Position numbers and translations under genes: made by a program. From the NCBI GenBank assembly GCA_965218095.1, contig OZ244587.1, positions 608,001 through 672,000 on the forward strand: DNA of 64,000 bases, given 5' to 3'. This document shows positions 1 to 64,000 of this stretch, piece after piece. The notes under the pieces were generated by a model that did not search any database, had not been told where the DNA came from, and saw nothing but the letters and a program-made list of their open reading frames with translations. This DNA comes from Candidatus Poribacteria bacterium. Its GTDB lineage: Bacteria; Poribacteria; WGA-4E; PCPOR2b. Position 1 is the first letter of the stretch. Each line of letters starts with the position of its first letter.

Positions 1-123
1 AAAGTCCACGGCGTCGAGGGGCTGCGAGTAGCTGACGCTTCGATCATGCCCGACTGCGTCCGCGCCAACACCAACGTGACTTCGATGGTCATCGGAGAAC
101 GGGTAGCGGATTTCATTCGGTAG
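1..123 (+). CDS. GMC oxidoreductase (choline dehydrogenase family), C-terminal end only
   Basis: Frame 1 reads KVHGVEGLRVADASIMPDCVRANTNVTSMVIGERVADFIR*, the typical GMC_oxred_C tail; truncated by the window edge. Confidence 0.85.
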   Translation, partial: KVHGVEGLRVADASIMPDCVRANTNVTSMVIGERVADFIR

Positions 124-167
124 GGGCTTATTATCTGAAGGCCATCGTGTGTCTGAGCATATGAGCA

Positions 168-229
168 GCCTAACAAAGGCATAGAGCGAGACGCTCCTTC
201 CGTCGCGCCGCCCACGCCGGATGTTAGGT
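168..229 (+). mobile_element. Integron attC-like recombination site (62 bp)
   Basis: GCCTAAC (RYYYAAC) at 168-174 and GTTAGGT (GTTRRRY) at 223-229, with imperfect inner inverted boxes CATaGAGC/GCCCACG and a central hairpin. Confidence 0.65.
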
Positions 230-254
230 CACACAAAACGTCATAGAAGGGAAG

Positions 255-671
255 ATGATGATGTTACCCATACTTGTTGCACTTATAACCATCGTTATTC
301 TATCGGTAATTGCACTCTACGTATACAACACACGCACGATGTCCGACGATATGCAGGAAGTCCTAGCGTACACCTTTAAGTGCGACATGTTGCTTGAGGA
401 AATACGGCAGCGTTTGAACGCGAATATGCCCTGGAAATGGCGCTAGCGTGATAGCGAGTACTACAGCGACTACATCAGCACCCGCGCCAAAGAGGATTAT
501 TCGATGCTCAAGATCTTCGTTGAGGAAGATTGCTTCGTATTTGACATCTTGTTCGAGTCAAGCGGTCCTCAGGCGTAGAGCGAGTGAGACACGCTGCACG
601 CCACCATACTGGACGATGTGCTTCCCTCACTCGGGCCCCGGGACGTGCAGCCGACGGATAACTACGGATAG
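255..671 (+). pseudogene. Decayed cassette-like gene for an N-terminally membrane-anchored hypothetical protein
   Basis: The 63-aa ORF continues in frame past TAG 444-446 as RDSEYYSDYISTRAKEDYSMLKIFVEEDCFVFDILFESSGPQA*SE*DTLHATILDDVLPSLGPRDVQPTDNYG*. Confidence 0.5.
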
Positions 672-853
672 CCGCATGTCAAAGACCTTGCAATGGGAAA
701 AATTACAAGGATTACCTTGAAAGGGTCAATCGTTTGATCCGGTCGAGAATTAAATGACCCTCCATTTGCGCATATTCTGTCTTGACAGTCGATAGACCAC
801 ATGCTATACTGCCGAAGGACAGAAACACCAATCCCACCAATGAGGTGTACACC

Positions 854-1153
854 GTGAATCTCAAACGCATGATCTTTTGCCTCACCTCGCTTTTCCTGCT
901 TTCGGCCATTGCTTCTGCATAGCAGGCGCCGAAAGCAGATATTCAGGTGTTGTTGGAGAAGATAACCAACCGAGATAACCGAAATGGATAGGCGTCTCAC
1001 AAACCGATGATAGTGACGGGATTGACCGAAGTTCGGTCGGTGGAAGATGAGCAATTTCTGTATAATCTCCACCTCGGCGTGGCGGAAGCCGGAAAGGCGG
1101 AAGTGAGTAAGGCATTCCAAGCCGCCGTGAACGCCCAGTTGGCGGCGTTCTGA
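854..1153 (+). pseudogene. Decayed gene for a secreted protein
   Basis: GAGG RBS then GTG; signal peptide VNLKRMIFCLTSLFLLSAIASA followed by in-frame TAG at 920-922 and 989-991. Confidence 0.4.
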
Positions 1154-1291
1154 ACGACTCTTTTCCTCCACGGTGTCCGGGAGGAGATGCGCGGGGACGG
1201 CGGTCTTACCGCTGCTGCGCCGCATCGCCGATGAAACGGGGGGAACCCCACTGTCAAGAAAAAAATATTGCTTCACCGAAGGAGGAAAACT

Positions 1292-2248
1292 GTGAGTTTC
1301 GTTACGTTTCAGGGAATTTTGGCTGCACGTCGCGTCGTTTACCGTTTTCTAAAACCGACGCCGTTAATTCACTATCCGGAACTGTCGGAGATACTTGGCT
1401 TCAAGGCTTACATCAAGCACGAGAACCATCAACCAACGGGGAGCTTCAAGGTACGAGGCGGCTTGAATTTTATGAGCCAACTCCCGGAAGATCAGAAGCA
1501 GCGAGGCGTGATAACCGCAACGCGCGGGAATCATGGACAGTCGATTGCTTATGCAGCAAAGCAACTCGGCGTCCACGCCACAATTGTTGTCCCACACGGA
1601 AATAACCCAGAGAAGAACAGCGCAATGCGGACTTATGGCGCGGAATTGATTGAGCACGGCGCCGATTTTGATGAAGCGCGGGAGTTGTGCGAGAAACTGC
1701 AAGTCGAACGTGGACTCCGTTACGTCCACCCCGCCAATGAACCTGCCCTCTTGCACGGTGTGGGGACGTATTCGCTCGAGCTCTTTGAGGAGCTGCCGAA
1801 TGTGGATGCGATCATTGTGCCGATCGGGGCAGGGAGCGGTTCTTGTGGAGCAATTACGGTAGCGAGAGCGATTAACCCAAACGTCAAAGTCATCGGTGTG
1901 CAAGCGGAAAATGCACCGTCGGTTTACCTCTCATGGAAGGCGGGCCGAAAGATTGAGACGGATTCATCCAATACTTTTGCCGATGGCCTGGCGACGCGCG
2001 TCACGTTCGATCTCCCATTTTCGATTCTCAAAGATGGAATCAGCCAGGTCCTTTTGGTGAGTGAGGCAGAGATTCGGGAGGCGATTCAGATGGCGCTACG
2101 GTACACACACAACCTAGCGGAAGGGGCAGGGGCCGCGCCGATTGCAGCTGCCCGAAAGCTGAAGGCTGGGCTCGCAGATCAGAACGTTGTGATGGTCATG
2201 AGTGGTGCGAATCTGGATACGGAAACCCTCAAGTGGGTGTTGGCGTGA
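1292..2248 (+). CDS. Threonine/serine ammonia-lyase (PLP-dependent, no regulatory domain)
   Basis: KHENHQPTGSFKVRGG PLP-lysine motif, ATRGNHG, VPIGAGSG, SGAN; GGAGG RBS before GTG 1292. Confidence 0.9.
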   Translation: MSFVTFQGILAARRVVYRFLKPTPLIHYPELSEILGFKAYIKHENHQPTGSFKVRGGLNFMSQLPEDQKQRGVITATRGNHGQSIAYAAKQLGVHATIVVPHGNNPEKNSAMRTYGAELIEHGADFDEARELCEKLQVERGLRYVHPANEPALLHGVGTYSLELFEELPNVDAIIVPIGAGSGSCGAITVARAINPNVKVIGVQAENAPSVYLSWKAGRKIETDSSNTFADGLATRVTFDLPFSILKDGISQVLLVSEAEIREAIQMALRYTHNLAEGAGAAPIAAARKLKAGLADQNVVMVMSGANLDTETLKWVLA

Positions 2249-2342
2249 AAGGGGATAAAGGATGCCAAGAGAACGATTTCTACGTACCTCGTGCAAAGGC
2301 AAATATATCGGGTGGCAATAGAAAAAATCGGTATCAGAGGAG

Positions 2343-3740
2343 ATGCACATGCGTCATGAAAATCCATATCTACAAATTGACCGACAGATCGTGGGTGACA
2401 TTTACACATCGCGTGAGGTGATGGACAACCTCACGGTGTTGTGCGACGACTTTGGATCACGGTTCGCAGGCACGCCAGAGGAGCGCAAAGCCGCGGACTT
2501 CATCTGCGAAACTTTCAACCGCTACGTCCTCAAAAATGCTCGATTGGAGGCTTATTCCTACGCGGGTTGGTCGCGGGGACAGGCGACATTGGAAATCGTC
2601 GAGCCGATCCAAAAGTCGCTGCACTGCATTTCGTTGCCGTATTGTCCTGCGAACGACATCACAGCCGAATTGATCTCCGCGGGCTACGGCAGCCCGGCAG
2701 AGTATGAGGGCTTAGGCAAGGAGATGAAAGGACAAATTGTGATGGTAGGCAGCGCGTCTCCTCCTGACCTGGGGCGGTGGGTACATCGCAAGGAGAAATA
2801 TGAGCGTTCCGTGCTCGGCGGCGCCAGCGCCTTTATTTTCATCAGCGAGCACCCCGGTGTTGGTCCCGAGACAGGCAGTCTGCAAAACGACCGTCCTGCG
2901 CCAATTTCGGGTATCTCAATCTGCAAAGAGGATGGTGAGTTCCTCATACGATTGATGGAACGGAAAGGGCAAGTGAGACTGCGCCTCCACACAACCGACA
3001 TCAACGAGCCACGAACATCATGGAACGTCATTGCAGATCTGCCAGGAAATGGGAATCCCGATGAAATGGTCATTCTCGGCTGTCACTACGACGGACACGA
3101 CATTTCTCAAGGAGCAGGCGATCCGGCCTCCGGCATGGTACTCGTCATCGAAGCGGCGCGAGTGTTGGGTTTGTACGCCGACGACCAACTCAAGCGAACC
3201 GTACGATTTATTGGTTTTGGTACGGAGGAGATCGGGCTGACCGGCGCGTTTCGCTACGCGGATGCCCACGAAGGCGAGCTCGAAAATGTGCGATTCATGT
3301 ACAATCTTGACGCGGCGGGTGGCTCAAGTCGAAAAGGAGTCGTGCTGCATCAGTGGCCGGAGTTAGCGTCTTTCTTCCGAGGTGCCGCCAAAGAGATGAC
3401 AGACCATGTCCCTGTTGGCCAAAAGGTGCACCCGTATTCCGATCACTTCCCCTTCGTCCTGAAAGGTGTCCCGACGGGCCACATGGGCGACCCCGACACC
3501 CCACCGGCGGGCAGAGGGTTTGGGCACACGGCGTATGACACGCTGGACAAGGTGGAGTTGGAGAACCTGCGAAAAGGGAGCGCGATGGCAGCACGGTTGG
3601 CGTTGCGAATCGCTAATGCCGACGACTTCCCTGCCCAACGCCGCAACACCGAAGCGGTGCAGGAGCTCCTCAACACCGATCCGGGGCTAGAAGGATACCG
3701 TGTGTCGCTGGAGTTGGCAAAGCATCGTCAAACGCCGTAG
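2343..3740 (+). CDS. M28 family aminopeptidase/carboxypeptidase with PA domain
   Basis: GCHYDGHD, GAGDPASG, GTEEIGLTG, SDHFPF and GHTAYDT zinc-ligand motifs. Confidence 0.85.
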   Translation: MHMRHENPYLQIDRQIVGDIYTSREVMDNLTVLCDDFGSRFAGTPEERKAADFICETFNRYVLKNARLEAYSYAGWSRGQATLEIVEPIQKSLHCISLPYCPANDITAELISAGYGSPAEYEGLGKEMKGQIVMVGSASPPDLGRWVHRKEKYERSVLGGASAFIFISEHPGVGPETGSLQNDRPAPISGISICKEDGEFLIRLMERKGQVRLRLHTTDINEPRTSWNVIADLPGNGNPDEMVILGCHYDGHDISQGAGDPASGMVLVIEAARVLGLYADDQLKRTVRFIGFGTEEIGLTGAFRYADAHEGELENVRFMYNLDAAGGSSRKGVVLHQWPELASFFRGAAKEMTDHVPVGQKVHPYSDHFPFVLKGVPTGHMGDPDTPPAGRGFGHTAYDTLDKVELENLRKGSAMAARLALRIANADDFPAQRRNTEAVQELLNTDPGLEGYRVSLELAKHRQTP

Positions 3741-3757
3741 AGAAGGAAACTCAGAAG

Positions 3758-4490
3758 ATGCGGAGCAACTACCTCGACGCAGCCACGGCAATATGGCAGG
3801 AATGCCGCGATTTCTTGAAACGTCACCCGTGTGCGATTCTCCCGCTTGGCGCGACAGAGCAGCATGGACCACATCTGCTGCAAAACACAGACACGCTCCT
3901 CGCCGAAGCCCTGGCGAACCACGTCGCTCAACAGAGCGTTGGCCTGGTGCTGCCTCCCCTGCCGATTGGATATTCGTGGGTCTGGCGAGACTATCCGGGG
4001 TCGCTGACCCTTTCGTTTGACACCTTCCGTGCTGTCATCAAAGACATCGCACGCAACCTCAACCGCAATGGCTGTCGGACGCTGCTCGTCATCACGACGC
4101 ACAGCGCGAATCCGCAGCCGCTCAAATACACCGCCCGCGAACTCGCCGACGAAATCGAGATGCGGATACTCCGCGCCTTCTATCCCAATCTGAGCAACAT
4201 CATTGCGGACGCGGAATCCCCGACCTGGCTGCCGAGGAACTTTCACGTCGAGGAGTTTGAAACGTCGTTGATGCTGTATCTGCCCTGAATTGGTGCAGAT
4301 GGAAAAAGCCGTGAGCGAATACCCGCCGCATTCAATGGGATATGAGATGTCTACACTGCCGATGGGCGCATTGAGCGAGTCCGGCGTGTTTGGCGACGCG
4401 ACTGTGGCGACGGCGGAAAAGGGTAAGCGGTGGTTCAATGCGTGTGTAGAAAACATCGTCGAAGTTTGGGAGGAGTTTCTGAGTTCATGA
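3758..4490 (+). pseudogene. Creatininase/creatinine amidohydrolase family, frameshifted near 4285
   Basis: PLGATEQHGPHL and EFETSLM motifs; the C-terminus (ELVQMEKA...SGVFGDATVATAEKGK) continues in another frame. Confidence 0.8.
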
Positions 4491-4501
4491 ATTCAGTCTT
4501 C

Positions 4502-4536
4502 CAAACCTTCCAAAGGTTTGAAACCTTCGGAAGGTT
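4502..4536. repeat. Tandem AACCTTCNNAAGGTT palindromes; related single copies at 12648-12662, 42152-42166, 44865-44879, 44948-44962
   Basis: caaaccttccaaaggtttg-aaaccttcggaaggtt read directly; family members are intergenic. Confidence 0.6.
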
Positions 4537-4557
4537 AAATTACCTGGAGGCGATTGA

Positions 4558-5487
4558 ATGTCAAAAATAATGACCGTGCGAGGTGAAGTCGCCGGTGAAG
4601 ATCTCGGGATTGTAGATTATCATGAACATCTGTGCTTTGACGCACCGGATTGGCTGCTGCGGGAGGACCGAGATTTCCGCTTGAACGATGTCGAGAAGTC
4701 AGCGGAAGGACTGTAGACATAGGCACAGGCTGGCGGTAAGACGATGATTGAGATGTCGGCGATTGACTTCGGGCGGAACATCCACAAGGTCAAGCAGGTC
4801 GCCGAGCGCGTCCCCGAAGTTCACGTCATTGTCATCACCGGCTTCAACAAGCCGTACTTCTGTGATCAGTGGGTATGGGAAACCGATGAGACGGAGTTGG
4901 TGAAGCGGTGCGTGCGCGACATCGTTGAGGGCATCGACGGAACGGATGTGAAAGCGGGCATCATGAAGGGCGGCAGCGGTTACAATACTTTCACGGAGTA
5001 CGACCAAAAGTTGATGCGGATGGCGGGGACGGTTCACAAGGAAACGGGCGTACCGATCATTACCCACACCGAAGCGGGGACGATGGGATACGAGCAGGTG
5101 AATTATCTCGCGTCACAGGGAGTGGAACCTCAACGCGTGTGCTTGAGCTATCTTGACCGCAACCCCGACTTCTGGGAGCATCGGCGTATCGCGGAGACCG
5201 GCGCGTATCTGGGATACGACTGCCCCGGCAAGGTGAAATATGGTCCCGACGAATTGCGTATCAATGTCTTGAAACGATTGATTGATGCAGAGTTCGGCGG
5301 GCAGATCTTGTTAGGCAACGATCTCGGGCGACCAAGCTACTGGCGCAGCTACGGTGGCGGGCCGGGGCTGGATTTTGTGCTAACAAAGTTCATCCCGCGT
5401 TTGCGCGATGAGGGCCTGAGTGAAGGCGCAATTAACGACATGCTGGTGAACAATCTGCGTCGTTTCTTAACGGACAAAGGAAATTAG
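4558..5487 (+). pseudogene. Phosphotriesterase-related (Php/YhfV-like) amidohydrolase with two in-frame TAG stops
   Basis: ATG 4558 after GGAGG gives MSKIMTVRG...DYHEHL; in-frame TAG at 4714-4716 and 4720-4722; later PIITHT and LLGND; SYLDR where SHLDR is expected. Confidence 0.8.
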
Positions 5488-5546
5488 AGGAAGGCTGGTT
5501 TAAAGATTGAAAGCGAAGTTTCGCTGCTACGGGAACAGTTCAATCA

Positions 5547-5765
5547 GTGGCTTGCGCAACAGGAGCGTCCGTCCGAACCCGCACTACCGTGCAATTTGTC
5601 GATAAAGAAAAACTTCGGCCACTTACGGCTAGAATCTTTGAAAAAACGGGCATTCATGGTGAGCCAATCAGCGCGGAAGAACTACAGAAGATGGTTGCAG
5701 CTTGTGGAGTGAAACCAGAGGGTAATATCTTCAGTCGAGGCATTATTGAGATGCGTGAGGAGTAG
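5547..5765 (+). CDS. Small hypothetical protein, probable orphan antitoxin-like remnant
   Basis: Ends ...NIFSRGIIEMREE*, resembling small proteins that precede PIN toxins; no toxin follows. Confidence 0.35.
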   Translation: MACATGASVRTRTTVQFVDKEKLRPLTARIFEKTGIHGEPISAEELQKMVAACGVKPEGNIFSRGIIEMREE

Positions 5766-5775
5766 CAATGAATCA

Positions 5776-5803
5776 TTTACGCATTACGTTTCACGTTTCA
5801 CGC
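5776..5803. repeat. Heptamer tandem repeat family (TTTCACG/TATCACG/TTTTACG); also at ~7615, 8880, 36772, 40322, 42491, 43652, 48208, 58008, 60060
   Basis: tttacgc-attacgt-ttcacgt-ttcacgc and similar runs read directly. Confidence 0.7.
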
Positions 5804-5819
5804 AAAGCGAGGTGAAACA

Positions 5820-7310
5820 ATGGCGCTGGTTATGGGGATCGATCTCGGCACCTCAAGCACCAAGACGGTTTTGATGGACGACGCGGGTCAGGTTGTGTCC
5901 ACGGCGAGCGCCAACTATCCGTTGTTCACGCCACAGGCGGGATGGGCGGAACAGAATCCGAGCGATTGGTGGGAAGCGTTGTGTGACACGAGCTGTCAAG
6001 TCATCCAAGATCTCAAAACTCGCCATCCGTCTCGCTCCGTTCACGACATCAAAGGGGTGGCGCTCTCGGGCCAGATGAACGGCGCGGTGCTTGTAGATGC
6101 TGAAGGTCATCCGATGCGTCCCGCGATTGCCTGGTTGGATGGGCGCTCGAAGCGGGAGTGCGACGAAGCGAATCAACAGGCAGGCGACCTGTTCCGCAAA
6201 CATGCCCTGCAAGTCCTCAATCCCGTCAACACGCTGGCAAAGATCCTCTGGCTGCGTGAGAACGAACCCGACCTTTACGCCGACGCCCGCTATGCCCTCA
6301 TTCCAAAAGATTGGGGGCGGTTTAAGCTGACTGGTGGCTTTGCGTCGGATGTTTCGGATGCTTCAGTGTCATCGGCGGCTGATCTCTACAAACGGGATTG
6401 GAGCAACGAGATTCTGGACACGGTGAAGGTACGGCGTGACCTCTTCCCGCCTGTCGTCGAGTCGCCAACCGTTGTCGGCGAAATCACAGCGAAAGCAGCA
6501 GAGGAAACAGGATTGGCTGTGGGAACGCCGGTATGCGCAGGCGGGGGTGATATGGCGTGCATGGCGGTCGGCGGCGGCGTCATCAAGCCGGGGATTGTCA
6601 ACGTCGGGATTGGGACTGCGGGCCACGCCCTGACTTTCGCTGAAGACGTCAGCGACGCGGCGTTTGATCAGCTCTGGCCGATGTGCCATGCGGCGCCAGG
6701 AAAGTACTTCTGGCTCGGATGCACGTACACCGGCGGGGGGAGTCTGACATGGCTCCGTGACCGGTTCGGCGAAAGTTTCGAGGACTTGACCGTTCAGGCT
6801 GAAGACGCGCCAGTCGGCAGCGATGGGCTGTTTTTCATGCCATGGTTTCAGGGAGCGGCAACGCCGAATCCCGACGCCCATGCGCGCGCTGGCTGGATCG
6901 GCCTGACGCTGCACCACACGAAGGGACACATGATTCGTGCGTTGATGGAGGGCGTGGCATTCGATCTCCGGCACTCGCTCGAATGCTTCAAGCGGTTGGG
7001 CTTGCCGATTGACGAACTCCGCATCGGCGAGGGCGGCGCGAAGTCGGCGCTCTGGCGGAGCATTCAAGCGGATGTCTTCGGTCAAGATGTGCGGATGATG
7101 GAGACGCGGGACGCTTCCGCTATCGGCGCCGCGATTATCGTGGGAGTTGGCGTTGGGGTATTCGAGGATTTCGAGTCTGCGTGCGAGCGGGTGATTGTGC
7201 TGGGTGAGACAGTCAGGTGTGAGGCAGATCGGGTGGCGCAATACGAGGGGTGCTATCGGCGGTATAGCCACTTGTATCCGAGTCTCAAGGATTGGTTTCA
7301 CAACGTGTAG
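5820..7310 (+). CDS. xylB: Xylulokinase (FGGY carbohydrate kinase)
   Basis: GIDLGTSSTK, SGQMNG, GGGD, GIGTAG, RALMEGVAF, GEGGAKSALWRSIQADV. Confidence 0.8.
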   Translation: MALVMGIDLGTSSTKTVLMDDAGQVVSTASANYPLFTPQAGWAEQNPSDWWEALCDTSCQVIQDLKTRHPSRSVHDIKGVALSGQMNGAVLVDAEGHPMRPAIAWLDGRSKRECDEANQQAGDLFRKHALQVLNPVNTLAKILWLRENEPDLYADARYALIPKDWGRFKLTGGFASDVSDASVSSAADLYKRDWSNEILDTVKVRRDLFPPVVESPTVVGEITAKAAEETGLAVGTPVCAGGGDMACMAVGGGVIKPGIVNVGIGTAGHALTFAEDVSDAAFDQLWPMCHAAPGKYFWLGCTYTGGGSLTWLRDRFGESFEDLTVQAEDAPVGSDGLFFMPWFQGAATPNPDAHARAGWIGLTLHHTKGHMIRALMEGVAFDLRHSLECFKRLGLPIDELRIGEGGAKSALWRSIQADVFGQDVRMMETRDASAIGAAIIVGVGVGVFEDFESACERVIVLGETVRCEADRVAQYEGCYRRYSHLYPSLKDWFHNV

Positions 7311-7337
7311 GTTCTGCTCGCCTCAGTACTTCTTCAG

Positions 7338-7619
7338 TCAAGAACATACGAGCTTCAACCGTATCAGCAACTTCCTTATTTTCTTTTCAATCTCGTAATC
7401 TAATTTCTGATCAAACACCGAAAATGCCAGATCGTACCGATCGTTAAGCAACATTTTGGCAAACCCCCTGGAGATGATCCATACGTCTAATCCCTTAACG
7501 TGTTCATTGGGCTCCATCCAGATTTTGGGTTTAGGCTTAATGTGTGAAAACCCATCCGTGAGAACATCTTTGATTATGGCGATATCCTGCTTAAAATCCA
7601 TTGTCGTACCTCGAATCAC
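7338..7619 (-). CDS. Small hypothetical protein (accessory, AT-richer)
   Basis: ORF with GAGG-like RBS before MDFKQD; lies antisense between xylB and the enolase gene. Confidence 0.45.
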   Translation of the reverse strand: MIRGTTMDFKQDIAIIKDVLTDGFSHIKPKPKIWMEPNEHVKGLDVWIISRGFAKMLLNDRYDLAFSVFDQKLDYEIEKKIRKLLIRLKLVCS

Positions 7620-7726
7620 GTATCACGTATCACGTTTATAGTCTATCATTTCATCTGCGGTTCGTCAAGCAATGTTGTGAATCCAACGGCGATCAATCGC
7701 CTAACCACAACAGGAGGCAAGACACC

Positions 7727-8728
7727 ATGAAGATCACTCAAATCGAAGCGATACAGGTCAAAGTTCCGTATCATGAGGGCATTAACGAAATGATGACCCA
7801 GCGGAATCTTTACCAAGAGAACACCGTCTATAAAGTCCACACTGACGCAGGAATCGTCGGCATCGGGGATGACGGGAGACAGGCGGATGAGGAAATTCAG
7901 AAGTACATCGGCAGAGATCCGTTTGAATTCATGAACGGACACGCGCCGACGCCGCTGCAGCAGGCACTCTATGACATTATGGGGAAGGCGCTCGGTGTGC
8001 CGGTCTATCAACTCGTGGGCGAAAAGGTTCAGGATAAAGTGGCGATCGGATACTGGTCAATCGATATGCTATCCGCAGAGTGGGCGAATGAAGCCAAGCG
8101 TGCCTATTCGCTCGGATATCGGCTGCACAAAATCAAGGCGCGTCCCTGGCACGACATCATTGAACAGGTTCAAGCGATCTCCGCCGTAGTACCCTCCGAT
8201 TACAAGCTGCGAATCGACCCGAACGACTCGTTTGAGACGCCGGCGCGGACCATCGAAGTTGCGAAGCACGTTCGAGATTACAACACCGAAGCGTTTGAAA
8301 CGCCCATTCCCCAAAGCGATATCAACGGATACCTGGAGATTCGGCGGGGCTGTGATATGCCGATCACAATTCACTTCGGCAACCCCGACCCGGTCGATGC
8401 AATCAAGGCAGGCATGAATGATTCGTTCATCATCGCGTATCCGGACTCGCGAGCCGCCAACGCCAAGCGTGAAGCGGCGATTGCAGATTCTGCACATCTG
8501 CCTCTCTGGCTCCAGATCGTCGGACTGGGCATGACGACCACCTATCTGATCCATCTTGCTGCCACGATGCCCAATGCCACGATGCCATCGATTACGTTAA
8601 ACTGTCTGCGAGCGTTTGACATCATCACGCCGGCGATCCGGATGGAAGATGGCTATGCGACCGTGCCGGATAAGCCGGGCTTGGGGATCGAACTCAATGA
8701 AGACGCCCTCGAAAACTGCCGGGTGTAA
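7727..8728 (+). CDS. Mandelate racemase/muconate lactonizing enzyme family enolase
   Basis: AGGAGG RBS; MKITQIEAI, KIK, RIDPN, FETP, VPDKPGLGIELNE. Confidence 0.85.
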   Translation: MKITQIEAIQVKVPYHEGINEMMTQRNLYQENTVYKVHTDAGIVGIGDDGRQADEEIQKYIGRDPFEFMNGHAPTPLQQALYDIMGKALGVPVYQLVGEKVQDKVAIGYWSIDMLSAEWANEAKRAYSLGYRLHKIKARPWHDIIEQVQAISAVVPSDYKLRIDPNDSFETPARTIEVAKHVRDYNTEAFETPIPQSDINGYLEIRRGCDMPITIHFGNPDPVDAIKAGMNDSFIIAYPDSRAANAKREAAIADSAHLPLWLQIVGLGMTTTYLIHLAATMPNATMPSITLNCLRAFDIITPAIRMEDGYATVPDKPGLGIELNEDALENCRV

Positions 8729-8868
8729 ATCAGAGAGTTGTTGAGAACATCTGTCTATTTCCCTATAGGTTGACTGCGTGATGAGTGAGGAGTGATGAGA
8801 TCTCACTTGTCACTTCTCGCTCATCATTTTTCACCAAAATCACCCTTCAAAAACGTCAATTCAACATA

Positions 8869-9429
8869 ATGAGCCAAATTCACGCACTACGTTTCACGTT
8901 TCATGTTTCACGTTTTACGCAATACGCACTACTTACCCTCAGTCTGCTATTTCTGGGCTGTGGCGGCGGAATTAAACTAATTGATTTCCCCAAAAGCAGC
9001 GTAGCGCTCAACCTAACGAAAGAACAACAGGAGGTAATTAAACCTCAAATCGCGCTCCTCCAGGACATTGTTGAGGATTACAAGTTTGAAAAAAACGAAT
9101 TGGAGGCTGACTATCTCCGTTATCGAAGTAACGCCAGCCTATCTCGGGCAAGCCGATATGAAGGCGGGGGATTGAGCCGCGAGATTAGGCGTGAACGGAA
9201 TGAAATGAGAACCAAGCTCAGGGGCTTTGTCACGCAACGGAGAGAGTACGCCAAAGAGCTCTCGGGTCTGATCAGCGAGATTAGAGCCAATCTCACCCCT
9301 GCCCAGCTTGTCCTATTTGAAGAGATAAAATTGCCAGAGTTGGAACTGCCGAAGATGCTCAAAAGGCGTCCTTACGACGAATTTGGGCTAATCCCCGGCA
9401 CGCGACGGGGGAGACCAGGTGATTTTTGA
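8869..9429 (+). CDS. Putative lipoprotein, helical/coiled-coil
   Basis: Lipobox LLFLGC; the N-region is encoded by heptamer repeats. Confidence 0.6.
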   Translation: MSQIHALRFTFHVSRFTQYALLTLSLLFLGCGGGIKLIDFPKSSVALNLTKEQQEVIKPQIALLQDIVEDYKFEKNELEADYLRYRSNASLSRASRYEGGGLSREIRRERNEMRTKLRGFVTQRREYAKELSGLISEIRANLTPAQLVLFEEIKLPELELPKMLKRRPYDEFGLIPGTRRGRPGDF

Positions 9430-9464
9430 AACAGTACTTAGTCCTAAAAAAGGAGATACAAACG

Positions 9465-10301
9465 ATGAAACTCTCACTATCTGTTCGGGTTGCGGAAGCA
9501 CCCGGCTCCAAAGAAGAAACAATTCGATCTTTTGATAAAATCGCCGAGCTCGCTGCTCAGATCGGTTATCATGCCGTCTGTATGCGGGCATCGCAAGCGG
9601 GGATACAGACACCCCTCCAGCAAATCACAGCCCTCCGCAAGAAGGTTTGTGAACTTAACCTCGCCGTGTCAATGGTCACGGGCGATTTCCCGATTCCAAT
9701 GAATAACGATCAGGGCCCAGATGCCCTGCGAAATATTACGCCTTACTTGGATCTGACGGAGCTATTGGGTGCAGATCTGATTCGGATTGCGATGAAAAAG
9801 GAGGAGGACATCGCATGGGCGAAGCGTGCATCCGACGAAGCCCGTGAGCGGGGCATCCGATTGGCGCATCAGTCACACACACGAAGCCTTTTTGAAACGG
9901 TGGAGGGTTCAATTGATGTTCTCAAGCAAGTAGGGAGACAAAACTTTGGCATCATCTACGAGCCTGCGAATCTGGATCTTTGTGGACAGGACTACGGGGG
10001 CGAAACACTAAAGCGATTTTCGCCTTACTTGTTCAACATTTATCTCCAAAATCACATCCGGCGTTCTGATGGTAGGTCGCGTATTGAGACGTGGATTCGC
10101 GGGGCTGTGGCACACGATCCGATTCGCTTGCAAGATTCGGGAGGGATTGACTTTCCGGTCGTGTTTCAAGGGCTCGCAGAGATCGGCTACGATGGATATG
10201 TAACCGTACATCAAGCGTTCACCGAAATTATGACGCCGGAAGATGCCGCACAGCAGAGCTATGATTATTTGACGCAGCTTGCGAATTTTGAGGCGAGGTA
10301 A
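9465..10301 (+). CDS. Sugar phosphate isomerase/epimerase (AP endonuclease 2 TIM barrel)
   Basis: AGGAG RBS; LLGADLIRI, NFGIIYEPAN, GGIDF..VFQGLAEIGYDGYVTV. Confidence 0.75.
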   Translation: MKLSLSVRVAEAPGSKEETIRSFDKIAELAAQIGYHAVCMRASQAGIQTPLQQITALRKKVCELNLAVSMVTGDFPIPMNNDQGPDALRNITPYLDLTELLGADLIRIAMKKEEDIAWAKRASDEARERGIRLAHQSHTRSLFETVEGSIDVLKQVGRQNFGIIYEPANLDLCGQDYGGETLKRFSPYLFNIYLQNHIRRSDGRSRIETWIRGAVAHDPIRLQDSGGIDFPVVFQGLAEIGYDGYVTVHQAFTEIMTPEDAAQQSYDYLTQLANFEAR

Positions 10302-10372
10302 TGGTCTGTCAACTTTGGAATGACAAGCAGGAAGCGCATGACACCGTTCTCCGAGGATAGCTATTGACATGC

Positions 10373-11416
10373 CTAAACAGAAATTCCAACTTGCCGAGCG
10401 GTTTCCACCAGACGCTCCCATGTCACCTCATCAAGTGGGATGCCGTTTGCTAGTCGTTGACGGCGCGTGCGAGCCGAGCGTTCACCGGGAATCAAAATTT
10501 CATCGAAACCGGGTGCGGTCGGAGATGCTTTGACACAATTAATCAACTGTGCGACATGCGCTTCAAAATCCTCCATCGGTGTGAATTCCTCAATGTTGAT
10601 GACGATTGCAAGGAAGGCGTTGCCAAGCTTGGGTGCTGCCGGACGGCTGCAACCGGCTTCGCACATCGCACCGGCGAGAACATCCACCAGCAGACTCAAC
10701 CCGTAACCTTTGTGGCCGGCGATTTCACCGAATGGGAGCAGCGCGCCCTTCGGATCATCGAAATACGTGGCTGGATCGGTGCTCGGATCCCCCGCTGAGT
10801 CAATGACCCATCCTTCCGGCAGCGCCTCGCTCCGAGTGAGATACGCCCGAATCTTCCCACCGGCAACGACACTCGTTGTGAGGTCGATCACCATCGCCTC
10901 CTCCTGCCCTGTGGGAATTGCACACGCTATTGGATTGGTGCCGAGCCGCCGAGCGATTCCACCCCACGGCGCAACGCCCTGATCCGCTCCATGACCATTG
11001 ACGAACAGCAAGCCAATCATCTTTGCTTCGGCCGCCATCATCACATAATCCGCAAGACGCCCGCTGTGGTTGCAATTGTAGACATTTACCGTGCTGATGG
11101 CGTGTGCTTTCGCTTTCGCAATGGCAAGTTTCATCGCGTGCGTCGCGATGATTTGTCCCAATCCCCAGTGTCCATTGATGACTACGCTTGAAGGGGTTTC
11201 GGTGACAATCTCAATTTCCACATTCGGATCGATAGTCTTATTCTGAATGCCCAGAACATACTGTGGCAAACGCAAAACACCGTGCGAATCGTGTCCAGCA
11301 AGGTTCGCCTCGACGAGCAGATTCGCAATCGTTTGGGCTTTGTCCGCTGCAAGGCCGAGGGCTTTGAAGATGTCGATGCTGATGGTTCTGAGCCTATCCG
11401 CTGAAATCAGTGGCAT
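10373..11416 (-). CDS. Ldh_2 family oxidoreductase (malate/L-sulfolactate/ureidoglycolate dehydrogenase-like)
   Basis: GHDSHGVLRL, NHSGRLADY, LGTNPIA, GHKGYGL, ILIPGE. Confidence 0.9.
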   Translation of the reverse strand: MPLISADRLRTISIDIFKALGLAADKAQTIANLLVEANLAGHDSHGVLRLPQYVLGIQNKTIDPNVEIEIVTETPSSVVINGHWGLGQIIATHAMKLAIAKAKAHAISTVNVYNCNHSGRLADYVMMAAEAKMIGLLFVNGHGADQGVAPWGGIARRLGTNPIACAIPTGQEEAMVIDLTTSVVAGGKIRAYLTRSEALPEGWVIDSAGDPSTDPATYFDDPKGALLPFGEIAGHKGYGLSLLVDVLAGAMCEAGCSRPAAPKLGNAFLAIVINIEEFTPMEDFEAHVAQLINCVKASPTAPGFDEILIPGERSARTRRQRLANGIPLDEVTWERLVETARQVGISV

Positions 11417-11429
11417 GGTCTTTTGATGA

Positions 11430-12497
11430 CTAGTTGAGAACCTCATAGAAGAAATTCCGCTGCTTCGGGAGATACCCTAACTCGGTAATCGTCCGCTCGA
11501 TTTCCTCAATGGGCATGCAGTAGACCGTCCCCGCCTTGCTAACGACGTTCTCCTCGATCATCGTGCCGCCCATGTCGTTCGCCCCGAATTTGAGTGACAA
11601 TTGACCAATTTTAGGACCTTGAGTAACCCATGAGGATTGAAAGTTGTCAAAATTGTCGAGTATCAGTCGGGAGATCGCCAATGTCTTGAGATACTCAAAA
11701 CTTCCCGCGGGTGGGATATGTTCTAGGCGTGTGTACTTGGGTTGGAGCGACCAGCAGATGAAAGCCGTGAAGCCGCCTGTCTCGTCCTGCAACTCCCGCA
11801 GACGAAGGAGATGCTCGACACGCTCACCATAGCTTTCGACGTGTCCGTACATCATCGTTGCGCTTGAGCGGAGACCAACATAATGCCCCTGGCGCATCAC
11901 CTCCAGCCATTCATCCGATGTACATTTTTTCGGACTGATTTCGTTCCGGGCGTGATCGGTCAGGATCTCGCCGCCGCCGCCGGGGATCGAGTCTAAGCCA
12001 GCATCCCGCAACCGTATCAACGTATCTTCAAGGGTGAGCCGGTTGATTTTGGCAAACCAATCAAGCTCTGGCGGTGAGAAGCCATGAATGTGGACTTTAT
12101 AATTCGCCTTAATCCAGTGGAGGAGGTCTTCGTACCAATCGAGTTTAAGCTTGGGATGTAGCCCGCCCTGCATGAGGATGAGTACGCCGCCCAGATCTAT
12201 GGTTTCCTGGATTTTTTGCCCCAACTCCGCTTTGGACATCACATACGCATCGGGGTCGCTTTTGTGGCGATAAAAGGCGCAAAAATCGCAGTCGACATAG
12301 CACCAATTCGTGTAATTGATATTGCGATCAACGATATAGGTAATGTAGCCTTCCGGGTGCTTTTGCTGTCGAATCATATCAGCGGCCTGTCCAACTGACA
12401 GAAGATCATAACTTTTGAAAAGGGTCAGCCCGTCATCAAAATCCAAGCGTTCACCGGCTAGTGCCTTTTCCAAAATCGGTTGAAGGGTTGCATCCAT
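11430..12497 (-). CDS. mqnC: Cyclic dehypoxanthinyl futalosine synthase (radical SAM)
   Basis: YIVDRNINYTNWCYVDCDFCAF, GGGGEIL, QSSWVTQG, GANDMGGTMIEENVV. Confidence 0.88.
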   Translation of the reverse strand: MDATLQPILEKALAGERLDFDDGLTLFKSYDLLSVGQAADMIRQQKHPEGYITYIVDRNINYTNWCYVDCDFCAFYRHKSDPDAYVMSKAELGQKIQETIDLGGVLILMQGGLHPKLKLDWYEDLLHWIKANYKVHIHGFSPPELDWFAKINRLTLEDTLIRLRDAGLDSIPGGGGEILTDHARNEISPKKCTSDEWLEVMRQGHYVGLRSSATMMYGHVESYGERVEHLLRLRELQDETGGFTAFICWSLQPKYTRLEHIPPAGSFEYLKTLAISRLILDNFDNFQSSWVTQGPKIGQLSLKFGANDMGGTMIEENVVSKAGTVYCMPIEEIERTITELGYLPKQRNFFYEVLN

Positions 12498-12757
12498 ATT
12501 TCTCAATTTCCTCGTTTCATCGTGTAGGGTTTTCTCTTATTTGATAGGCCATGACAAAGTTCCGCAACGTCTATTTGACGGCACATTTCTTTCGCGTTAT
12601 TGTACCACTTTCATAAATCAACGTCAACTCAAGTTTCATGGTTTTCCAACCTACGAAAGGTTACGGCGGATTTGGGGCACCGATAGTGTTTCGGAGATTT
12701 TATCGGGGCACAATACAACCTTACTGCTGTCCTGTCGGATTCTGGAAGCAAGTTAAG

Positions 12758-14278
12758 TTAATTTCCCTTGCCTAATAGTCCGCGGGCTGTCTTGATTAGA
12801 GTTCCCTCAGCAAGCCATTTTCCGGCGACCTGCCAAACGATGCTCGAAAACGTCGGATAAACATGGATGACCCCACCCAACTTCCACAGCGGGATGCCTT
12901 CCTTCATTGCCAAAACGAACTCGTGGATGACTTCTCCCGCGTTTGGTCCGACGAGGTGGACGCCTAAGATCTTGCCTGTCCACTTCGTTGCGACGACCTT
13001 GATAAACCCTTTCGTCTCTCCCTCCGCGACAGCACGATCGACATCGTGAAGGTCTACAGTGAAAACATCAACATCCCCGTGTTTCTGGCGTGCCTCATCC
13101 TCAGCCAGTCCGCACCGTGCAACCTCCGGATCGCAGAATGTCGTCCAAGGCACGACGGAATAACTGATGGCGCTGGAACCGGGAAAGAACATATTGCGGA
13201 CAATCTGCGTTGCTTGAAACGCCGCGACGTGTGTAAAGAGGTAGTGTCCAATCACATCGCCGGCGGCGTAGATGTTTTTGATAGCTGTCTGCAATTTGTT
13301 GTTGACTTCAATTCTGCCTTTCCCGGCCTTGACGCCAATCGCTTCAAGTCCCAACCCTTCGATATTCGCCTTCCGCCCCGCTGCAATCAAGATCTGATCA
13401 ACGGCAATCTCACGTTCATCTGCTGCATCACCTGCCTTGAGTCTAACCCGATAATGCCCTGGCGTTGGCGCGTGATGTTCTGTCTGTCGAGCCAGATCTG
13501 GATTGAGGTCTGTGACCCCGCTACGCGGGATTTCGCTTCGCTCAACCTGAACCGGATTGGTGTTGAGGAGAATTTCAATCCCTTCTTCCTGAAGATACCC
13601 CAACATTTTCTCGGAGACTTCAGCGTCCTCCTTCGTAAGGATTCGACTGCCGCGTTGGGCGATTGTCACCTGCGTACCCAAACGATGAAAGGCTTGCCCC
13701 AATTCGATACCGATGGGACCGGCCCCCACCACCAATAGCTTTTGAGGGAGTTGATCTAGCTCCCACACATTCTCGCTGTCCAAATAACGGATCGAATCAA
13801 TGCCGGGGATTGGCGGCACAGTCGGGCGAGAGCCGGTCGTGATGACAAATTTTCTGCTCTTGAGCGCAGTAGTTTGGCCGCTCTCCACATCTTCGACCAC
13901 GAAGGTTGTTGGAGACTCGAAGTGTCCATCCCCGAAGATGACCGCCACACCCATTTCGCGGAATCGTTCCGGATTATCGTGTTCTCTCTCGATTGTGTGT
14001 TGGGCGCCCCGGACGTGCTGCATGACACGCTCAAAATCCACATGAGCGTCTTTCACCAGGACACCGTACTTGTCAGCTTCTTTCATGTAATGGGCGACCT
14101 TCGCGGATTTGAGGATGGCTTTCGACGGCACACACCCCGTCCACAGGCAATCGCCCCCCAGGCGATGCTTTTCAACAAGGGCGGTCTTCTTGCCTAGCTT
14201 TGTACCTGCCACAGCTAGAACGAGCCCTGCACTCCCTCCACCGATGATTGTCAAATCATATTCGCCCATCCGGTTCAT
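12758..14278 (-). CDS. FAD-dependent pyridine nucleotide-disulfide oxidoreductase (LpdA/MerA-like)
   Basis: GGGSAG, GGDCLWTGCVPSK redox disulfide, GAGPIG, IHVYPT; no C-terminal Cys pair. Confidence 0.85.
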   Translation of the reverse strand: MNRMGEYDLTIIGGGSAGLVLAVAGTKLGKKTALVEKHRLGGDCLWTGCVPSKAILKSAKVAHYMKEADKYGVLVKDAHVDFERVMQHVRGAQHTIEREHDNPERFREMGVAVIFGDGHFESPTTFVVEDVESGQTTALKSRKFVITTGSRPTVPPIPGIDSIRYLDSENVWELDQLPQKLLVVGAGPIGIELGQAFHRLGTQVTIAQRGSRILTKEDAEVSEKMLGYLQEEGIEILLNTNPVQVERSEIPRSGVTDLNPDLARQTEHHAPTPGHYRVRLKAGDAADEREIAVDQILIAAGRKANIEGLGLEAIGVKAGKGRIEVNNKLQTAIKNIYAAGDVIGHYLFTHVAAFQATQIVRNMFFPGSSAISYSVVPWTTFCDPEVARCGLAEDEARQKHGDVDVFTVDLHDVDRAVAEGETKGFIKVVATKWTGKILGVHLVGPNAGEVIHEFVLAMKEGIPLWKLGGVIHVYPTFSSIVWQVAGKWLAEGTLIKTARGLLGKGN

Positions 14279-14299
14279 ATTTCTAGGTTATGGTCCTTC

Positions 14300-15340
14300 C
14301 TATGGATAGTTATACAAATTGTCCGTTTCATGGGATGGTTCTTGAGAGGATTGCTGGTTCAACTGGAATTCTCGAAGGATACAATTGACAATCTCCTCGC
14401 TATAGGCCTGGGCGTGGATACGGTTCTGATTGGCTTCCCACGCCATTCGCGCCGCAGCCTCAAAATATTCGGCATGTTTATAGGCATCTAAAATATCGGG
14501 GCCGCGGGAAAGCGTGCCATGTCCAACCCAATAGAGGATGTAACGCATTTCACCCCGTTGATCTGATGGGAGGTCTTCCACCTTAAAGAGACGCAAACTT
14601 TCGTAGGAAAGTTCAGGAATGCCCGGCGCTCGCTCTCGTACAAAACCGATTCCACCACATTTGTTGTACATAATCGGGGTTTCTGGCTCGTATCCTTTCA
14701 GAAAATCGTAAAATCGTGACGCTTCCCCGTGCTCACTGCGAGAGATCAGATTCAAAAACTTCGGCTGTAGATGCACCAATGCTTTGAAACCGTGTGCTTC
14801 GAGTTGATCAAAGATCAGCATATAGTGAAACATCTCGCTTGTTGGTTTAGGGGGCTTCATCCCCGCCTCGTTGAGCGCGGAAATCAATGGCGTACCGAAA
14901 CGCATACGGTAATGCACACCATCGTCTTCCACTTCAACAATCGTCAAATTGAGCGACGGATGTTCCAGTACAATCATATCCAATCGTGAACCGGACTTTG
15001 TTAAGAGCACGTGTCGCCCCGCCAACCCTTTCACAGTAATCGCAGGGGGCAACATGTAGCGCGGGGATTCATCGCGTGGGAGCAGGCAGTCTTCATCTAC
15101 CACATCAGATAAAATTGCGCCCATGTTGCCCGCTGAAGCCCATAGATAGCCATGCGCATGGGCATGATTCCCTGTCCAACCCATCTGTCCGATGAGCACC
15201 CCTAATTCACTGTCGGAGGAGATTGGCTGCAGGCTTGATTGATATCCTCGTTTAACCCACTGCCGGTGACGGTAGCTCTTGGCAGGCGGAGGGGATAATT
15301 CGTCAGTCAAGTAAGCATTTGCTAACGTGAATCCATGCAT
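14300..15340 (-). CDS. Class II aldolase, rhamnulose-1-phosphate aldolase-like
   Basis: W..SAGN, KPTSE, ALVHLQP and WVGHG align with RhaD-type motifs. Confidence 0.55.
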   Translation of the reverse strand: MHGFTLANAYLTDELSPPPAKSYRHRQWVKRGYQSSLQPISSDSELGVLIGQMGWTGNHAHAHGYLWASAGNMGAILSDVVDEDCLLPRDESPRYMLPPAITVKGLAGRHVLLTKSGSRLDMIVLEHPSLNLTIVEVEDDGVHYRMRFGTPLISALNEAGMKPPKPTSEMFHYMLIFDQLEAHGFKALVHLQPKFLNLISRSEHGEASRFYDFLKGYEPETPIMYNKCGGIGFVRERAPGIPELSYESLRLFKVEDLPSDQRGEMRYILYWVGHGTLSRGPDILDAYKHAEYFEAAARMAWEANQNRIHAQAYSEEIVNCILREFQLNQQSSQEPSHETDNLYNYP

Positions 15341-15403
15341 AATGATTCGCTCCTCATTCTTCCGCCCTTATGACTCGGATGTTATCTTGACTTTGTCACA
15401 TTT

Positions 15404-15537
15404 GCCCCTCGTCCCCCAATTCCCCGATGGATCGGAACTTCAGGAGTTTTTGCGGCTCTCCTCTTCCCCCCAAAGTTGGGGGGATTGAGGTCTCAGACTC
15501 TCGGTCGAAGACCGGAAGGAGTGGGGGCCGGGGGACA
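15404..15537. repeat. Composite C-rich/G-rich palindromic (REP/MITE-like) element
   Basis: cccctcgtccccca...ccccccaaagttgggggg...gggggccgggggac, with an embedded cccgatggatcgga. Confidence 0.5.
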
Positions 15538-15672
15538 AACCACTTTCTTTTTGAAAATTACTTATGTGCCTATACACCAGTTTTTACATATCTTCTCGGT
15601 CTGTATGACACTTTCAGCGCAGGGTAGCAAGCCCACGATCAGGGTCGTGGATTTGGTGGGTCATGCCGTGTG

Positions 15673-16827
15673 TCACTGTCTCAGACGTTCAAACTCTGTT
15701 GAGAGCCAGTCCCAGTACGGACGGGGCGTTTCAGTCGGCAGTTCTAACGCTGCTTCCCTTCGCCAGTGATGTAACGGATGCTCCCGATTTTCTTGCGGGA
15801 GCGCTACACGCCTACCATAAGCTGCGGACTCAAAAATTCCCATCATGATTTCGATGACGTGACGCCCTTCTAAGCCGTTGCATTCATGCTCTCGCCCCTC
15901 ATCGAGGGCGCGGACGTATTCCTCAACAAACCAGTAGTCAGCTTCTGACGCGCTTATGTTCGGATCATAGTGTTCGGGGTAGATGGGCACCAACGCTTCC
16001 CAGCGGTCAAGCGTTCCATCCGGGACGAAATGGGGTTGCGGCAGATGCCACGCTCTATCCCCTCTCCAGAACAAACGTCCCTCACTGCCGTAAAGCTCCA
16101 GTGCATAAGCAGACGAATCCATCTGATCGAAGCGGTGCTGGAGAAGCGTCCCGGTTACGTTGTTATCGAATTGTAGCGCTGCGGTGATGTGCTCACAGGC
16201 GATTGTTCCCATGCCACTGGGCGATGGCACGATATCCTCTGGGGTGATTGGATGCCCACCCGTCGTCGCTTGCGTGATCACACTGCGGCAATGCCCTCCA
16301 AATCTGAGCATGTTGTTAATCATGTGTGTGCCGATGTTCATCAAGCCATAGCCGCCGTAGTATCCCTTGCCGCTGCCATAGATGTATCGGAGGTCACCGA
16401 TTTTTCCTTCCAAGAACGCACGTCCAATCGCTTGCATCGGTGCGCCAACCCGCCCCTGATGATGCACAGCGGTCCGCACACCTTTCTCCTTCGCCTTCGC
16501 AATAACGGCGTCGGCTTGTATCAGATCGACGCACATCGGCTTTTCGACTTCGATGTTGACCCCGTGTTCTAGAACGCGCATACACAGGTCATAGTGGAAT
16601 TCCGTCCCCGTTGGGATTGCGACGATGTCTGGTTTGGTTTGGCGAATCATCTCGTCCAGATCGGTGAAACGCGCAGACACGCCAACCTCATCTCCAAGTG
16701 TGTTCAGTCGCTCTTCGACGAGGTCGCAAAGCCCAACAATCTCTGTTCGTGGATGGGCATGATAACCTCTTGCGGCTGCTGTCCCACGCCCTCGACACCC
16801 TAAAATATTGACACGGTATGTTTTCAT
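15673..16827 (-). CDS. Gfo/Idh/MocA family oxidoreductase
   Basis: LGCRGRG Rossmann fold, VEKPM, GTHMI; GGAGG RBS. Confidence 0.88.
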   Translation of the reverse strand: MKTYRVNILGCRGRGTAAARGYHAHPRTEIVGLCDLVEERLNTLGDEVGVSARFTDLDEMIRQTKPDIVAIPTGTEFHYDLCMRVLEHGVNIEVEKPMCVDLIQADAVIAKAKEKGVRTAVHHQGRVGAPMQAIGRAFLEGKIGDLRYIYGSGKGYYGGYGLMNIGTHMINNMLRFGGHCRSVITQATTGGHPITPEDIVPSPSGMGTIACEHITAALQFDNNVTGTLLQHRFDQMDSSAYALELYGSEGRLFWRGDRAWHLPQPHFVPDGTLDRWEALVPIYPEHYDPNISASEADYWFVEEYVRALDEGREHECNGLEGRHVIEIMMGIFESAAYGRRVALPQENREHPLHHWRREAALELPTETPRPYWDWLSTEFERLRQ

Positions 16828-16874
16828 TTTTGCCTCCTTGTTAAGCCTATCTATCTGAAACCTCAAATCCAGTT

Positions 16875-17999
16875 TCAGCCGCCCTTGACTTTGTAACTCA
16901 GAATCGTTACAAGGATATAAGCCCCTATCAGTATCAGTCCGAATGGGCGTTTTAATCTGTCGCCGGACATAAAGACTCCGACGCGAAAAACAATCAAGAT
17001 GAATAACATTGTTGGGAAAAGTATGTGGAAAAAATGTACCGGAGCGATTAACCCGCCGCTCGTTACGGAGGCAGACGCACCAGCGACAAAAAGTACGTTG
17101 AGAATATCAGCGCCGATTATGTTTCCCACCGCAAGTTCGCCATGTCCCCTTCTTGCAGCAGTCACTGCGGTCACAAATTCTGGCAGGGAAGTTCCGAACG
17201 CCACCAATGTTGCAGCAATGATGCTTTCGGGGACATTCACTCTTTTGGCAACAATTTTAACCACCGGAATCAGAACCGATGAAGCAGCGACAACCAATAC
17301 AATGCCAAACACCAATTTGATGACGACAAGAAACGTATTGGCAGATTCGTCGTGGCTTTGATCCGCTTCCATCGTGCCGCCGGAATCGCGTGACCAGCGA
17401 ATTGACTGCCACATATAGGCAACAAGCAGGACCAGGAAAACAAATCCTATCACTCGTGGGAGACGCCCACCATCCGAAAAGGTTGTTCCTAATGAACCAA
17501 AGGGCAGGCATGCGATAACCAGCAAAAAACCCGCTCCCAGTTGCAGCCACCCCTGGCGATTGACAATTTTTCGATTGAGTGGCAAGGGGGCAATCAGCGC
17601 AGCTGTGCCGAGGATGAGTCCTGTGTCGCAGATAATTGACCCCACTGCGTTGCCGAGTGCGATCCCCGGATCGCCCTGGATAGCAGCAAGCACTGAGACG
17701 GCGGCTTCAGGCGTCGTCGTCCCAAGGCTCACAATTGTCGCTCCGATTAGTGTCTGCGGGATGCCCCATTGAGTTGAAAGGGTAACGGCTTCCTCAACCA
17801 GTATGTCAGCCCCCTTCCCAAGAAGATAAAGGGTGACCGCAATGATGGCAAAGAGCCAAACCATATGGAGATTTCCAATCTTGGATTCAATCCAGCCTTC
17901 TAACCCATGAGCACCATCTGTATCGCCAGAGTCGCCAGAAGCGGTAAGACTAAAAGCAATGACTAAAAAGATTAAACAACAGAGTAATTTACGTTTCAT
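16875..17999 (-). CDS. Sodium:calcium antiporter (YrbG/NCX family)
   Basis: Two alpha repeats, GTTTPE...GNAVGS and GTSLPE...GNIIGA; multiple TM segments. Confidence 0.9.
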   Translation of the reverse strand: MKRKLLCCLIFLVIAFSLTASGDSGDTDGAHGLEGWIESKIGNLHMVWLFAIIAVTLYLLGKGADILVEEAVTLSTQWGIPQTLIGATIVSLGTTTPEAAVSVLAAIQGDPGIALGNAVGSIICDTGLILGTAALIAPLPLNRKIVNRQGWLQLGAGFLLVIACLPFGSLGTTFSDGGRLPRVIGFVFLVLLVAYMWQSIRWSRDSGGTMEADQSHDESANTFLVVIKLVFGIVLVVAASSVLIPVVKIVAKRVNVPESIIAATLVAFGTSLPEFVTAVTAARRGHGELAVGNIIGADILNVLFVAGASASVTSGGLIAPVHFFHILFPTMLFILIVFRVGVFMSGDRLKRPFGLILIGAYILVTILSYKVKGG

Positions 18000-18053
18000 T
18001 GTCTCCTCATCATAAAATTATGGCTTATGTCAAAAGAAAGTGCAAAGCGCGAA

Positions 18054-18087
18054 GAGAAACCGAGTTTTTTGGAAAAACTCGGTTTCT
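18054..18087. repeat. Intergenic palindrome
   Basis: agaaaccgagtttttt-gg-aaaaactcggtttct. Confidence 0.55.
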
Positions 18088-18126
18088 GTCGCACGATTTC
18101 TTAACATAAACCTATGGTTAAAGTAA

Positions 18127-18149
18127 GTAGTAGCGCAATTCAACCCGCG
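18127..18149 (+). repeat. GTAG-type REP family 'GTAGTCGCGCAATTCA..GCGCG'; other copies at 27229-27251 and 56031-56073 (minus)
   Basis: Three related copies, each with a GTAG tetranucleotide at the foot of a hairpin. Confidence 0.55.
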
Positions 18150-18395
18150 TTCTTCCGAGAGGTGTTCGGAAATTTCATAGTTTTCATACCTTTTCCGAGT
18201 AAACGGGCGTATTTGATAGAGACAAAAAAAGGTTGAAAACTCGCACTGGAACTGGTTTCTGGGCGGTTTGTACAGGAAAGCGCTCGGAGCTGACCTTGGA
18301 AAAAGCCTTCTTCTCAAGGAGGAGAATTTTGTAGATTTTCTCTAAAAAATCAATACCCAATCCCCGTCAGTGCGAAAGAAACCATCTCCGGTCCC

Positions 18396-18421
18396 GTTGG
18401 CGGGGCATCCTGCCCCGCCAA
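18396..18421 (+). repeat. REP flanking RAYT (3' side)
   Basis: GTTGGCGGGGCATCCTGCCCCGCCAA hairpin. Confidence 0.75.
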
Positions 18422-18425
18422 TTCG

Positions 18426-18899
18426 CTACTCCATCTTAAATTTACACCACCAATACGGATAATCCCTCGCCCATTTAACCAAACCCTGCCGAACAGGGTT
18501 CTCATAGCAATATCGTATAATCTCATTCAACGATTCCTTCCCCCGAACCCCACGATCATAATATCCCTCCTGCCATACGGAACCAGTTTCACCACACAGC
18601 ACGTTAATCTCTCTTACTGTGAAACTCTTGAAGGAATGCATGATGCTTGCTAGCGTTTGATTACAACCCAGTTGGATAACCGCATGAATATGGTCAGGCA
18701 TTATCATAATACATATCCACCTGATGCGGTCTTCATTTTCCAGCCATTGGAAGGCATCGAAAATGATTTGTGCAACTTGGGGGAGTGAGAGGAGGCGTCT
18801 CCGTTTGAATGTGGTAGTCGTTAAAAAGTAGTATGTACCAGATATTGCATGCCGTCCTTTTCGTAATTGATGGCTTTTTCGGTTTGGAAGGGGGTTCAC
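18426..18899 (-). mobile_element. REP-associated tyrosine transposase (RAYT/TnpA-REP, Y1 HUH)
   Basis: YFLTTTT, MPDHIH (HUH), SFKSFT, WQEGYYDRGVR, YCYENPV; flanked by inverted REPs. Confidence 0.9.
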
Positions 18900-18926
18900 G
18901 GTTTATCCTTTGAGTCATATGTCGGC

Positions 18927-18954
18927 GTAAGGCGGGGCAAGATGCCCCGCCTAC
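18927..18954 (-). repeat. REP flanking RAYT (5' side)
   Basis: Reverse complement GTAGGCGGGGCATCTTGCCCCGCCTTAC; same hairpin as 18396-18421, inverted. Confidence 0.8.
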
Positions 18955-18959
18955 GTGTC

Positions 18960-20897
18960 CTATTTCAAGATCACCATCTTCCGCGTTGCGGAATAATCTC
19001 CGGCAGACAGGTGATAGAAGTACATACCACTTGCCACCCGCTCACCGAACTCGTTTCTCCCATCCCAATAGACCGCCTTTGACCGACTCTCGTAGGCAGA
19101 CGCAATCCGATGCCCAACGTCGAGCGTACGGACGACCCGACCGATGCCGTCATAGATGGTCAACGTGACAAAAGCATCTTCTGCCAACCGATACGGTATC
19201 CACGTTTCGGGGTTGAATGGATTGGGATAGTTTGGCAACAGGGCCATCTCTGTTGGTGTCAGGGATGCCAAGAGCTGTTCAAGCACCACAATCCCCCTCG
19301 CCATCGTGGCATCCTTAACCTCAAGCGACCTCGCGTCGGTCAGCCACTGTTGAACGTCTGCCGCCGTGAGCATCTCAAATGCTTGTGGATGCGCTGAAGG
19401 CGCGGATGCCGCATTCCCAAACGCGCCCGCAACCAACACCAGATCCAGAATATTGACAACCCCATCTCCGTTGACATCCGCCGCCAGATCTGGCCCTTCA
19501 TTCCCGAAACCGGACGCAACCAACACCAGATCTAGGATATTCACGTCACCGTCACTATTCACATCCCCCGCAATCGGTGGCGGCTCAGTGTCGGAGACGA
19601 CCTTAAAGGCCACCGTTTGCTCAAATTCAGCGGCAGACACAGAGACGGTGTTCGTTCCCGGGTTCGGCCCCAGCGTGAGCGTACTCTCTGCCCTGCCGTT
19701 TTCATCGGTCATTGTGCGTGTGGCATTGAGCGTTCCACCACCTGCGGTGACGGCAAACGTGACCGGAACCCTCTCAAGCACTGAACCGTTCTCATCCTGT
19801 ACTTCAACGACAAACGGGTTCGCCAGGGCCGCACCGGACACGCCTTTCTGGTTATCGCCTGAGATTTTCAAAAGGGCGGGATGCGCTTGGTCGTCAAAGT
19901 ATACCGTAACCCCTCTGCCAGTGAGGGTTGGAATGTGGGTGTGGATGGATGTGTAGCTCAGGGGGTTTCTCGTCACATCAACCGCGTCTCCACCCCCCAA
20001 TCCCGTGTTTGCCACCAGGGGCGAGATGTCCGATATCGAGTTGACCGAAAGCCCCAGCCATGTCAGATTGGTTAATCCCGACACAGGCGAGATGTCCGAT
20101 ATTGAGTTCGCGCCAAGCTCCAGCCATGTCAGATTGGTTAATCCCGACACAGGCGAGATGTCCGATATCGAGTTTTCGTCAAGCTCCAGCTCTGTCAGAT
20201 TGGTTAATCCCGACACAGGCGAGATGTCCGATATCGAGTTCACGCTAAGACTCAGCTCTGTCAGATTAGTTAATCCCGACACAGGCGAGATGTCCGATAT
20301 CGAGTTGCCCCAAAGACTCAGCCCTGTCAGATTGGTTAATCCCGACACAGGCGAGATGTCCGATATCAAGTTGTCCGAAAGACCCAGCCATGTCAGATTG
20401 GTTAATCCCGACACAGGCGAGATGTCCGATATCGAGTTCCTGCTAAGACTCAGCCCTGTCAGATTAGTTAATCCCGACACAGGCGAGATGTCCGATATCG
20501 AGTTGCCCCAAAGATTCAGCCCTGTCAGATTGGTTAATCCCGACACAGACGAGATGTCCGATATCGAGTTGTCCCAAAGATCCAGCTCTGTCAGATTGGT
20601 TAATCCCGACACAGGCGAGATGTCCGATATCAAGTTGTCCCAAAGATTCAGCTCTGTCAGATTGGTTGCAAACTCAAGCCCGGTCAGGTCTCGGATTTCC
20701 GCATCCTGTGCATTAAGGCGCGTCAAAGTTGCCATATCCGCCGTGGTGATTGTGGCGCCGGACGCTTTGCCGAGAGTGGTCTCAATCGCAGCGCGGAGGT
20801 TGGCGTCGGGGATGTCTACCATTTGCGCTGTTGCCATCAACGGAATTGAGAGGCAAATCAACAGGAATAAAGTGAAACGAAGAAGTTGCTTTTTCAC
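18960..20897 (-). CDS. Secreted internalin-like LRR protein + Ig-like domain + dockerin-like motif + FlgD-Ig/T9SS-CTD-like C-terminal domain
   Basis: GTG 20897 after AGGAGA; signal peptide; IPDANLRAAI cap; ten 22-aa LRRs; DVNSDGDVNILDLVLVA-type motif twice; NYPNPFNPETWIPY...RKMVILK. Confidence 0.88.
   Translation of the reverse strand: MKKQLLRFTLFLLICLSIPLMATAQMVDIPDANLRAAIETTLGKASGATITTADMATLTRLNAQDAEIRDLTGLEFATNLTELNLWDNLISDISPVSGLTNLTELDLWDNSISDISSVSGLTNLTGLNLWGNSISDISPVSGLTNLTGLSLSRNSISDISPVSGLTNLTWLGLSDNLISDISPVSGLTNLTGLSLWGNSISDISPVSGLTNLTELSLSVNSISDISPVSGLTNLTELELDENSISDISPVSGLTNLTWLELGANSISDISPVSGLTNLTWLGLSVNSISDISPLVANTGLGGGDAVDVTRNPLSYTSIHTHIPTLTGRGVTVYFDDQAHPALLKISGDNQKGVSGAALANPFVVEVQDENGSVLERVPVTFAVTAGGGTLNATRTMTDENGRAESTLTLGPNPGTNTVSVSAAEFEQTVAFKVVSDTEPPPIAGDVNSDGDVNILDLVLVASGFGNEGPDLAADVNGDGVVNILDLVLVAGAFGNAASAPSAHPQAFEMLTAADVQQWLTDARSLEVKDATMARGIVVLEQLLASLTPTEMALLPNYPNPFNPETWIPYRLAEDAFVTLTIYDGIGRVVRTLDVGHRIASAYESRSKAVYWDGRNEFGERVASGMYFYHLSAGDYSATRKMVILK
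20023..20668 (-). repeat. Ten tandem 66-bp coding repeats (LRR units)
   Basis: gagatgtccgata recurs every 66 bp from 20023 to 20617. Confidence 0.92.
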
Positions 20898-21043
20898 AGA
20901 TTTATCTCCTTTGTAGTTAAGAATGTGTGTGAGAGGCATCTGTGCCTTGATCGTCGGGACAACCCCCCGTCCCCCTTATCAGGGAGAGAGGTAGAAAATC
21001 AGGAGAGAGGCAGAGAGCCTCGCTACGGAACCCCGTGACGATC

Positions 21044-21072
21044 AGAATACCACAAAGTCAGGTTAAAGTCAA
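21044..21072 (-). promoter_or_regulatory. Sigma70-type promoter for LRR gene 1 (second copy at 22813-22842)
   Basis: Minus strand TTGACT-17 bp-TATTCT with an extended -10 TG. Confidence 0.6.
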
Positions 21073-21206
21073 CCTTTTTTAACACTTGACAAGTGCCCTG
21101 AAATAGAAATTTCAAAAGATATGTTCGTTTTTTTATAATCGCTTCCGATTCAGAAGGTCACGGACTACCCGCAAGATATTGTCGCCTAGTCAAAGCATCG
21201 GGATAG

Positions 21207-21244
21207 AAAAAGCCCCACCCGAATCAAACGGATGGGGCTTTGTT
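21207..21244 (-). terminator. Intrinsic terminator, possibly bidirectional (second copy ~22977-23014)
   Basis: aaaaagccccacccg-aatcaaa-cggatggggctttgtt, just downstream of the upstream gene's stop. Confidence 0.75.
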
Positions 21245-21289
21245 ACTTCTACAGTATATCTACCGACCCACTGATAGGGGATCCCTCCC

Positions 21290-22663
21290 CTACTTCAGAA
21301 TCACCATCTTCTGCGTGGCGGAATAATCCCCGGCGGACAGGTGATAGAAGTAAATCCCACTTGCTACCCGCTCTCCAAACTTGTTTCTGCCATCCCAGTA
21401 AGCCGCCTTAAACCGACTCGTGTAAATCCCCGCGATCCGATGCCCAACGTCGATCGTACGGACGATGCGACCACTCCGGTCGTAGATGGTTAAGGTAACG
21501 AAAGCATCCTCTCTCAAATGATACGGTATCCAAGTCCCTAGGCGGAATGGATTCGGATAGCTCGGCAACCCTTTCGTGCATACAAAAGGGTATTGTACCC
21601 GACCCCCCCTCTCTCTTAGGACTGCGATGTCCGGGTGGTTGGCTGGGAAGTTCGAGTGGTTCCACACAGTAATCCAGTCACCGTCCCCCAATCCTGTATT
21701 TGCTACTAGAGGTGATAAGTCGAATATCGGATTGTAGGCAAGATACAGAGATTCCAGATTGGTTAAGCCTGTCACCGCCGAAATGTCTGATATGAAGTTG
21801 TTGTCAAGTCTCAACCCTGTTAAATTAGTTAAACCTGCCACCGCCGAAATATCCGATATAAAGTTGTCTCCAAGATACAGCTCTGTCAAGTTGGTTAAGC
21901 CTGCTACAGGCGAAATATCCGATATTGAATTGCCATCAAGATCTAACTCTGTCAAGTTGGTTAAGCTCGCTATCGCCGTGATGTCTGATATCAAGTTATT
22001 CTCAAGATACAGCCTTGTCAAGTTGGTTAAGCCCGCCACCCCCGTGATGTTTGATATTGAGTTATCCTGAAGAAGTAAATTCGTTAAGTTAGTTAAGCCT
22101 GCCACTGCCGTGATGTCCGATATTGAGTTATCCTGAAGAAGTAGAGTTGTCAGGTTGGTTAAGCCTGCTACAGGCGAAATATCCGATATTTGATTGTGCC
22201 CAAGCCCCAACGATGTCAGGTTAGTTAAGCCTGCTATAGGCGAAATATCCGATATTTGATTGTGCCCAAGCCCCAACGATGTCAAGTTGGTTAAGCCTGC
22301 TACAGACGAAATATCCGATATTGGATTGCCCCCAAGCCCCAACGATGTCAAGTTGGTTAAGCCTGCTATAGGTGAAATATCCGATATTGAATGACTGTCG
22401 TAAAGATACAGCTCTGTCAGGTTAATCGCATGGTCAAGACTGGTCAAATCGCTAACGCCCCTTTCCTGTTCCTGCATAGCGATTGACGTCAAAGTCGCCA
22501 TCTCTGTCACAGTGATTGGGGTTCCGGGTGCTTTGCCAAGTACTCTTTCAATGTAATCGCGGAGGGTGGGGTCAGGGATGTCTACCGTTTGCGCCGTCGC
22601 CATCAATTGAATTGAGAGGCAAATCAACAGGAAAAAAGTGAAACGAAGAAGTTGTCTTTTCAT
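21290..22663 (-). CDS. Secreted internalin-like LRR protein with a degenerate copy of the shared C-terminal domain
   Basis: Signal peptide; ~11 LRRs (ISDISPIAGLTNLTxLxLxxN); SYPNPFRLGTWIPY...QKMVILK. Confidence 0.88.
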   Translation of the reverse strand: MKRQLLRFTFFLLICLSIQLMATAQTVDIPDPTLRDYIERVLGKAPGTPITVTEMATLTSIAMQEQERGVSDLTSLDHAINLTELYLYDSHSISDISPIAGLTNLTSLGLGGNPISDISSVAGLTNLTSLGLGHNQISDISPIAGLTNLTSLGLGHNQISDISPVAGLTNLTTLLLQDNSISDITAVAGLTNLTNLLLQDNSISNITGVAGLTNLTRLYLENNLISDITAIASLTNLTELDLDGNSISDISPVAGLTNLTELYLGDNFISDISAVAGLTNLTGLRLDNNFISDISAVTGLTNLESLYLAYNPIFDLSPLVANTGLGDGDWITVWNHSNFPANHPDIAVLRERGGRVQYPFVCTKGLPSYPNPFRLGTWIPYHLREDAFVTLTIYDRSGRIVRTIDVGHRIAGIYTSRFKAAYWDGRNKFGERVASGIYFYHLSAGDYSATQKMVILK

Positions 22664-23043
22664 GAATTTTGATTCTTTTATAGGTTAAGATGTGTGTGAG
22701 AGGCATCTGTGCCTCGATTGTCGGGACAACCCCCCTGCCCCCCTTATCAAGGGGGAGAGGTAGAAAATCAGGAGAGAGGCAGAGAGCCTCGCTACGGAAC
22801 CCCGTGGTGATCAAAATACCACAAAGTCAGGTTAAAAGTCAACCTTTTTTAGCACTTGACAAAGTGCCCTGAAATAGAAATTTCAAAAGATATGTTCTTT
22901 TTTTATAATCGCTTCCGATTCAGAGGGTCACGGACCACCCGCAAGATATTGTCGCCTAGTCAAAGCATCGGGATAGAAAAAGCCCCACCCGAATCAAACG
23001 GATGGGGCTTTGTTACTTCTACGTATATCTACCGCCCTACTGA
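22571..23043. repeat. ~470-bp duplicated segment, copy 2
   Basis: Matches 20805-21273. Confidence 0.9.
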
Positions 23044-23067
23044 CTTGCAAGGATATTAACCCCTCCC

Positions 23068-26000
23068 CTACTTCAAGATGACCATCTTCCGCGTTGCGGA
23101 ATAATCCCCGGCGGACAGGTGATAGAAGTACATACCACTTGCCACCCGCTCACCGAACTCGTTTCTGCCATCCCAGTAGATCGCCTTTGACCGACTCTCG
23201 TAGACCGCCGCAATCCGATGCCCAACCTTGAGCGTGCGGACGACACGACCGATGCTGTCATAGATGGTCAACGTGACGAAAGCATCCTCCGCCAACCGAT
23301 ACGGTATCCACGTTTCGGGGTTGAACGGATTCGGATAGTTCCGCAATAGCACTGTCTCCGAAGGAAGCTCTTGGACGATTAGCCCCGGCAACTGAATCCG
23401 GCTGCGTCTCACATCTTCAGCGGTTACGGTATATCGCAACGGTTGCACGCCGATGGAGACATCGGGAGATATGGCAGAGATTTCAAGGATATCCCCAATC
23501 GCTGCCGCTCGCCCGCCCGCTATATCAACAACGGTGAGTTGATAGGCAATCTGCGATGAAGCACTGTCTGTCTCTTCAATCACGCCGGTGACCGCGCTGC
23601 CGGTCGTAGACTCTCGGTCTTTGACCGGAGTTGAGAGGTTTTTAACGATGAGGCGGAATCCTGCGCCGTTGGTACGACTCACTTCATCAACAATCGAACC
23701 GCTCAACACCAGAACAGGGGTAACTCCAGTCACTTGGATACCCCCTGTCGTTAGTGGTGGCGCAGCCATTGTGCCGGCGGCGGTGTTATCCCAACCATCG
23801 CCGGAGATAGTAACTGTTGCAGCTTCGGTAGCGGTCAAGAGGAAGGATTGTCCGCCCGTGACCGGGATATCCCCGTCATCGTCCACCCATCCGACCGCCT
23901 TGAACGCTCCATTATCCGAAACAATAATCACGGAGACAACCCCCGCAATCCCTTCGAGTGCGAACAGGTTGCTCACACGCGCTATGCTTGAATCTCTCAA
24001 TGGCAGCCCCACAAGGTTGCGACCTTGGTTTAAGGTGATAGTGCTCATCCCGTCTGTACCAAGCGCATCACCACCCAACCTAACAGAGACCGGGGCTTTC
24101 ATACTAGCGATGATACCGGTATCATTGGTCAAGGTCTTATCGGCGGTGCTCCCTCGACTCGAGTTCCCAAGATAGCTGTGCCACGCCTGTGTGTCGGTGT
24201 CATAGGTAATAAGAAGGTTAACGGTATCCGCGCCACCAAGTGCATTGTAGAGGTGAGCAACCGATTCGATGGCACCCGCTACGCCGTCAACTGCCCTCAC
24301 CTTTAGTGGCACGTGAATCAAGCTGATACCTGATGGCACGGAGAGGTCAAATTCAAGCAGTTCAGCGATGGCGTTAAAGGTCACCATTTCGGTAATTCCT
24401 TCGACACTGACCTCGACCGTATTTGTGCCGGGGGCGTTTCCAAGGGTCAGGGTACTTTGTGCCAAGCCGTTGGCATCAGTGTCTACGCTTGTATCACTCA
24501 GTGACCCCCCGCCTGCGCTGGCAACAAAGGTTACAGTCACCCCTTCCATCAGGTCGTCGTACTGATCGCGGACTTCAACCACAAAGGGATTCGCCAACGC
24601 TTCACCGGTCAACCCGTTCTGATTATTGCCTGAAACGCTCTCTAGTGCCGTCGGCATTGGCGGTAGGGTAGTCGCTTCCGCACTAAAGACCACCGTCTGG
24701 GAAATACCTTCGACACTGACCTCGACGGTGTTTGTGCCGGGGGCGTTTCCAAGGGTCAGGGTACTTTGTGCTAAGCCGTTGGCATCAGTGTCTACGCTTG
24801 TATCACTCAGTGAACCGCCACCTGCGCTGACAGCAAAGGTTACAGTCACCCCTTCCATCAGGTCGTCGTACTGATCGCGGACTTCAACCACAAAGGGATT
24901 CGCCAACGCTTCACCGGTCATGCCGTTCTGATTATCGCCTGAAATGATTGATAGAGCTGTCAGCATTGGCGGGGATGGTGGTTCTTGCTGTTGTCCCGAT
25001 TGCTCTGGTTCCTGTTGTTGTTGCTGTTGTGGTAGCGTTTGCTCCTGTTGTTGTTCTGACGTTGAGGTTTCAATTGTCGCAGTACCACTCACAGAACTGT
25101 CACCAACCGACGCTGTGACTGTGTAGGAGCCGGTGGAACCGCTCCCAGTTGTCAGCGTAGTCTGCGCCTGTCCGTTGCTATCAGTCGTCGCGTTTGTGGG
25201 ATTCAGCGACACAGTCCCATCGTCTGGACTGACGCTAAACGTCACTGTTTTCCCTGGCGCGGCGCTCCCGTCCTCCTGGACCCCAACAGTAAACGTCATA
25301 CTCTCGCCAGAATCGAGGGGCCAAGGACTGTGTGACATAAATAGAGTACGCAATGGTGGTGGTGGGGTATTAACTGTCGCAGTCCCACTCACAGAAATGT
25401 CACCAACCGACGCTTTGACCGTGTATGAACCGGACGCACCGCTTCCAAGTGTTAGTGTAGTAGATGCCTGCCCGTTGCTACCAGTTGTCGCACTTGTGGG
25501 ATTCAGCGACGCATTCCCGTCGCCTGAAGTGATACTAAAGGTCACCGTTTTCCCTGACGCGGCACTCCCGTCCTCCTGAACCTCAACAGTAAATGTCAAC
25601 GTATCACCGGGGTCGCCAGACCCAAGACCACTTACCACACTTATCGATAATTCTGGCAGAGGTGGTGAGGTCTCAACTGTCGCAGTACCACTCACAGAAC
25701 TGTCACCAACCGACGCTGTGACTGTGTAGGAGCCGGTGGAACCGCTCCCAGTTGTCAGCGTAGTCTGCGCCTGTCCGTTGCTATCAGTCGTCGCGCTTGT
25801 GGGATTCAGCGACACAGTCCCATCGTCTGGACTGACGCTAAACGTCACTGTTTTCCCTGGCGCGGCACTCCCGTCCTCTTTGACCGTAACAGTAAACGTC
25901 ATACTCTCGCCAGAATCGAGGGGCCAAGGACTGTGTGACATAAATAGAGTACGCAATGGTGGTGGAGGTGGTGGGGTATTAACTGTCGCAGTCCCGCTGG

Positions 26001-26673
26001 TAGATTTGCTACCAACCGTCGCTGTAATCGTGTATGAACCGGACGCACTATTCCCAAGTGTTAGCGTAGTAGATGCCTGCCCGTTGTTACCAGTTGTCGC
26101 ACTTGTGGGATTCAGCGACGCATTCCCGTCGCCTGAAGTGATACTAAAGGTCACCGTTTTCCCTGACGCGGCACTCCTGTCCTCCTGAACCTCAACAACA
26201 AAGGTCAACGTACTACCGGGGGCACCGGATCCAGGACCACTTACTACACTTATCGATAATTCTGGTGGTGGCGGCGGTGGCGGCGTTGAAGTTTCAACTG
26301 TCACAGTTATACTCTGAGATCGACCATTGTTGAGCGTCCCTGTAACCGTGTATGACCCAGATGCACTACTGCCAAGTGTTAGTGTAGTGGATGTCAGTCC
26401 GTTTCTACCAGTTGTCGCACTTGTGGGATCCAAAGACGCAGTCCCATCATCTGGACTCACGCTAAACGTCACTGCTAGCCCTGGCACGGGTGGCGATTCG
26501 AAGATGGGACCGGTTAAACGCTCAACGACTCCAAAACCAATCGTAAACTGATCATCGGGCTCGACAGACAAATCATCATATGAAAACATAAATAGGATTT
26601 CTGCTGCTGCCCCCAATGGCATCAAGCCAGAAATCAAACACAACAATATGAAACCAATCAGTTGGTTTTTCAC
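23068..26673 (-). CDS. Large secreted invasin/intimin-like (Big_1 Ig repeat) adhesin with Pro/Gln linkers and the shared C-terminal domain
   Basis: Signal peptide; seven VTFSV...SATTxxNGQAxTTLTLG-type units; poly-P and poly-Q linkers; NYPNPFNPETWIPY...RKMVILK. Confidence 0.85.
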   Translation of the reverse strand: MKNQLIGFILLCLISGLMPLGAAAEILFMFSYDDLSVEPDDQFTIGFGVVERLTGPIFESPPVPGLAVTFSVSPDDGTASLDPTSATTGRNGLTSTTLTLGSSASGSYTVTGTLNNGRSQSITVTVETSTPPPPPPPELSISVVSGPGSGAPGSTLTFVVEVQEDRSAASGKTVTFSITSGDGNASLNPTSATTGNNGQASTTLTLGNSASGSYTITATVGSKSTSGTATVNTPPPPPPLRTLFMSHSPWPLDSGESMTFTVTVKEDGSAAPGKTVTFSVSPDDGTVSLNPTSATTDSNGQAQTTLTTGSGSTGSYTVTASVGDSSVSGTATVETSPPLPELSISVVSGLGSGDPGDTLTFTVEVQEDGSAASGKTVTFSITSGDGNASLNPTSATTGSNGQASTTLTLGSGASGSYTVKASVGDISVSGTATVNTPPPPLRTLFMSHSPWPLDSGESMTFTVGVQEDGSAAPGKTVTFSVSPDDGTVSLNPTNATTDSNGQAQTTLTTGSGSTGSYTVTASVGDSSVSGTATIETSTSEQQQEQTLPQQQQQQEPEQSGQQQEPPSPPMLTALSIISGDNQNGMTGEALANPFVVEVRDQYDDLMEGVTVTFAVSAGGGSLSDTSVDTDANGLAQSTLTLGNAPGTNTVEVSVEGISQTVVFSAEATTLPPMPTALESVSGNNQNGLTGEALANPFVVEVRDQYDDLMEGVTVTFVASAGGGSLSDTSVDTDANGLAQSTLTLGNAPGTNTVEVSVEGITEMVTFNAIAELLEFDLSVPSGISLIHVPLKVRAVDGVAGAIESVAHLYNALGGADTVNLLITYDTDTQAWHSYLGNSSRGSTADKTLTNDTGIIASMKAPVSVRLGGDALGTDGMSTITLNQGRNLVGLPLRDSSIARVSNLFALEGIAGVVSVIIVSDNGAFKAVGWVDDDGDIPVTGGQSFLLTATEAATVTISGDGWDNTAAGTMAAPPLTTGGIQVTGVTPVLVLSGSIVDEVSRTNGAGFRLIVKNLSTPVKDRESTTGSAVTGVIEETDSASSQIAYQLTVVDIAGGRAAAIGDILEISAISPDVSIGVQPLRYTVTAEDVRRSRIQLPGLIVQELPSETVLLRNYPNPFNPETWIPYRLAEDAFVTLTIYDSIGRVVRTLKVGHRIAAVYESRSKAIYWDGRNEFGERVASGMYFYHLSAGDYSATRKMVILK

Positions 26674-27583
26674 AATTTTAACTCCTTAGAATTCGGTTGG
26701 TGGTGAGTAAGTGGATTCGATGTTTCCGTATACCTGTCGCCCTGCTATAAACATGATACCCCTGACGGAGCTTTAGGGGAGGGTGTGCACCCGTTTTTAT
26801 ATTTCAACTTGCTTAGGCACGTTAATTTGGGTCATTTCGTTTTCCACGAGTACCCGCCCGATGGTATTGGAAAAACAAAATTCGGGTTTCAGAAGTGCCT
26901 GAAACCCCCTCTATGAGTGAGTTTCAAGCATTAATGATCGCATATTTTTTCGGTGATGTCAAGAAAAAATGCACTTTTATGACACTTCTGGGCAGTTTTT
27001 TTGACATTCTGTTTATTGTCGTTATGGGCTAAAATTTACGGTTGATTAAGTGCTATACACCTTTCGCACCACTGATGTTTTAGGTAGCAACTTGGGGGAA
27101 TGGGACCTAAACCGAGCAAATCACCGCTCGCAGCCAAGCAGGGCTGATAAATAGAACGCAACGCAGAACACCAAAAAACATGCAAAATACCCCAGGTTCC
27201 GATAGATAGCAACTCGGGTTAAGGTTAAGTAGTCGCGCAATTCATGGCGCGTCTGGACCAATAGGCGATGAATCACCCAACTGCGGCCGCGGTGATCAGA
27301 ATACCACAAAGTCAACGTTTATTTTGAGTAAAGGTAAGGCATGCCGTGCGCCTACTTGGCATCGGGAGAAGCATCCCCCTCCTACAAACGATTTTTGACG
27401 ATACCCTTCTGTCAGCATAAAACAAGCGCTCGTTGTAGGAATCAGGTTGACAAGCTTGAGAATCTTTCCTATAATTTCCGAACCCTCCACTGATGCTTGA
27501 GAGCGAGGGGTAAGTTTAGACCGGAAGGTTATACTGAATTCTTATTGTATATTACTATTGCAACAAAATCGAGGAGAAAAGCC

Positions 27584-29329
27584 ATGAAAAACGCGACAAC
27601 TGAAACAAAAGGTACGGAGAAAAACAACGAGACGGCTACGGGCGATTCAATTGTCTCCACTGACTTTATTCGGCAGGCGGTTAAGGAAGACTTGCGGACA
27701 AACAGGTTTGGCGGGCGGGTTCATACACGGTTTCCGCCGGAGCCGAACGGCTATCTACATCTTGGGAATACGACAGCCTTCTGCCTTGATTTCGGTATCG
27801 CCGAAGATTTCGGTGGGCTTTGCAATTTGCGCTTCGATGATACCAATCCAACAAAGGAAAACACCGAATATGTCGAATCGATGAAAAAAGATGTGCGGTG
27901 GCTTGGATTCGATTGGGAAGACCGGGAGTTCTACGCCTCGGACTACTTTGAACAACTCTACGAATATGCCGTGAAACTCATCAGGAAAGGGAAGGCGTAC
28001 GTTTGCGATTTAAGTCCAGATGAAATCCGGGAATACCGCGGCACTTTGACGGAACCGGGGATGGACAGTCCGTATCGCAACCGTTCTGTTGAGGAGAATT
28101 TGGATCTGTTCAAACGCATGCGTGCTGGAGAATTCCCGGATGCCTCCCGCACGCTTCGTGCAAAGATTGATATGACGTCGCCAAATCTGAACATGCGCGA
28201 TCCGGTCATGTACCGAATTCTGCACGCAACCCATTACCGGCAGGGTGATAAGTGGTGCATCTATCCGACGTATGACTTTGCCCATGGACAGTCAGATTCC
28301 ATCGAAGGCATAACCCACTCGCTTTGCTCACAGGAATTTGAAGATCACCGTCCATTGTATGATTGGTACCTTGACGAATTGGAAATCTATCATCCGCGGC
28401 AGATTGAGTTTGCCCGCCGCAATTTTAGCTATACTGTGGTGAGCAAGCGATGGTTGATCCGGTTGGTGGAGGAGGGGCATGTCAACGGGTGGGACGATCC
28501 GCGACTGCCAACACTATCCGGTATGCGGAGACGTGGCTACACACCAGAGGCAATCCGAGACTTCTGTAATCGCATCGGCATGTCAAAAAGCGATAATCTG
28601 ATCGATATTTCCTTGCTTGAATACTGCCTCCGCCAAGATTTGAATATACGCGCGCCGCGTGTGATGGCTGTATTGCGTCCACTGAAGGTGATTATTGACA
28701 ACTATCCAGAGGGCAAAGTCGAAGAGCTAGACGCTGAGAACAATCCGGAGGACGAGAGCACAGGGTCACGAAAGATTCCGTTTTCACGCGAGATTTATAT
28801 CGAACGGGAAGATTTTATGGAAGACCCACCGCGGAAATACTTCCGCTTGGCGCCCGGTCGTGAAGTTCGGCTGAAACATGCCTATTATATCACATGTGTT
28901 GGTGTGGTTAAGGACGAGCAGACGGGAGAAGTGACCGAGCTCCATTGTACTTATGACCCGAAGACGCGAGGGGGTTGGTCTGAAGACGGACGCAAGGTCA
29001 GGGGGACGTTGCACTGGATTTCAACCCCTCACGCGCTTGAAGCCGAAGTCCGCTTATTTGACTATCTCTTCACCAAACCCAACCCCAACGATGTCGAAGC
29101 AGGCTCGGATTTCAGGGAGTCTCTGAATCCAAACTCTTTGGAGGTATTGAGGTCGTGCCGAGTTGAATCCAGTCTGGCCGATGCGGCATCGGGAAGTCAC
29201 TACCAGTTTCTCAGAACAGGGTATTTCTGCGTAGACCCCGATTCCTCCGATGGAAAACTCGTATTCAATCGGACGGTCACGTTGCGGGATACCTGGGCAA
29301 AAATCCAGAGAGCGCAGCAGCGTCAGTGA
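27584..29329 (+). CDS. glnS: Glutamine--tRNA ligase
   Basis: [55 protein letters not shown]; GAGGAG RBS. Confidence 0.92.
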
Positions 29330-29355
29330 GGGAAATCGTGAATGCCATGAGAAAA

Positions 29356-29532
29356 GTCAACTACCCTGCCCTGAAAGATGGGACTTGTAACCCCCCTGAC
29401 AAGGGGGGACAGGAAGACGTCCCCTTTGTCAGACCCCCTTTTCAGGGGGTTATCTCGATTTTTTTGCAAGAAAAAAGAAGGCACGGTTTCCTCCCCAGTC
29501 TAAAGACATGGGGTCTCCACCGTGAAGATTTG
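29356..29532 (+). mobile_element. Non-autonomous IS200/IS605-type (IscB-element-like) MITE
   Basis: Left end GTCAACTACCCTGCCCTGAAAGATGGGACTTG; right end TTCCTCCCCAGTCTAAAGACATGGGGTCTCCACCGTGAAGATTTG; subterminal hairpins; ATGAGAAAA on both flanks. Confidence 0.65.
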
Positions 29533-29634
29533 ATGAGAAAATATCGAGACTATTGCTCTGTTGGAGCCGCCATAATGTCTAAGACACGGGCGATAATCCC
29601 CGTCCACAACGTGGGGCTTCTGCCACCGCTGAAC

Positions 29635-30960
29635 TCATCGGGTGTACTCATGGGGTTTCTCGCTGTCAGAGGGCCAATACCCGTCGCGGGATTGCTCCCA
29701 CAGATTCCCGCACGACCCGGAAATCACACGCCATTCAGACGCACTCAGGTCCGGATCCGGGTGGAAGAGAAACCGCTCTAACCCTGCACGCTCCGAAGCC
29801 GTCAGGATGCCATGCAGGTCTCCAGCCGTCATCGCATCGCCGGCGTGCGGACTCCGTCCCGTGGACACCCAGGCGATCACCTTATCAATGTCCCCGATAG
29901 CCTCCAACGCTCGACGCGTTTCGTTGTAGACAACCTCCGAGAAGAATTCCTCCGAAAATCCCAGTTCCATGTCCATCAGCGAGTGGACCCCCGGCAGTTC
30001 CAGCCCGAACAACGACTTCACCACGGCGAAGCAATCCTCCTCCGTCAACACCGGATTCCACTCAGAGAGCTTCCGCACCCAGCGGGCGATCGTCCCGTAC
30101 ATCCCATCAAAGCCCCGGTGCCAGTAGTAGTGTTTGGGGAAAATGTAGTCGAAGATCGATGCCATCTGCTGATAGTTCTGTCCGGTGAGCGAGGAGAAGG
30201 TCGCCGTGCGTGGAATGCCGCCCAATTCCACTTTGCGGTTCAATCTATCGACCTGGGCGCGTACAGCCTTCATGTAACCTAGCGCCGTTTCTTGGCGCGT
30301 CCGCAGCCAGTAGAGCGCGTCTTCATTGATGTCGAACAATGTCAGTGCCGCCAGCATGCCCCCCGGCGCGTGATACCGCACTAGAGATGGCGTCAGATTG
30401 TGAAGTCGTTCCCGTAAGTGCGCAATGCCACGCTCCAGACGGTCGATATCCTTTCCTAAAGCCGCAAAGCGATGCCGCTCACCCTCACGGATCTCCAACA
30501 GTTCACCGCCGTGATGGAAAGCCAATTCGTAGTGTTGTTCCCCGGGGCCGTCTATGATAACGCCGTGCGCCTGGGGATAGGCGTTCATCGTATCCTGGGC
30601 GCTGGCTGCAAACCCTACCACGCCGTAAGGATCTTCCTCCAACGGTCGCCCTCCGCCGCCTCCGGGGACGCTGAAGGTCATAATATGCCAGCCGCGGGAG
30701 GCGGCGTCGTCCAGCATGGCGTGAAGCTGTTTCTCCTTCTCCGGATCGCGTGGAGCTTCCGCCGGCGGGCTAACTCCGAATGATTCGTACACTTTGGGGT
30801 CAGGGGGGAAAGTGGGAATCGCTGTACCGTCTTCCTGCATGAACCGCAGATAACCAAACACGATGCCGCGTACACCACCGTCTTCCCAGGCGTTGAACGT
30901 GCGCTTGTAGTCGGTCATCCAGTATTCGAGCGGGCTCTGGGTAAAGATCCACGGTACCAT
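29635..30960 (-). CDS. Conserved hypothetical protein (possible TIM-barrel enzyme)
   Basis: 441-aa ORF with GGAGG RBS; FDYIFPKHYYWHRGFDG motif; no family recognised. Confidence 0.75.
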   Translation of the reverse strand: MVPWIFTQSPLEYWMTDYKRTFNAWEDGGVRGIVFGYLRFMQEDGTAIPTFPPDPKVYESFGVSPPAEAPRDPEKEKQLHAMLDDAASRGWHIMTFSVPGGGGGRPLEEDPYGVVGFAASAQDTMNAYPQAHGVIIDGPGEQHYELAFHHGGELLEIREGERHRFAALGKDIDRLERGIAHLRERLHNLTPSLVRYHAPGGMLAALTLFDINEDALYWLRTRQETALGYMKAVRAQVDRLNRKVELGGIPRTATFSSLTGQNYQQMASIFDYIFPKHYYWHRGFDGMYGTIARWVRKLSEWNPVLTEEDCFAVVKSLFGLELPGVHSLMDMELGFSEEFFSEVVYNETRRALEAIGDIDKVIAWVSTGRSPHAGDAMTAGDLHGILTASERAGLERFLFHPDPDLSASEWRVISGSCGNLWEQSRDGYWPSDSEKPHEYTR

Positions 30961-31108
30961 AAGAACCTCCTTAAAGTTATTGAATTACGCAGTTGATTCC
31001 ACGGATTCAAGCGATGTCTGTATCTTGCATCTTGTTCTGGATTCAGGATGCAAAATGCAGGCAGGACGGGACTTGCTCAACTTAGGTGCATAATCCCTAT
31101 GAAAATTT

Positions 31109-32200
31109 CTACTCAACCGCCGGCGGCCCGGTATAGCCGATAGTCTCCCAACCAGCCACGTCGCCGCCCTTCAGTCGGTAAGGATGAGGATAGATCTTGA
31201 GAGAACGGTCTTCCAGCGGCAGAGAGATCCGCCGATGCCCCTGATGGGCGGACTGCTTTAGAACGATGGCGATTTCCAGCGCTTGGCGGTAATCGTGGCC
31301 GCTGCACTGTGCTTCCCCACCAGTATCAACGGCCCGCATCAGCCGCTCAATGGCGGAGGTAAATCTATCTTTCAGAGAGTTCTTCAAGAACTCAGGATAG
31401 ACCGGGGTCGAAGCGGCGTCCTGTCCCTGAATCAGCACGGGCTTGGGGGAGGTAATCCATACTCGCCCATTCTCCCCGGTGATGGAAACTGGACAGAACA
31501 CTCGCTGATCGGGCTTCGGCCTGGGAATGTCGCAGATGATGCCGCCGGACAGCCCCAAATGTCCATAAGCGGGAGAATCGATCTCAACCTCTGGGAATTC
31601 GACCGGCGGCATCCAGCCGGCTTCCGGCGACAACGCCCAGCCTTCAACCCAATCCACCTCCATCCCGGTGAGCAGTCGCATCATGGTCAGTTGGACGCAG
31701 CCCCCGCCCGACGCCTCTGTGGGGAGCCCGCCGGGTATGGCGGCGCTGGTCAGTCGACCGATATTTCCGTCGCGAATCCATTCAGCGGTCTCCAGCAGAT
31801 ATGGGGAGTCCCAGTAGCCAGTGCCGCAGCCGAAGGCGGTCCCACATTCCCGGCAGATACGCACCATCTCGTCTGCCTGCGACAGTTCGACGGCGATCGG
31901 CTTTTCGCACGAGACCGCCTTGACGCCGGCTTCAGCACAGGCGATGACGGTTTCGGGATTGTGGGCGACCGGGAGGATAATCGAAACGATGTCCGGAAGT
32001 TCTCTAGTGAGAAGGTCGTCCACCGTGTCGAGGACAGTCGTGACGCCGTAGCGGTCGGCGAAAGCCTGCCGGCGGTCTCGCGCCTGATCCACCAGTGCAA
32101 CGATTTCACAGTCGGGGTGGTTGGCGTAAGCGCGTAAATAGAAACGCCCCCATGTCCCGGCGCCTCCGACGACGGCAACTCGGTATTTTTTTGTTGGCAA
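31109..32200 (-). CDS. Gfo/Idh/MocA family oxidoreductase
   Basis: VVGGAGTWG, CEKPIA; AGGAG RBS before TTG. Confidence 0.85.
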   Translation of the reverse strand: MPTKKYRVAVVGGAGTWGRFYLRAYANHPDCEIVALVDQARDRRQAFADRYGVTTVLDTVDDLLTRELPDIVSIILPVAHNPETVIACAEAGVKAVSCEKPIAVELSQADEMVRICRECGTAFGCGTGYWDSPYLLETAEWIRDGNIGRLTSAAIPGGLPTEASGGGCVQLTMMRLLTGMEVDWVEGWALSPEAGWMPPVEFPEVEIDSPAYGHLGLSGGIICDIPRPKPDQRVFCPVSITGENGRVWITSPKPVLIQGQDAASTPVYPEFLKNSLKDRFTSAIERLMRAVDTGGEAQCSGHDYRQALEIAIVLKQSAHQGHRRISLPLEDRSLKIYPHPYRLKGGDVAGWETIGYTGPPAVE

Positions 32201-32225
32201 AATTTAACTCCTTTCGTCCTTATTT

Positions 32226-34325
32226 TCAAATTCTAGTCAGAATCAAATTCCCGAACTTGTCGACCTGCGCCTGATAGCCGGGGTGGATAACCGTTGTAGA
32301 ATCGATTTCTTCAACAATCGCCGGGCCCTCCAAAACGCCTCCAGGGCCCAGACGGTAGCGGTCATAGATGGGGCATTCAACGTAACCGTCGCTTTCGGCA
32401 AAGTACACAGATCGAGTCGCTTTCTGCGCTGCCATGGCGTTTGTGTTGTTCCCTTCCAACTCGCGGAGGCGGGGCTTGGCAATCTTGCCGAGCGCGGTGA
32501 GCCGCAGGTTCACGAATTCGACCGGTTCTTCCGGCGCACTGTATCCATAAGCACGGTCGTGCTCGATATGGAACCCGTCCAGAACCCGAGCAATCTCGAG
32601 AGCGTCCAGCCGACCATCTGGTAACGGCACCGTCAACTCGTAACTTTGTCCCACATAGCGCATGTCCACTTGTCGCAGGAAGATGATGTCTTTTGGGCGC
32701 ATTCCCTCCCGCTCCAGGCTCGCCCGTCCCTGCGCCTCCAACTCTCGGTAGGTCTCCTCCACCGCCACCGCATCCAGTTGATCGATTCGTTGGATAAGCG
32801 TTGTGGAGTAGTCGTGCTTGAGGTCTGTTACCAGCAGCCCCATGGCTGAGGTTGTACCGGGGCTCATGGGGATGATAGTGGTAGGCGCCTCAATCTCCGC
32901 CGCCAAACGGTTGGCGTGTACCGGTCCTGCCCCGCCAAAAGCCATCAGGACGAAGTCTCTGGGGTCGTAGCCGCGCTGAACTGAAATTAGGCGCAGGGCG
33001 TTCACCATGGCGGCGTTGGCGATCTCCACGATGCCGTGCGCAGCCGCGACCACGTCCAGTCCCAACGGATCAACGCACTTCTCCTTTATTGCCCGCCGTG
33101 CGGCATCCACATCCAGTTCGATCTCCCCGCCAAGGAAGTAGCGAGGATTAAGCCGTCCCAACACCAGATTGGCATCGGTGATGGTGGGTTCTACCCCGCC
33201 TTTGCCATAGCACACCGGACCGGGGTTAGCGCCCGCGCTCTGCGGACCGACTCGCAGCACATCGCCGGAGTCCACCCAGGCGATAGAACCACCGCCTGCG
33301 CCAATCTCCACAAGGTCTATCACGGGCGTTCGGATAGGATAGCCCCCACCACGAGAGGCGCCCACGCCGGCTTGGGCAGCCGTCCCCACCTCGTAGTCCT
33401 TGGTCACTCGTGGCGTGCTGTCCCGGATGAGCCCGGCCTTCGCTGTGGTGCCCCCCATGTCTAGGGAGATGACATCTGGGTGTCCTAGCGTGGCGCCGAG
33501 ATAGGTCGCTGCGATGACGCCTGCCGCTGGGCCTGACTCTACCATGAAGACCGGCTTCTCGCTAGCTGCTGCAAAGGTGAACACCCCGCCGCTGCTCTGC
33601 ATCACGAGCAGTTCAGCCTCCAGGCCTTCCTCCCGCAGCCGAGCCTTGATGCTCTGAAGGTAACGCTCCACGACCGGGCGGATGGAAGCGTTGATGACTG
33701 TGGTACTTGCCCGAAAATACTCCCGGAACTCTGGCGCTACCTCGGACGAAAGGGAGATGACGACATCGGGGAAGACCTCGCGTAGAATCTCGCGTGTCCG
33801 TGTCTCATGGTTTGGATTGATGTAGGAGTGAAGGAAGCAGACAGCAATCGACTCCACCCCCTCTCGGTGAAGCTGTTCAGCGACGTCCCTCGCCGCATTT
33901 TCATCAAGCGGCGTGAGCACATTTCCTTGGGCGTCCAGTCGCTCTGGCACACCGAAGCACAAATAGCGGGGCGTCAGTGGTCGAGGCTTTTCAAATTGTA
34001 AATCATAAAGCGACGGGCGTATCTGGCGCTGAATCTCCAGCAGATCGCGGAAGCCTTCCGTCGTGATGAAACCTGTGCGAGCGACCTTGCCTTCAATAAT
34101 CGAGTTGGTTGCCACCGTCGTGCCGTGCACAACATATTCGACTTCGTCCGGCGACACGCCACCTTCACGCAGCATACGATGGGTCGCTTCCATGAATCCC
34201 TGTGAAGGGTCCTGGGGCGTCGACGGGACCTTGCCGACACGAATCTCACCCGTGACCTCATTGATCAGCGTCGCATCGGTGAAAGTCCCCCCGATGTCAA
34301 CGCCTAGACGATACCTGTAAGCCAT
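32226..34325 (-). CDS. Hydantoinase A/oxoprolinase subunit (ATP-dependent, HyuA-like)
   Basis: GVDIGGTFTD, HGTTVATN, ESGPAAG, DMGGTT, GAGGGSIA, FGGAGPVHA, DMRYVGQSYEL. Confidence 0.92.
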   Translation of the reverse strand: MAYRYRLGVDIGGTFTDATLINEVTGEIRVGKVPSTPQDPSQGFMEATHRMLREGGVSPDEVEYVVHGTTVATNSIIEGKVARTGFITTEGFRDLLEIQRQIRPSLYDLQFEKPRPLTPRYLCFGVPERLDAQGNVLTPLDENAARDVAEQLHREGVESIAVCFLHSYINPNHETRTREILREVFPDVVISLSSEVAPEFREYFRASTTVINASIRPVVERYLQSIKARLREEGLEAELLVMQSSGGVFTFAAASEKPVFMVESGPAAGVIAATYLGATLGHPDVISLDMGGTTAKAGLIRDSTPRVTKDYEVGTAAQAGVGASRGGGYPIRTPVIDLVEIGAGGGSIAWVDSGDVLRVGPQSAGANPGPVCYGKGGVEPTITDANLVLGRLNPRYFLGGEIELDVDAARRAIKEKCVDPLGLDVVAAAHGIVEIANAAMVNALRLISVQRGYDPRDFVLMAFGGAGPVHANRLAAEIEAPTTIIPMSPGTTSAMGLLVTDLKHDYSTTLIQRIDQLDAVAVEETYRELEAQGRASLEREGMRPKDIIFLRQVDMRYVGQSYELTVPLPDGRLDALEIARVLDGFHIEHDRAYGYSAPEEPVEFVNLRLTALGKIAKPRLRELEGNNTNAMAAQKATRSVYFAESDGYVECPIYDRYRLGPGGVLEGPAIVEEIDSTTVIHPGYQAQVDKFGNLILTRI

Positions 34326-34358
34326 AGCAAAATTGCGGCAGAACCTCCGCCGCACCTC

Positions 34359-34406
34359 CTATCTCAGAATCACCATTCGCTTCTTGGCGGTAAAATCCCC
34401 TGTTTG
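34359..34406 (-). pseudogene. Orphan 3' tail of a CTD-family secreted-protein gene
   Basis: Reads QTGDFTAKKRMVILR*, matching the AGDYSATRKMVILK* ends of the CTD genes. Confidence 0.6.
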
Positions 34407-34423
34407 GGTGTCAGTAATTGGGT

Positions 34424-34600
34424 TCATTCGTCTTCATCGCTCTCGTGTGTTGACTGATTTTGCTTGATGTATTCCAACACATCAGCGAGCGTCACCTCAG
34501 CAGATGCCTCCACATTCTTTTCATCACCAACGTGTTTATGATGCGGAAAAGTCGGGATTTTTCTCTAATGTTGGGCATTGTCCCATTGGATTTTGAGTTT
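34424..34600 (-). pseudogene. DUF6516/TumE-like toxin remnant
   Basis: KIQWDNAQH*RKIPTFPHHKHVG..., with an internal TAG at 34565-34567. Confidence 0.6.
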
Positions 34601-34604
34601 ACTA

Positions 34605-34800
34605 TCGGGCTCGCTCCAATGACGAATCCATGATTGTCGGTGATGGTGAACTCTTTTTCACCTTTCTGGTGTTTGTCTCTAGAATAACCGATGCCATCGC
34701 CCCTTTTTTAACAGCGGTATTTGACCCAACCCCATCAAGTCGTGAGGCGTCGAGTTGGATGGTCATCCAGACCCCGATACGTTTTCGCTCATCGAAGAAT
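34605..34800 (-). pseudogene. Degraded IS5-family transposase fragment
   Basis: Across a frameshift: LDGVGSNTAVKK / GDGIGYSRDKHQKGEKEFTITDNHGFV, resembling IS5-type GDGxNTVAKKGGDGIGYSGHKHQKGEK. Confidence 0.55.
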
Positions 34801-35026
34801 ATACATCTCACTGCGTCTTGAGGATAGATCTGGATGGAACTTGTATCCTTGAATCAGATGGTGTGAGTTGGAATTCTGTTTCCTAAACGTAAGGTTACCA
34901 ACCGATTGGTGATGATTTGGGTCATAAAACGGTCTCATTCTTCAAAATATCCGCCGCAAAATGAACCCTTCGACAGGCTCAAGGTAGGCTTTTCCAAAGG
35001 GTTCGTTGGACTTCTCACGCACGCCC

Positions 35027-36745
35027 TCAGTGACCTGAACGCAGCCTAGCAGTCTCCTCTGTGTCGACGATCCAGGTAGCTGTATCGATAGCGACTTTAT
35101 AGACCTCCCGCGCCCGTGTCAGGCCCACCTTGCCCTCGCGCACATCGCGCAGCACCAACTGCGGGTCACGCTCCTCTGGCAGACTGTAACCCCCTCCACC
35201 GCAGGACTGTATACGCATGACATCCCCCGGCTGGAGTTGAACCGTCACTTTCGAGCCAAGTTTGACAGCCTTGCCGTCGGGATTCAGCACATAGCGTGCC
35301 ACCTGCCCATCGTGTCCGCCAAAAAGCCCCCACGGCCCCCATCGATCTCGATCCGCCAGGATGGTGAACGAAACTTCATGGTCAAAGAAGTAGTCACGAC
35401 GCAACCCAAGCCCGCCGCGATGTTTTCCCGGTCCGTCTGAATCGTCCACGAGCTCGTAGCGGATGATGCGTACCGGGTAGTTGATTTCGGTCTCTTCAAT
35501 CGGCGCATTTTCGGTGTTTTGACCGTGGCACTGCACGGCATCGGGACCATCACTAGTCGCCCGACCGCCGTAACCGCCAGCCATCGTCTCGTAATAGGCG
35601 TAAATCTCACCGGTGCGAGGGTCGGTTCCCCCAAAACCCATCTGGCACATCATCGCCTTGGTGCCAGCCGGAACCCGGTTGGGGAGAGCAGGCGCCAGCG
35701 CCTTGAGGAGAACGTCACTCAACCGCACCTGTGTCTCCCAGCCTCCGACCACCGGCGCTGGCGGCGTGCAGTTGACCACCGTCCCCAGCGGGGCGTCTAT
35801 GTGGACCAAACGATAGAAGCCCGCGTTGACCGGTATGTCCGGATCGATGAGACTTTTCAGTACATAAGCGCAGGCGGAGAAGGTCTGGGCATATGTGGAA
35901 TTGACGGGCGCCCGCCGTTGCAGTTCGGAGCCGGTCAGATCGAAAAGGACGCCGTCCTCGTCAATGACCATTTTTCCCACAAGACGCACCGGTTTATCGG
36001 TATAACCATCGTTGTCAACGTAGCCGTCAGCCGTGAAGACGCCCTGGGGGAGTTTTGCCACTTCTGCTCGTGTGCGGCGCTCGGTGTAGGCAAGCAACTC
36101 GTCGATGTAGAAAGCGACTGTTTCAGTCCCCATTCGGTCCAGGAGCGCATTCAGCCGGCGCACGCCGGTGTTGTTGGCTGCTACCTGCGCCCGAAAGTCG
36201 CCCGCCGTCTCGCGCTTGGAACGAATCTGTGCCAACACCAACTGGAAAATGTCCTCAACAATCTCTCCTCCTTGCACCAACTTTACCGGCGGGATAATAA
36301 CTCCCTCTTGATAGACCTCGCGGAAGGCGCCGATGCTGGCTGGCGCTCCGCCGCCTACATCCACATGGTGAGCCAGGTTGGCAACATAACCGAAGAGTGC
36401 ATCATTGTGGTATACGGGTGAGATGAGGGTGATATCGTTGAGGTGGACACCGCCGAGGTAGGGATCGTTGGAGAGAATCGCATCGCCCGGTCTCAGGTTC
36501 TCAGGCCCATATTCGCTAATCACTTTCGGCACAAGTTCAGCTAACGAGCCTAGATGAACGGCTTGGGTGAAGGACTGAGCGACAGGTTGCAACTGGCGGT
36601 CAAAAAACGCGCACGAAAAATCGGCGCGGGTCTTGATGTTGGTCGAGTAGGCGCTGCGCCGCAGGGCGATTGTCATTTCCTCCGTCGCCTCTATCAGGGC
36701 GTTGCGGATGACCTCAAAGTTGATTGGATCGAATGTTGATTTCAT
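35027..36745 (-). CDS. Hydantoinase B/oxoprolinase subunit (HyuB-like), paralog 1
   Basis: RSAYSTNIK, NDPYLGGVHLND, AHHVDVGG, YETMAGGYG, GPGKHRGGLG, GGGGY. Confidence 0.92.
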   Translation of the reverse strand: MKSTFDPINFEVIRNALIEATEEMTIALRRSAYSTNIKTRADFSCAFFDRQLQPVAQSFTQAVHLGSLAELVPKVISEYGPENLRPGDAILSNDPYLGGVHLNDITLISPVYHNDALFGYVANLAHHVDVGGGAPASIGAFREVYQEGVIIPPVKLVQGGEIVEDIFQLVLAQIRSKRETAGDFRAQVAANNTGVRRLNALLDRMGTETVAFYIDELLAYTERRTRAEVAKLPQGVFTADGYVDNDGYTDKPVRLVGKMVIDEDGVLFDLTGSELQRRAPVNSTYAQTFSACAYVLKSLIDPDIPVNAGFYRLVHIDAPLGTVVNCTPPAPVVGGWETQVRLSDVLLKALAPALPNRVPAGTKAMMCQMGFGGTDPRTGEIYAYYETMAGGYGGRATSDGPDAVQCHGQNTENAPIEETEINYPVRIIRYELVDDSDGPGKHRGGLGLRRDYFFDHEVSFTILADRDRWGPWGLFGGHDGQVARYVLNPDGKAVKLGSKVTVQLQPGDVMRIQSCGGGGYSLPEERDPQLVLRDVREGKVGLTRAREVYKVAIDTATWIVDTEETARLRSGH

Positions 36746-36953
36746 AGTCTGCAATCTGAGAACCTCTCTGTGCGTGAAACGTGATTATAGAACAAATTTG
36801 TAGAATAAACGGATTCGGGACAATCTGCTAATTCTGTCAATCTGTGTTCTAGCTGCTGCACTTTTTGTAGAAATCTTCCTTCCCTTCCAGTTGATTTGTC
36901 CCGATGGATCGGGATCTCGCTACGCTAGAGACTTGATTACTCATGTGCTCATT

Positions 36954-37439
36954 TTATTCTAGTCGCTGGAAGGCCAGCCGCTCACCAACGAACCCCTCAC
37001 GCCACACGCTATTACACGCCTGCGCCATCTCCTCAAGATTTTCCATGACTTCTGCGAAGCGATTACCGGGCACAGGACCCATCGTAGGCGAAAAGAGAAA
37101 GTTGTCCCGTCCGTAGAAAATTGCGAGATCTACCATACCGATGCTGTAGGCGACTTCACGCACGTCCGGATTCGTAATGGTACCGGGCGGGAAGAAGAAA
37201 TAGAGTAGATCACCCGGAATTGGCAGGATAGTCGGGTTTTCGAGCCCAATCTCGCTTGGCGCAAAAGGTGGAACAAGTGTGTAAACTTCGTTGCTCGCAT
37301 ACTTGGCATGAAAGGCGTCGCCTTCCTGTGGAAGTGCGTTCCACACCGCCTCGCAGGTCTTCGGCGCAAGGTCATCAAGCAATTGTGCGACGCAACTCAC
37401 GCCGCGCTTCCTGAGCGTCACCTCAATGTATTGAGCCAT
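36954..37439 (-). CDS. DUF3830 family (cyclophilin-like fold) protein
   Basis: APKTCEAVWNALP, HAKYASNEVY, ENPTILPIPGD, DLAIFYGR. Confidence 0.8.
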   Translation of the reverse strand: MAQYIEVTLRKRGVSCVAQLLDDLAPKTCEAVWNALPQEGDAFHAKYASNEVYTLVPPFAPSEIGLENPTILPIPGDLLYFFFPPGTITNPDVREVAYSIGMVDLAIFYGRDNFLFSPTMGPVPGNRFAEVMENLEEMAQACNSVWREGFVGERLAFQRLE

Positions 37440-38181
37440 CTTTTTCTCCATGATTGTCAGGTATAACTGCCATCAATTGACCCAGCTTTGATTGAGGGGT
37501 TAAGCGACCTGCAAGCCGTAATGCTTCCCACATCGTCACTTGATTCGCTGTCAACACTGTTTTTCCCACTTCTGCTTCGAGTTCAAACAGAAAATCAACG
37601 GTATGCAGCGCCGTGTCGGGAATCAGCACCGCTTCAGCGTCGGGGTGGTCGTTAGCACACGCGAAGCGTAATACCACCTCGCGTCCTATGAGCCCCACTT
37701 CATCCCCCGTCCAGATGCCTAGGCAATCCATGTGCACCACTTCAACACCGCCTTCAGTCAGAAACGAACGAAAGGCATTTGACAAGTCTTCGGGATACGT
37801 CGCGGCAACAACGACGCGCTTCAAACCAAGCGCATGGATGGCGCTGAGAAATGCCAGCGACGTGCTCGATGCCGGTACGCCCAACACATCAGCGATATCT
37901 TGTGCCTGACGCTGTGCCCCTGCTACGCCAAATGCGAAACTGCCGCTGGTACATGCCCATAAGCAGACGGCGACGTTGTAAGCCCGCAGCGCCTCCGCAC
38001 CAGACAAAAGACATTTCCGACTGCCAGTGACACGGCTTTCCTGAATCCGATGTAGGTTGGGGCTGTCAGTATGGACAATCTGGACTTGAACCGGCGGTGC
38101 AAGCGCGGCAGCGAGTCGTTGATAGTCGTCCTCCGCCGAGTGAAGGGGGTAGAGGATGCCAATGTGCAGCGGGTATTTCAT
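37423..38181 (-). CDS. Maleate cis-trans isomerase / Asp-Glu racemase family protein
   Basis: WACTSGSF, VAATYP, PDTALHT, VLTANQVTMW. Confidence 0.82.
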   Translation of the reverse strand: MKYPLHIGILYPLHSAEDDYQRLAAALAPPVQVQIVHTDSPNLHRIQESRVTGSRKCLLSGAEALRAYNVAVCLWACTSGSFAFGVAGAQRQAQDIADVLGVPASSTSLAFLSAIHALGLKRVVVAATYPEDLSNAFRSFLTEGGVEVVHMDCLGIWTGDEVGLIGREVVLRFACANDHPDAEAVLIPDTALHTVDFLFELEAEVGKTVLTANQVTMWEALRLAGRLTPQSKLGQLMAVIPDNHGEKDGSIH

Positions 38182-38246
38182 ATCGTTTACTCTTTTAGGA
38201 GCTTTTAAAGCCTCAACATCCTATCCATCAGACGAGATCTGACAGA

Positions 38247-39377
38247 CTACGAGGTGAAGCGTGCCGCGGAGAGCGGGCCGGGATAGCGACCGTCTAGCGC
38301 CAGTTCCACCATGCGCTCGGCAGCCACGAGGCCGATTGAGTTGCCATAACCGCTGAATCCCACCGCAAAAACAACGCGCTTTTCGTCCGGAAGGGCGCCA
38401 ACGGCAACACGATGGTCCGGTGTGAATCCATGGATGCCAGCCCACTGCCGTTCAACATCGAACTCGACGCCCGGAAACCAGAGACGCAGATAGTTCACCA
38501 GATTCACATGCAGGTTCGGCGTTACGGCGTCTTCGGCGGTGTACTCCTGTGCCTCAAAGAACGCCCGTGCGCCTCCGATGAACAGGCGCCCATCCGGAAG
38601 CTGGCGGAAGTAATGGTTCTCGGTGATGCCCGCGACATGGATTAGACGTTCCACCGGCGTTGTCACTGCTACCTGCCCCCGTACAGGTCGAACAATACTA
38701 CGCAGATGTGGGTGCAGATCGCAGCCATAGCCGTTAGTGGCGATGTAGACTCGCTGACAGCGGATGTGCACTTGACGTCCGCACACAAGGAGCGACTCGC
38801 CCGCCGGCTCAATGGCATAAACCGTGTTATGGTCATAGAGCGTGGCGCCGGATGAAGCAGCGATGGCCTCGGTTAACCGCGCGGGATGCACCATGAAATC
38901 GTCTTCGACTTGCATCATCGCGGCGTAGCCGGCTGACCCGTAGGGATCACGATGCGAGAATTCAACTGTCGCGCCATCAGTTTCGAGTTCACGGGCCCAA
39001 TGCTCCAGTTCACGGGCTTCGGCGCGTGTCTCAGCAAGGTGGGCGGCCCCATCCTCAAGCGGGACGTCAAATTGATTCGCCAGCGAGCGCATCCGTACCA
39101 CGTTTTCGCACACCATGGTCAGGATTTCGCGGGCGGCTTCTCGCCCCAACTGCTTGATGAGGACCGGATACGTCTCACGTTGCGCGGTCAAAACGAACCC
39201 AGCGTTGCGGCCTGAAGCTCCAGCCGCCGGAAAACGCGCATCCACGAGCGCAACGTCGCGACCACGTTCCCGAAGGAGCATAGCCGTGTAAGAACCCACA
39301 ATTCCGGCGCCAATCACCACATCGTCATGTTCAGCCTGAATCGGATCCGGGACCTCCTGCCATACAGATACGGTCAT
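38247..39377 (-). CDS. FAD-dependent oxidoreductase (DAO/PuuB-like)
   Basis: IGAGIVG, GASGRNAG, ATNGY, YFRQLPDGRLFIGG, GFSGYG. Confidence 0.85.
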   Translation of the reverse strand: MTVSVWQEVPDPIQAEHDDVVIGAGIVGSYTAMLLRERGRDVALVDARFPAAGASGRNAGFVLTAQRETYPVLIKQLGREAAREILTMVCENVVRMRSLANQFDVPLEDGAAHLAETRAEARELEHWARELETDGATVEFSHRDPYGSAGYAAMMQVEDDFMVHPARLTEAIAASSGATLYDHNTVYAIEPAGESLLVCGRQVHIRCQRVYIATNGYGCDLHPHLRSIVRPVRGQVAVTTPVERLIHVAGITENHYFRQLPDGRLFIGGARAFFEAQEYTAEDAVTPNLHVNLVNYLRLWFPGVEFDVERQWAGIHGFTPDHRVAVGALPDEKRVVFAVGFSGYGNSIGLVAAERMVELALDGRYPGPLSAARFTS

Positions 39378-39561
39378 GATAATGTGTCAACCTCCTCAGT
39401 ACCAGAGCAGCGTGCTCTTTTTCCACTTCTCGTATGCTAACAGAATAGCCAAAATTGTAGCACGATTCTCCAAAGATCAAACCAAAATGTTCCAAAAAAC
39501 GAGAAAAACGGTGCATCGAAAATACAGGTCTATCTCTACGGAATTGAACTGTAAACTCCCG

Positions 39562-40308
39562 CTACGGGGTTTCCTTGCTCAGATAATCATACACAATCTC
39601 TGCGTACCCCTCGGAAAAGCTGCGCTCCATATAAAAGGCATCTCCATATTTCAGCGGTGTCAGTGGGATGAGATCGCACAGAGGGGATGCGCCAAGAACA
39701 ACCCTCCCTTGTCCTTTTGCGGTGAAATGCACTTCCAAGTCCTGGATTGTCTTGCTGCAATCAATTAACTGCTTGAGGGCGGGCCCGGGCCCATCCGCTC
39801 TTGGAATAATCTTTAATCGCCACGCCGGGGTTAAGGCGGGCATTGCATCGTGGGGCGCAATTGTCTCCATGCTGGAACTGATGTTCAGAACCGGTACACC
39901 GCCGAGAGAGGTTTCCGTCACCATGCACCGATCCGCTTGGCGTACTTTTAACTCGGCGTAAACTTTCGGTGTTCCATAAATTTCCCTGCCCGCGGCGATG
40001 CCGGTAGGTCCATTATGAAAAACGTGGGAACAGTAGAACCCCGTCTGATTCCTGAAACGGCACTGCATCAGGATGAAGGATTCTTGAAAGGGTCCATAGT
40101 TGGTGCAGAAAGAGGCATTCAGTCCTGAAGCCACACAAAGCCCGTCCTCAGTCGCTTCCAACGGCTCAGGGAGAAAATCCTGAACAGCAGCAGGATTGGC
40201 GTGAAAGAAAACAAATTGAAACTTCACATTCCGATAGCCTGCCGGCAGCGGTGGATAAAAGGGATTGTCTGCTGGTATATTCCAGCCTCCATCGTGTTTT
40301 AACCGCAT
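39562..40308 (-). CDS. Acetoacetate decarboxylase family protein
   Basis: LPEPLE, AAGREIYGTPK (Schiff-base Lys), LKIIPRADG. Confidence 0.82.
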   Translation of the reverse strand: MRLKHDGGWNIPADNPFYPPLPAGYRNVKFQFVFFHANPAAVQDFLPEPLEATEDGLCVASGLNASFCTNYGPFQESFILMQCRFRNQTGFYCSHVFHNGPTGIAAGREIYGTPKVYAELKVRQADRCMVTETSLGGVPVLNISSSMETIAPHDAMPALTPAWRLKIIPRADGPGPALKQLIDCSKTIQDLEVHFTAKGQGRVVLGASPLCDLIPLTPLKYGDAFYMERSFSEGYAEIVYDYLSKETP

Positions 40309-40321
40309 AACGTATATCCTC

Positions 40322-42094
40322 TTACGCATCACGCATCAAATTTGTAGCGTCCGGTTCCTGCTTCGTAACATCCTCCCCCCGCAGTTTTGCTGTCTCTGCC
40401 TCAGCCACTGTCCAAGTGTTGGGGTCGATCTCCACAAAGTAGATTTCCCTCGCTCGCTCCAGACTGACCTTGCCCTCGCGCACATCGCGCAGCACCAACT
40501 CCGGGTCGCGTTCTTCGGGTGGGCCATAGCCGCCACCACCGCAGGTACGATAGCTCACTACATCCCCTGGCTTGAGTTCGACCGTCACTTTCGAGCCAAG
40601 TCCGACAGCTTCGCCATCGGGGTTAAGCAGGTAGCTTGCCTTGAGGCCAGGCAGCCCGCCAAAGAGCCCCCATGGCCCCCAGCGGTCTCGATCCGCCAGA
40701 ATAGTGAAGGACGGCTCATGGTCAGAAAACAGGTAGTCCCGGCGCATCCCCAGCCCGCCTCTGTACTTGCCTGCGCCTTCTGAGTTCTCCACCAGTTCGT
40801 AGCGGGTGATGCGCACCGGGTAGTTGATTTCGGTCTCCTCAATTGGGGCATTCTCGGTGTTTTGTCCATGGGTCTGCACAGCATCGGGACCGTCGCTGGC
40901 GGCCCGTCCACCGAAACCGCCGGCCATGGTCTCCAAGAAACAGTAATATTCTCCCGTGCGCGGGTCGGCGCCACCGAAACCGGCGTGACACTGCATGGCT
41001 TTCGTGCCGGCCGGAACTCGGTCTGGCATGGCGGGGGACAGCGCCTTGAACATCACGTCGATCAGCCGAGTCTGGGTCTCCCAGCCTCCGACGACTGGGG
41101 CCGGGGCCGTGCTGTTGACCACTGTTCCCTCGGGAGCGAGCATGCGCACGAAACTGTAGAAGCCGGCGTTTATCGGCACATCGGGGTCAATTAAACACTT
41201 GAGGACGTAGGCACAGCCGGAAAAGGTCTGGGCATACGTGGAGTTCACCGGCGCCCGCCGCTGGGGGTCGCAGCCGGTCAAATCAAAGAGGATGCCATCG
41301 TCGTCAATGACAACCCTGGTCGTCAGGCGGACCGGCTCGTCCGTAAAGCCATCGTTATCCACATAGCCATCACCCGTAAAGATACCTTTGGGGAGATTTG
41401 CCACTTCTGCTCGCGTGCGACGCTCGGCGTAGGCGAGCAGTTCGTCACTGTAGAAGGTAAACGTCTCCGGTCCTAGCCGATCCATGAGCGCGTTCAACCG
41501 GCGCATACCGGTGTTATTCGCCGCTACCTGCGCTCGAAAGTCTCCTCCCGTCTCGCGCTTGGAGCGAATCTGGGCCAGCACCAGCCGAAAGATGTCAGGC
41601 ATCATTTCTCCTGCTCGCACCAGCTTGACTGGGGGAATGATGACGCCTTCCTGGTAGACCTCGCGGAAAGCACCGACGCTGGCAGGTGCCCCGCCGCCCA
41701 CGTCCACATGGTGAGCCACATTGGCGACGTACCCGAAGGGTTCATCATCGTAGTACACGGGGGAGATGAGGGTGATGTCATTGAGGTGGACACCCCCCAG
41801 ATAGGGGTCGTTGGCCAGGAGGGTATCGCCCGGTCCCAGGTTCTCGACCCCGTAATGCTTGACAGCCTTTGGCACCAGTTCGACCAGTGAACCTAAGTGA
41901 GTAGGCTGACCAAACGATTGCACCACGAGCCGTAGCCGGCGATCGAAAAAGGCACAGGAAAAGTCTGCCCGGGTCTTGATGTTGGTCGAGTACGCACTGC
42001 GTCGGAGGGCGATTGTCATCTCCTCCGCCGCCTCCATTAGTGCATTACGGATAACTTCAAACGTGATTGCATCCACTCGGGTTGGAGCTTGCAC
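40322..42094 (-). CDS. Hydantoinase B/oxoprolinase subunit (HyuB-like), paralog 2
   Basis: Same motifs as paralog 1; highly similar over the full length. Confidence 0.92.
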   Translation of the reverse strand: MQAPTRVDAITFEVIRNALMEAAEEMTIALRRSAYSTNIKTRADFSCAFFDRRLRLVVQSFGQPTHLGSLVELVPKAVKHYGVENLGPGDTLLANDPYLGGVHLNDITLISPVYYDDEPFGYVANVAHHVDVGGGAPASVGAFREVYQEGVIIPPVKLVRAGEMMPDIFRLVLAQIRSKRETGGDFRAQVAANNTGMRRLNALMDRLGPETFTFYSDELLAYAERRTRAEVANLPKGIFTGDGYVDNDGFTDEPVRLTTRVVIDDDGILFDLTGCDPQRRAPVNSTYAQTFSGCAYVLKCLIDPDVPINAGFYSFVRMLAPEGTVVNSTAPAPVVGGWETQTRLIDVMFKALSPAMPDRVPAGTKAMQCHAGFGGADPRTGEYYCFLETMAGGFGGRAASDGPDAVQTHGQNTENAPIEETEINYPVRITRYELVENSEGAGKYRGGLGMRRDYLFSDHEPSFTILADRDRWGPWGLFGGLPGLKASYLLNPDGEAVGLGSKVTVELKPGDVVSYRTCGGGGYGPPEERDPELVLRDVREGKVSLERAREIYFVEIDPNTWTVAEAETAKLRGEDVTKQEPDATNLMRDA

Positions 42095-42261
42095 CTGTGG
42101 TACCTCCTTATATCTATCTATACACCTCATCGGGATGGCGGAATCAAAGAGAGCCTTTGAAAGGTTAGATTAGGTTATTGTACTAAGAGCCTATTAAGCT
42201 TTGAACAATTTTACCCTCACCAAAATCAGTAATAGCAAGGGTTGTGGATTTTAATTAGAGT

Positions 42262-42465
42262 TCATAAAATCTCTCGACTCACACAAAATTCTCCCCAATT
42301 GTCGGAGGAATGCAGGGGTCTGATTTTGGGGATTTGATGGAGACACACTTCACAAGGGACATTCCGAACAATCAGATAATTTTCGTCGTGGCGATAGATA
42401 TATTCGATACGACGACTCTCAAAATCGTCTTTTCCGCAAACTTGACAGATAGTGTTCTGTTTCAT
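42262..42465 (-). pseudogene. Truncated YgiT/MqsA-type zinc-finger antitoxin
   Basis: CQVCG...IVRNVPCEVC, then homology is lost before the fourth Cys. Confidence 0.6.
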
Positions 42466-42504
42466 GGTTTTCCTCGTGTCCTGATTTCCCTTCACGTTTC
42501 ACGC

Positions 42505-43638
42505 CTACCAATTTGTAAACGCCCCATCCGGACGACACAACTGCGGCGCATCCACTTCACGATACGGATTCGCCAATGCCGCTGTCTCATCGAATTCAAT
42601 CCCCAAGCCCGGCTGCGTCGGCGGCAGGAGATAGCCGTCCTCCCATTCCAACTGCACGGGGAAAACGTCAGGGAGCGTCGTCCCCGGTTTGCGTGGAAGT
42701 TCCTGAACCCCGAAGTTTGTCGAGGAAAGGTCGAGGTGAAGACACGCCGCTGTCGAGACAGGACCCAACGGGTTATGCGGCGCCAGGTCAATGTAGTGGG
42801 CTTCGCACCAGCCAGTGATCTTTTTCGCCTCCGTAATGCCCCCGACGATGCAGAGGTCGATTCGGGCATATTGCATTAGTTCCTGTTCAATCAATTCACG
42901 GAACTCCCATTTCGTGGCGTACTGTTCACCCACCGCCAACGGCACAGCGATGTGGCGCGCCAGTTGATGATATGTGGACATATTTTCGGAGCGCAACGGG
43001 TCTTCGATGAAGTACGGACGGTACTGCTCCAACGCACGACACAGGGGAATCACATGGGGTGGGTCAAGCCGCGTATGGATGTCGATCAAGATCTCGATCT
43101 TCTCACCGACAGCGTTTCGGACAGCTTCGCACTGCTTAATCGTCTCGCGCACCGCCCAAGACGGATCGAGGACATCTCCCTGTTGGGGAACGCCCCATCG
43201 CACAAACTTCCATCCATTTTCGGCGAGCGTCTGTGCGTGTTCAGCGAGTTGCTCAGGGGAACTGCCGCCGGTGTGAGGGTAGCACACCGCTTTCTGGCGG
43301 ACCAGCCCGCCGAGCAGGTCGTAGACCGGGACGCCCAGGACCTTGCCGCGAATGTCCCAAAGCGCGATGTCGATGGCGCTGATCGCGGAGCAGGCAATTC
43401 GCCCAGCGGGGAAGAATCCGCCGCGAAACATCACTTGCCACAGGTGTTCGATGCGCCGTGGATCTTCGCCGATTAGGACGGATTTGAGATGGTTTACACA
43501 TTCGGCTGCCGCGAGTTCACGCCAGGTAATCCCGCCTTCGCCGATGCCGTAGATGCCCTCATCGGTTTCGACTTTGACAAAGAAAAAATTCCGGCCCCCT
43601 CCCCATACCGGGATGGGTTTTACATCTGTGATTTTCAT
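42505..43638 (-). CDS. Galactonate dehydratase-like (DgoD/RspA, enolase superfamily)
   Basis: SAIDIALWDIRGK, DIHTRL, FIEDP, AVGE, APHNPLGP, PGLGIEFDE. Confidence 0.88.
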   Translation of the reverse strand: MKITDVKPIPVWGGGRNFFFVKVETDEGIYGIGEGGITWRELAAAECVNHLKSVLIGEDPRRIEHLWQVMFRGGFFPAGRIACSAISAIDIALWDIRGKVLGVPVYDLLGGLVRQKAVCYPHTGGSSPEQLAEHAQTLAENGWKFVRWGVPQQGDVLDPSWAVRETIKQCEAVRNAVGEKIEILIDIHTRLDPPHVIPLCRALEQYRPYFIEDPLRSENMSTYHQLARHIAVPLAVGEQYATKWEFRELIEQELMQYARIDLCIVGGITEAKKITGWCEAHYIDLAPHNPLGPVSTAACLHLDLSSTNFGVQELPRKPGTTLPDVFPVQLEWEDGYLLPPTQPGLGIEFDETAALANPYREVDAPQLCRPDGAFTNW

Positions 43639-43734
43639 TGGTTACCTCTAATGCGTGAACGTGAGATGCCCCAGAGGAAGGAAGGACTTGCTTGCGTTTC
43701 TTCCATTCCTTCCTTTTTTTCCATCCTTCCCTCC

Positions 43735-43779
43735 GTCGGTTCACAGACCGTCGGTTCACAGACCGTCGGTTCGCAGATC
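43735..43779. repeat. 15-bp tandem repeat x3
   Basis: (gtcggttcacagacc)x2 followed by gtcggttcgcagatc. Confidence 0.8.
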
Positions 43780-43784
43780 TGCTT

Positions 43785-44828
43785 TTATCGGCTAATCCGG
43801 ACACTGACCGCCGCCATCGCCTTTTCAGCCTCTTCAGCGGTTGCCCAGTTGAAATCGCCGGGGAAGGTGTGCGCCAGTGCAGAGTAGCCGCCGGCAAAAT
43901 CAACAGCCTCCTGAAGGGACTTGCCGTTGAGCAGGGTGTAGATCAACCCCGCTGAGAAGCTATCGCCGCCGCCCACGCGATCGACAAGTTCCAGGTTTTC
44001 GTAAATGCGCGACAGATAAAATTCATCTCCATCGAAAAGGAGCGTGCGCCAATCATTCAGCCAGCCGGTTTTGGCGTCCCGCAAGGTCGTACCGATTATT
44101 TCGATGTTAGGGAACGCCTCGCTAACCCGCTGTGCCACTTCTTTATAACTTTCCGGATCAAGCTGACTGTAGCTTTCAGTCGTGCCTTCCGCTTTGAATC
44201 CGAGCGCTTTCTCGAAATCCTCCTCGTTGCCAATCAGTACACAGATGTGCTCCATCATCTCGCGATTAGCAGCCTGTGCCTGCTCTGCGCTCCACAGCTT
44301 GGATCGGAAGTTCAGATCGTAGCTTGTTTTCACGTCCGCGGCTCGGGCTGCTTGAAGCGCCTCTTTCGCAACCGCTGCTGCGGATTCCGACAACGCAGGG
44401 GTGATACCGCTCAAGTGAAACCATTGGGCATCGCTGAAAATCGCCTCCCAATCGACTTCGCCAAGTTGGACCCTCGAGATCGCTGAGTAGCCGCGATCAT
44501 AGGTCACGTTGCTGGCACGGGGACCCGCGCCGAGTTCAAGATGATAGAAACCGTTTCGTTCAAGTCCAATCCCGTCGAATGGTGTCCACACGATATGGGA
44601 CATATCAACGCCCAATTCGCGCCCTTTGTTGCGGATTAACTTCCCGGACCAATTATCGACCAATCGAGAAACCCACGCCGTGCGCAATCCTAACTGAGCG
44701 CCGTTGACGCCGACGTTCAATTCCGCCCCGCCGACGCTCATTGATAGTGATGATGCCTGATCAAGACGCATAAACTCAGGGGACGTAAGTCGTACCATCG
44801 CTTCACCAAATGTGACTAAATCGTACAT
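43785..44828 (-). CDS. kdgK: 2-dehydro-3-deoxygluconokinase-like PfkB sugar kinase
   Basis: TFGEAMVRL, GGAELNV, HLSGITPALS, DLNFRSKLW, DRVGGGDSFSAG. Confidence 0.8.
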   Translation of the reverse strand: MYDLVTFGEAMVRLTSPEFMRLDQASSLSMSVGGAELNVGVNGAQLGLRTAWVSRLVDNWSGKLIRNKGRELGVDMSHIVWTPFDGIGLERNGFYHLELGAGPRASNVTYDRGYSAISRVQLGEVDWEAIFSDAQWFHLSGITPALSESAAAVAKEALQAARAADVKTSYDLNFRSKLWSAEQAQAANREMMEHICVLIGNEEDFEKALGFKAEGTTESYSQLDPESYKEVAQRVSEAFPNIEIIGTTLRDAKTGWLNDWRTLLFDGDEFYLSRIYENLELVDRVGGGDSFSAGLIYTLLNGKSLQEAVDFAGGYSALAHTFPGDFNWATAEEAEKAMAAVSVRISR

Positions 44829-44983
44829 CTTGACCTCCTTGTGACTTGTAACACATGGTAAGTCAACTTTCGGAAGGTTCAATTCCTCATTCTCGCCACA
44901 ACCACGTTATGGGTGAATCTTCTTGATATGAGTTAAATCTGGCGACAAACCTTCCGAAGGTTCGGTTGACACTAATGATGCGC

Positions 44984-45265
44984 CTATTCGTTGATTCGTT
45001 CATTTTCCCTGTCTCCCTGTCCCACCTTCGTTTGATACTCACGATGCAGTTGTTCAATGCAGTTACCGCAGAAACAGTAAACCCTGCTGTAGCCGCCGAC
45101 CTCCTTTTCTATTAACTCATTCATCGGAAATTCTTCATGGCAGAGCGCACACTCCTCAAGGACCACGCTTGGACCCACTTCCTCTCCTTCTTTTCGCTTG
45201 GAAACAACCATCAAGATAATCCAGACAGCGAGAGGAATAAAAAAAATAGCGATATAAAATAGCAT
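44984..45265 (-). CDS. Small membrane-anchored protein with a CxxC...CxxC zinc-finger-like motif
   Basis: N-terminal TM; CALC and CGNC. Confidence 0.6.
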   Translation of the reverse strand: MLFYIAIFFIPLAVWIILMVVSKRKEGEEVGPSVVLEECALCHEEFPMNELIEKEVGGYSRVYCFCGNCIEQLHREYQTKVGQGDRENERINE

Positions 45266-45454
45266 CGTTGATCATCCCATCCGGTTCTTGAATAGCGACA
45301 GAAAATCCGGTTACAACTATAACCCAAAACAATAATCACGTCAAGATAAATTCTTCAGGGTGTATCAATCCGTTATTGCTTAATCTCTGCCCTTTTGGTA
45401 TAATAGCCTTCAGAAATATGGGACATTGCTCTTTACATTGGATGGAGGTTGCGT

Positions 45455-45901
45455 ATGAAATTTGGTTTTCTCTCAAAGATTTTTGAAGGTGCACTCAGTA
45501 TTGAAAAGACCTACAACGAGTGCGATAAAGCGATAAATAAATTGAGTGCATACAATGAGCGGATTGAGGAAATGCAGAAAAACAATGAGGATTTAAGCAG
45601 TTTTCCCGCTGATGAAAAAGCAGAACTTGATGCAATCGTCGATCGCGCCATTGAAGGAGCAACACGATTGGTCAACCTGGAGCCGGAGCGTAATTGGCCG
45701 GGCGTTTTCAGGGAAATGCACAAAAACTTAGCGAATATCTATTTTGAACTACATGAGTATAACAAAGTCCGCGAAGAGTGCAAGAAGTTAGACAATTATG
45801 GTGAGGCCGGTCGGCAAGACGCAGAGGAGGTCTTGCAGAAACTCGCGGATCAAGAAAGCGGCAAAGTCAATTCCCCTGAAGATGCAGCGGCGGGGATGTG
45901 A
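45455..45901 (+). CDS. Hypothetical protein with a TPR-like helix pair
   Basis: GGAGG RBS; MHKNLANIYFELHEYNK. Confidence 0.65.
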   Translation: MKFGFLSKIFEGALSIEKTYNECDKAINKLSAYNERIEEMQKNNEDLSSFPADEKAELDAIVDRAIEGATRLVNLEPERNWPGVFREMHKNLANIYFELHEYNKVREECKKLDNYGEAGRQDAEEVLQKLADQESGKVNSPEDAAAGM

Positions 45902-45903
45902 AC

Positions 45904-47775
45904 ATGCACTTCCTGAACCCTTCGGCTTTCTACCTCTTAGCGTTCGTTCCAATTGTGGCATTATTCCATTTCCTCAAGCTGCGTCGCCAACGCCAGGTTG
46001 TCCCAAGCGTGATGCTTTGGATCGAAGCTATTGAGGACATGAAAGCCAACGTTCCTTTCCAACGCTTGCGAAACTCACTTCTGCTCCCGTTACAGATTCT
46101 GTTTCTGCTCATTGTGATTGGCGGGATTGCACGTCCAGCATTGCGACAACCCGGCGCATTGAGCGATCGGTTGATTATCATCATTGATACCTCGGCAAGC
46201 ATGGGTGCAACCAAGCTCGGGAAAAGTCGCTTCGATGCCGCAAAGACGAGGGCATTGAAACTGATCAACCGGCTTGATGTGGAGGGACAGATGATGATCA
46301 TCGATACGTCGCTCCCACCGCGCAATATCCGTCAGACGTTTACATCAGATAAGGCACGGCTACGCCAGGCGGTCGAGAATCTGCCTGTGCAGCATATATC
46401 GCCAGACCTCAAAGCGGTCTTCAATGCTGTGGGTGTTTACGCGAGCACGCCAAACACGCAGGTCTTCTTTATCAGTGATAGTTTTGAAGATCTCCCGGAT
46501 TCCGAAAATCAAGTTTATCTTCAAAAAATTGGTTTGGGGGAGCGAAGCGATAACGTCGCGATTGTACAGTTCAGTGTCACTCGTGCTCTAAACCAGGAGA
46601 ATCAACACCAGGTTCTTGTTGGATTACAGAGCTTTGCAAGGGGCCCAAAAGAATTTCAGGTGCTGTTAGAAATTGAGGGGAAGTCGTTTTTTGACGACAA
46701 AGCCGTGGTTCTTCCAGCAGGAGAAACAGAGTCGCTCGTGTTTCCTCTTGACGACGATGAAAGACTTCACGAACAGATTGTCAGCGCCCGCCTTGATATT
46801 GACGATGATCTCCTCGTTGATAACATTGCCTCAGCGATTTTGCACCCGCCGCCGAAATGGAAGGTTTTACTGGTCAGCGATCGAGATCAACCGCTGCTGA
46901 CAGCGATACTCAAGACGAACCCTCATGTCAACCTAGATGGCATCCAAAAACAGGATTATCACAGCCTGGGAGACAACGATATCGTCATCTTTGATCAGTT
47001 TGTCCCGGGAACACTCCCCGAGGGGAATGCCATTTTCCTCAATCCCCTCGGGGGACTGCCTTTTATGCCGGTTCAAAGAAACATGGAACTGATTCGGGCA
47101 ATCGATCAGCACCCAACTCACGAGGTAATGCGCGATGTGTCGCTGATCGATATGGAAGTCAAAGCCTCGTTGAATTGCCAGGCGCCAATCTGGGGCATTC
47201 CACTTATTGAAACGACGCAGACACCGTTGATCTGGCTGGGAGAACAAGGCGAACGAAAGGTGGTTGTTTTCGCGTTTGATTCCTTTGATCTTGAAGTATC
47301 AAAATTCGCCCTGTCGATACCTTCAGCGCCTATTCTCATGTCTCAGTGCCTGGAGTGGCTTGGTTCGGCAACAGCGCCAATCCAACCCGACTTTGTCAAA
47401 ACAGGCGAGCCAGTGAAGATTCGCCTTGACCACCCCAACGAGGTTAAGCGAATAACTGTCCAATTGCCCGATGGGGCGCGGTTAGAACTACAGGAGCGGG
47501 CTTCCCCAATCGTCTTTACAGAGACGATGCAGATTGGCGTCTACACCGTATTCGTCGATGACGAACAACTTGGAAGATTTGCAGTCAACCTGCTCAATGC
47601 ATGGGAATCTAATCTCTCACCTCCCCAATTAGCGGACGACCCCAATACGGCTGCGGATACTGGACGGGTACGATCTGATTTGCCAGAAGTGAATCGAGAG
47701 ATATGGAAATATGCCGTCCTTTTTGCGTTGTTGCTACTTGTGGTGGAATGGTGGATCTATCATCGGAATGCGTGA
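45904..47775 (+). CDS. BatA-domain/vWA membrane protein
   Basis: MHFLNP BatA N-terminus, DTSASM MIDAS, FAVNL...ESNL, LLLVVEWW C-terminal TM. Confidence 0.85.
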   Translation: MHFLNPSAFYLLAFVPIVALFHFLKLRRQRQVVPSVMLWIEAIEDMKANVPFQRLRNSLLLPLQILFLLIVIGGIARPALRQPGALSDRLIIIIDTSASMGATKLGKSRFDAAKTRALKLINRLDVEGQMMIIDTSLPPRNIRQTFTSDKARLRQAVENLPVQHISPDLKAVFNAVGVYASTPNTQVFFISDSFEDLPDSENQVYLQKIGLGERSDNVAIVQFSVTRALNQENQHQVLVGLQSFARGPKEFQVLLEIEGKSFFDDKAVVLPAGETESLVFPLDDDERLHEQIVSARLDIDDDLLVDNIASAILHPPPKWKVLLVSDRDQPLLTAILKTNPHVNLDGIQKQDYHSLGDNDIVIFDQFVPGTLPEGNAIFLNPLGGLPFMPVQRNMELIRAIDQHPTHEVMRDVSLIDMEVKASLNCQAPIWGIPLIETTQTPLIWLGEQGERKVVVFAFDSFDLEVSKFALSIPSAPILMSQCLEWLGSATAPIQPDFVKTGEPVKIRLDHPNEVKRITVQLPDGARLELQERASPIVFTETMQIGVYTVFVDDEQLGRFAVNLLNAWESNLSPPQLADDPNTAADTGRVRSDLPEVNREIWKYAVLFALLLLVVEWWIYHRNA

Positions 47776-48223
47776 TAAGAAATTCACTGGTGATGATGGG
47801 AATTATGCAGATTAAGAATCGTGAGGTGCTGCTCCATAGGGCGGGTTTTTCAGTACTATGAGTTACGATTTGAACTTTTGGAGGCAAGAGCCAGGGTTTT
47901 CCGGCGATCCACAGAAGATATACGAATCGCTATGCAACGGAAACGCCGTCAACGGAAAATATCCGAGTTGACCGCTTCCTTGAGCGCATTAGGGAGACAT
48001 TTCTAGGTGCTGAAAATCATCCGGGAACTCTTGACTGGGAGGGGGATTCTGGCGCCTTTCAAGTCTCCTAGTCATTCCAGCAATGTTCGTGTCGATTGCT
48101 ATGGTATGGCAGGCGAAGAAATGAACAAATTCATCGACATTGCACCGGAATTTCATTGTCGCCTTTATGATCCACAGGTAGGTGTCTGCTATGACGGCGC
48201 CTAACAATTACGTTTTACGCCTT

Positions 48224-48868
48224 ATGAAACCAATTGACCCCAATCGTGGCATTATCGTCGGTGTCACAGGTGGGATCGCCTGTGGTAAATCAACCGTATC
48301 GGAACTTCTCGCAGAAAAAGGCACAATTCCAATTAACTCGGATGAGATCGGGCATCAGTTACTCAGGTGTGGAAGCCCCGTCATGGGTGAACTGATCGAG
48401 GTTTTTGGATCTGGGGTACTCGACGAATCCGGTGATGTCAGCCGACAAAAGCTCGGTGCGATTGTCTTCAACGACAAGTCTGCCCGCGAGTGTTTAAACG
48501 CGATTATGCATCCGCGAATCGTTGAGCAATCCCGTACAGAAGCGAGAAGGCTTGTCTCCGAAGAGCCAAATTGCGTTGTCTTGATCGATGCACCGCTGCT
48601 CATTGAAGCGGGCTCACAAAATACAGTGGATGTCATCGTTGTGGTCACGGCTTTGTCGGAGATCCAGCTTCAACGTCTGTTAGAACGAAATGTCGCGCAA
48701 AACCGCCCTCTTAGCCGGGCAGAAGCACAGGCACGGATCGATTCCCAAATGCCGTTATCCGAAAAGATTAAATATGCCGATTTCGTCATTGCAAATGACG
48801 GTACGATCGAAGAATTGAAGCAAAAGGTTGATCGGCTTTGGCATGATCTCCGTGGCCTGATGAAATGA
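48224..48868 (+). CDS. coaE: Dephospho-CoA kinase
   Basis: GVTGGIACGKST, LNAIMHPRI, DAPLLIE, RIDSQMP, ADFVIANDG. Confidence 0.92.
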   Translation: MKPIDPNRGIIVGVTGGIACGKSTVSELLAEKGTIPINSDEIGHQLLRCGSPVMGELIEVFGSGVLDESGDVSRQKLGAIVFNDKSARECLNAIMHPRIVEQSRTEARRLVSEEPNCVVLIDAPLLIEAGSQNTVDVIVVVTALSEIQLQRLLERNVAQNRPLSRAEAQARIDSQMPLSEKIKYADFVIANDGTIEELKQKVDRLWHDLRGLMK

Positions 48869-48909
48869 TGTGTGATACATATCAACGAGGGAACGGAAAG
48901 GAGACAGGC

Positions 48910-49035
48910 ATGAGCAACTTGCTTCTGGAAGATATTGAATACAAGATAGAGAAAACTTCCTTAGGGAAGTGGCGTCAGTATCTTTACCCGAATGGCCAGG
49001 ATTTCGGAGAATTCACGTCCACAAAGACACTCTGC
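48910..49035 (+). pseudogene. 5' fragment of a hypothetical gene
   Basis: GGAG RBS + MSNLLLEDIEYKIEKTSLGKWRQYLYPNGQDFGEFTS, then an apparent junction. Confidence 0.35.
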
Positions 49036-49122
49036 GGTGGTTCGCGAATATCTCAAAGACTGTCATCCGGGCGGCGTCCCGCTGGCGGTCGTTGAAGAGA
49101 ACATCTACAAATCGTATTACTA

Positions 49123-49942
49123 GGTTCTGTTGACATTTCAAGGGAGCCATATAAGAGTGGCGACAAAGCTGAGAAATCCAAAATAACGGACAGCTAGCTT
49201 CTCAAACCGAGAGAAGATACGACGATACCATTTTATCTTGTTGATGAAACATTCAACCTGATGTCTCTCTTTGTATAAGCGTTTGTCATACGTTCTTTGG
49301 TCAACACGATGACTTTTTGGCGGTATCACCGCAATCGCTCCATTCGCCTCAATAACCGCGATAAAAGCGTCCGAATCGTACCCCTTGTCTCCAATCACAT
49401 ATTCACTGTTATATCCGATTATCAACCCTTCCGCCTCAGTTATGTCATGTCTCTGACCGGGTGTCAGATGAATTCTTAGGGGATTGCCTAGTCCGTCAAC
49501 TGTGATGTGATTTTTTGTACTGAAACCGCCCCGAGAGCGACCTGATGCTTGGTTTTCAGTGCCACTGTTTTTTTTAAGGCGCCCGCCGCAGACGGGTGAG
49601 CGCGGCAGATGGTACTGTCCACAATAAGCGACTCGATATCGGGGTCAGAGGCGAAGTGGTGGTGCATCTGTGTGAAGATACCTTTGTCGCACCATCAAGC
49701 AAACCGCTTGTAGCGGGTGTTCGATTTGCCATAGGTGTCTGGTAGAAGTCTCCATTGAGCCCCGCTACGAGTCACCCACAGGACGGCTTCGACGAAGCGG
49801 CGTGTAGCAGCTTCGTCGCCAACATAGATGGTGGGGCAGCTAAGAAGAAACCGGTATATCTTATTCCATTGGTCATCAGGTAAGGTTATTGGCGTCATTC
49901 TTCTATTATGCCACAACCTTATACTCAAATGTCAACAGAACC
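49123..49942 (-). mobile_element. IS5-family insertion sequence (820 bp) with an inactivated two-frame transposase
   Basis: Perfect 16-bp TIRs GGTTCTGTTGACATTT; TA duplicated at a CTAG site; RSGAQWRLLP, GRSRGGFSTK, GDKGYDSD, ERHQVECFINKIK; A8 slip site at 49568-49575; in-frame TGA at 49695-49697. Confidence 0.9.
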
Positions 49943-50159
49943 TAGTGGCACGTACCGATTCGTCCAAACTTTGAACTGCCGAGCTGGATTGAGTATTACG
50001 AACGAGCTTGCCATTGTGGCAACCGAACTTTTGGAGCACGAGGGTTTGAATGTCCACCTCGTTCCCGAGGATCCGGCGTAGAAACAGCACATGCTCATGA
50101 AAGCCGAAGTGTTTCAAAGTGAGTGCGTCGCCGGCGAATCAAAAATGGGTGCCAACTTC

Positions 50160-51566
50160 CTAACTTCCTTCTGCTTCACCAACCCCGCCTCCCTGAATGA
50201 TGGGGCAGAGATCACAGAGTTGGCTGCTGCAGAAGTTCCTGTGGAGGTAGATCGCGCCCTGTTGTTTTTTGGCAGAAGGAGAGATGAGTTTGATGGGTTG
50301 TCCTTCGCTGAAGATTTGCGCCTCAATTTGTTGGGTGATATGATTTTCTTGCAGTTTCGGATAGCTATCGCACAGTCGCTGTACAGCTTCCGCCAGCCTA
50401 GGACTCTGGGAATGTTCAGCCCACACCAGTGCAATTGGCGCCAAGATATTGATGATAATGTCGGAGGCGCGAGCCTCCCCAATAAGTGCAGTGCCGTGTT
50501 GCGGGATGCCTCTTCCGAAATGGGAATGCTCTTCCCAGTAACCGGATGGAGTAGGCATCAACCTGTCCAGTAACTGACGCCGAATTCTCGTTAAACCCCT
50601 CCGATTCGCCGTTGCGGCTTCCTCAATGAGGGGAAGGAAATCCATCATCAGGGTGTCCTGGCAGCGACTGATGAGTTGACTGATAGCGGCGATACGACGG
50701 GTTGGATAATTTGCTGGGCGTATCCCAGCAAAATGCCACTGTTCCGCCGTCATGCGGGTGGGATTTTTGTACTGTTCAGCAGATACCCAGATGGGATCCA
50801 GATGCTCAATGAACGCCCTGTCTGCTTCGTCCCATTCGACCCCCTGCTGCGATTGTGAAGGCAGCAGCCCTGCCACACCAAACAGGATTGCTTGAATCTC
50901 CTCATCGGGTTTGCCAAGAAGTTGCGAAAGGGGGGCACGCTGGGCTAACTCCCGAAAGGCCTTGCGGTTCTTTGCGTAGCCCAATGCCTCCATGATACCT
51001 TCGTAGAGAAGCTGTTCAAAATCAACGCGAACCAGCAGGTTTCTCATCGCATCGACTTTCTCCAGCAACCGTTCCTGCCCAAGCTCATCGAAAACTGACT
51101 GGACGGGTTCAATCTTGAGTGTTTTTCCCGTCACACGGCAGTAATCAGTAGATGTCGCCTTCGTTACCTCTCTTTCGTCGAACAGATCCCCAATCGGCGT
51201 ATCGAGTCGGTCCAAGATCTCCAGCGTTGGAATCCGCTTTCCATTCTGGAGGCGCGTCCGCAGGTTAATGTCGTCGTTCCAGAAGACAACATGTAAAATG
51301 ACACGATTGTACCTCGGATCGAGATGGTGCTTGTGGTCATACCATCCTGACGATCTAATGTGAATCTCCACATCGCCGGCGTTCAGCACTCCATCGATCA
51401 GGAGCTCAGCGTGCACAAAGTCTGGCCCTTCGTCGCTATTCCAGAAGCCCGGCTTCAGTACCTGAATGGGACGTCCATCCGTCGATTTGAGGTCAAAGTC
51501 GAAGAACCGTTGATCGTTCCAGATGGTCTGGACAAAATGTTCATCAATATTCTTGAGGTCAGCCAT
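50160..51566 (-). CDS. DUF2851 family protein
   Basis: PGFWNSDEGPDF, GDVEIH, HHLDPRYNRVILHVV, RPANYPTRRIA, C-terminal CxxxxCxxC. Confidence 0.85.
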   Translation of the reverse strand: MADLKNIDEHFVQTIWNDQRFFDFDLKSTDGRPIQVLKPGFWNSDEGPDFVHAELLIDGVLNAGDVEIHIRSSGWYDHKHHLDPRYNRVILHVVFWNDDINLRTRLQNGKRIPTLEILDRLDTPIGDLFDEREVTKATSTDYCRVTGKTLKIEPVQSVFDELGQERLLEKVDAMRNLLVRVDFEQLLYEGIMEALGYAKNRKAFRELAQRAPLSQLLGKPDEEIQAILFGVAGLLPSQSQQGVEWDEADRAFIEHLDPIWVSAEQYKNPTRMTAEQWHFAGIRPANYPTRRIAAISQLISRCQDTLMMDFLPLIEEAATANRRGLTRIRRQLLDRLMPTPSGYWEEHSHFGRGIPQHGTALIGEARASDIIINILAPIALVWAEHSQSPRLAEAVQRLCDSYPKLQENHITQQIEAQIFSEGQPIKLISPSAKKQQGAIYLHRNFCSSQLCDLCPIIQGGGVGEAEGS

Positions 51567-51611
51567 ACGTCACCTGAAGCTACACAGGAGGTTGAGAGGC
51601 AATCAGCCGAT

Positions 51612-52640
51612 TCAATCGCGTAAGTCCGGATGGGTATACCCGATAATCAATCCCCACTCACCAACAGCCCAACAGTGCGCTTTATCTGCATAAATGGCGT
51701 ATATCGGTGTCGAATGACCGGTTTCTTGCCGCACCCACGTTTGCCCACCGTCAGTGGTGTGCAGGATGGTGCCGAAAGCACCTACAGTCCAGCCGGTCTG
51801 CTTATCAATGAAGACAACATCGTGTAAGTCATCGTAATACTCGGTCTCCTGCTGCGTCCATGTTGCTCCACCATCTTGGGTGTGGAGGATCATGCCTTCT
51901 TGCCCGACGATCCACCCTGTGTTCGGATCGACAAAATGGATGCCCTTCAGATTGTAGTCAACGTCAGAGTTCTGAATTTTCCACGTTTCACCGCCATCTG
52001 CCGTATGCTTAATTGTTCCAAAAAATCCGACAATCCAGCCGTGTGTAGGCGAGGCAAAGAAGATCTTTTCCAGATTCTGGCGTGTGTAACCAACTGCTAC
52101 ACGTCTTCCTGTACCAATCCAATTTTCACCGCCATCCGTTGTTTTGATGAAGGTGCTGTTTTCACCAACCGTAAACCCGATCTGTTCACTAATCATCCAC
52201 GTATCTGTCAAGCGGCGTCGGAGGGGAACTGGTTGCCCATCCCGCAAGCGGCTTTCATTGAGTGCGGTTTTGCGCTCCCATGTTTTACCTGCATCTTCTG
52301 TTTTAAAGATGGTGCCCCTCACGCCTGTGATAAAACCAACATTTTCATCATAGAAATAGATGTTCCAGAGATTGATGGGACGTTCCATCTCAATCTCTTT
52401 CTTGGTCCATGTTTTTCCGCTATCGGCTGTATGTAGAATCAATGCTTCAGAACCGACTGTCCAACCGTGTTGAGCATCAATAAAATGTACATCCTGAAGA
52501 TGACTTTCTACACCGTCGTTACGTTCGAAATCATCATTCCGTAGAACTATCCATTGACCAGCTCCGTGAGTGTTGGGGTGTATTAACAGCCAAGCGATCG
52601 ATAAAATCAGGATACGGATCAAAATTCTTGTTGATTGCAT
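51612..52640 (-). CDS. YCF48-related BNR-repeat beta-propeller, secreted
   Basis: Repeated GWxVG..G.ILHTxDGGxTW; signal peptide. Confidence 0.85.
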   Translation of the reverse strand: MQSTRILIRILILSIAWLLIHPNTHGAGQWIVLRNDDFERNDGVESHLQDVHFIDAQHGWTVGSEALILHTADSGKTWTKKEIEMERPINLWNIYFYDENVGFITGVRGTIFKTEDAGKTWERKTALNESRLRDGQPVPLRRRLTDTWMISEQIGFTVGENSTFIKTTDGGENWIGTGRRVAVGYTRQNLEKIFFASPTHGWIVGFFGTIKHTADGGETWKIQNSDVDYNLKGIHFVDPNTGWIVGQEGMILHTQDGGATWTQQETEYYDDLHDVVFIDKQTGWTVGAFGTILHTTDGGQTWVRQETGHSTPIYAIYADKAHCWAVGEWGLIIGYTHPDLRD

Positions 52641-52947
52641 TGCACTCTCCTTGTTATAATCGTTTGACTTCAATGCATTCATCGGTGTTACCACGATGTC
52701 GATAGGTAACTTTTATCTATTCTCACCGATTTTAGTGAACCCATTTTACAGTTTTTTTCGATCTACGTCAACAAAAATCTTGATTTCTCAGTCAAACAGT
52801 TATCGAACCTTGAATGTTCTGAACTTTATTGAACTGCGTCGAGCATAAAGCACAACAATAGACGTGTGATTCGTTAATTTTTTAGACGAAAATTGCAACT
52901 TCATTTATCGGTGGGTGTGTGTTTAGGCGAGTACCTCCGGAGGGCTG

Positions 52948-53556
52948 ATGATGCCAGACCTGGACGATGAATTGATGAAACAATGTCAACAAGGGAATAT
53001 GGAGGCGTTTGATCTGATCGTGCGCCGGAATCGCGCCTCTTTGGTGAGCTTCATCGCCCGGTTATTAGGCAATCAGGACGCTGCTGAAGACTTGGCACAG
53101 GAGACATTTGTTCGTATGTTCAAAGCAATCAAGCGATACAGATCCGGTGCAGCAAAATTCAGCACTTGGATGTATCACATTGCCTCCAATCTTTGCAAAA
53201 ATGAACGACGAAACCGGGGACGACGCGGTCGGTTCTTCGTCGATAGTGTTAACACTGAAGAGCGCTTCGGTCAAGATCAAGGCAGCGAAGATTTGATTGC
53301 AACGGCCCCCGCGCATGTCTCCCTACAACCTGAAAACCAACTTGAACAGAAAGAGCGGGAACACACCGTGCAAAGTGCGATTTCGAAACTCCCTGAGCGA
53401 TACAGGCTGCCACTGATTCTTCGTGATCTACAAGACTTGAGTTATGAAGAAATCAGCGATAGTTTGAACCTTCCGCTCGGAACGACAAAGTCGCGCATTA
53501 ACCGAGCACGGCTCATGCTAAAAGATAAATTGAAGAGTTTTATGGAGTTATCATGA
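52948..53556 (+). CDS. ECF RNA polymerase sigma factor (RpoE/SigW-like)
   Basis: AEDLAQETF, FSTWMYHIASN, LSYEEIS..LNLPLGTTKSRINRAR. Confidence 0.92.
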   Translation: MMPDLDDELMKQCQQGNMEAFDLIVRRNRASLVSFIARLLGNQDAAEDLAQETFVRMFKAIKRYRSGAAKFSTWMYHIASNLCKNERRNRGRRGRFFVDSVNTEERFGQDQGSEDLIATAPAHVSLQPENQLEQKEREHTVQSAISKLPERYRLPLILRDLQDLSYEEISDSLNLPLGTTKSRINRARLMLKDKLKSFMELS

Positions 53557-54179
53557 ACTGCTTAAAAGCTGAAGAACAGTTCTCTGCATATCTTGAAGAC
53601 GAATTAAACTACCAAACAGTAAAGGCGTTTGAGACGCATCTCGCAGACTGCGAGCAATGTCACCGTGAGTTTACGCTATTTAGCGAATCATTAGATCTGC
53701 TGCATCAGTTACCACAGATCGAACCATCGGCGGAATTCGATATCGACTTGCGAAGCCGTCTTGCAAATACCCAGGTTGAGTTAATTTCCTTCTGGCATCG
53801 TGTGTTGAATTCCTTACGTGCTCAACCGGCTTGGGCATTGAGTGGAGTTGTAACCCTGCTTGTGATGTTCGCAGGTATTTATCTTTATCAGAATATATTT
53901 GTCAAATCGCCTCCGTTTGAAGTCGCTATTGAGCCAAATACTCCATCAACTCGCATACGTCATGTACCACTCGCGGAGGTTCGCAGCAATGAACTGTGGC
54001 AGGGTGAATTGCCTTTAGCGGTCCCTAACCTGGATCTGCAATCTCTGGTCAAGTTCCCAGAATTCCCGGCGTTTGACGCACAGCCGATGCGTAGAAGACA
54101 GGAACCGCGGCGGATGGAACAGAACTATATTTTGCAAACGATTAACTACACAGAAGCCCCTACAGGCGGAGGCTTGTAA
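53553..54179 (+). CDS. Zinc-finger (zf-HC2) transmembrane anti-sigma factor
   Basis: HLADCEQC motif, one TM; start overlaps the sigma stop. Confidence 0.85.
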   Translation: MNCLKAEEQFSAYLEDELNYQTVKAFETHLADCEQCHREFTLFSESLDLLHQLPQIEPSAEFDIDLRSRLANTQVELISFWHRVLNSLRAQPAWALSGVVTLLVMFAGIYLYQNIFVKSPPFEVAIEPNTPSTRIRHVPLAEVRSNELWQGELPLAVPNLDLQSLVKFPEFPAFDAQPMRRRQEPRRMEQNYILQTINYTEAPTGGGL

Positions 54180-54180
54180 G

Positions 54181-55371
54181 ATGCACAAAGAGACCTGGAT
54201 ACAAAATAAAGCATGCAAGGTGACCGTCAACAGTTCATTAATTCCAGCTTACCACATGTTGGCTGCTCTCGCTATTACACTGTTTTTGGCTTGCCTTTCC
54301 CCGCCGGTACTTGCAGAAGAAAGTGTACTTCAATTGATGGAGCGTGAGTTTCAAGCTATCGTCAAATCCGTGCAGCCGTTGGTCGTTGAGGTCGTCGCGA
54401 CATGTACAGTCACTACTCAAAAGATCACGAGGAGCAAAAGAGAATTGCTCGTTGACGATTTGACGAGCGTCCAATGTTACCAGAACATCGGATCCGGCAT
54501 TATCATTGATTCAGCCGGACACATCGTTACTACCGCTGCTGTTGTTGAAAACGCGGATGGGATTGAAGTGGTATTTGCAGATGGACAGCGCACACCGGCG
54601 ACGCTTCTCGGCATTGATACCTTGACGGACATTGCTGCACTTTCTGTCGAGAGCAATAGTATCCCACCGACAAAAATCGGAGATTCGGATCAGATTGATA
54701 CGGGATCCTGGGTGATCACGGTTGGTAGCTCTTACGGACACTCGCCAACGCTCTCTTTTGGGACTGTGAGTGGCTTAGAGATTTTACCAAATCGTCCATT
54801 TTACGATGCAATCAAGATCAACGCACCTGTGAATCCGGGCAATAGTGGGGGCGCGGTTGTCAATACGTCAGGAGAAATCGTCGGTGTCATCGCGGCAACT
54901 TTGGCTGAACCCTATTTCAAACAGATATCCCATCTGCTCGATCTGGCGCTTCCAGAATTTTCACGAGGGCAAGGCTCTATTCTGCACTCCGCAGCGCCGC
55001 AAGGACAAATCTGGATGAGAGGCGAAGTCAGCTTTGCCATCCCGATTAAGACGGTAAAACAGATTGCGGATCAATTAACTCGACATGGCAAAGTGCCTCG
55101 GGGTTGGCTTGGTGTTCGACTTGAACAAGAAAATGAGCGAACCACCGCTGCTGGTGTGCGTGTGACGGAAGTTTTAGAAGATACTTCCGCCCAGAGGGCT
55201 GGCATCAAACCCCAAGACGTTATCGTGGAATTTAACGGTAAGCCTATTCGTACATTTCTTGAACTCAAGAAGCTGGTTGCCAATTCCATTCCTGAGACCC
55301 ATGTCACGATTAAAATTCGGCGAGATGGACAACTTCTTCAACGAGATGTCGTGCTTGGCGAATGGGAGTAA
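54181..55371 (+). CDS. HtrA/DegP-like trypsin domain + PDZ protein lacking the catalytic His
   Basis: GSGIII, TDIAAL, VNPGNSGG, RGWLGV PDZ; VTTAAVV where TNxHVV is expected. Confidence 0.85.
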   Translation: MHKETWIQNKACKVTVNSSLIPAYHMLAALAITLFLACLSPPVLAEESVLQLMEREFQAIVKSVQPLVVEVVATCTVTTQKITRSKRELLVDDLTSVQCYQNIGSGIIIDSAGHIVTTAAVVENADGIEVVFADGQRTPATLLGIDTLTDIAALSVESNSIPPTKIGDSDQIDTGSWVITVGSSYGHSPTLSFGTVSGLEILPNRPFYDAIKINAPVNPGNSGGAVVNTSGEIVGVIAATLAEPYFKQISHLLDLALPEFSRGQGSILHSAAPQGQIWMRGEVSFAIPIKTVKQIADQLTRHGKVPRGWLGVRLEQENERTTAAGVRVTEVLEDTSAQRAGIKPQDVIVEFNGKPIRTFLELKKLVANSIPETHVTIKIRRDGQLLQRDVVLGEWE

Positions 55372-55487
55372 CCGCACTTTTTTCATCTACCCCTCGTGCT
55401 ATGCCCTCCCCTCACTTCCTTAAATCCTTTCGGCTGTTAATTCTCTACCCCTCCCCATTTCTTCATCAGCCGGGTTAAGAATTTCCT

Positions 55488-55516
55488 TTGACAACCCCTC
55501 AACAATCTGTTACAAT
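55488..55516 (+). promoter_or_regulatory. Sigma70 promoter upstream of the riboswitch
   Basis: TTGACA-17 bp-TACAAT. Confidence 0.75.
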
Positions 55517-55567
55517 TAGCAACGTATCAAACGAAGCGGAAGAAGCATCCAAAACTGAATACTTGTC

Positions 55568-55745
55568 GATTCAGGCGCCGGCAATCAATAGCGATTGTTG
55601 GAGAATAGGGAAGCGCGGTGAAAACCCGCCATGGCCCCGCCACTGTGAACGACGAAAAATCGTGTCCACAAAGCCACTGTCCCCGATAAATCGGGATGGG
55701 AAGGCGGACAACGAGTTGTCGTGAGTCAGGAGACCTGCCTGAATC
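55568..55745 (+). ncRNA. Cobalamin (AdoCbl-type) riboswitch
   Basis: AATAGGGAA, GGTGAAAACCC, GCCCCGCCACTGT, GCCACTG, GGGAAGG, B12 box AGTCAGGAGACCTGCC; P1 gattcaggc/gcctgaatc. Confidence 0.92.
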
Positions 55746-55823
55746 TGGTTTCGCATGGTAGCTTTCGCGGGAAGGCTGTGGAACGGCGCTCGTTTACCGA
55801 AACGTCGCGGCGGTATGAATAAC

Positions 55824-55862
55824 GCCCCAGTTTTCTATGTGAAAGCTGGGGTTTTTTGTTTT
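55824..55862 (+). terminator. Intrinsic terminator (riboswitch expression platform)
   Basis: gccccagttttc-tatgt-gaaagctggggt followed by a T run. Confidence 0.75.
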
Positions 55863-56147
55863 GTGTGTCTGAAAACTCAAATTTTTTGTACGGGATGGGA
55901 AGCGCAAGTAATTTTCAAAAAGAGAGTAATAGACTTAATGGTTCGTGGTGAGGTCTCTAGCGTAGCGAGATCGCGTATAGCGGGACGATTCATCTGCCTG
56001 TGCCGAAGGCAGACAGGTCGCCGTCCCAAACGCGCAATTGCCCCTGATCCATCGGGGGCAATTGCGCGACTACAAACAGAATGTAAAGTTTAATCCTGAA
56101 AATTACTTACAACTCATCACACCATCAACAAAAGGGAGGTCAGGTTA

Positions 56148-57860
56148 ATGAATATACGCAAAACCACATTCATATTTGTCGCTGCAATTTTGATACTTAT
56201 CACATTCACTGTTTTAGCCCAGGAGGGCGTTCAAAATCTTGCGGTTGTCGTCAACGTCTTAGAGAACCCAGATCTTGGAATTTCCACATCCCTCTCCATT
56301 ATTGATCTGGATGAACCCGACATTGAGAAGGCCGTCGAGAATGAAATCATTCCGCTCGGATCAGTGCCAAGCGACATTCAGATTCGAGGAGATCGCGGGT
56401 ATGTTGTCAACACGTTCAGCAACAACGTGCAGATCATCGATCTGAGGAATAGAGTCAGCCTTGGGGAGATTCCGATCGGCGATGACACGCAGCCGCAGCA
56501 GATCGCCTTTATCGATTCATCCAAAGCGTATGTCACGTGTAATGGTACCAATGAAATCGGAGTTGTGGACCTGGAGGAACAAAGGGTAATCAGTATCATC
56601 GCCGGTGGACTGAAGCCTACAGGGATAACAGTTCTCAACGGAAAGGCTTACGTGACGAACTCAGCATTTGTCGTTGATCTAATCTCTTTTGAAGTCACAT
56701 ATCAGGATAGCAGCGTCACGGTGATTGATACGCAGACGGATGCCGTCTTGAAGACAATCCCTGTGCCAACAAACGCGACAGGCATCACAAACGACGGCGA
56801 GTCTAAAGTCCTTGTGCTGTCGGCAGGTGACTTCAAGCTCATTCAAGGCGAACTCGTGATTATTGATGCAAATACCGATGTAGTTGAAAAGACCGTCGAG
56901 CTCAAAACAACGCCGGGGTTTTCACTTGTCATTAATGGTGCGAAACGCATTTTTTTTATGAAGGGTGGTTTTTTCCCAAGCGAAGGATTGCTCGTTTACG
57001 ATCTGACGACCGGCAAGTGGATTCATGATCGAAACGATGCGCTTGCAGATTTCGCTGGCGGGTCAGGATTAGCGGTCGATCAGAACAATAACGTGTATGT
57101 TGCGATTCCAGATTGGACGGGTGGAAGGCTGGATGAGTTGCGTGTGATGGGGCCCGATGAAACCCTGATAAAAACCTATCGTGTTGGACCGGGGGCATCT
57201 ATTGTCGCGATTGCGCGGATTTATCCAATCGAGATTGTCCGAACTGATGTGAACCAGGACGGCGGTGTCGATATCTTCGATCTTGTTCTTGTTGGCAGTA
57301 ACTTCACTAAAACAGGTGTGGGAATCCAGGGCGATGTCAATGAAGATGGGATTGTCGATCTTTTTGATCTTGTCCGCGTTGCTAAGTATCTCGGAAAAAA
57401 TGTATCCGCCGCACCGGCTGCAAGTCTGCCACGCAGTGTAATGCCTGACGACAAACCCATCCGACGTGCCATCGCTGCGCTAGAATCGTTTCCCGATCAA
57501 TCTCCCATCATTCGCTTGATTACAAATCTCCTGCGTGCGTATGTCACAAACGTTACGCCGACCGTGACGGAGACTGAGTTGTTTGCAAACTACCCAAATC
57601 CATTCAACCCGGAGACATGGATTCCTTTCCAACTCTCCGATGGGAATCAGATCGTCATTCGGATTTATGATCAGTCTGGCCAATTGGTTCGCACGCTCGA
57701 TCTCGGATACCGACGGGCCGGACAGTATCTTACTCGATCGGAGGCGGCTTTTTGGAATGGAAGAAATGAGACCGGTGAGCGTGTGACAAGCGGCGTTTAC
57801 TTCTACCAATTGCTCGCTGACCGCTTTACCACCACGCGCAAGATGGTGATTCTCAAATAG
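56148..57860 (+). CDS. Secreted YncE/BtuG-like beta-propeller + dockerin-like motif + shared C-terminal domain; candidate cobalamin-binding protein
   Basis: GGGAGG RBS; signal peptide; GYVVN/KAYVTC/KAYVTN, VTVIDT blades; DVNQDG/DVNEDG; NYPNPFNPETWIP...RKMVILK; first gene after the riboswitch. Confidence 0.8.
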   Translation: MNIRKTTFIFVAAILILITFTVLAQEGVQNLAVVVNVLENPDLGISTSLSIIDLDEPDIEKAVENEIIPLGSVPSDIQIRGDRGYVVNTFSNNVQIIDLRNRVSLGEIPIGDDTQPQQIAFIDSSKAYVTCNGTNEIGVVDLEEQRVISIIAGGLKPTGITVLNGKAYVTNSAFVVDLISFEVTYQDSSVTVIDTQTDAVLKTIPVPTNATGITNDGESKVLVLSAGDFKLIQGELVIIDANTDVVEKTVELKTTPGFSLVINGAKRIFFMKGGFFPSEGLLVYDLTTGKWIHDRNDALADFAGGSGLAVDQNNNVYVAIPDWTGGRLDELRVMGPDETLIKTYRVGPGASIVAIARIYPIEIVRTDVNQDGGVDIFDLVLVGSNFTKTGVGIQGDVNEDGIVDLFDLVRVAKYLGKNVSAAPAASLPRSVMPDDKPIRRAIAALESFPDQSPIIRLITNLLRAYVTNVTPTVTETELFANYPNPFNPETWIPFQLSDGNQIVIRIYDQSGQLVRTLDLGYRRAGQYLTRSEAAFWNGRNETGERVTSGVYFYQLLADRFTTTRKMVILK

Positions 57861-57911
57861 TATCAAATGACCAGATGATGGTAATTCACGTCAGCTATAA
57901 ATTGAGGTTTC

Positions 57912-60062
57912 ATGATGATTCGGCTCAAGTTTGGAAGAAAAGGAAGGAGGTGCCTGCATCCCAATCGGAGATCGGGGAAAGAAAAGGGAGGGACAGAAGA
58001 CGCTTCCTTTACGTTTTACGCTTTCCGTTTTATGTTTCACGCAGCACTTCTGATCTGTTTGCTGACTTTCTTAATCAGTTGCTCGCAGGAAAGTGAGAAA
58101 CGAGCCCCGATTTCATGGAATGTCACCTTTTTTCCGCTCGGTGCAAAAATCCACTTTGACCCCACCGTTCGAGAGCCGGTGCAACAAATCCGTGTGTTCG
58201 ATACAGATGGTAGATCGGTTGCTCAATTAGATCTCGGGGGATACCTACGTCGCATGGAGTTGCTCTATTTCCGATGGGAAAAAGGGGGGATGTATCGGTT
58301 TGAAGTGACGTGTACTAACGGGGAATTGACTACCAGAGTTGCCCAGGCGCCTCAAATCCATCCACGTGGTTCGATCGAGATTGCCATTCCGTATGGCGCT
58401 GTGCAGGCGGACAGACCTATTGGTGTTGTCGGTACAGGGTTTAATCCTGCGCCAACAGCCTCGGTGGACAGCGCCGCAGATTCATCGCAGAAAGCATCAC
58501 TGGTGCCCCAAGGCAGCGAAATGACTGCAACAGTGCTGATCCGGAACGGTTTGGCGGCGCCTGTTACGTTTCATGTCGTGCTTCAGATTCCACCATCAAT
58601 TCAAGTGCTGTGCCCGCCCCCAATCTGGGATAGAAATGATGACCTAACCCCCCGGCTCCCTTCCTCCGCTACGCGAGAGTCCAAATACCTACAAGGGAAG
58701 GGGGAGAAGGACGGGGCTGAGGAAACCACACTCGTTGCATGGGGGAAATCCGCGGTCGAATCAGAAGTCTGGTATAGCCAATTGAACTTAAAAATTCCAG
58801 ATGAACAGCTTCCCGCTTCCACGCAGATCAGCGCGACTGTTTTCTTCAAGGATGCGCCAGGAGACCGGTGGGAGCGGAAGGTGACTGTCCCATTGCGCTC
58901 TGCAACCATCGACGAAATCGCTGGACGACTCTCGATTGCGGACGTTATCATGCCGGCGGACGCCAAAGGCGTGTCCGATCCCCGCCAACGTCCGGACGCC
59001 ATTTCTTATCCTCGTCCACTGTTGGGAGGATTAGGCAGATGGTTCGGAGCAAAAGAAGGTCATGTGAACGAATTCCAACCCGTCACATACCAAACGGTAC
59101 ACATTCACAATCGGGGGCAGGAGACTGTTCACGTTATTGTCGCCTCGCTGAACCGTGATCTAAAGCGTGAGGAGCCGGTTTCTTTCCTCGCACCCCCTGA
59201 CGCTATCAACGCTGGCACGAATCGCAGCCTCGCGTTCGTCAGCTTGACGGGAGAAAGCGCCACCGCTGTCCCGTTGCCAATCTACTTCAACCCGGCGTCC
59301 GTGCATACAGCGCAGCTAGATTTTATCGGCGCCGGACGTTATGAACGCGCAATTGAGGTGAAGATTTGGGGCAGCGATGCAACGGTACTTCACGCTGCGC
59401 GCCCACTGCTTATCATGACGCCCAATCTGCACGCGTTGCTCGTTACCTGCCTTGTTCTTGTCGCCACGAGTTTGGGAGGCGGCTTATTGCTCCGTTTTCA
59501 TCAACGGTTATTTAGCCACCTTTCGACCAAACAACTGATCATCATTTCCCTGTTCGGCGCGACGATCTTCATCGTCGTCAGCGTCCCATCGACGCTGCTT
59601 GCTAATCTGATTTCTGCGCTGCTTGGTCCAATCGCGTTTCTGATCACCGGATTGATTAACGAAATGCTATACTATGCTTTGCTTACATCGCTGCTGATGC
59701 TCATCCCCAAATCTGGGGCGATTACCCTCGTTTCGGCAGTCCGATTACTGTTGGGGAGTATTATGCTTGGATTATTCACACCTGCCGCACTGCTCTACAC
59801 CGGCACAAGCGTACTGCTGCTAGAAGCAGGTTTTCAGATTTCACGGAGAGGGACGAATCTGCTGCTCTTACCGTTCATATTCGGCATCTGCGACGCCCTC
59901 GCTGTCTACGTTGATTTCCAATTGAGCATGACGCTCTACCGTCTTTTCTACGCAGATTGGTATATCCTGACACGAATCTTCGTTGATGGGTTTACTTATA
60001 CGTTTATCGGTGTGCTTTTGGGAAGGCGGTTAGGTTGGGGGTTATGGCGGGTTGCGGACTGA
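57912..60062 (+). CDS. Large ectodomain fused to a C-terminal ECF S-component-like membrane domain
   Basis: Lipobox-like FLISC; ~450-aa soluble part; then TM helices STKQLIIISLFG...IPKSGAITL... resembling MptD/Trep_Strep-type S components. Confidence 0.6.
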   Translation: MMIRLKFGRKGRRCLHPNRRSGKEKGGTEDASFTFYAFRFMFHAALLICLLTFLISCSQESEKRAPISWNVTFFPLGAKIHFDPTVREPVQQIRVFDTDGRSVAQLDLGGYLRRMELLYFRWEKGGMYRFEVTCTNGELTTRVAQAPQIHPRGSIEIAIPYGAVQADRPIGVVGTGFNPAPTASVDSAADSSQKASLVPQGSEMTATVLIRNGLAAPVTFHVVLQIPPSIQVLCPPPIWDRNDDLTPRLPSSATRESKYLQGKGEKDGAEETTLVAWGKSAVESEVWYSQLNLKIPDEQLPASTQISATVFFKDAPGDRWERKVTVPLRSATIDEIAGRLSIADVIMPADAKGVSDPRQRPDAISYPRPLLGGLGRWFGAKEGHVNEFQPVTYQTVHIHNRGQETVHVIVASLNRDLKREEPVSFLAPPDAINAGTNRSLAFVSLTGESATAVPLPIYFNPASVHTAQLDFIGAGRYERAIEVKIWGSDATVLHAARPLLIMTPNLHALLVTCLVLVATSLGGGLLLRFHQRLFSHLSTKQLIIISLFGATIFIVVSVPSTLLANLISALLGPIAFLITGLINEMLYYALLTSLLMLIPKSGAITLVSAVRLLLGSIMLGLFTPAALLYTGTSVLLLEAGFQISRRGTNLLLLPFIFGICDALAVYVDFQLSMTLYRLFYADWYILTRIFVDGFTYTFIGVLLGRRLGWGLWRVAD

Positions 60063-60477
60063 AACGTGAGACGTGTGGTGATGAATCAGTTCATTATGCG
60101 TAAAATCACTGGAAACAGACAAGACAGACTCATCTTCCAGTCGTTGAACAAAGGCAGCACACTCGTCATGATAGGGTTCAGTACCATCAAAGTGGGGTTT
60201 GACGAAAGAGGTTTCCCAATAAATGATTGAATCAAGCGCATCCGTAAATGTACGGCGTTGGGCAGGCATTACTCCTCCTCTACCTCATTGCCCCAGTAAT
60301 GCCCCCGCATCTCCAGTCAAATCTGTCGGCTGATTTCTGGGCCCATGTGTAAGCTGCCAGCGGATTGCTTAATAGCATTGTCCCAGTCTTTTTTTCATCT
60401 CTTCCGTGGTGGCTAAGTCCAGCCCCGTTTTTGAGAAGTTCTCGAATTTTTGGTGGTAGATCTTTTTAAGTGAACAT
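60042..60477 (-). pseudogene. Decayed antitoxin + truncated PIN-toxin pair
   Basis: Antitoxin-like frame with stops ends EVEEE*, overlapping (TAATG) MPAQ...IYWETSF...SDFTHNEL, a PIN-like N-terminus. Confidence 0.55.
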
Positions 60478-60600
60478 TGCGGTTCCTCTTTCGATTTTCA
60501 GATTATAGCATATCCCCATGCGGAATGCAATCGTGAATCGACGAATCAGCGGATGAGCGCATCCGCAACACATTTCACATTTTATTGATGGAGAGATTTT

Positions 60601-62310
60601 ATGAAGACTCAGAGCTTACGATTAATCATGTTTTTTACCTTGTTGCTGTTTTTCCTTATATTAATCAATCCGGCTCACAGCGGAGAAGTGTACAAGGGAA
60701 GGGTTGTTGCCTTTGCAAGGCTTGGCATTGTGATAGAACTAGACAAAAGGATCCCAAAAGCGGAATTACCCAATTTCATTCAGTTTCTCGAATCTGAGGA
60801 CCCACACCGGACGCTTTTCGTCCATCAGATTAATGAAACTCGTTTTTTTGTCGAGTCCCATTGGGAACCAAATCAGTCTGACTCACGGGCATATCAGTGG
60901 GGGAATGGCAATCGATTTGAAATCAGTGCGACATCACCACTCAAACCGCGTCCACATCGCATCAGCACTGTCGAATTAGACGATTTACTGTCGCTGTTGG
61001 AGAATTTGCAACGCCCAGCGAAACCAACGACGATTGCCTTTTCCCTTGACGGAGAACAGCTTGCAATTGCAACTGATGCCGGACATCTGGCAATCATCAA
61101 TCCGCTCACAGAGAAGGTGATCTGGAAAACGCGCATCTCCGAAGGTTACGCCAAGCAGGTGACGTTCAGTCCGGATGGAAAGCGCTTTTACATCGGCGAA
61201 CAATCGGTGGATGGCTTCATCTACGGCTATGATTTGTCGAGCGCAAAGCCCAAGCTGCTGTGGAAATATCGCATGGCGGACGACATCGAGACTTCGGTGC
61301 CACAGAATCCGAACGATGTGTATGCGTGGGTGCAGTATCCGGGGACCTATCGCATCGCAGCAACGACGGAGGGCGATCTGCTTGTGGCAGGGAATCATTC
61401 GTGGAGGAAAGATGGGGTGAGCCTAAAAAAAGCGCAACTCTACCGTTTCGATGGAGAAACGGGGCATCTCCAATGGAAGTGGCCCCGCAATCGGGTACTC
61501 CCGATGATCATCAGTTGGTTTGATTATAGTCGTGATACGAAAACGGTCGCACTGCTTGCCTACAAGAGAAGGAGTAAGGAATCTGGACGATTCAAATCTG
61601 GAACGTTGTACGTGATTGATGGCAAGACAGGTGAAACGCGGTGGGAGTATACCTTCGAGCCACTCAAGCCGTACTTCGAGGAAGTGACATTCTGGCGAGG
61701 CGTCAGTGTCGCACCCGACGGTGGATTTATTAATGTTGCTACGGACGATGGGCGAGCGTTCATCTTCGATGCTACGAAACCAGAACCCATTTGGCAAACA
61801 AACCTCACAACGCCGCTTGAAGTCAGCGACATCCCAATCATCGCCACCAACGGAACAACCGGTGCCACCAATGACTTCTCGCTCTTTGTGACCGGCGATA
61901 CTTTTATTCCGTATCACTTGCAGAAAGGCGCCCAACAGCCGCCCTCCGCCCATCCGAATGGAATGATCCTGTTTGCTTACGCATGGGCAGGAAAGAAGGT
62001 CTGGCAGTGGGAGTTGGAAAATATGCCACAGGGCTTGCGGGTTGATACGGCGGGACGATATGCAGTTGTCAGCGTCTCCAAGCGCAGTGGAAATATTGAG
62101 GAGCAACTTCATGGCGTCTCTGTCTTTGACCTCACCGCACAGGGCGGGGGACTTTCTAAATACCTCTATACCTATCGAACAGAGGGGCAGCTCCCCTACG
62201 ATACCATCGACATTAGTGCGGACGGGCGGTTCATTGCCTTCATCGAAACGCCGATTGTAATGCTAGACGAAACAGTGCGTGGAAAGAACCGTGTGCATAT
62301 CATTCAGTAG
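60601..62310 (+). CDS. Secreted WD40/PQQ-like beta-propeller protein
   Basis: Signal peptide; AFSLDG, TFSPDG, DGETGHLQWKW, DGKTGETRWEY, ISADG. Confidence 0.8.
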   Translation: MKTQSLRLIMFFTLLLFFLILINPAHSGEVYKGRVVAFARLGIVIELDKRIPKAELPNFIQFLESEDPHRTLFVHQINETRFFVESHWEPNQSDSRAYQWGNGNRFEISATSPLKPRPHRISTVELDDLLSLLENLQRPAKPTTIAFSLDGEQLAIATDAGHLAIINPLTEKVIWKTRISEGYAKQVTFSPDGKRFYIGEQSVDGFIYGYDLSSAKPKLLWKYRMADDIETSVPQNPNDVYAWVQYPGTYRIAATTEGDLLVAGNHSWRKDGVSLKKAQLYRFDGETGHLQWKWPRNRVLPMIISWFDYSRDTKTVALLAYKRRSKESGRFKSGTLYVIDGKTGETRWEYTFEPLKPYFEEVTFWRGVSVAPDGGFINVATDDGRAFIFDATKPEPIWQTNLTTPLEVSDIPIIATNGTTGATNDFSLFVTGDTFIPYHLQKGAQQPPSAHPNGMILFAYAWAGKKVWQWELENMPQGLRVDTAGRYAVVSVSKRSGNIEEQLHGVSVFDLTAQGGGLSKYLYTYRTEGQLPYDTIDISADGRFIAFIETPIVMLDETVRGKNRVHIIQ

Positions 62311-62552
62311 CAGAATATCGGCAAGCGTGTCGGCGGTGTTTTTGCTTTAATTGCCGCCACTTTCACAATCTCGTCATCCTCTATCAAGACGCACAGCACA
62401 CTGACATAATGGTTTGAAATCAAAGATTCAGTCATAGCAACGATCCATTCTTTGCTAGGTCAGATATGTAAATTCTACACCCCTTGTAGAGACTACACCC
62501 TCACCAACTAGCACTAAAGGTTGATAACCTCGAATATCTGCTTAAAGACTGT

Positions 62553-62960
62553 TTGACAGTGGCTCGACCAATTCTTGAACAGCGAAAGCTGGCATTTGCC
62601 GAATATGAGGTCAATGTGGTTGGCAACAATATTCGGTCGCTTCGTGAAGAATTAGGACTGACTCGCGAAGAGGTCGCTAACAATGCGCCTCACCTTACAG
62701 TGGAGATCCTTCGTCACATTGAAGAATCTGTCAATCGCGTTTCTAATCCAAGTCTAATTCAGTTCCGGGAAATCGCTACCATCTTGAAGACAACCGTTGC
62801 AGATTTGGTCGAGCCGGATCTGAACGAGCGATTAATGGCTATCCTTCAGGATTGGATGACTGGAAGGCGGGCGGCTCGCTTTCCAGGTCTCAGCATTAAA
62901 GATCGGAATAAACGACTTCGTCGATTGCTGCTTCGAGTGATTGATTCCTTGGAAGTATAG
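62553..62960 (+). CDS. XRE-family HTH protein, probably the C-terminal fragment of a larger gene
   Basis: VGNNIRSLREELGLTREEVA...NPSLIQFREIATILKTTVADL; no clear RBS or start. Confidence 0.6.
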   Translation: MTVARPILEQRKLAFAEYEVNVVGNNIRSLREELGLTREEVANNAPHLTVEILRHIEESVNRVSNPSLIQFREIATILKTTVADLVEPDLNERLMAILQDWMTGRRAARFPGLSIKDRNKRLRRLLLRVIDSLEV

Positions 62961-63211
62961 AATAAGAAACCTATGAGATTGCCGAACCCTGAAAGAAGCA
63001 ACTCAGAAATCAAGATCTAGCCTTCAATGCTGAGGGTTAAGCCCCTCCAACTCAAGGAGGACAAACCGTCCATCCTTCCGAATTAACTTCCCATCAAAAT
63101 AGATCTTACCGCACCACAACCGGGGGTTTGGATCATGACCATATCCCAATGGGCGCTGGATCGAACACCGTTGTCCGCATTCCAGGTTTTTGAACAAGCT
63201 GGCAGCGTATT

Positions 63212-64000
63212 CTACGTCTCATTTCCCGCATTGTCACGCCGGCGCTCCGGCAGCAGAAGCTCCCACACCAAAAATAGCAGGGCGAATGCTAGGAAATACT
63301 GAAACCGATCCTCATACTGCGTAAACTGTCGTTCCTCAATCTCGCGTTTCTCAATCGCAGCGAGTTCTACGAACAAACGTTCTATCTCTGCTTCGCCCGG
63401 TGTGGCTCGATAATAATTTCCGCGTGTCAGTTGGGCAATCTCTCGTAACAGAGTATCCTCTAGTTTCGTCACGACAGGCTTACCATTTCGATCGTGCTTG
63501 TACCCCCGGAATTCGCCATTTGACTGACGGAGCGGAATTGGCGTCCCCTGATTGGGCGAACCGACGCCAACACAGTAGATGCGTATCCCTTGGTTGGCTG
63601 CCGCTTTCGCCGCTTCAATCGCTTTCTTCCCGTGGTCTTCACCATCTGTGAAAAAGAGCAGGACTTTGTACTTATCCTCCTCCTGGTTGAAACTGGATGC
63701 CGCTGTGTCGATGGCTTCGCTAATCTCGGTGCCGCTTTGTGAGATTGTATCCACATCAAGGGCATCAAGAAGGAGTTTGGCCGCGGCGTAATCGATAGTC
63801 AGCGGGCATTGGACAAAGCTATCACCAGCAAACGCGATCAGCCCGACCCGATCGCCTTCCAGCCGATCAATGAGGGAGGAAATCGTGTGCTTTGCCTTGA
63901 GCAGCCGATTCGGCTTAATGTCCTCTGCCAGCATACTTGCCGAGATGTCTAACCCGATCATAATATCCAAACCACTCCGTCTGACCAGTTCAAGTTTCGT
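63212..64000 (-). CDS. BatB-like vWA domain protein (5' end outside the window)
   Basis: DISASMLAEDIKPNRL, DRVGLIAFAG, PLTIDY, TDGEDH, YEDRFQYFL. Confidence 0.88.
   Translation of the reverse strand, partial: TKLELVRRSGLDIMIGLDISASMLAEDIKPNRLLKAKHTISSLIDRLEGDRVGLIAFAGDSFVQCPLTIDYAAAKLLLDALDVDTISQSGTEISEAIDTAASSFNQEEDKYKVLLFFTDGEDHGKKAIEAAKAAANQGIRIYCVGVGSPNQGTPIPLRQSNGEFRGYKHDRNGKPVVTKLEDTLLREIAQLTRGNYYRATPGEAEIERLFVELAAIEKREIEERQFTQYEDRFQYFLAFALLFLVWELLLPERRRDNAGNET

Follow-up and report, generated by a model that had tools for sequence, protein, structure and literature searches.

Here, we describe a locus in which a cobalamin (B12) riboswitch is followed by genes for three exported proteins, namely a BtuG-like propeller (gene 1), an S-component fold joined to a large ectodomain (gene 2) and a PQQ-type propeller (gene 3). 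With a probability of roughly 0.65, we interpret it as a B12-repressed operon that would combine corrinoid capture with an inner-membrane import module, and the triad together probably forms an undescribed B12-scavenging route. The window, that is, the whole stretch of DNA analysed, comprises 64,000 nt of the Candidatus Poribacteria contig OZ244587.1, and the locus occupies positions 55488..62310 within it (Table 1). A first-pass annotation of this DNA had pointed to three co-oriented exported proteins downstream of the riboswitch, and the three ORFs are indeed all on the plus strand. The parts are of known kinds, but the literature searched, outside which most subscription journals fell, shows neither their architecture nor their combination; it describes neither this operon nor S components with ectodomains, in line with the earlier view that the combination is not one recognised from characterised systems.

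Table 1. Features of the locus, with positions counted from the first letter of the window
Feature	Position	Strand	Basis
Sigma-70-type promoter-like site, extended -10	55488..55516	+	Consensus match alone, 11/12
Cobalamin riboswitch aptamer RF00174, long form with peripheral extension	55556..55756	+	104.5 bits, E 4e-25
P13-type hairpin, loop able to pair with L5 (kissing loop)	55760..55777	+	Complementarity
Intrinsic terminator (expression platform)	55824..55862	+	12-pair terminator at 55824..55852, T-run
Gene 1, 570 aa	56148..57860	+	ORF, Pfam/NCBIfam, fold; signal peptide read from sequence
Gene 2, 676 aa from likely start (ORF opens at 57912)	58032..60062	+	Lipobox, model, alignment
Decayed antisense insert, lineage-specific, PIN/antitoxin-like by eye only	60045..60480	-	Six-frame translation
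Gene 3, 569 aa	60601..62310	+	PQQ_2 match, haloarchaeal profile
Weak terminator-like hairpin 3' of gene 3	62318..62343	+	6 pairs, chance level

The control region contains the promoter, the full riboswitch and the terminator that had been noticed at first. The aptamer is the sole Rfam match in the window and covers the full-length model; it scores 104.5 bits, where the gathering score is 31.5. The promoter-like site reads TTGACA-17-TACAAT; sigma-70-type sites number 8 against 7.5 expected in shuffles, and therefore just the score and the position of this site stand out. The hairpin behind the aptamer bears GCGGG, which is complementary to L5, and 71 of 75 aptamer matches have such a kissing-loop complement, versus 13% in shuffles, while a terminator lies 3' of the aptamer in 32 of the 75 versus 1.4% in shuffles. 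Judging from this anatomy, plentiful cobalamin would cause the riboswitch to stop transcription at the terminator.

The linkage between riboswitch and genes was followed in the best 80 of 319 confirmed genome-scan stretches, whose gene-2 identity to the window is 40-67%. All of these are labelled as Poribacteria (78) or as uncultured (2), so that they are Poribacterial or close uncultured records and not independent observations. Those close homologues that carry a name belong to Ca. Poribacteria. A sequence-only riboswitch model, built from six aptamers and run over the 1.64 Mb of these loci, matched 74 of the 80 as well as the window, always immediately 5' of gene 1, and nowhere else in the 1.64 Mb; Rfam applied directly to six loci confirmed the riboswitch in five. 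Among the six loci without a match, five are interrupted by contig ends and the sixth is the locus L001 discussed below. Gene 1 occurs in 77 of the 80 loci, the three misses being contig ends, and a BtuG-like propeller stands at the operon head in 77 of the 77 loci that retain that region. Gene 3 likewise occurs in 77 of these loci and is genuinely missing from L001, L025 and L071. The triad and its riboswitch are thus retained at 40-67% gene-2 identity, while the flanking genes vary by clade. Neighbourhood conservation, one of the checks proposed with the first-pass annotation, therefore speaks for a B12 link of the three genes that is conserved across Poribacteria, as supported by these sequence comparisons.

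Gene 1 was initially described as a propeller with a dockerin-like motif and a C-terminal domain (CTD), and this layout is borne out by profile matches above their cutoffs. A signal peptide is followed by an acidic 7-bladed propeller (~aa 25-360), a dockerin-like pair (~365-420; Dockerin_1 PF00404, 32.7 bits, cutoff 22.9, in two stretches that form the duplicated motif) and a T9SS-type/FlgD-Ig CTD (~aa 477-570; FlgD_ig, 33.1 bits, cutoff 27; TIGR04183 C-terminal sorting domain, 31.1 bits, cutoff 23). The likeness to BtuG that had been suggested is supported by sequence and fold comparison. In a Foldseek search with the predicted structure (pLDDT 91.2), BtuG structures rank top (best E 7e-20), and VIA gives a Z of 36.3 against BtuG1 (rmsd 2.5, 313 aligned). 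A propeller from an archaeal surface layer, 1l0q, reaches the same level (Z 36.0), and E. coli YncE falls behind (Z 29.6). In the sequence search, 1l0q ranks first and BtuG1 is found with an E of 4e-14. The net charge of the propeller is -21, with a median of -19 across 55 homologues, and the binding face of BtuG2 is reported to be acidic (PMC10404256). W323 is invariant. Based on the sequence alignment alone, the position of BtuG1 Tyr290 is aromatic in gene 1, and the contacts Arg141, Arg244 and Glu249, taken from the available part of 10.1101/2024.02.16.580637, align to Q117, A226 and K230 and are not conserved. The fold tie with 1l0q and the loss of the charged contacts are counted against our reading.

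On balance, gene 1 probably works like BtuG, as judged from sequence and model. BtuG is a lipoprotein with a lipobox Cys (PMC6143338) and is said to be confined to Bacteroidetes (PMC6143338; 10.1101/2024.02.16.580637). Gene 1 has no Cys within its first 130 residues, and no TonB-dependent receptor that could represent btuB was found in the window or in 87 recurring neighbour families. Without lipobox and adjoining btuB, gene 1 is not classed as a BtuG member. Its plasmid matches are generic YncE/YVTN proteins, and the single context examined (Athalassotoga) lacks B12 genes.

The tail of gene 1 is exchangeable. Among 78 copies, 3 carry dockerin plus CTD, 64 the dockerin-like motif only, and 11 a short xWG-type tail (10 recognised by pattern and that of L024 by eye). 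Display by a CTD, as proposed at first, is consequently not the general design. The window encodes further CTD proteins. In five loci (L015-L018 and L027), genes 1 and 2 are separated by a gene that encodes a CTD, and the copy scanned contains a cohesin domain (40.9 bits, cutoff 24.1). A quick tree of gene 2, which covers 80 of 81 rows and omits the partial L058, places these five loci in two subclades. Cohesin-based display of a dockerin-tagged gene 1 product may be considered as a lead. As for domain 2 of gene 2 as a dockerin partner, its fold match is unspecific, with cohesins at Z 11.8 being no better than pilins at Z 12.4, and 11 gene-1 copies have no dockerin.

Gene 2 probably starts at 58032, with the lipobox LISC, rather than at 57912. 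In alignment A1 the lipobox Cys has a conservation of at least 90%, and 57 of the 133 aligned members show a lipobox-like pattern. The product is a likely lipoprotein. The predicted structure (pLDDT 89.7) consists of three Ig-like beta-sandwich domains, an extra helix H0 and a C-terminal six-helix unit (residues 496-676, that is, 59517-60059). The best S-component match of this unit is 5edl (Z 14.4, rmsd 2.8, 169 aligned), followed by RibU (5kbw, Z 12.8), 4huq_S (12.1), 4hzu_S (11.7) and 3p5n (11.6); it should be noted that the whole model was used, and that a helical Z near 13 would by itself be borderline, but several S components recur. The fusion of an ectodomain to an S-component-like unit, as first read from the letters, is thus backed by the predicted structure, which supports an ECF S-component fold; its helix 1 carries a small-xxx-small motif. 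This motif is found in 127 of 133 sequences (SLFGA in the window), and its strict form AxxxA in 27 of 133. It has been tied to EcfT binding, and non-transporting S folds have large residues there (PMC11109136); the available part of that paper contains no mention of 'ectodomain', 'extracellular domain' or 'immunoglobulin'.

Neither as a single sequence nor as a profile does gene 2 find a significant match in Pfam, NCBIfam or PDB. Its family is large and comprises 443 clusters at 50% identity. Foldseek with the whole model returned generic Ig-repeat matches only, and Atlas look-alikes at a score of 0.76 are at lead level only. Neither CbrT nor BtuM is among the 50 VIA matches listed. A distant homologue as query retrieved 25 proteins. 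No homologue was found on plasmids with three query sequences, and no long fusions were seen at 1190-3395 aa, which is weak evidence; fusions of 900-1190 aa fall outside the range of this search. The window was described from the start as lacking btuB, btuFCD and genes for the ECF T and ATPase components, and family scans of its larger ORFs indeed revealed none of these. EcfT, ECF ATPase and TonB-dependent receptor were also missing from 87 of the 90 recurring neighbour families, where families restricted to one locus were included for L001 only. The absence of linked EcfT, ECF ATPase and TonB-dependent receptor, together with the low frequency of strict AxxxA, is counted against the import reading.

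Gene 3 encodes a signal peptide, a small N-terminal domain and a PQQ-type propeller (PQQ_2, 42.5 bits, cutoff 27.6), in agreement with the WD40/PQQ-like propeller recognised earlier. The first-pass annotation had doubted its co-regulation because of a toxin-antitoxin remnant in front of it. This doubt is not sustained: gene 3 follows gene 2 in 77 of the 80 loci as a core member, and judged by gene order it is a member of the operon. The gap between the two genes, as measured from mechanically called start codons, has a median of ~97 nt; in 68 of 78 cases it is no longer than 300 nt, and in four, including the window, it is longer than 500 nt. Since the typical gap is short, the spacer in the window represents a local insert; the search for terminator-like sites gave none within it. 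The insert on the minus strand, PIN-like by eye, has no match in Pfam, NCBIfam, plasmids or the loci, and its fragments are short and decayed; the toxin-antitoxin assignment is not upheld by these searches.

The plasmid matches of gene 3 are only six haloarchaeal records, all PQQ-type propellers. In the four contexts examined, the propeller comes after cbiX and a DUF3209 gene within de novo cobalamin clusters, and the relatives adjoin cbiX and cobN. A profile of the four haloarchaeal propellers matched 79 of 79 gene-3 copies at 52.8-103 bits, with the best other ORF at 13.7; the reverse profile matched three of the four at 62-67 bits and the fourth at 33.6, level with generic WD40 proteins at 34. 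By these profiles, gene 3 has a specific relationship to the propeller of the haloarchaeal cbi clusters; from the gene order, this propeller appears to be of the HVO_B0052 type. HVO_B0052 has no assigned function and has been suggested as a candidate oxidoreductase (PMC8305020 and its supplement, in the parts available). The haloarchaeal relatives have no evident signal peptide, and this, with their place in de novo synthesis clusters, is counted against our reading. Atlas look-alikes of gene 3 at 0.94-0.95 are mostly Bacillota PQQ_2 proteins, which are a lead only. Complex prediction for gene 2 (152-676) and gene 3 (93-542) scored 0.38 versus 0.00 for the best of three controls. Of 157 solved complexes 116 attain the mark used, as do 2 of 215 mismatched pairs; those that do so with scores of 0.60 or less comprise only 18 of the 157 solved complexes, and both mismatches. 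The runs show contact agreement of at least 26% and partner pLDDT of at least 77, and one of the three scored 0.00; the model thus lends weak support to a pairing of gene 2 with gene 3.

The locus L001, which has neither gene 3 nor a riboswitch match, deserves separate consideration. Its genes run in the order btuF-like, cobB, btuD-like, btuF-like, btuC-like, cobA, cbiZ-like and Dph6-like ATPase, followed by genes 1 and 2; cobB and cobA are above curated cutoffs, the btu matches are best matches below theirs, and the cbiZ-like match is weak. These salvage genes provide a corrinoid-salvage link of genes 1 and 2 that is independent of the riboswitch, and with the haloarchaeal clusters there are two such riboswitch-independent cobalamin links. 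The BtuFCD-like set means that genes 1 and 2 can coexist with a conventional importer and, in the absence of gene 3, that gene 2 need not be the importer. The non-independence of the 80 loci and this BtuFCD-like set without gene 3 are both counted against our reading.

Starting from the observed riboswitch, triad, folds and homologies, we infer the following scheme for ligand, localisation, hand-off, energy coupling and outer-membrane step. When cobalamin is scarce, the three exported proteins would be produced. Protein 1, the acidic BtuG-like propeller, would catch the corrinoid outside the cytoplasm, positioned by its exchangeable tail, whether this is a short xWG tail or a dockerin with or without CTD. 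Protein 2 would be an inner-membrane protein whose three-domain arm is lipid-anchored and whose S component moves the ligand inward. It would most likely be energised by an EcfAA'T motor encoded elsewhere, or else act alone like BtuM. Protein 3 would dock onto protein 2 and relay the ligand. Poribacteria, which are dominant sponge symbionts (PMC5087111, PMC8546597), have been drawn with an outer membrane and TonB components (PMC5087111); if so, an unlinked outer-membrane step would be required. Import of B12 for propanediol degradation has been proposed for them (PMC5087111) and restated (PMC8546597), and no B12 transporter is shown in the available parts of these papers. A far-reaching version of the scheme, which we consider rather doubtful as a whole, takes several statements jointly. 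The operon would be a new class of B12 uptake system with no BtuB linked to it, and a dockerin-tagged BtuG-like catcher would be carried either by cohesin scaffolds or by the gene-2 arm, which resembles cohesin. B12 would pass via a PQQ-type propeller to an S component bearing its own Ig-domain arm, the core of S-plus-arm and propeller would be widespread outside Poribacteria, and the same propeller family would act as a corrinoid-binding chaperone in haloarchaeal B12 synthesis.

Could the S-fold protein have a role other than transport? Protein 1 might capture B12 while the S-fold protein and protein 3 form a scaffold, a sensor or a periplasmic processing station, with a BtuFCD encoded elsewhere as importer. 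The BtuF/C/D-like genes that precede genes 1 and 2 in L001 and the lack of a linked ECF motor among the neighbour families scanned favour this, as do the use of the S fold by receptors and MreD (PMC11109136) and the candidate oxidoreductase role suggested for the haloarchaeal relative of gene 3 (PMC8305020 supplement). However, both helix-1 positions carry small residues in 127 of 133 sequences, where receptors and MreD have large ones (PMC11109136). The gene-2 model also has no cytoplasmic signalling domain after helix 6, and we regard this explanation as improbable.

A shade less probable still is that genes 2 and 3 import not intact cobalamin but a B12 precursor or fragment, such as a cobinamide-type intermediate or a lower-ligand base. 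Precursor carriers of the CblT type are known to be controlled by B12. The best fold match, 5edl, which we take to be YkoE, is a thiamine-pathway S component, PF09819 is weakly matched by 8 of 31 gene-2 members (best E 0.009), and salvage enzymes lie beside the L001 genes. Against it stands the BtuG-like propeller that heads the operon wherever this region is retained, since BtuG binds whole corrinoids (PMC10404256; 10.1101/2024.02.16.580637).

There is little probability that the operon serves de novo synthesis by taking up cobalt ions, in the manner of CbiMNQO or CbtAB. B12 riboswitches frequently regulate cobalt uptake, the relatives of gene 3 lie beside cbiX and cobN, and the S unit of a transition-metal transporter, 4m5c, matches gene 2 with a Z of 11.1. 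CbiM and NikM possess a free N-terminal Met-His metal motif, but the S domain of gene 2 is internal and hence without it. Moreover, gene 2 lacks any His, Met or Cys with a conservation of at least 70% (the column of C620 is Ala in 73%), which speaks against CbiM-like or BtuM-like cobalt ligation, and gene 1 resembles a corrinoid binder. Finally, generic surface proteins that happen to sit behind a riboswitch are a very improbable explanation, for although YVTN/PQQ propellers with dockerin/CTD tails are common and other CTD proteins occur in the window, the triad persists with its riboswitch while the flanks change by clade, and two cobalamin links are independent of the riboswitch.

According to the BtuM study, the membrane proteins for B12 uptake are in most cases unidentified across prokaryotes (PMC6072759). 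The locus offers three candidate proteins for Poribacterial B12 uptake and extends BtuG-like proteins beyond Bacteroidetes. With its large ectodomain, the S component would test the toppling mechanism under a tethered arm. In addition, the locus gives a lead on function for the unannotated gene-2 family with its 443 clusters, and likewise for a haloarchaeal gene that is one of four left unassigned in cobalamin clusters.

Compared with known systems, gene 1 shares with Bacteroides BtuG1-3 the 7-bladed acidic propeller, homology, the top fold match and B12 riboswitch control. It differs in being of Sec type without a lipobox Cys, in its dockerin/CTD tails, in the absence of an adjacent btuB, in the loss of charged contact residues and in a host outside Bacteroidetes. 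The gene 1 of the window has a C-terminal sorting domain like T9SS type A cargo, and like type I dockerins it shows the duplicated motif above the Pfam cutoff.

Gene 2 shares the six-helix fold, the small-xxx-small motif and riboswitch control with ECF S components (5edl, RibU, FolT, BioY), ECF-CbrT and BtuM. Unlike in the ECF S components, H0 joins the S fold to a lipid-anchored three-domain ectodomain, no EcfAA'T is linked, and two propellers accompany it. In BtuM a conserved Cys is the cobalt ligand (PMC6072759), whereas gene 2 has no conserved Cys; in contrast to the metal S units CbiM/NikM, its S domain is internal and has no conserved His. The S fold is preceded by H0 in 5TMR-LYT sensors and MreD as well (PMC11109136). 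However, the soluble domains of gene 2 are N-terminal and outside, those of the 5TMR-LYT/MreD type are C-terminal and cytoplasmic, and gene 2 retains the small helix-1 residues. Gene 3 resembles the haloarchaeal HVO_B0052-type propeller in the reciprocal profile match over the propeller and in its cobalamin context, while it has a signal peptide, an extra N-terminal domain and an S-fold partner, and the archaeal protein looks cytoplasmic.

Among the best 80 of the 319 related loci from the genome scan, five (L015, L016, L017, L018 and L027) carry a gene encoding a cohesin together with a C-terminal sorting domain (CTD) between gene 1 and gene 2. This placement suggests that Poribacteria may use cohesin-dockerin pairing for display. 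The CTD-type tail is not confined to the operon: three further exported proteins in the window, with LRR or Ig repeats, bear a CTD of the same type as gene 1, and one of the three also has a dockerin. This shows that the genome uses the tail more generally as a tag for export. In L019-L025, L026, L031, L033 and L064, gene 1 ends in a short xWG-type tail instead of dockerin and CTD, which is probably a third interchangeable sorting signal.

The coordinates of these and the neighboring features are listed in the table.

Features of the window and related loci (coordinates are internal to each)
Feature	Location	Position or strand
Cohesin + CTD gene	L015:2848-4377	between genes 1 and 2
Cohesin + CTD gene	L016:3142-4653	between genes 1 and 2
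Cohesin + CTD gene	L017:13-891	partial copy, contig end
Cohesin + CTD gene	L018:7722-9521	between genes 1 and 2
Cohesin + CTD gene	L027:8346-9863	between genes 1 and 2
CTD-bearing repeat proteins	window 18960-26673	minus strand
Sigma/anti-sigma/protease cluster	window 52948-55371	5' of riboswitch
TTTCACG-like repeats	window 5789, 8892-8920, 58014-58040, 60062	
PD40/TolB-like arrays	L008:15214-21790, L015:12132-18732, L016:13976-20441	downstream of gene 3, opposite strand
Corrinoid salvage run	L001:115-7693	directly 5' of genes 1-2
PF01902 ATPases (examples)	L003:2-607, L029:7502-8266, L028:3631-5047	
queG	L033:7164-8348	immediately 5' of riboswitch
PQQ propeller	L081-L084, about 8700-10150	

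The salvage run of L001, a locus lacking gene 3, comprises two btuF-like genes, cobB, btuD-like and btuC-like genes, cobA, a weak cbiZ-like gene and a Dph6-like ATPase. In addition, 22 of the best 80 of 319 loci have diphthamide-synthase-like PP-loop ATPases (PF01902) no more than 7 kb from the operon, frequently paired and in three loci directly upstream; they are possibly corrinoid salvage enzymes. In three loci of one family, L033 and L031 among them, the gene immediately preceding the riboswitch is queG, whose product, epoxyqueuosine reductase, is B12-dependent.

Conservation of the cluster of ECF sigma factor, zf-HC2 anti-sigma and DegP-like protease does not extend beyond the closest clade, which comprises about 15-17 loci. 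In three loci, tandem arrays of six to seven propeller paralogues lie downstream of gene 3 and are encoded on the other strand. Short degenerate TTTCACG-like repeats near gene starts and ends were also seen in several related loci.

Gene 3 is specifically related to the PQQ propeller of the cbi cluster on four haloarchaeal plasmids, and this kinship provides a lead for a haloarchaeal B12 gene of unassigned function.
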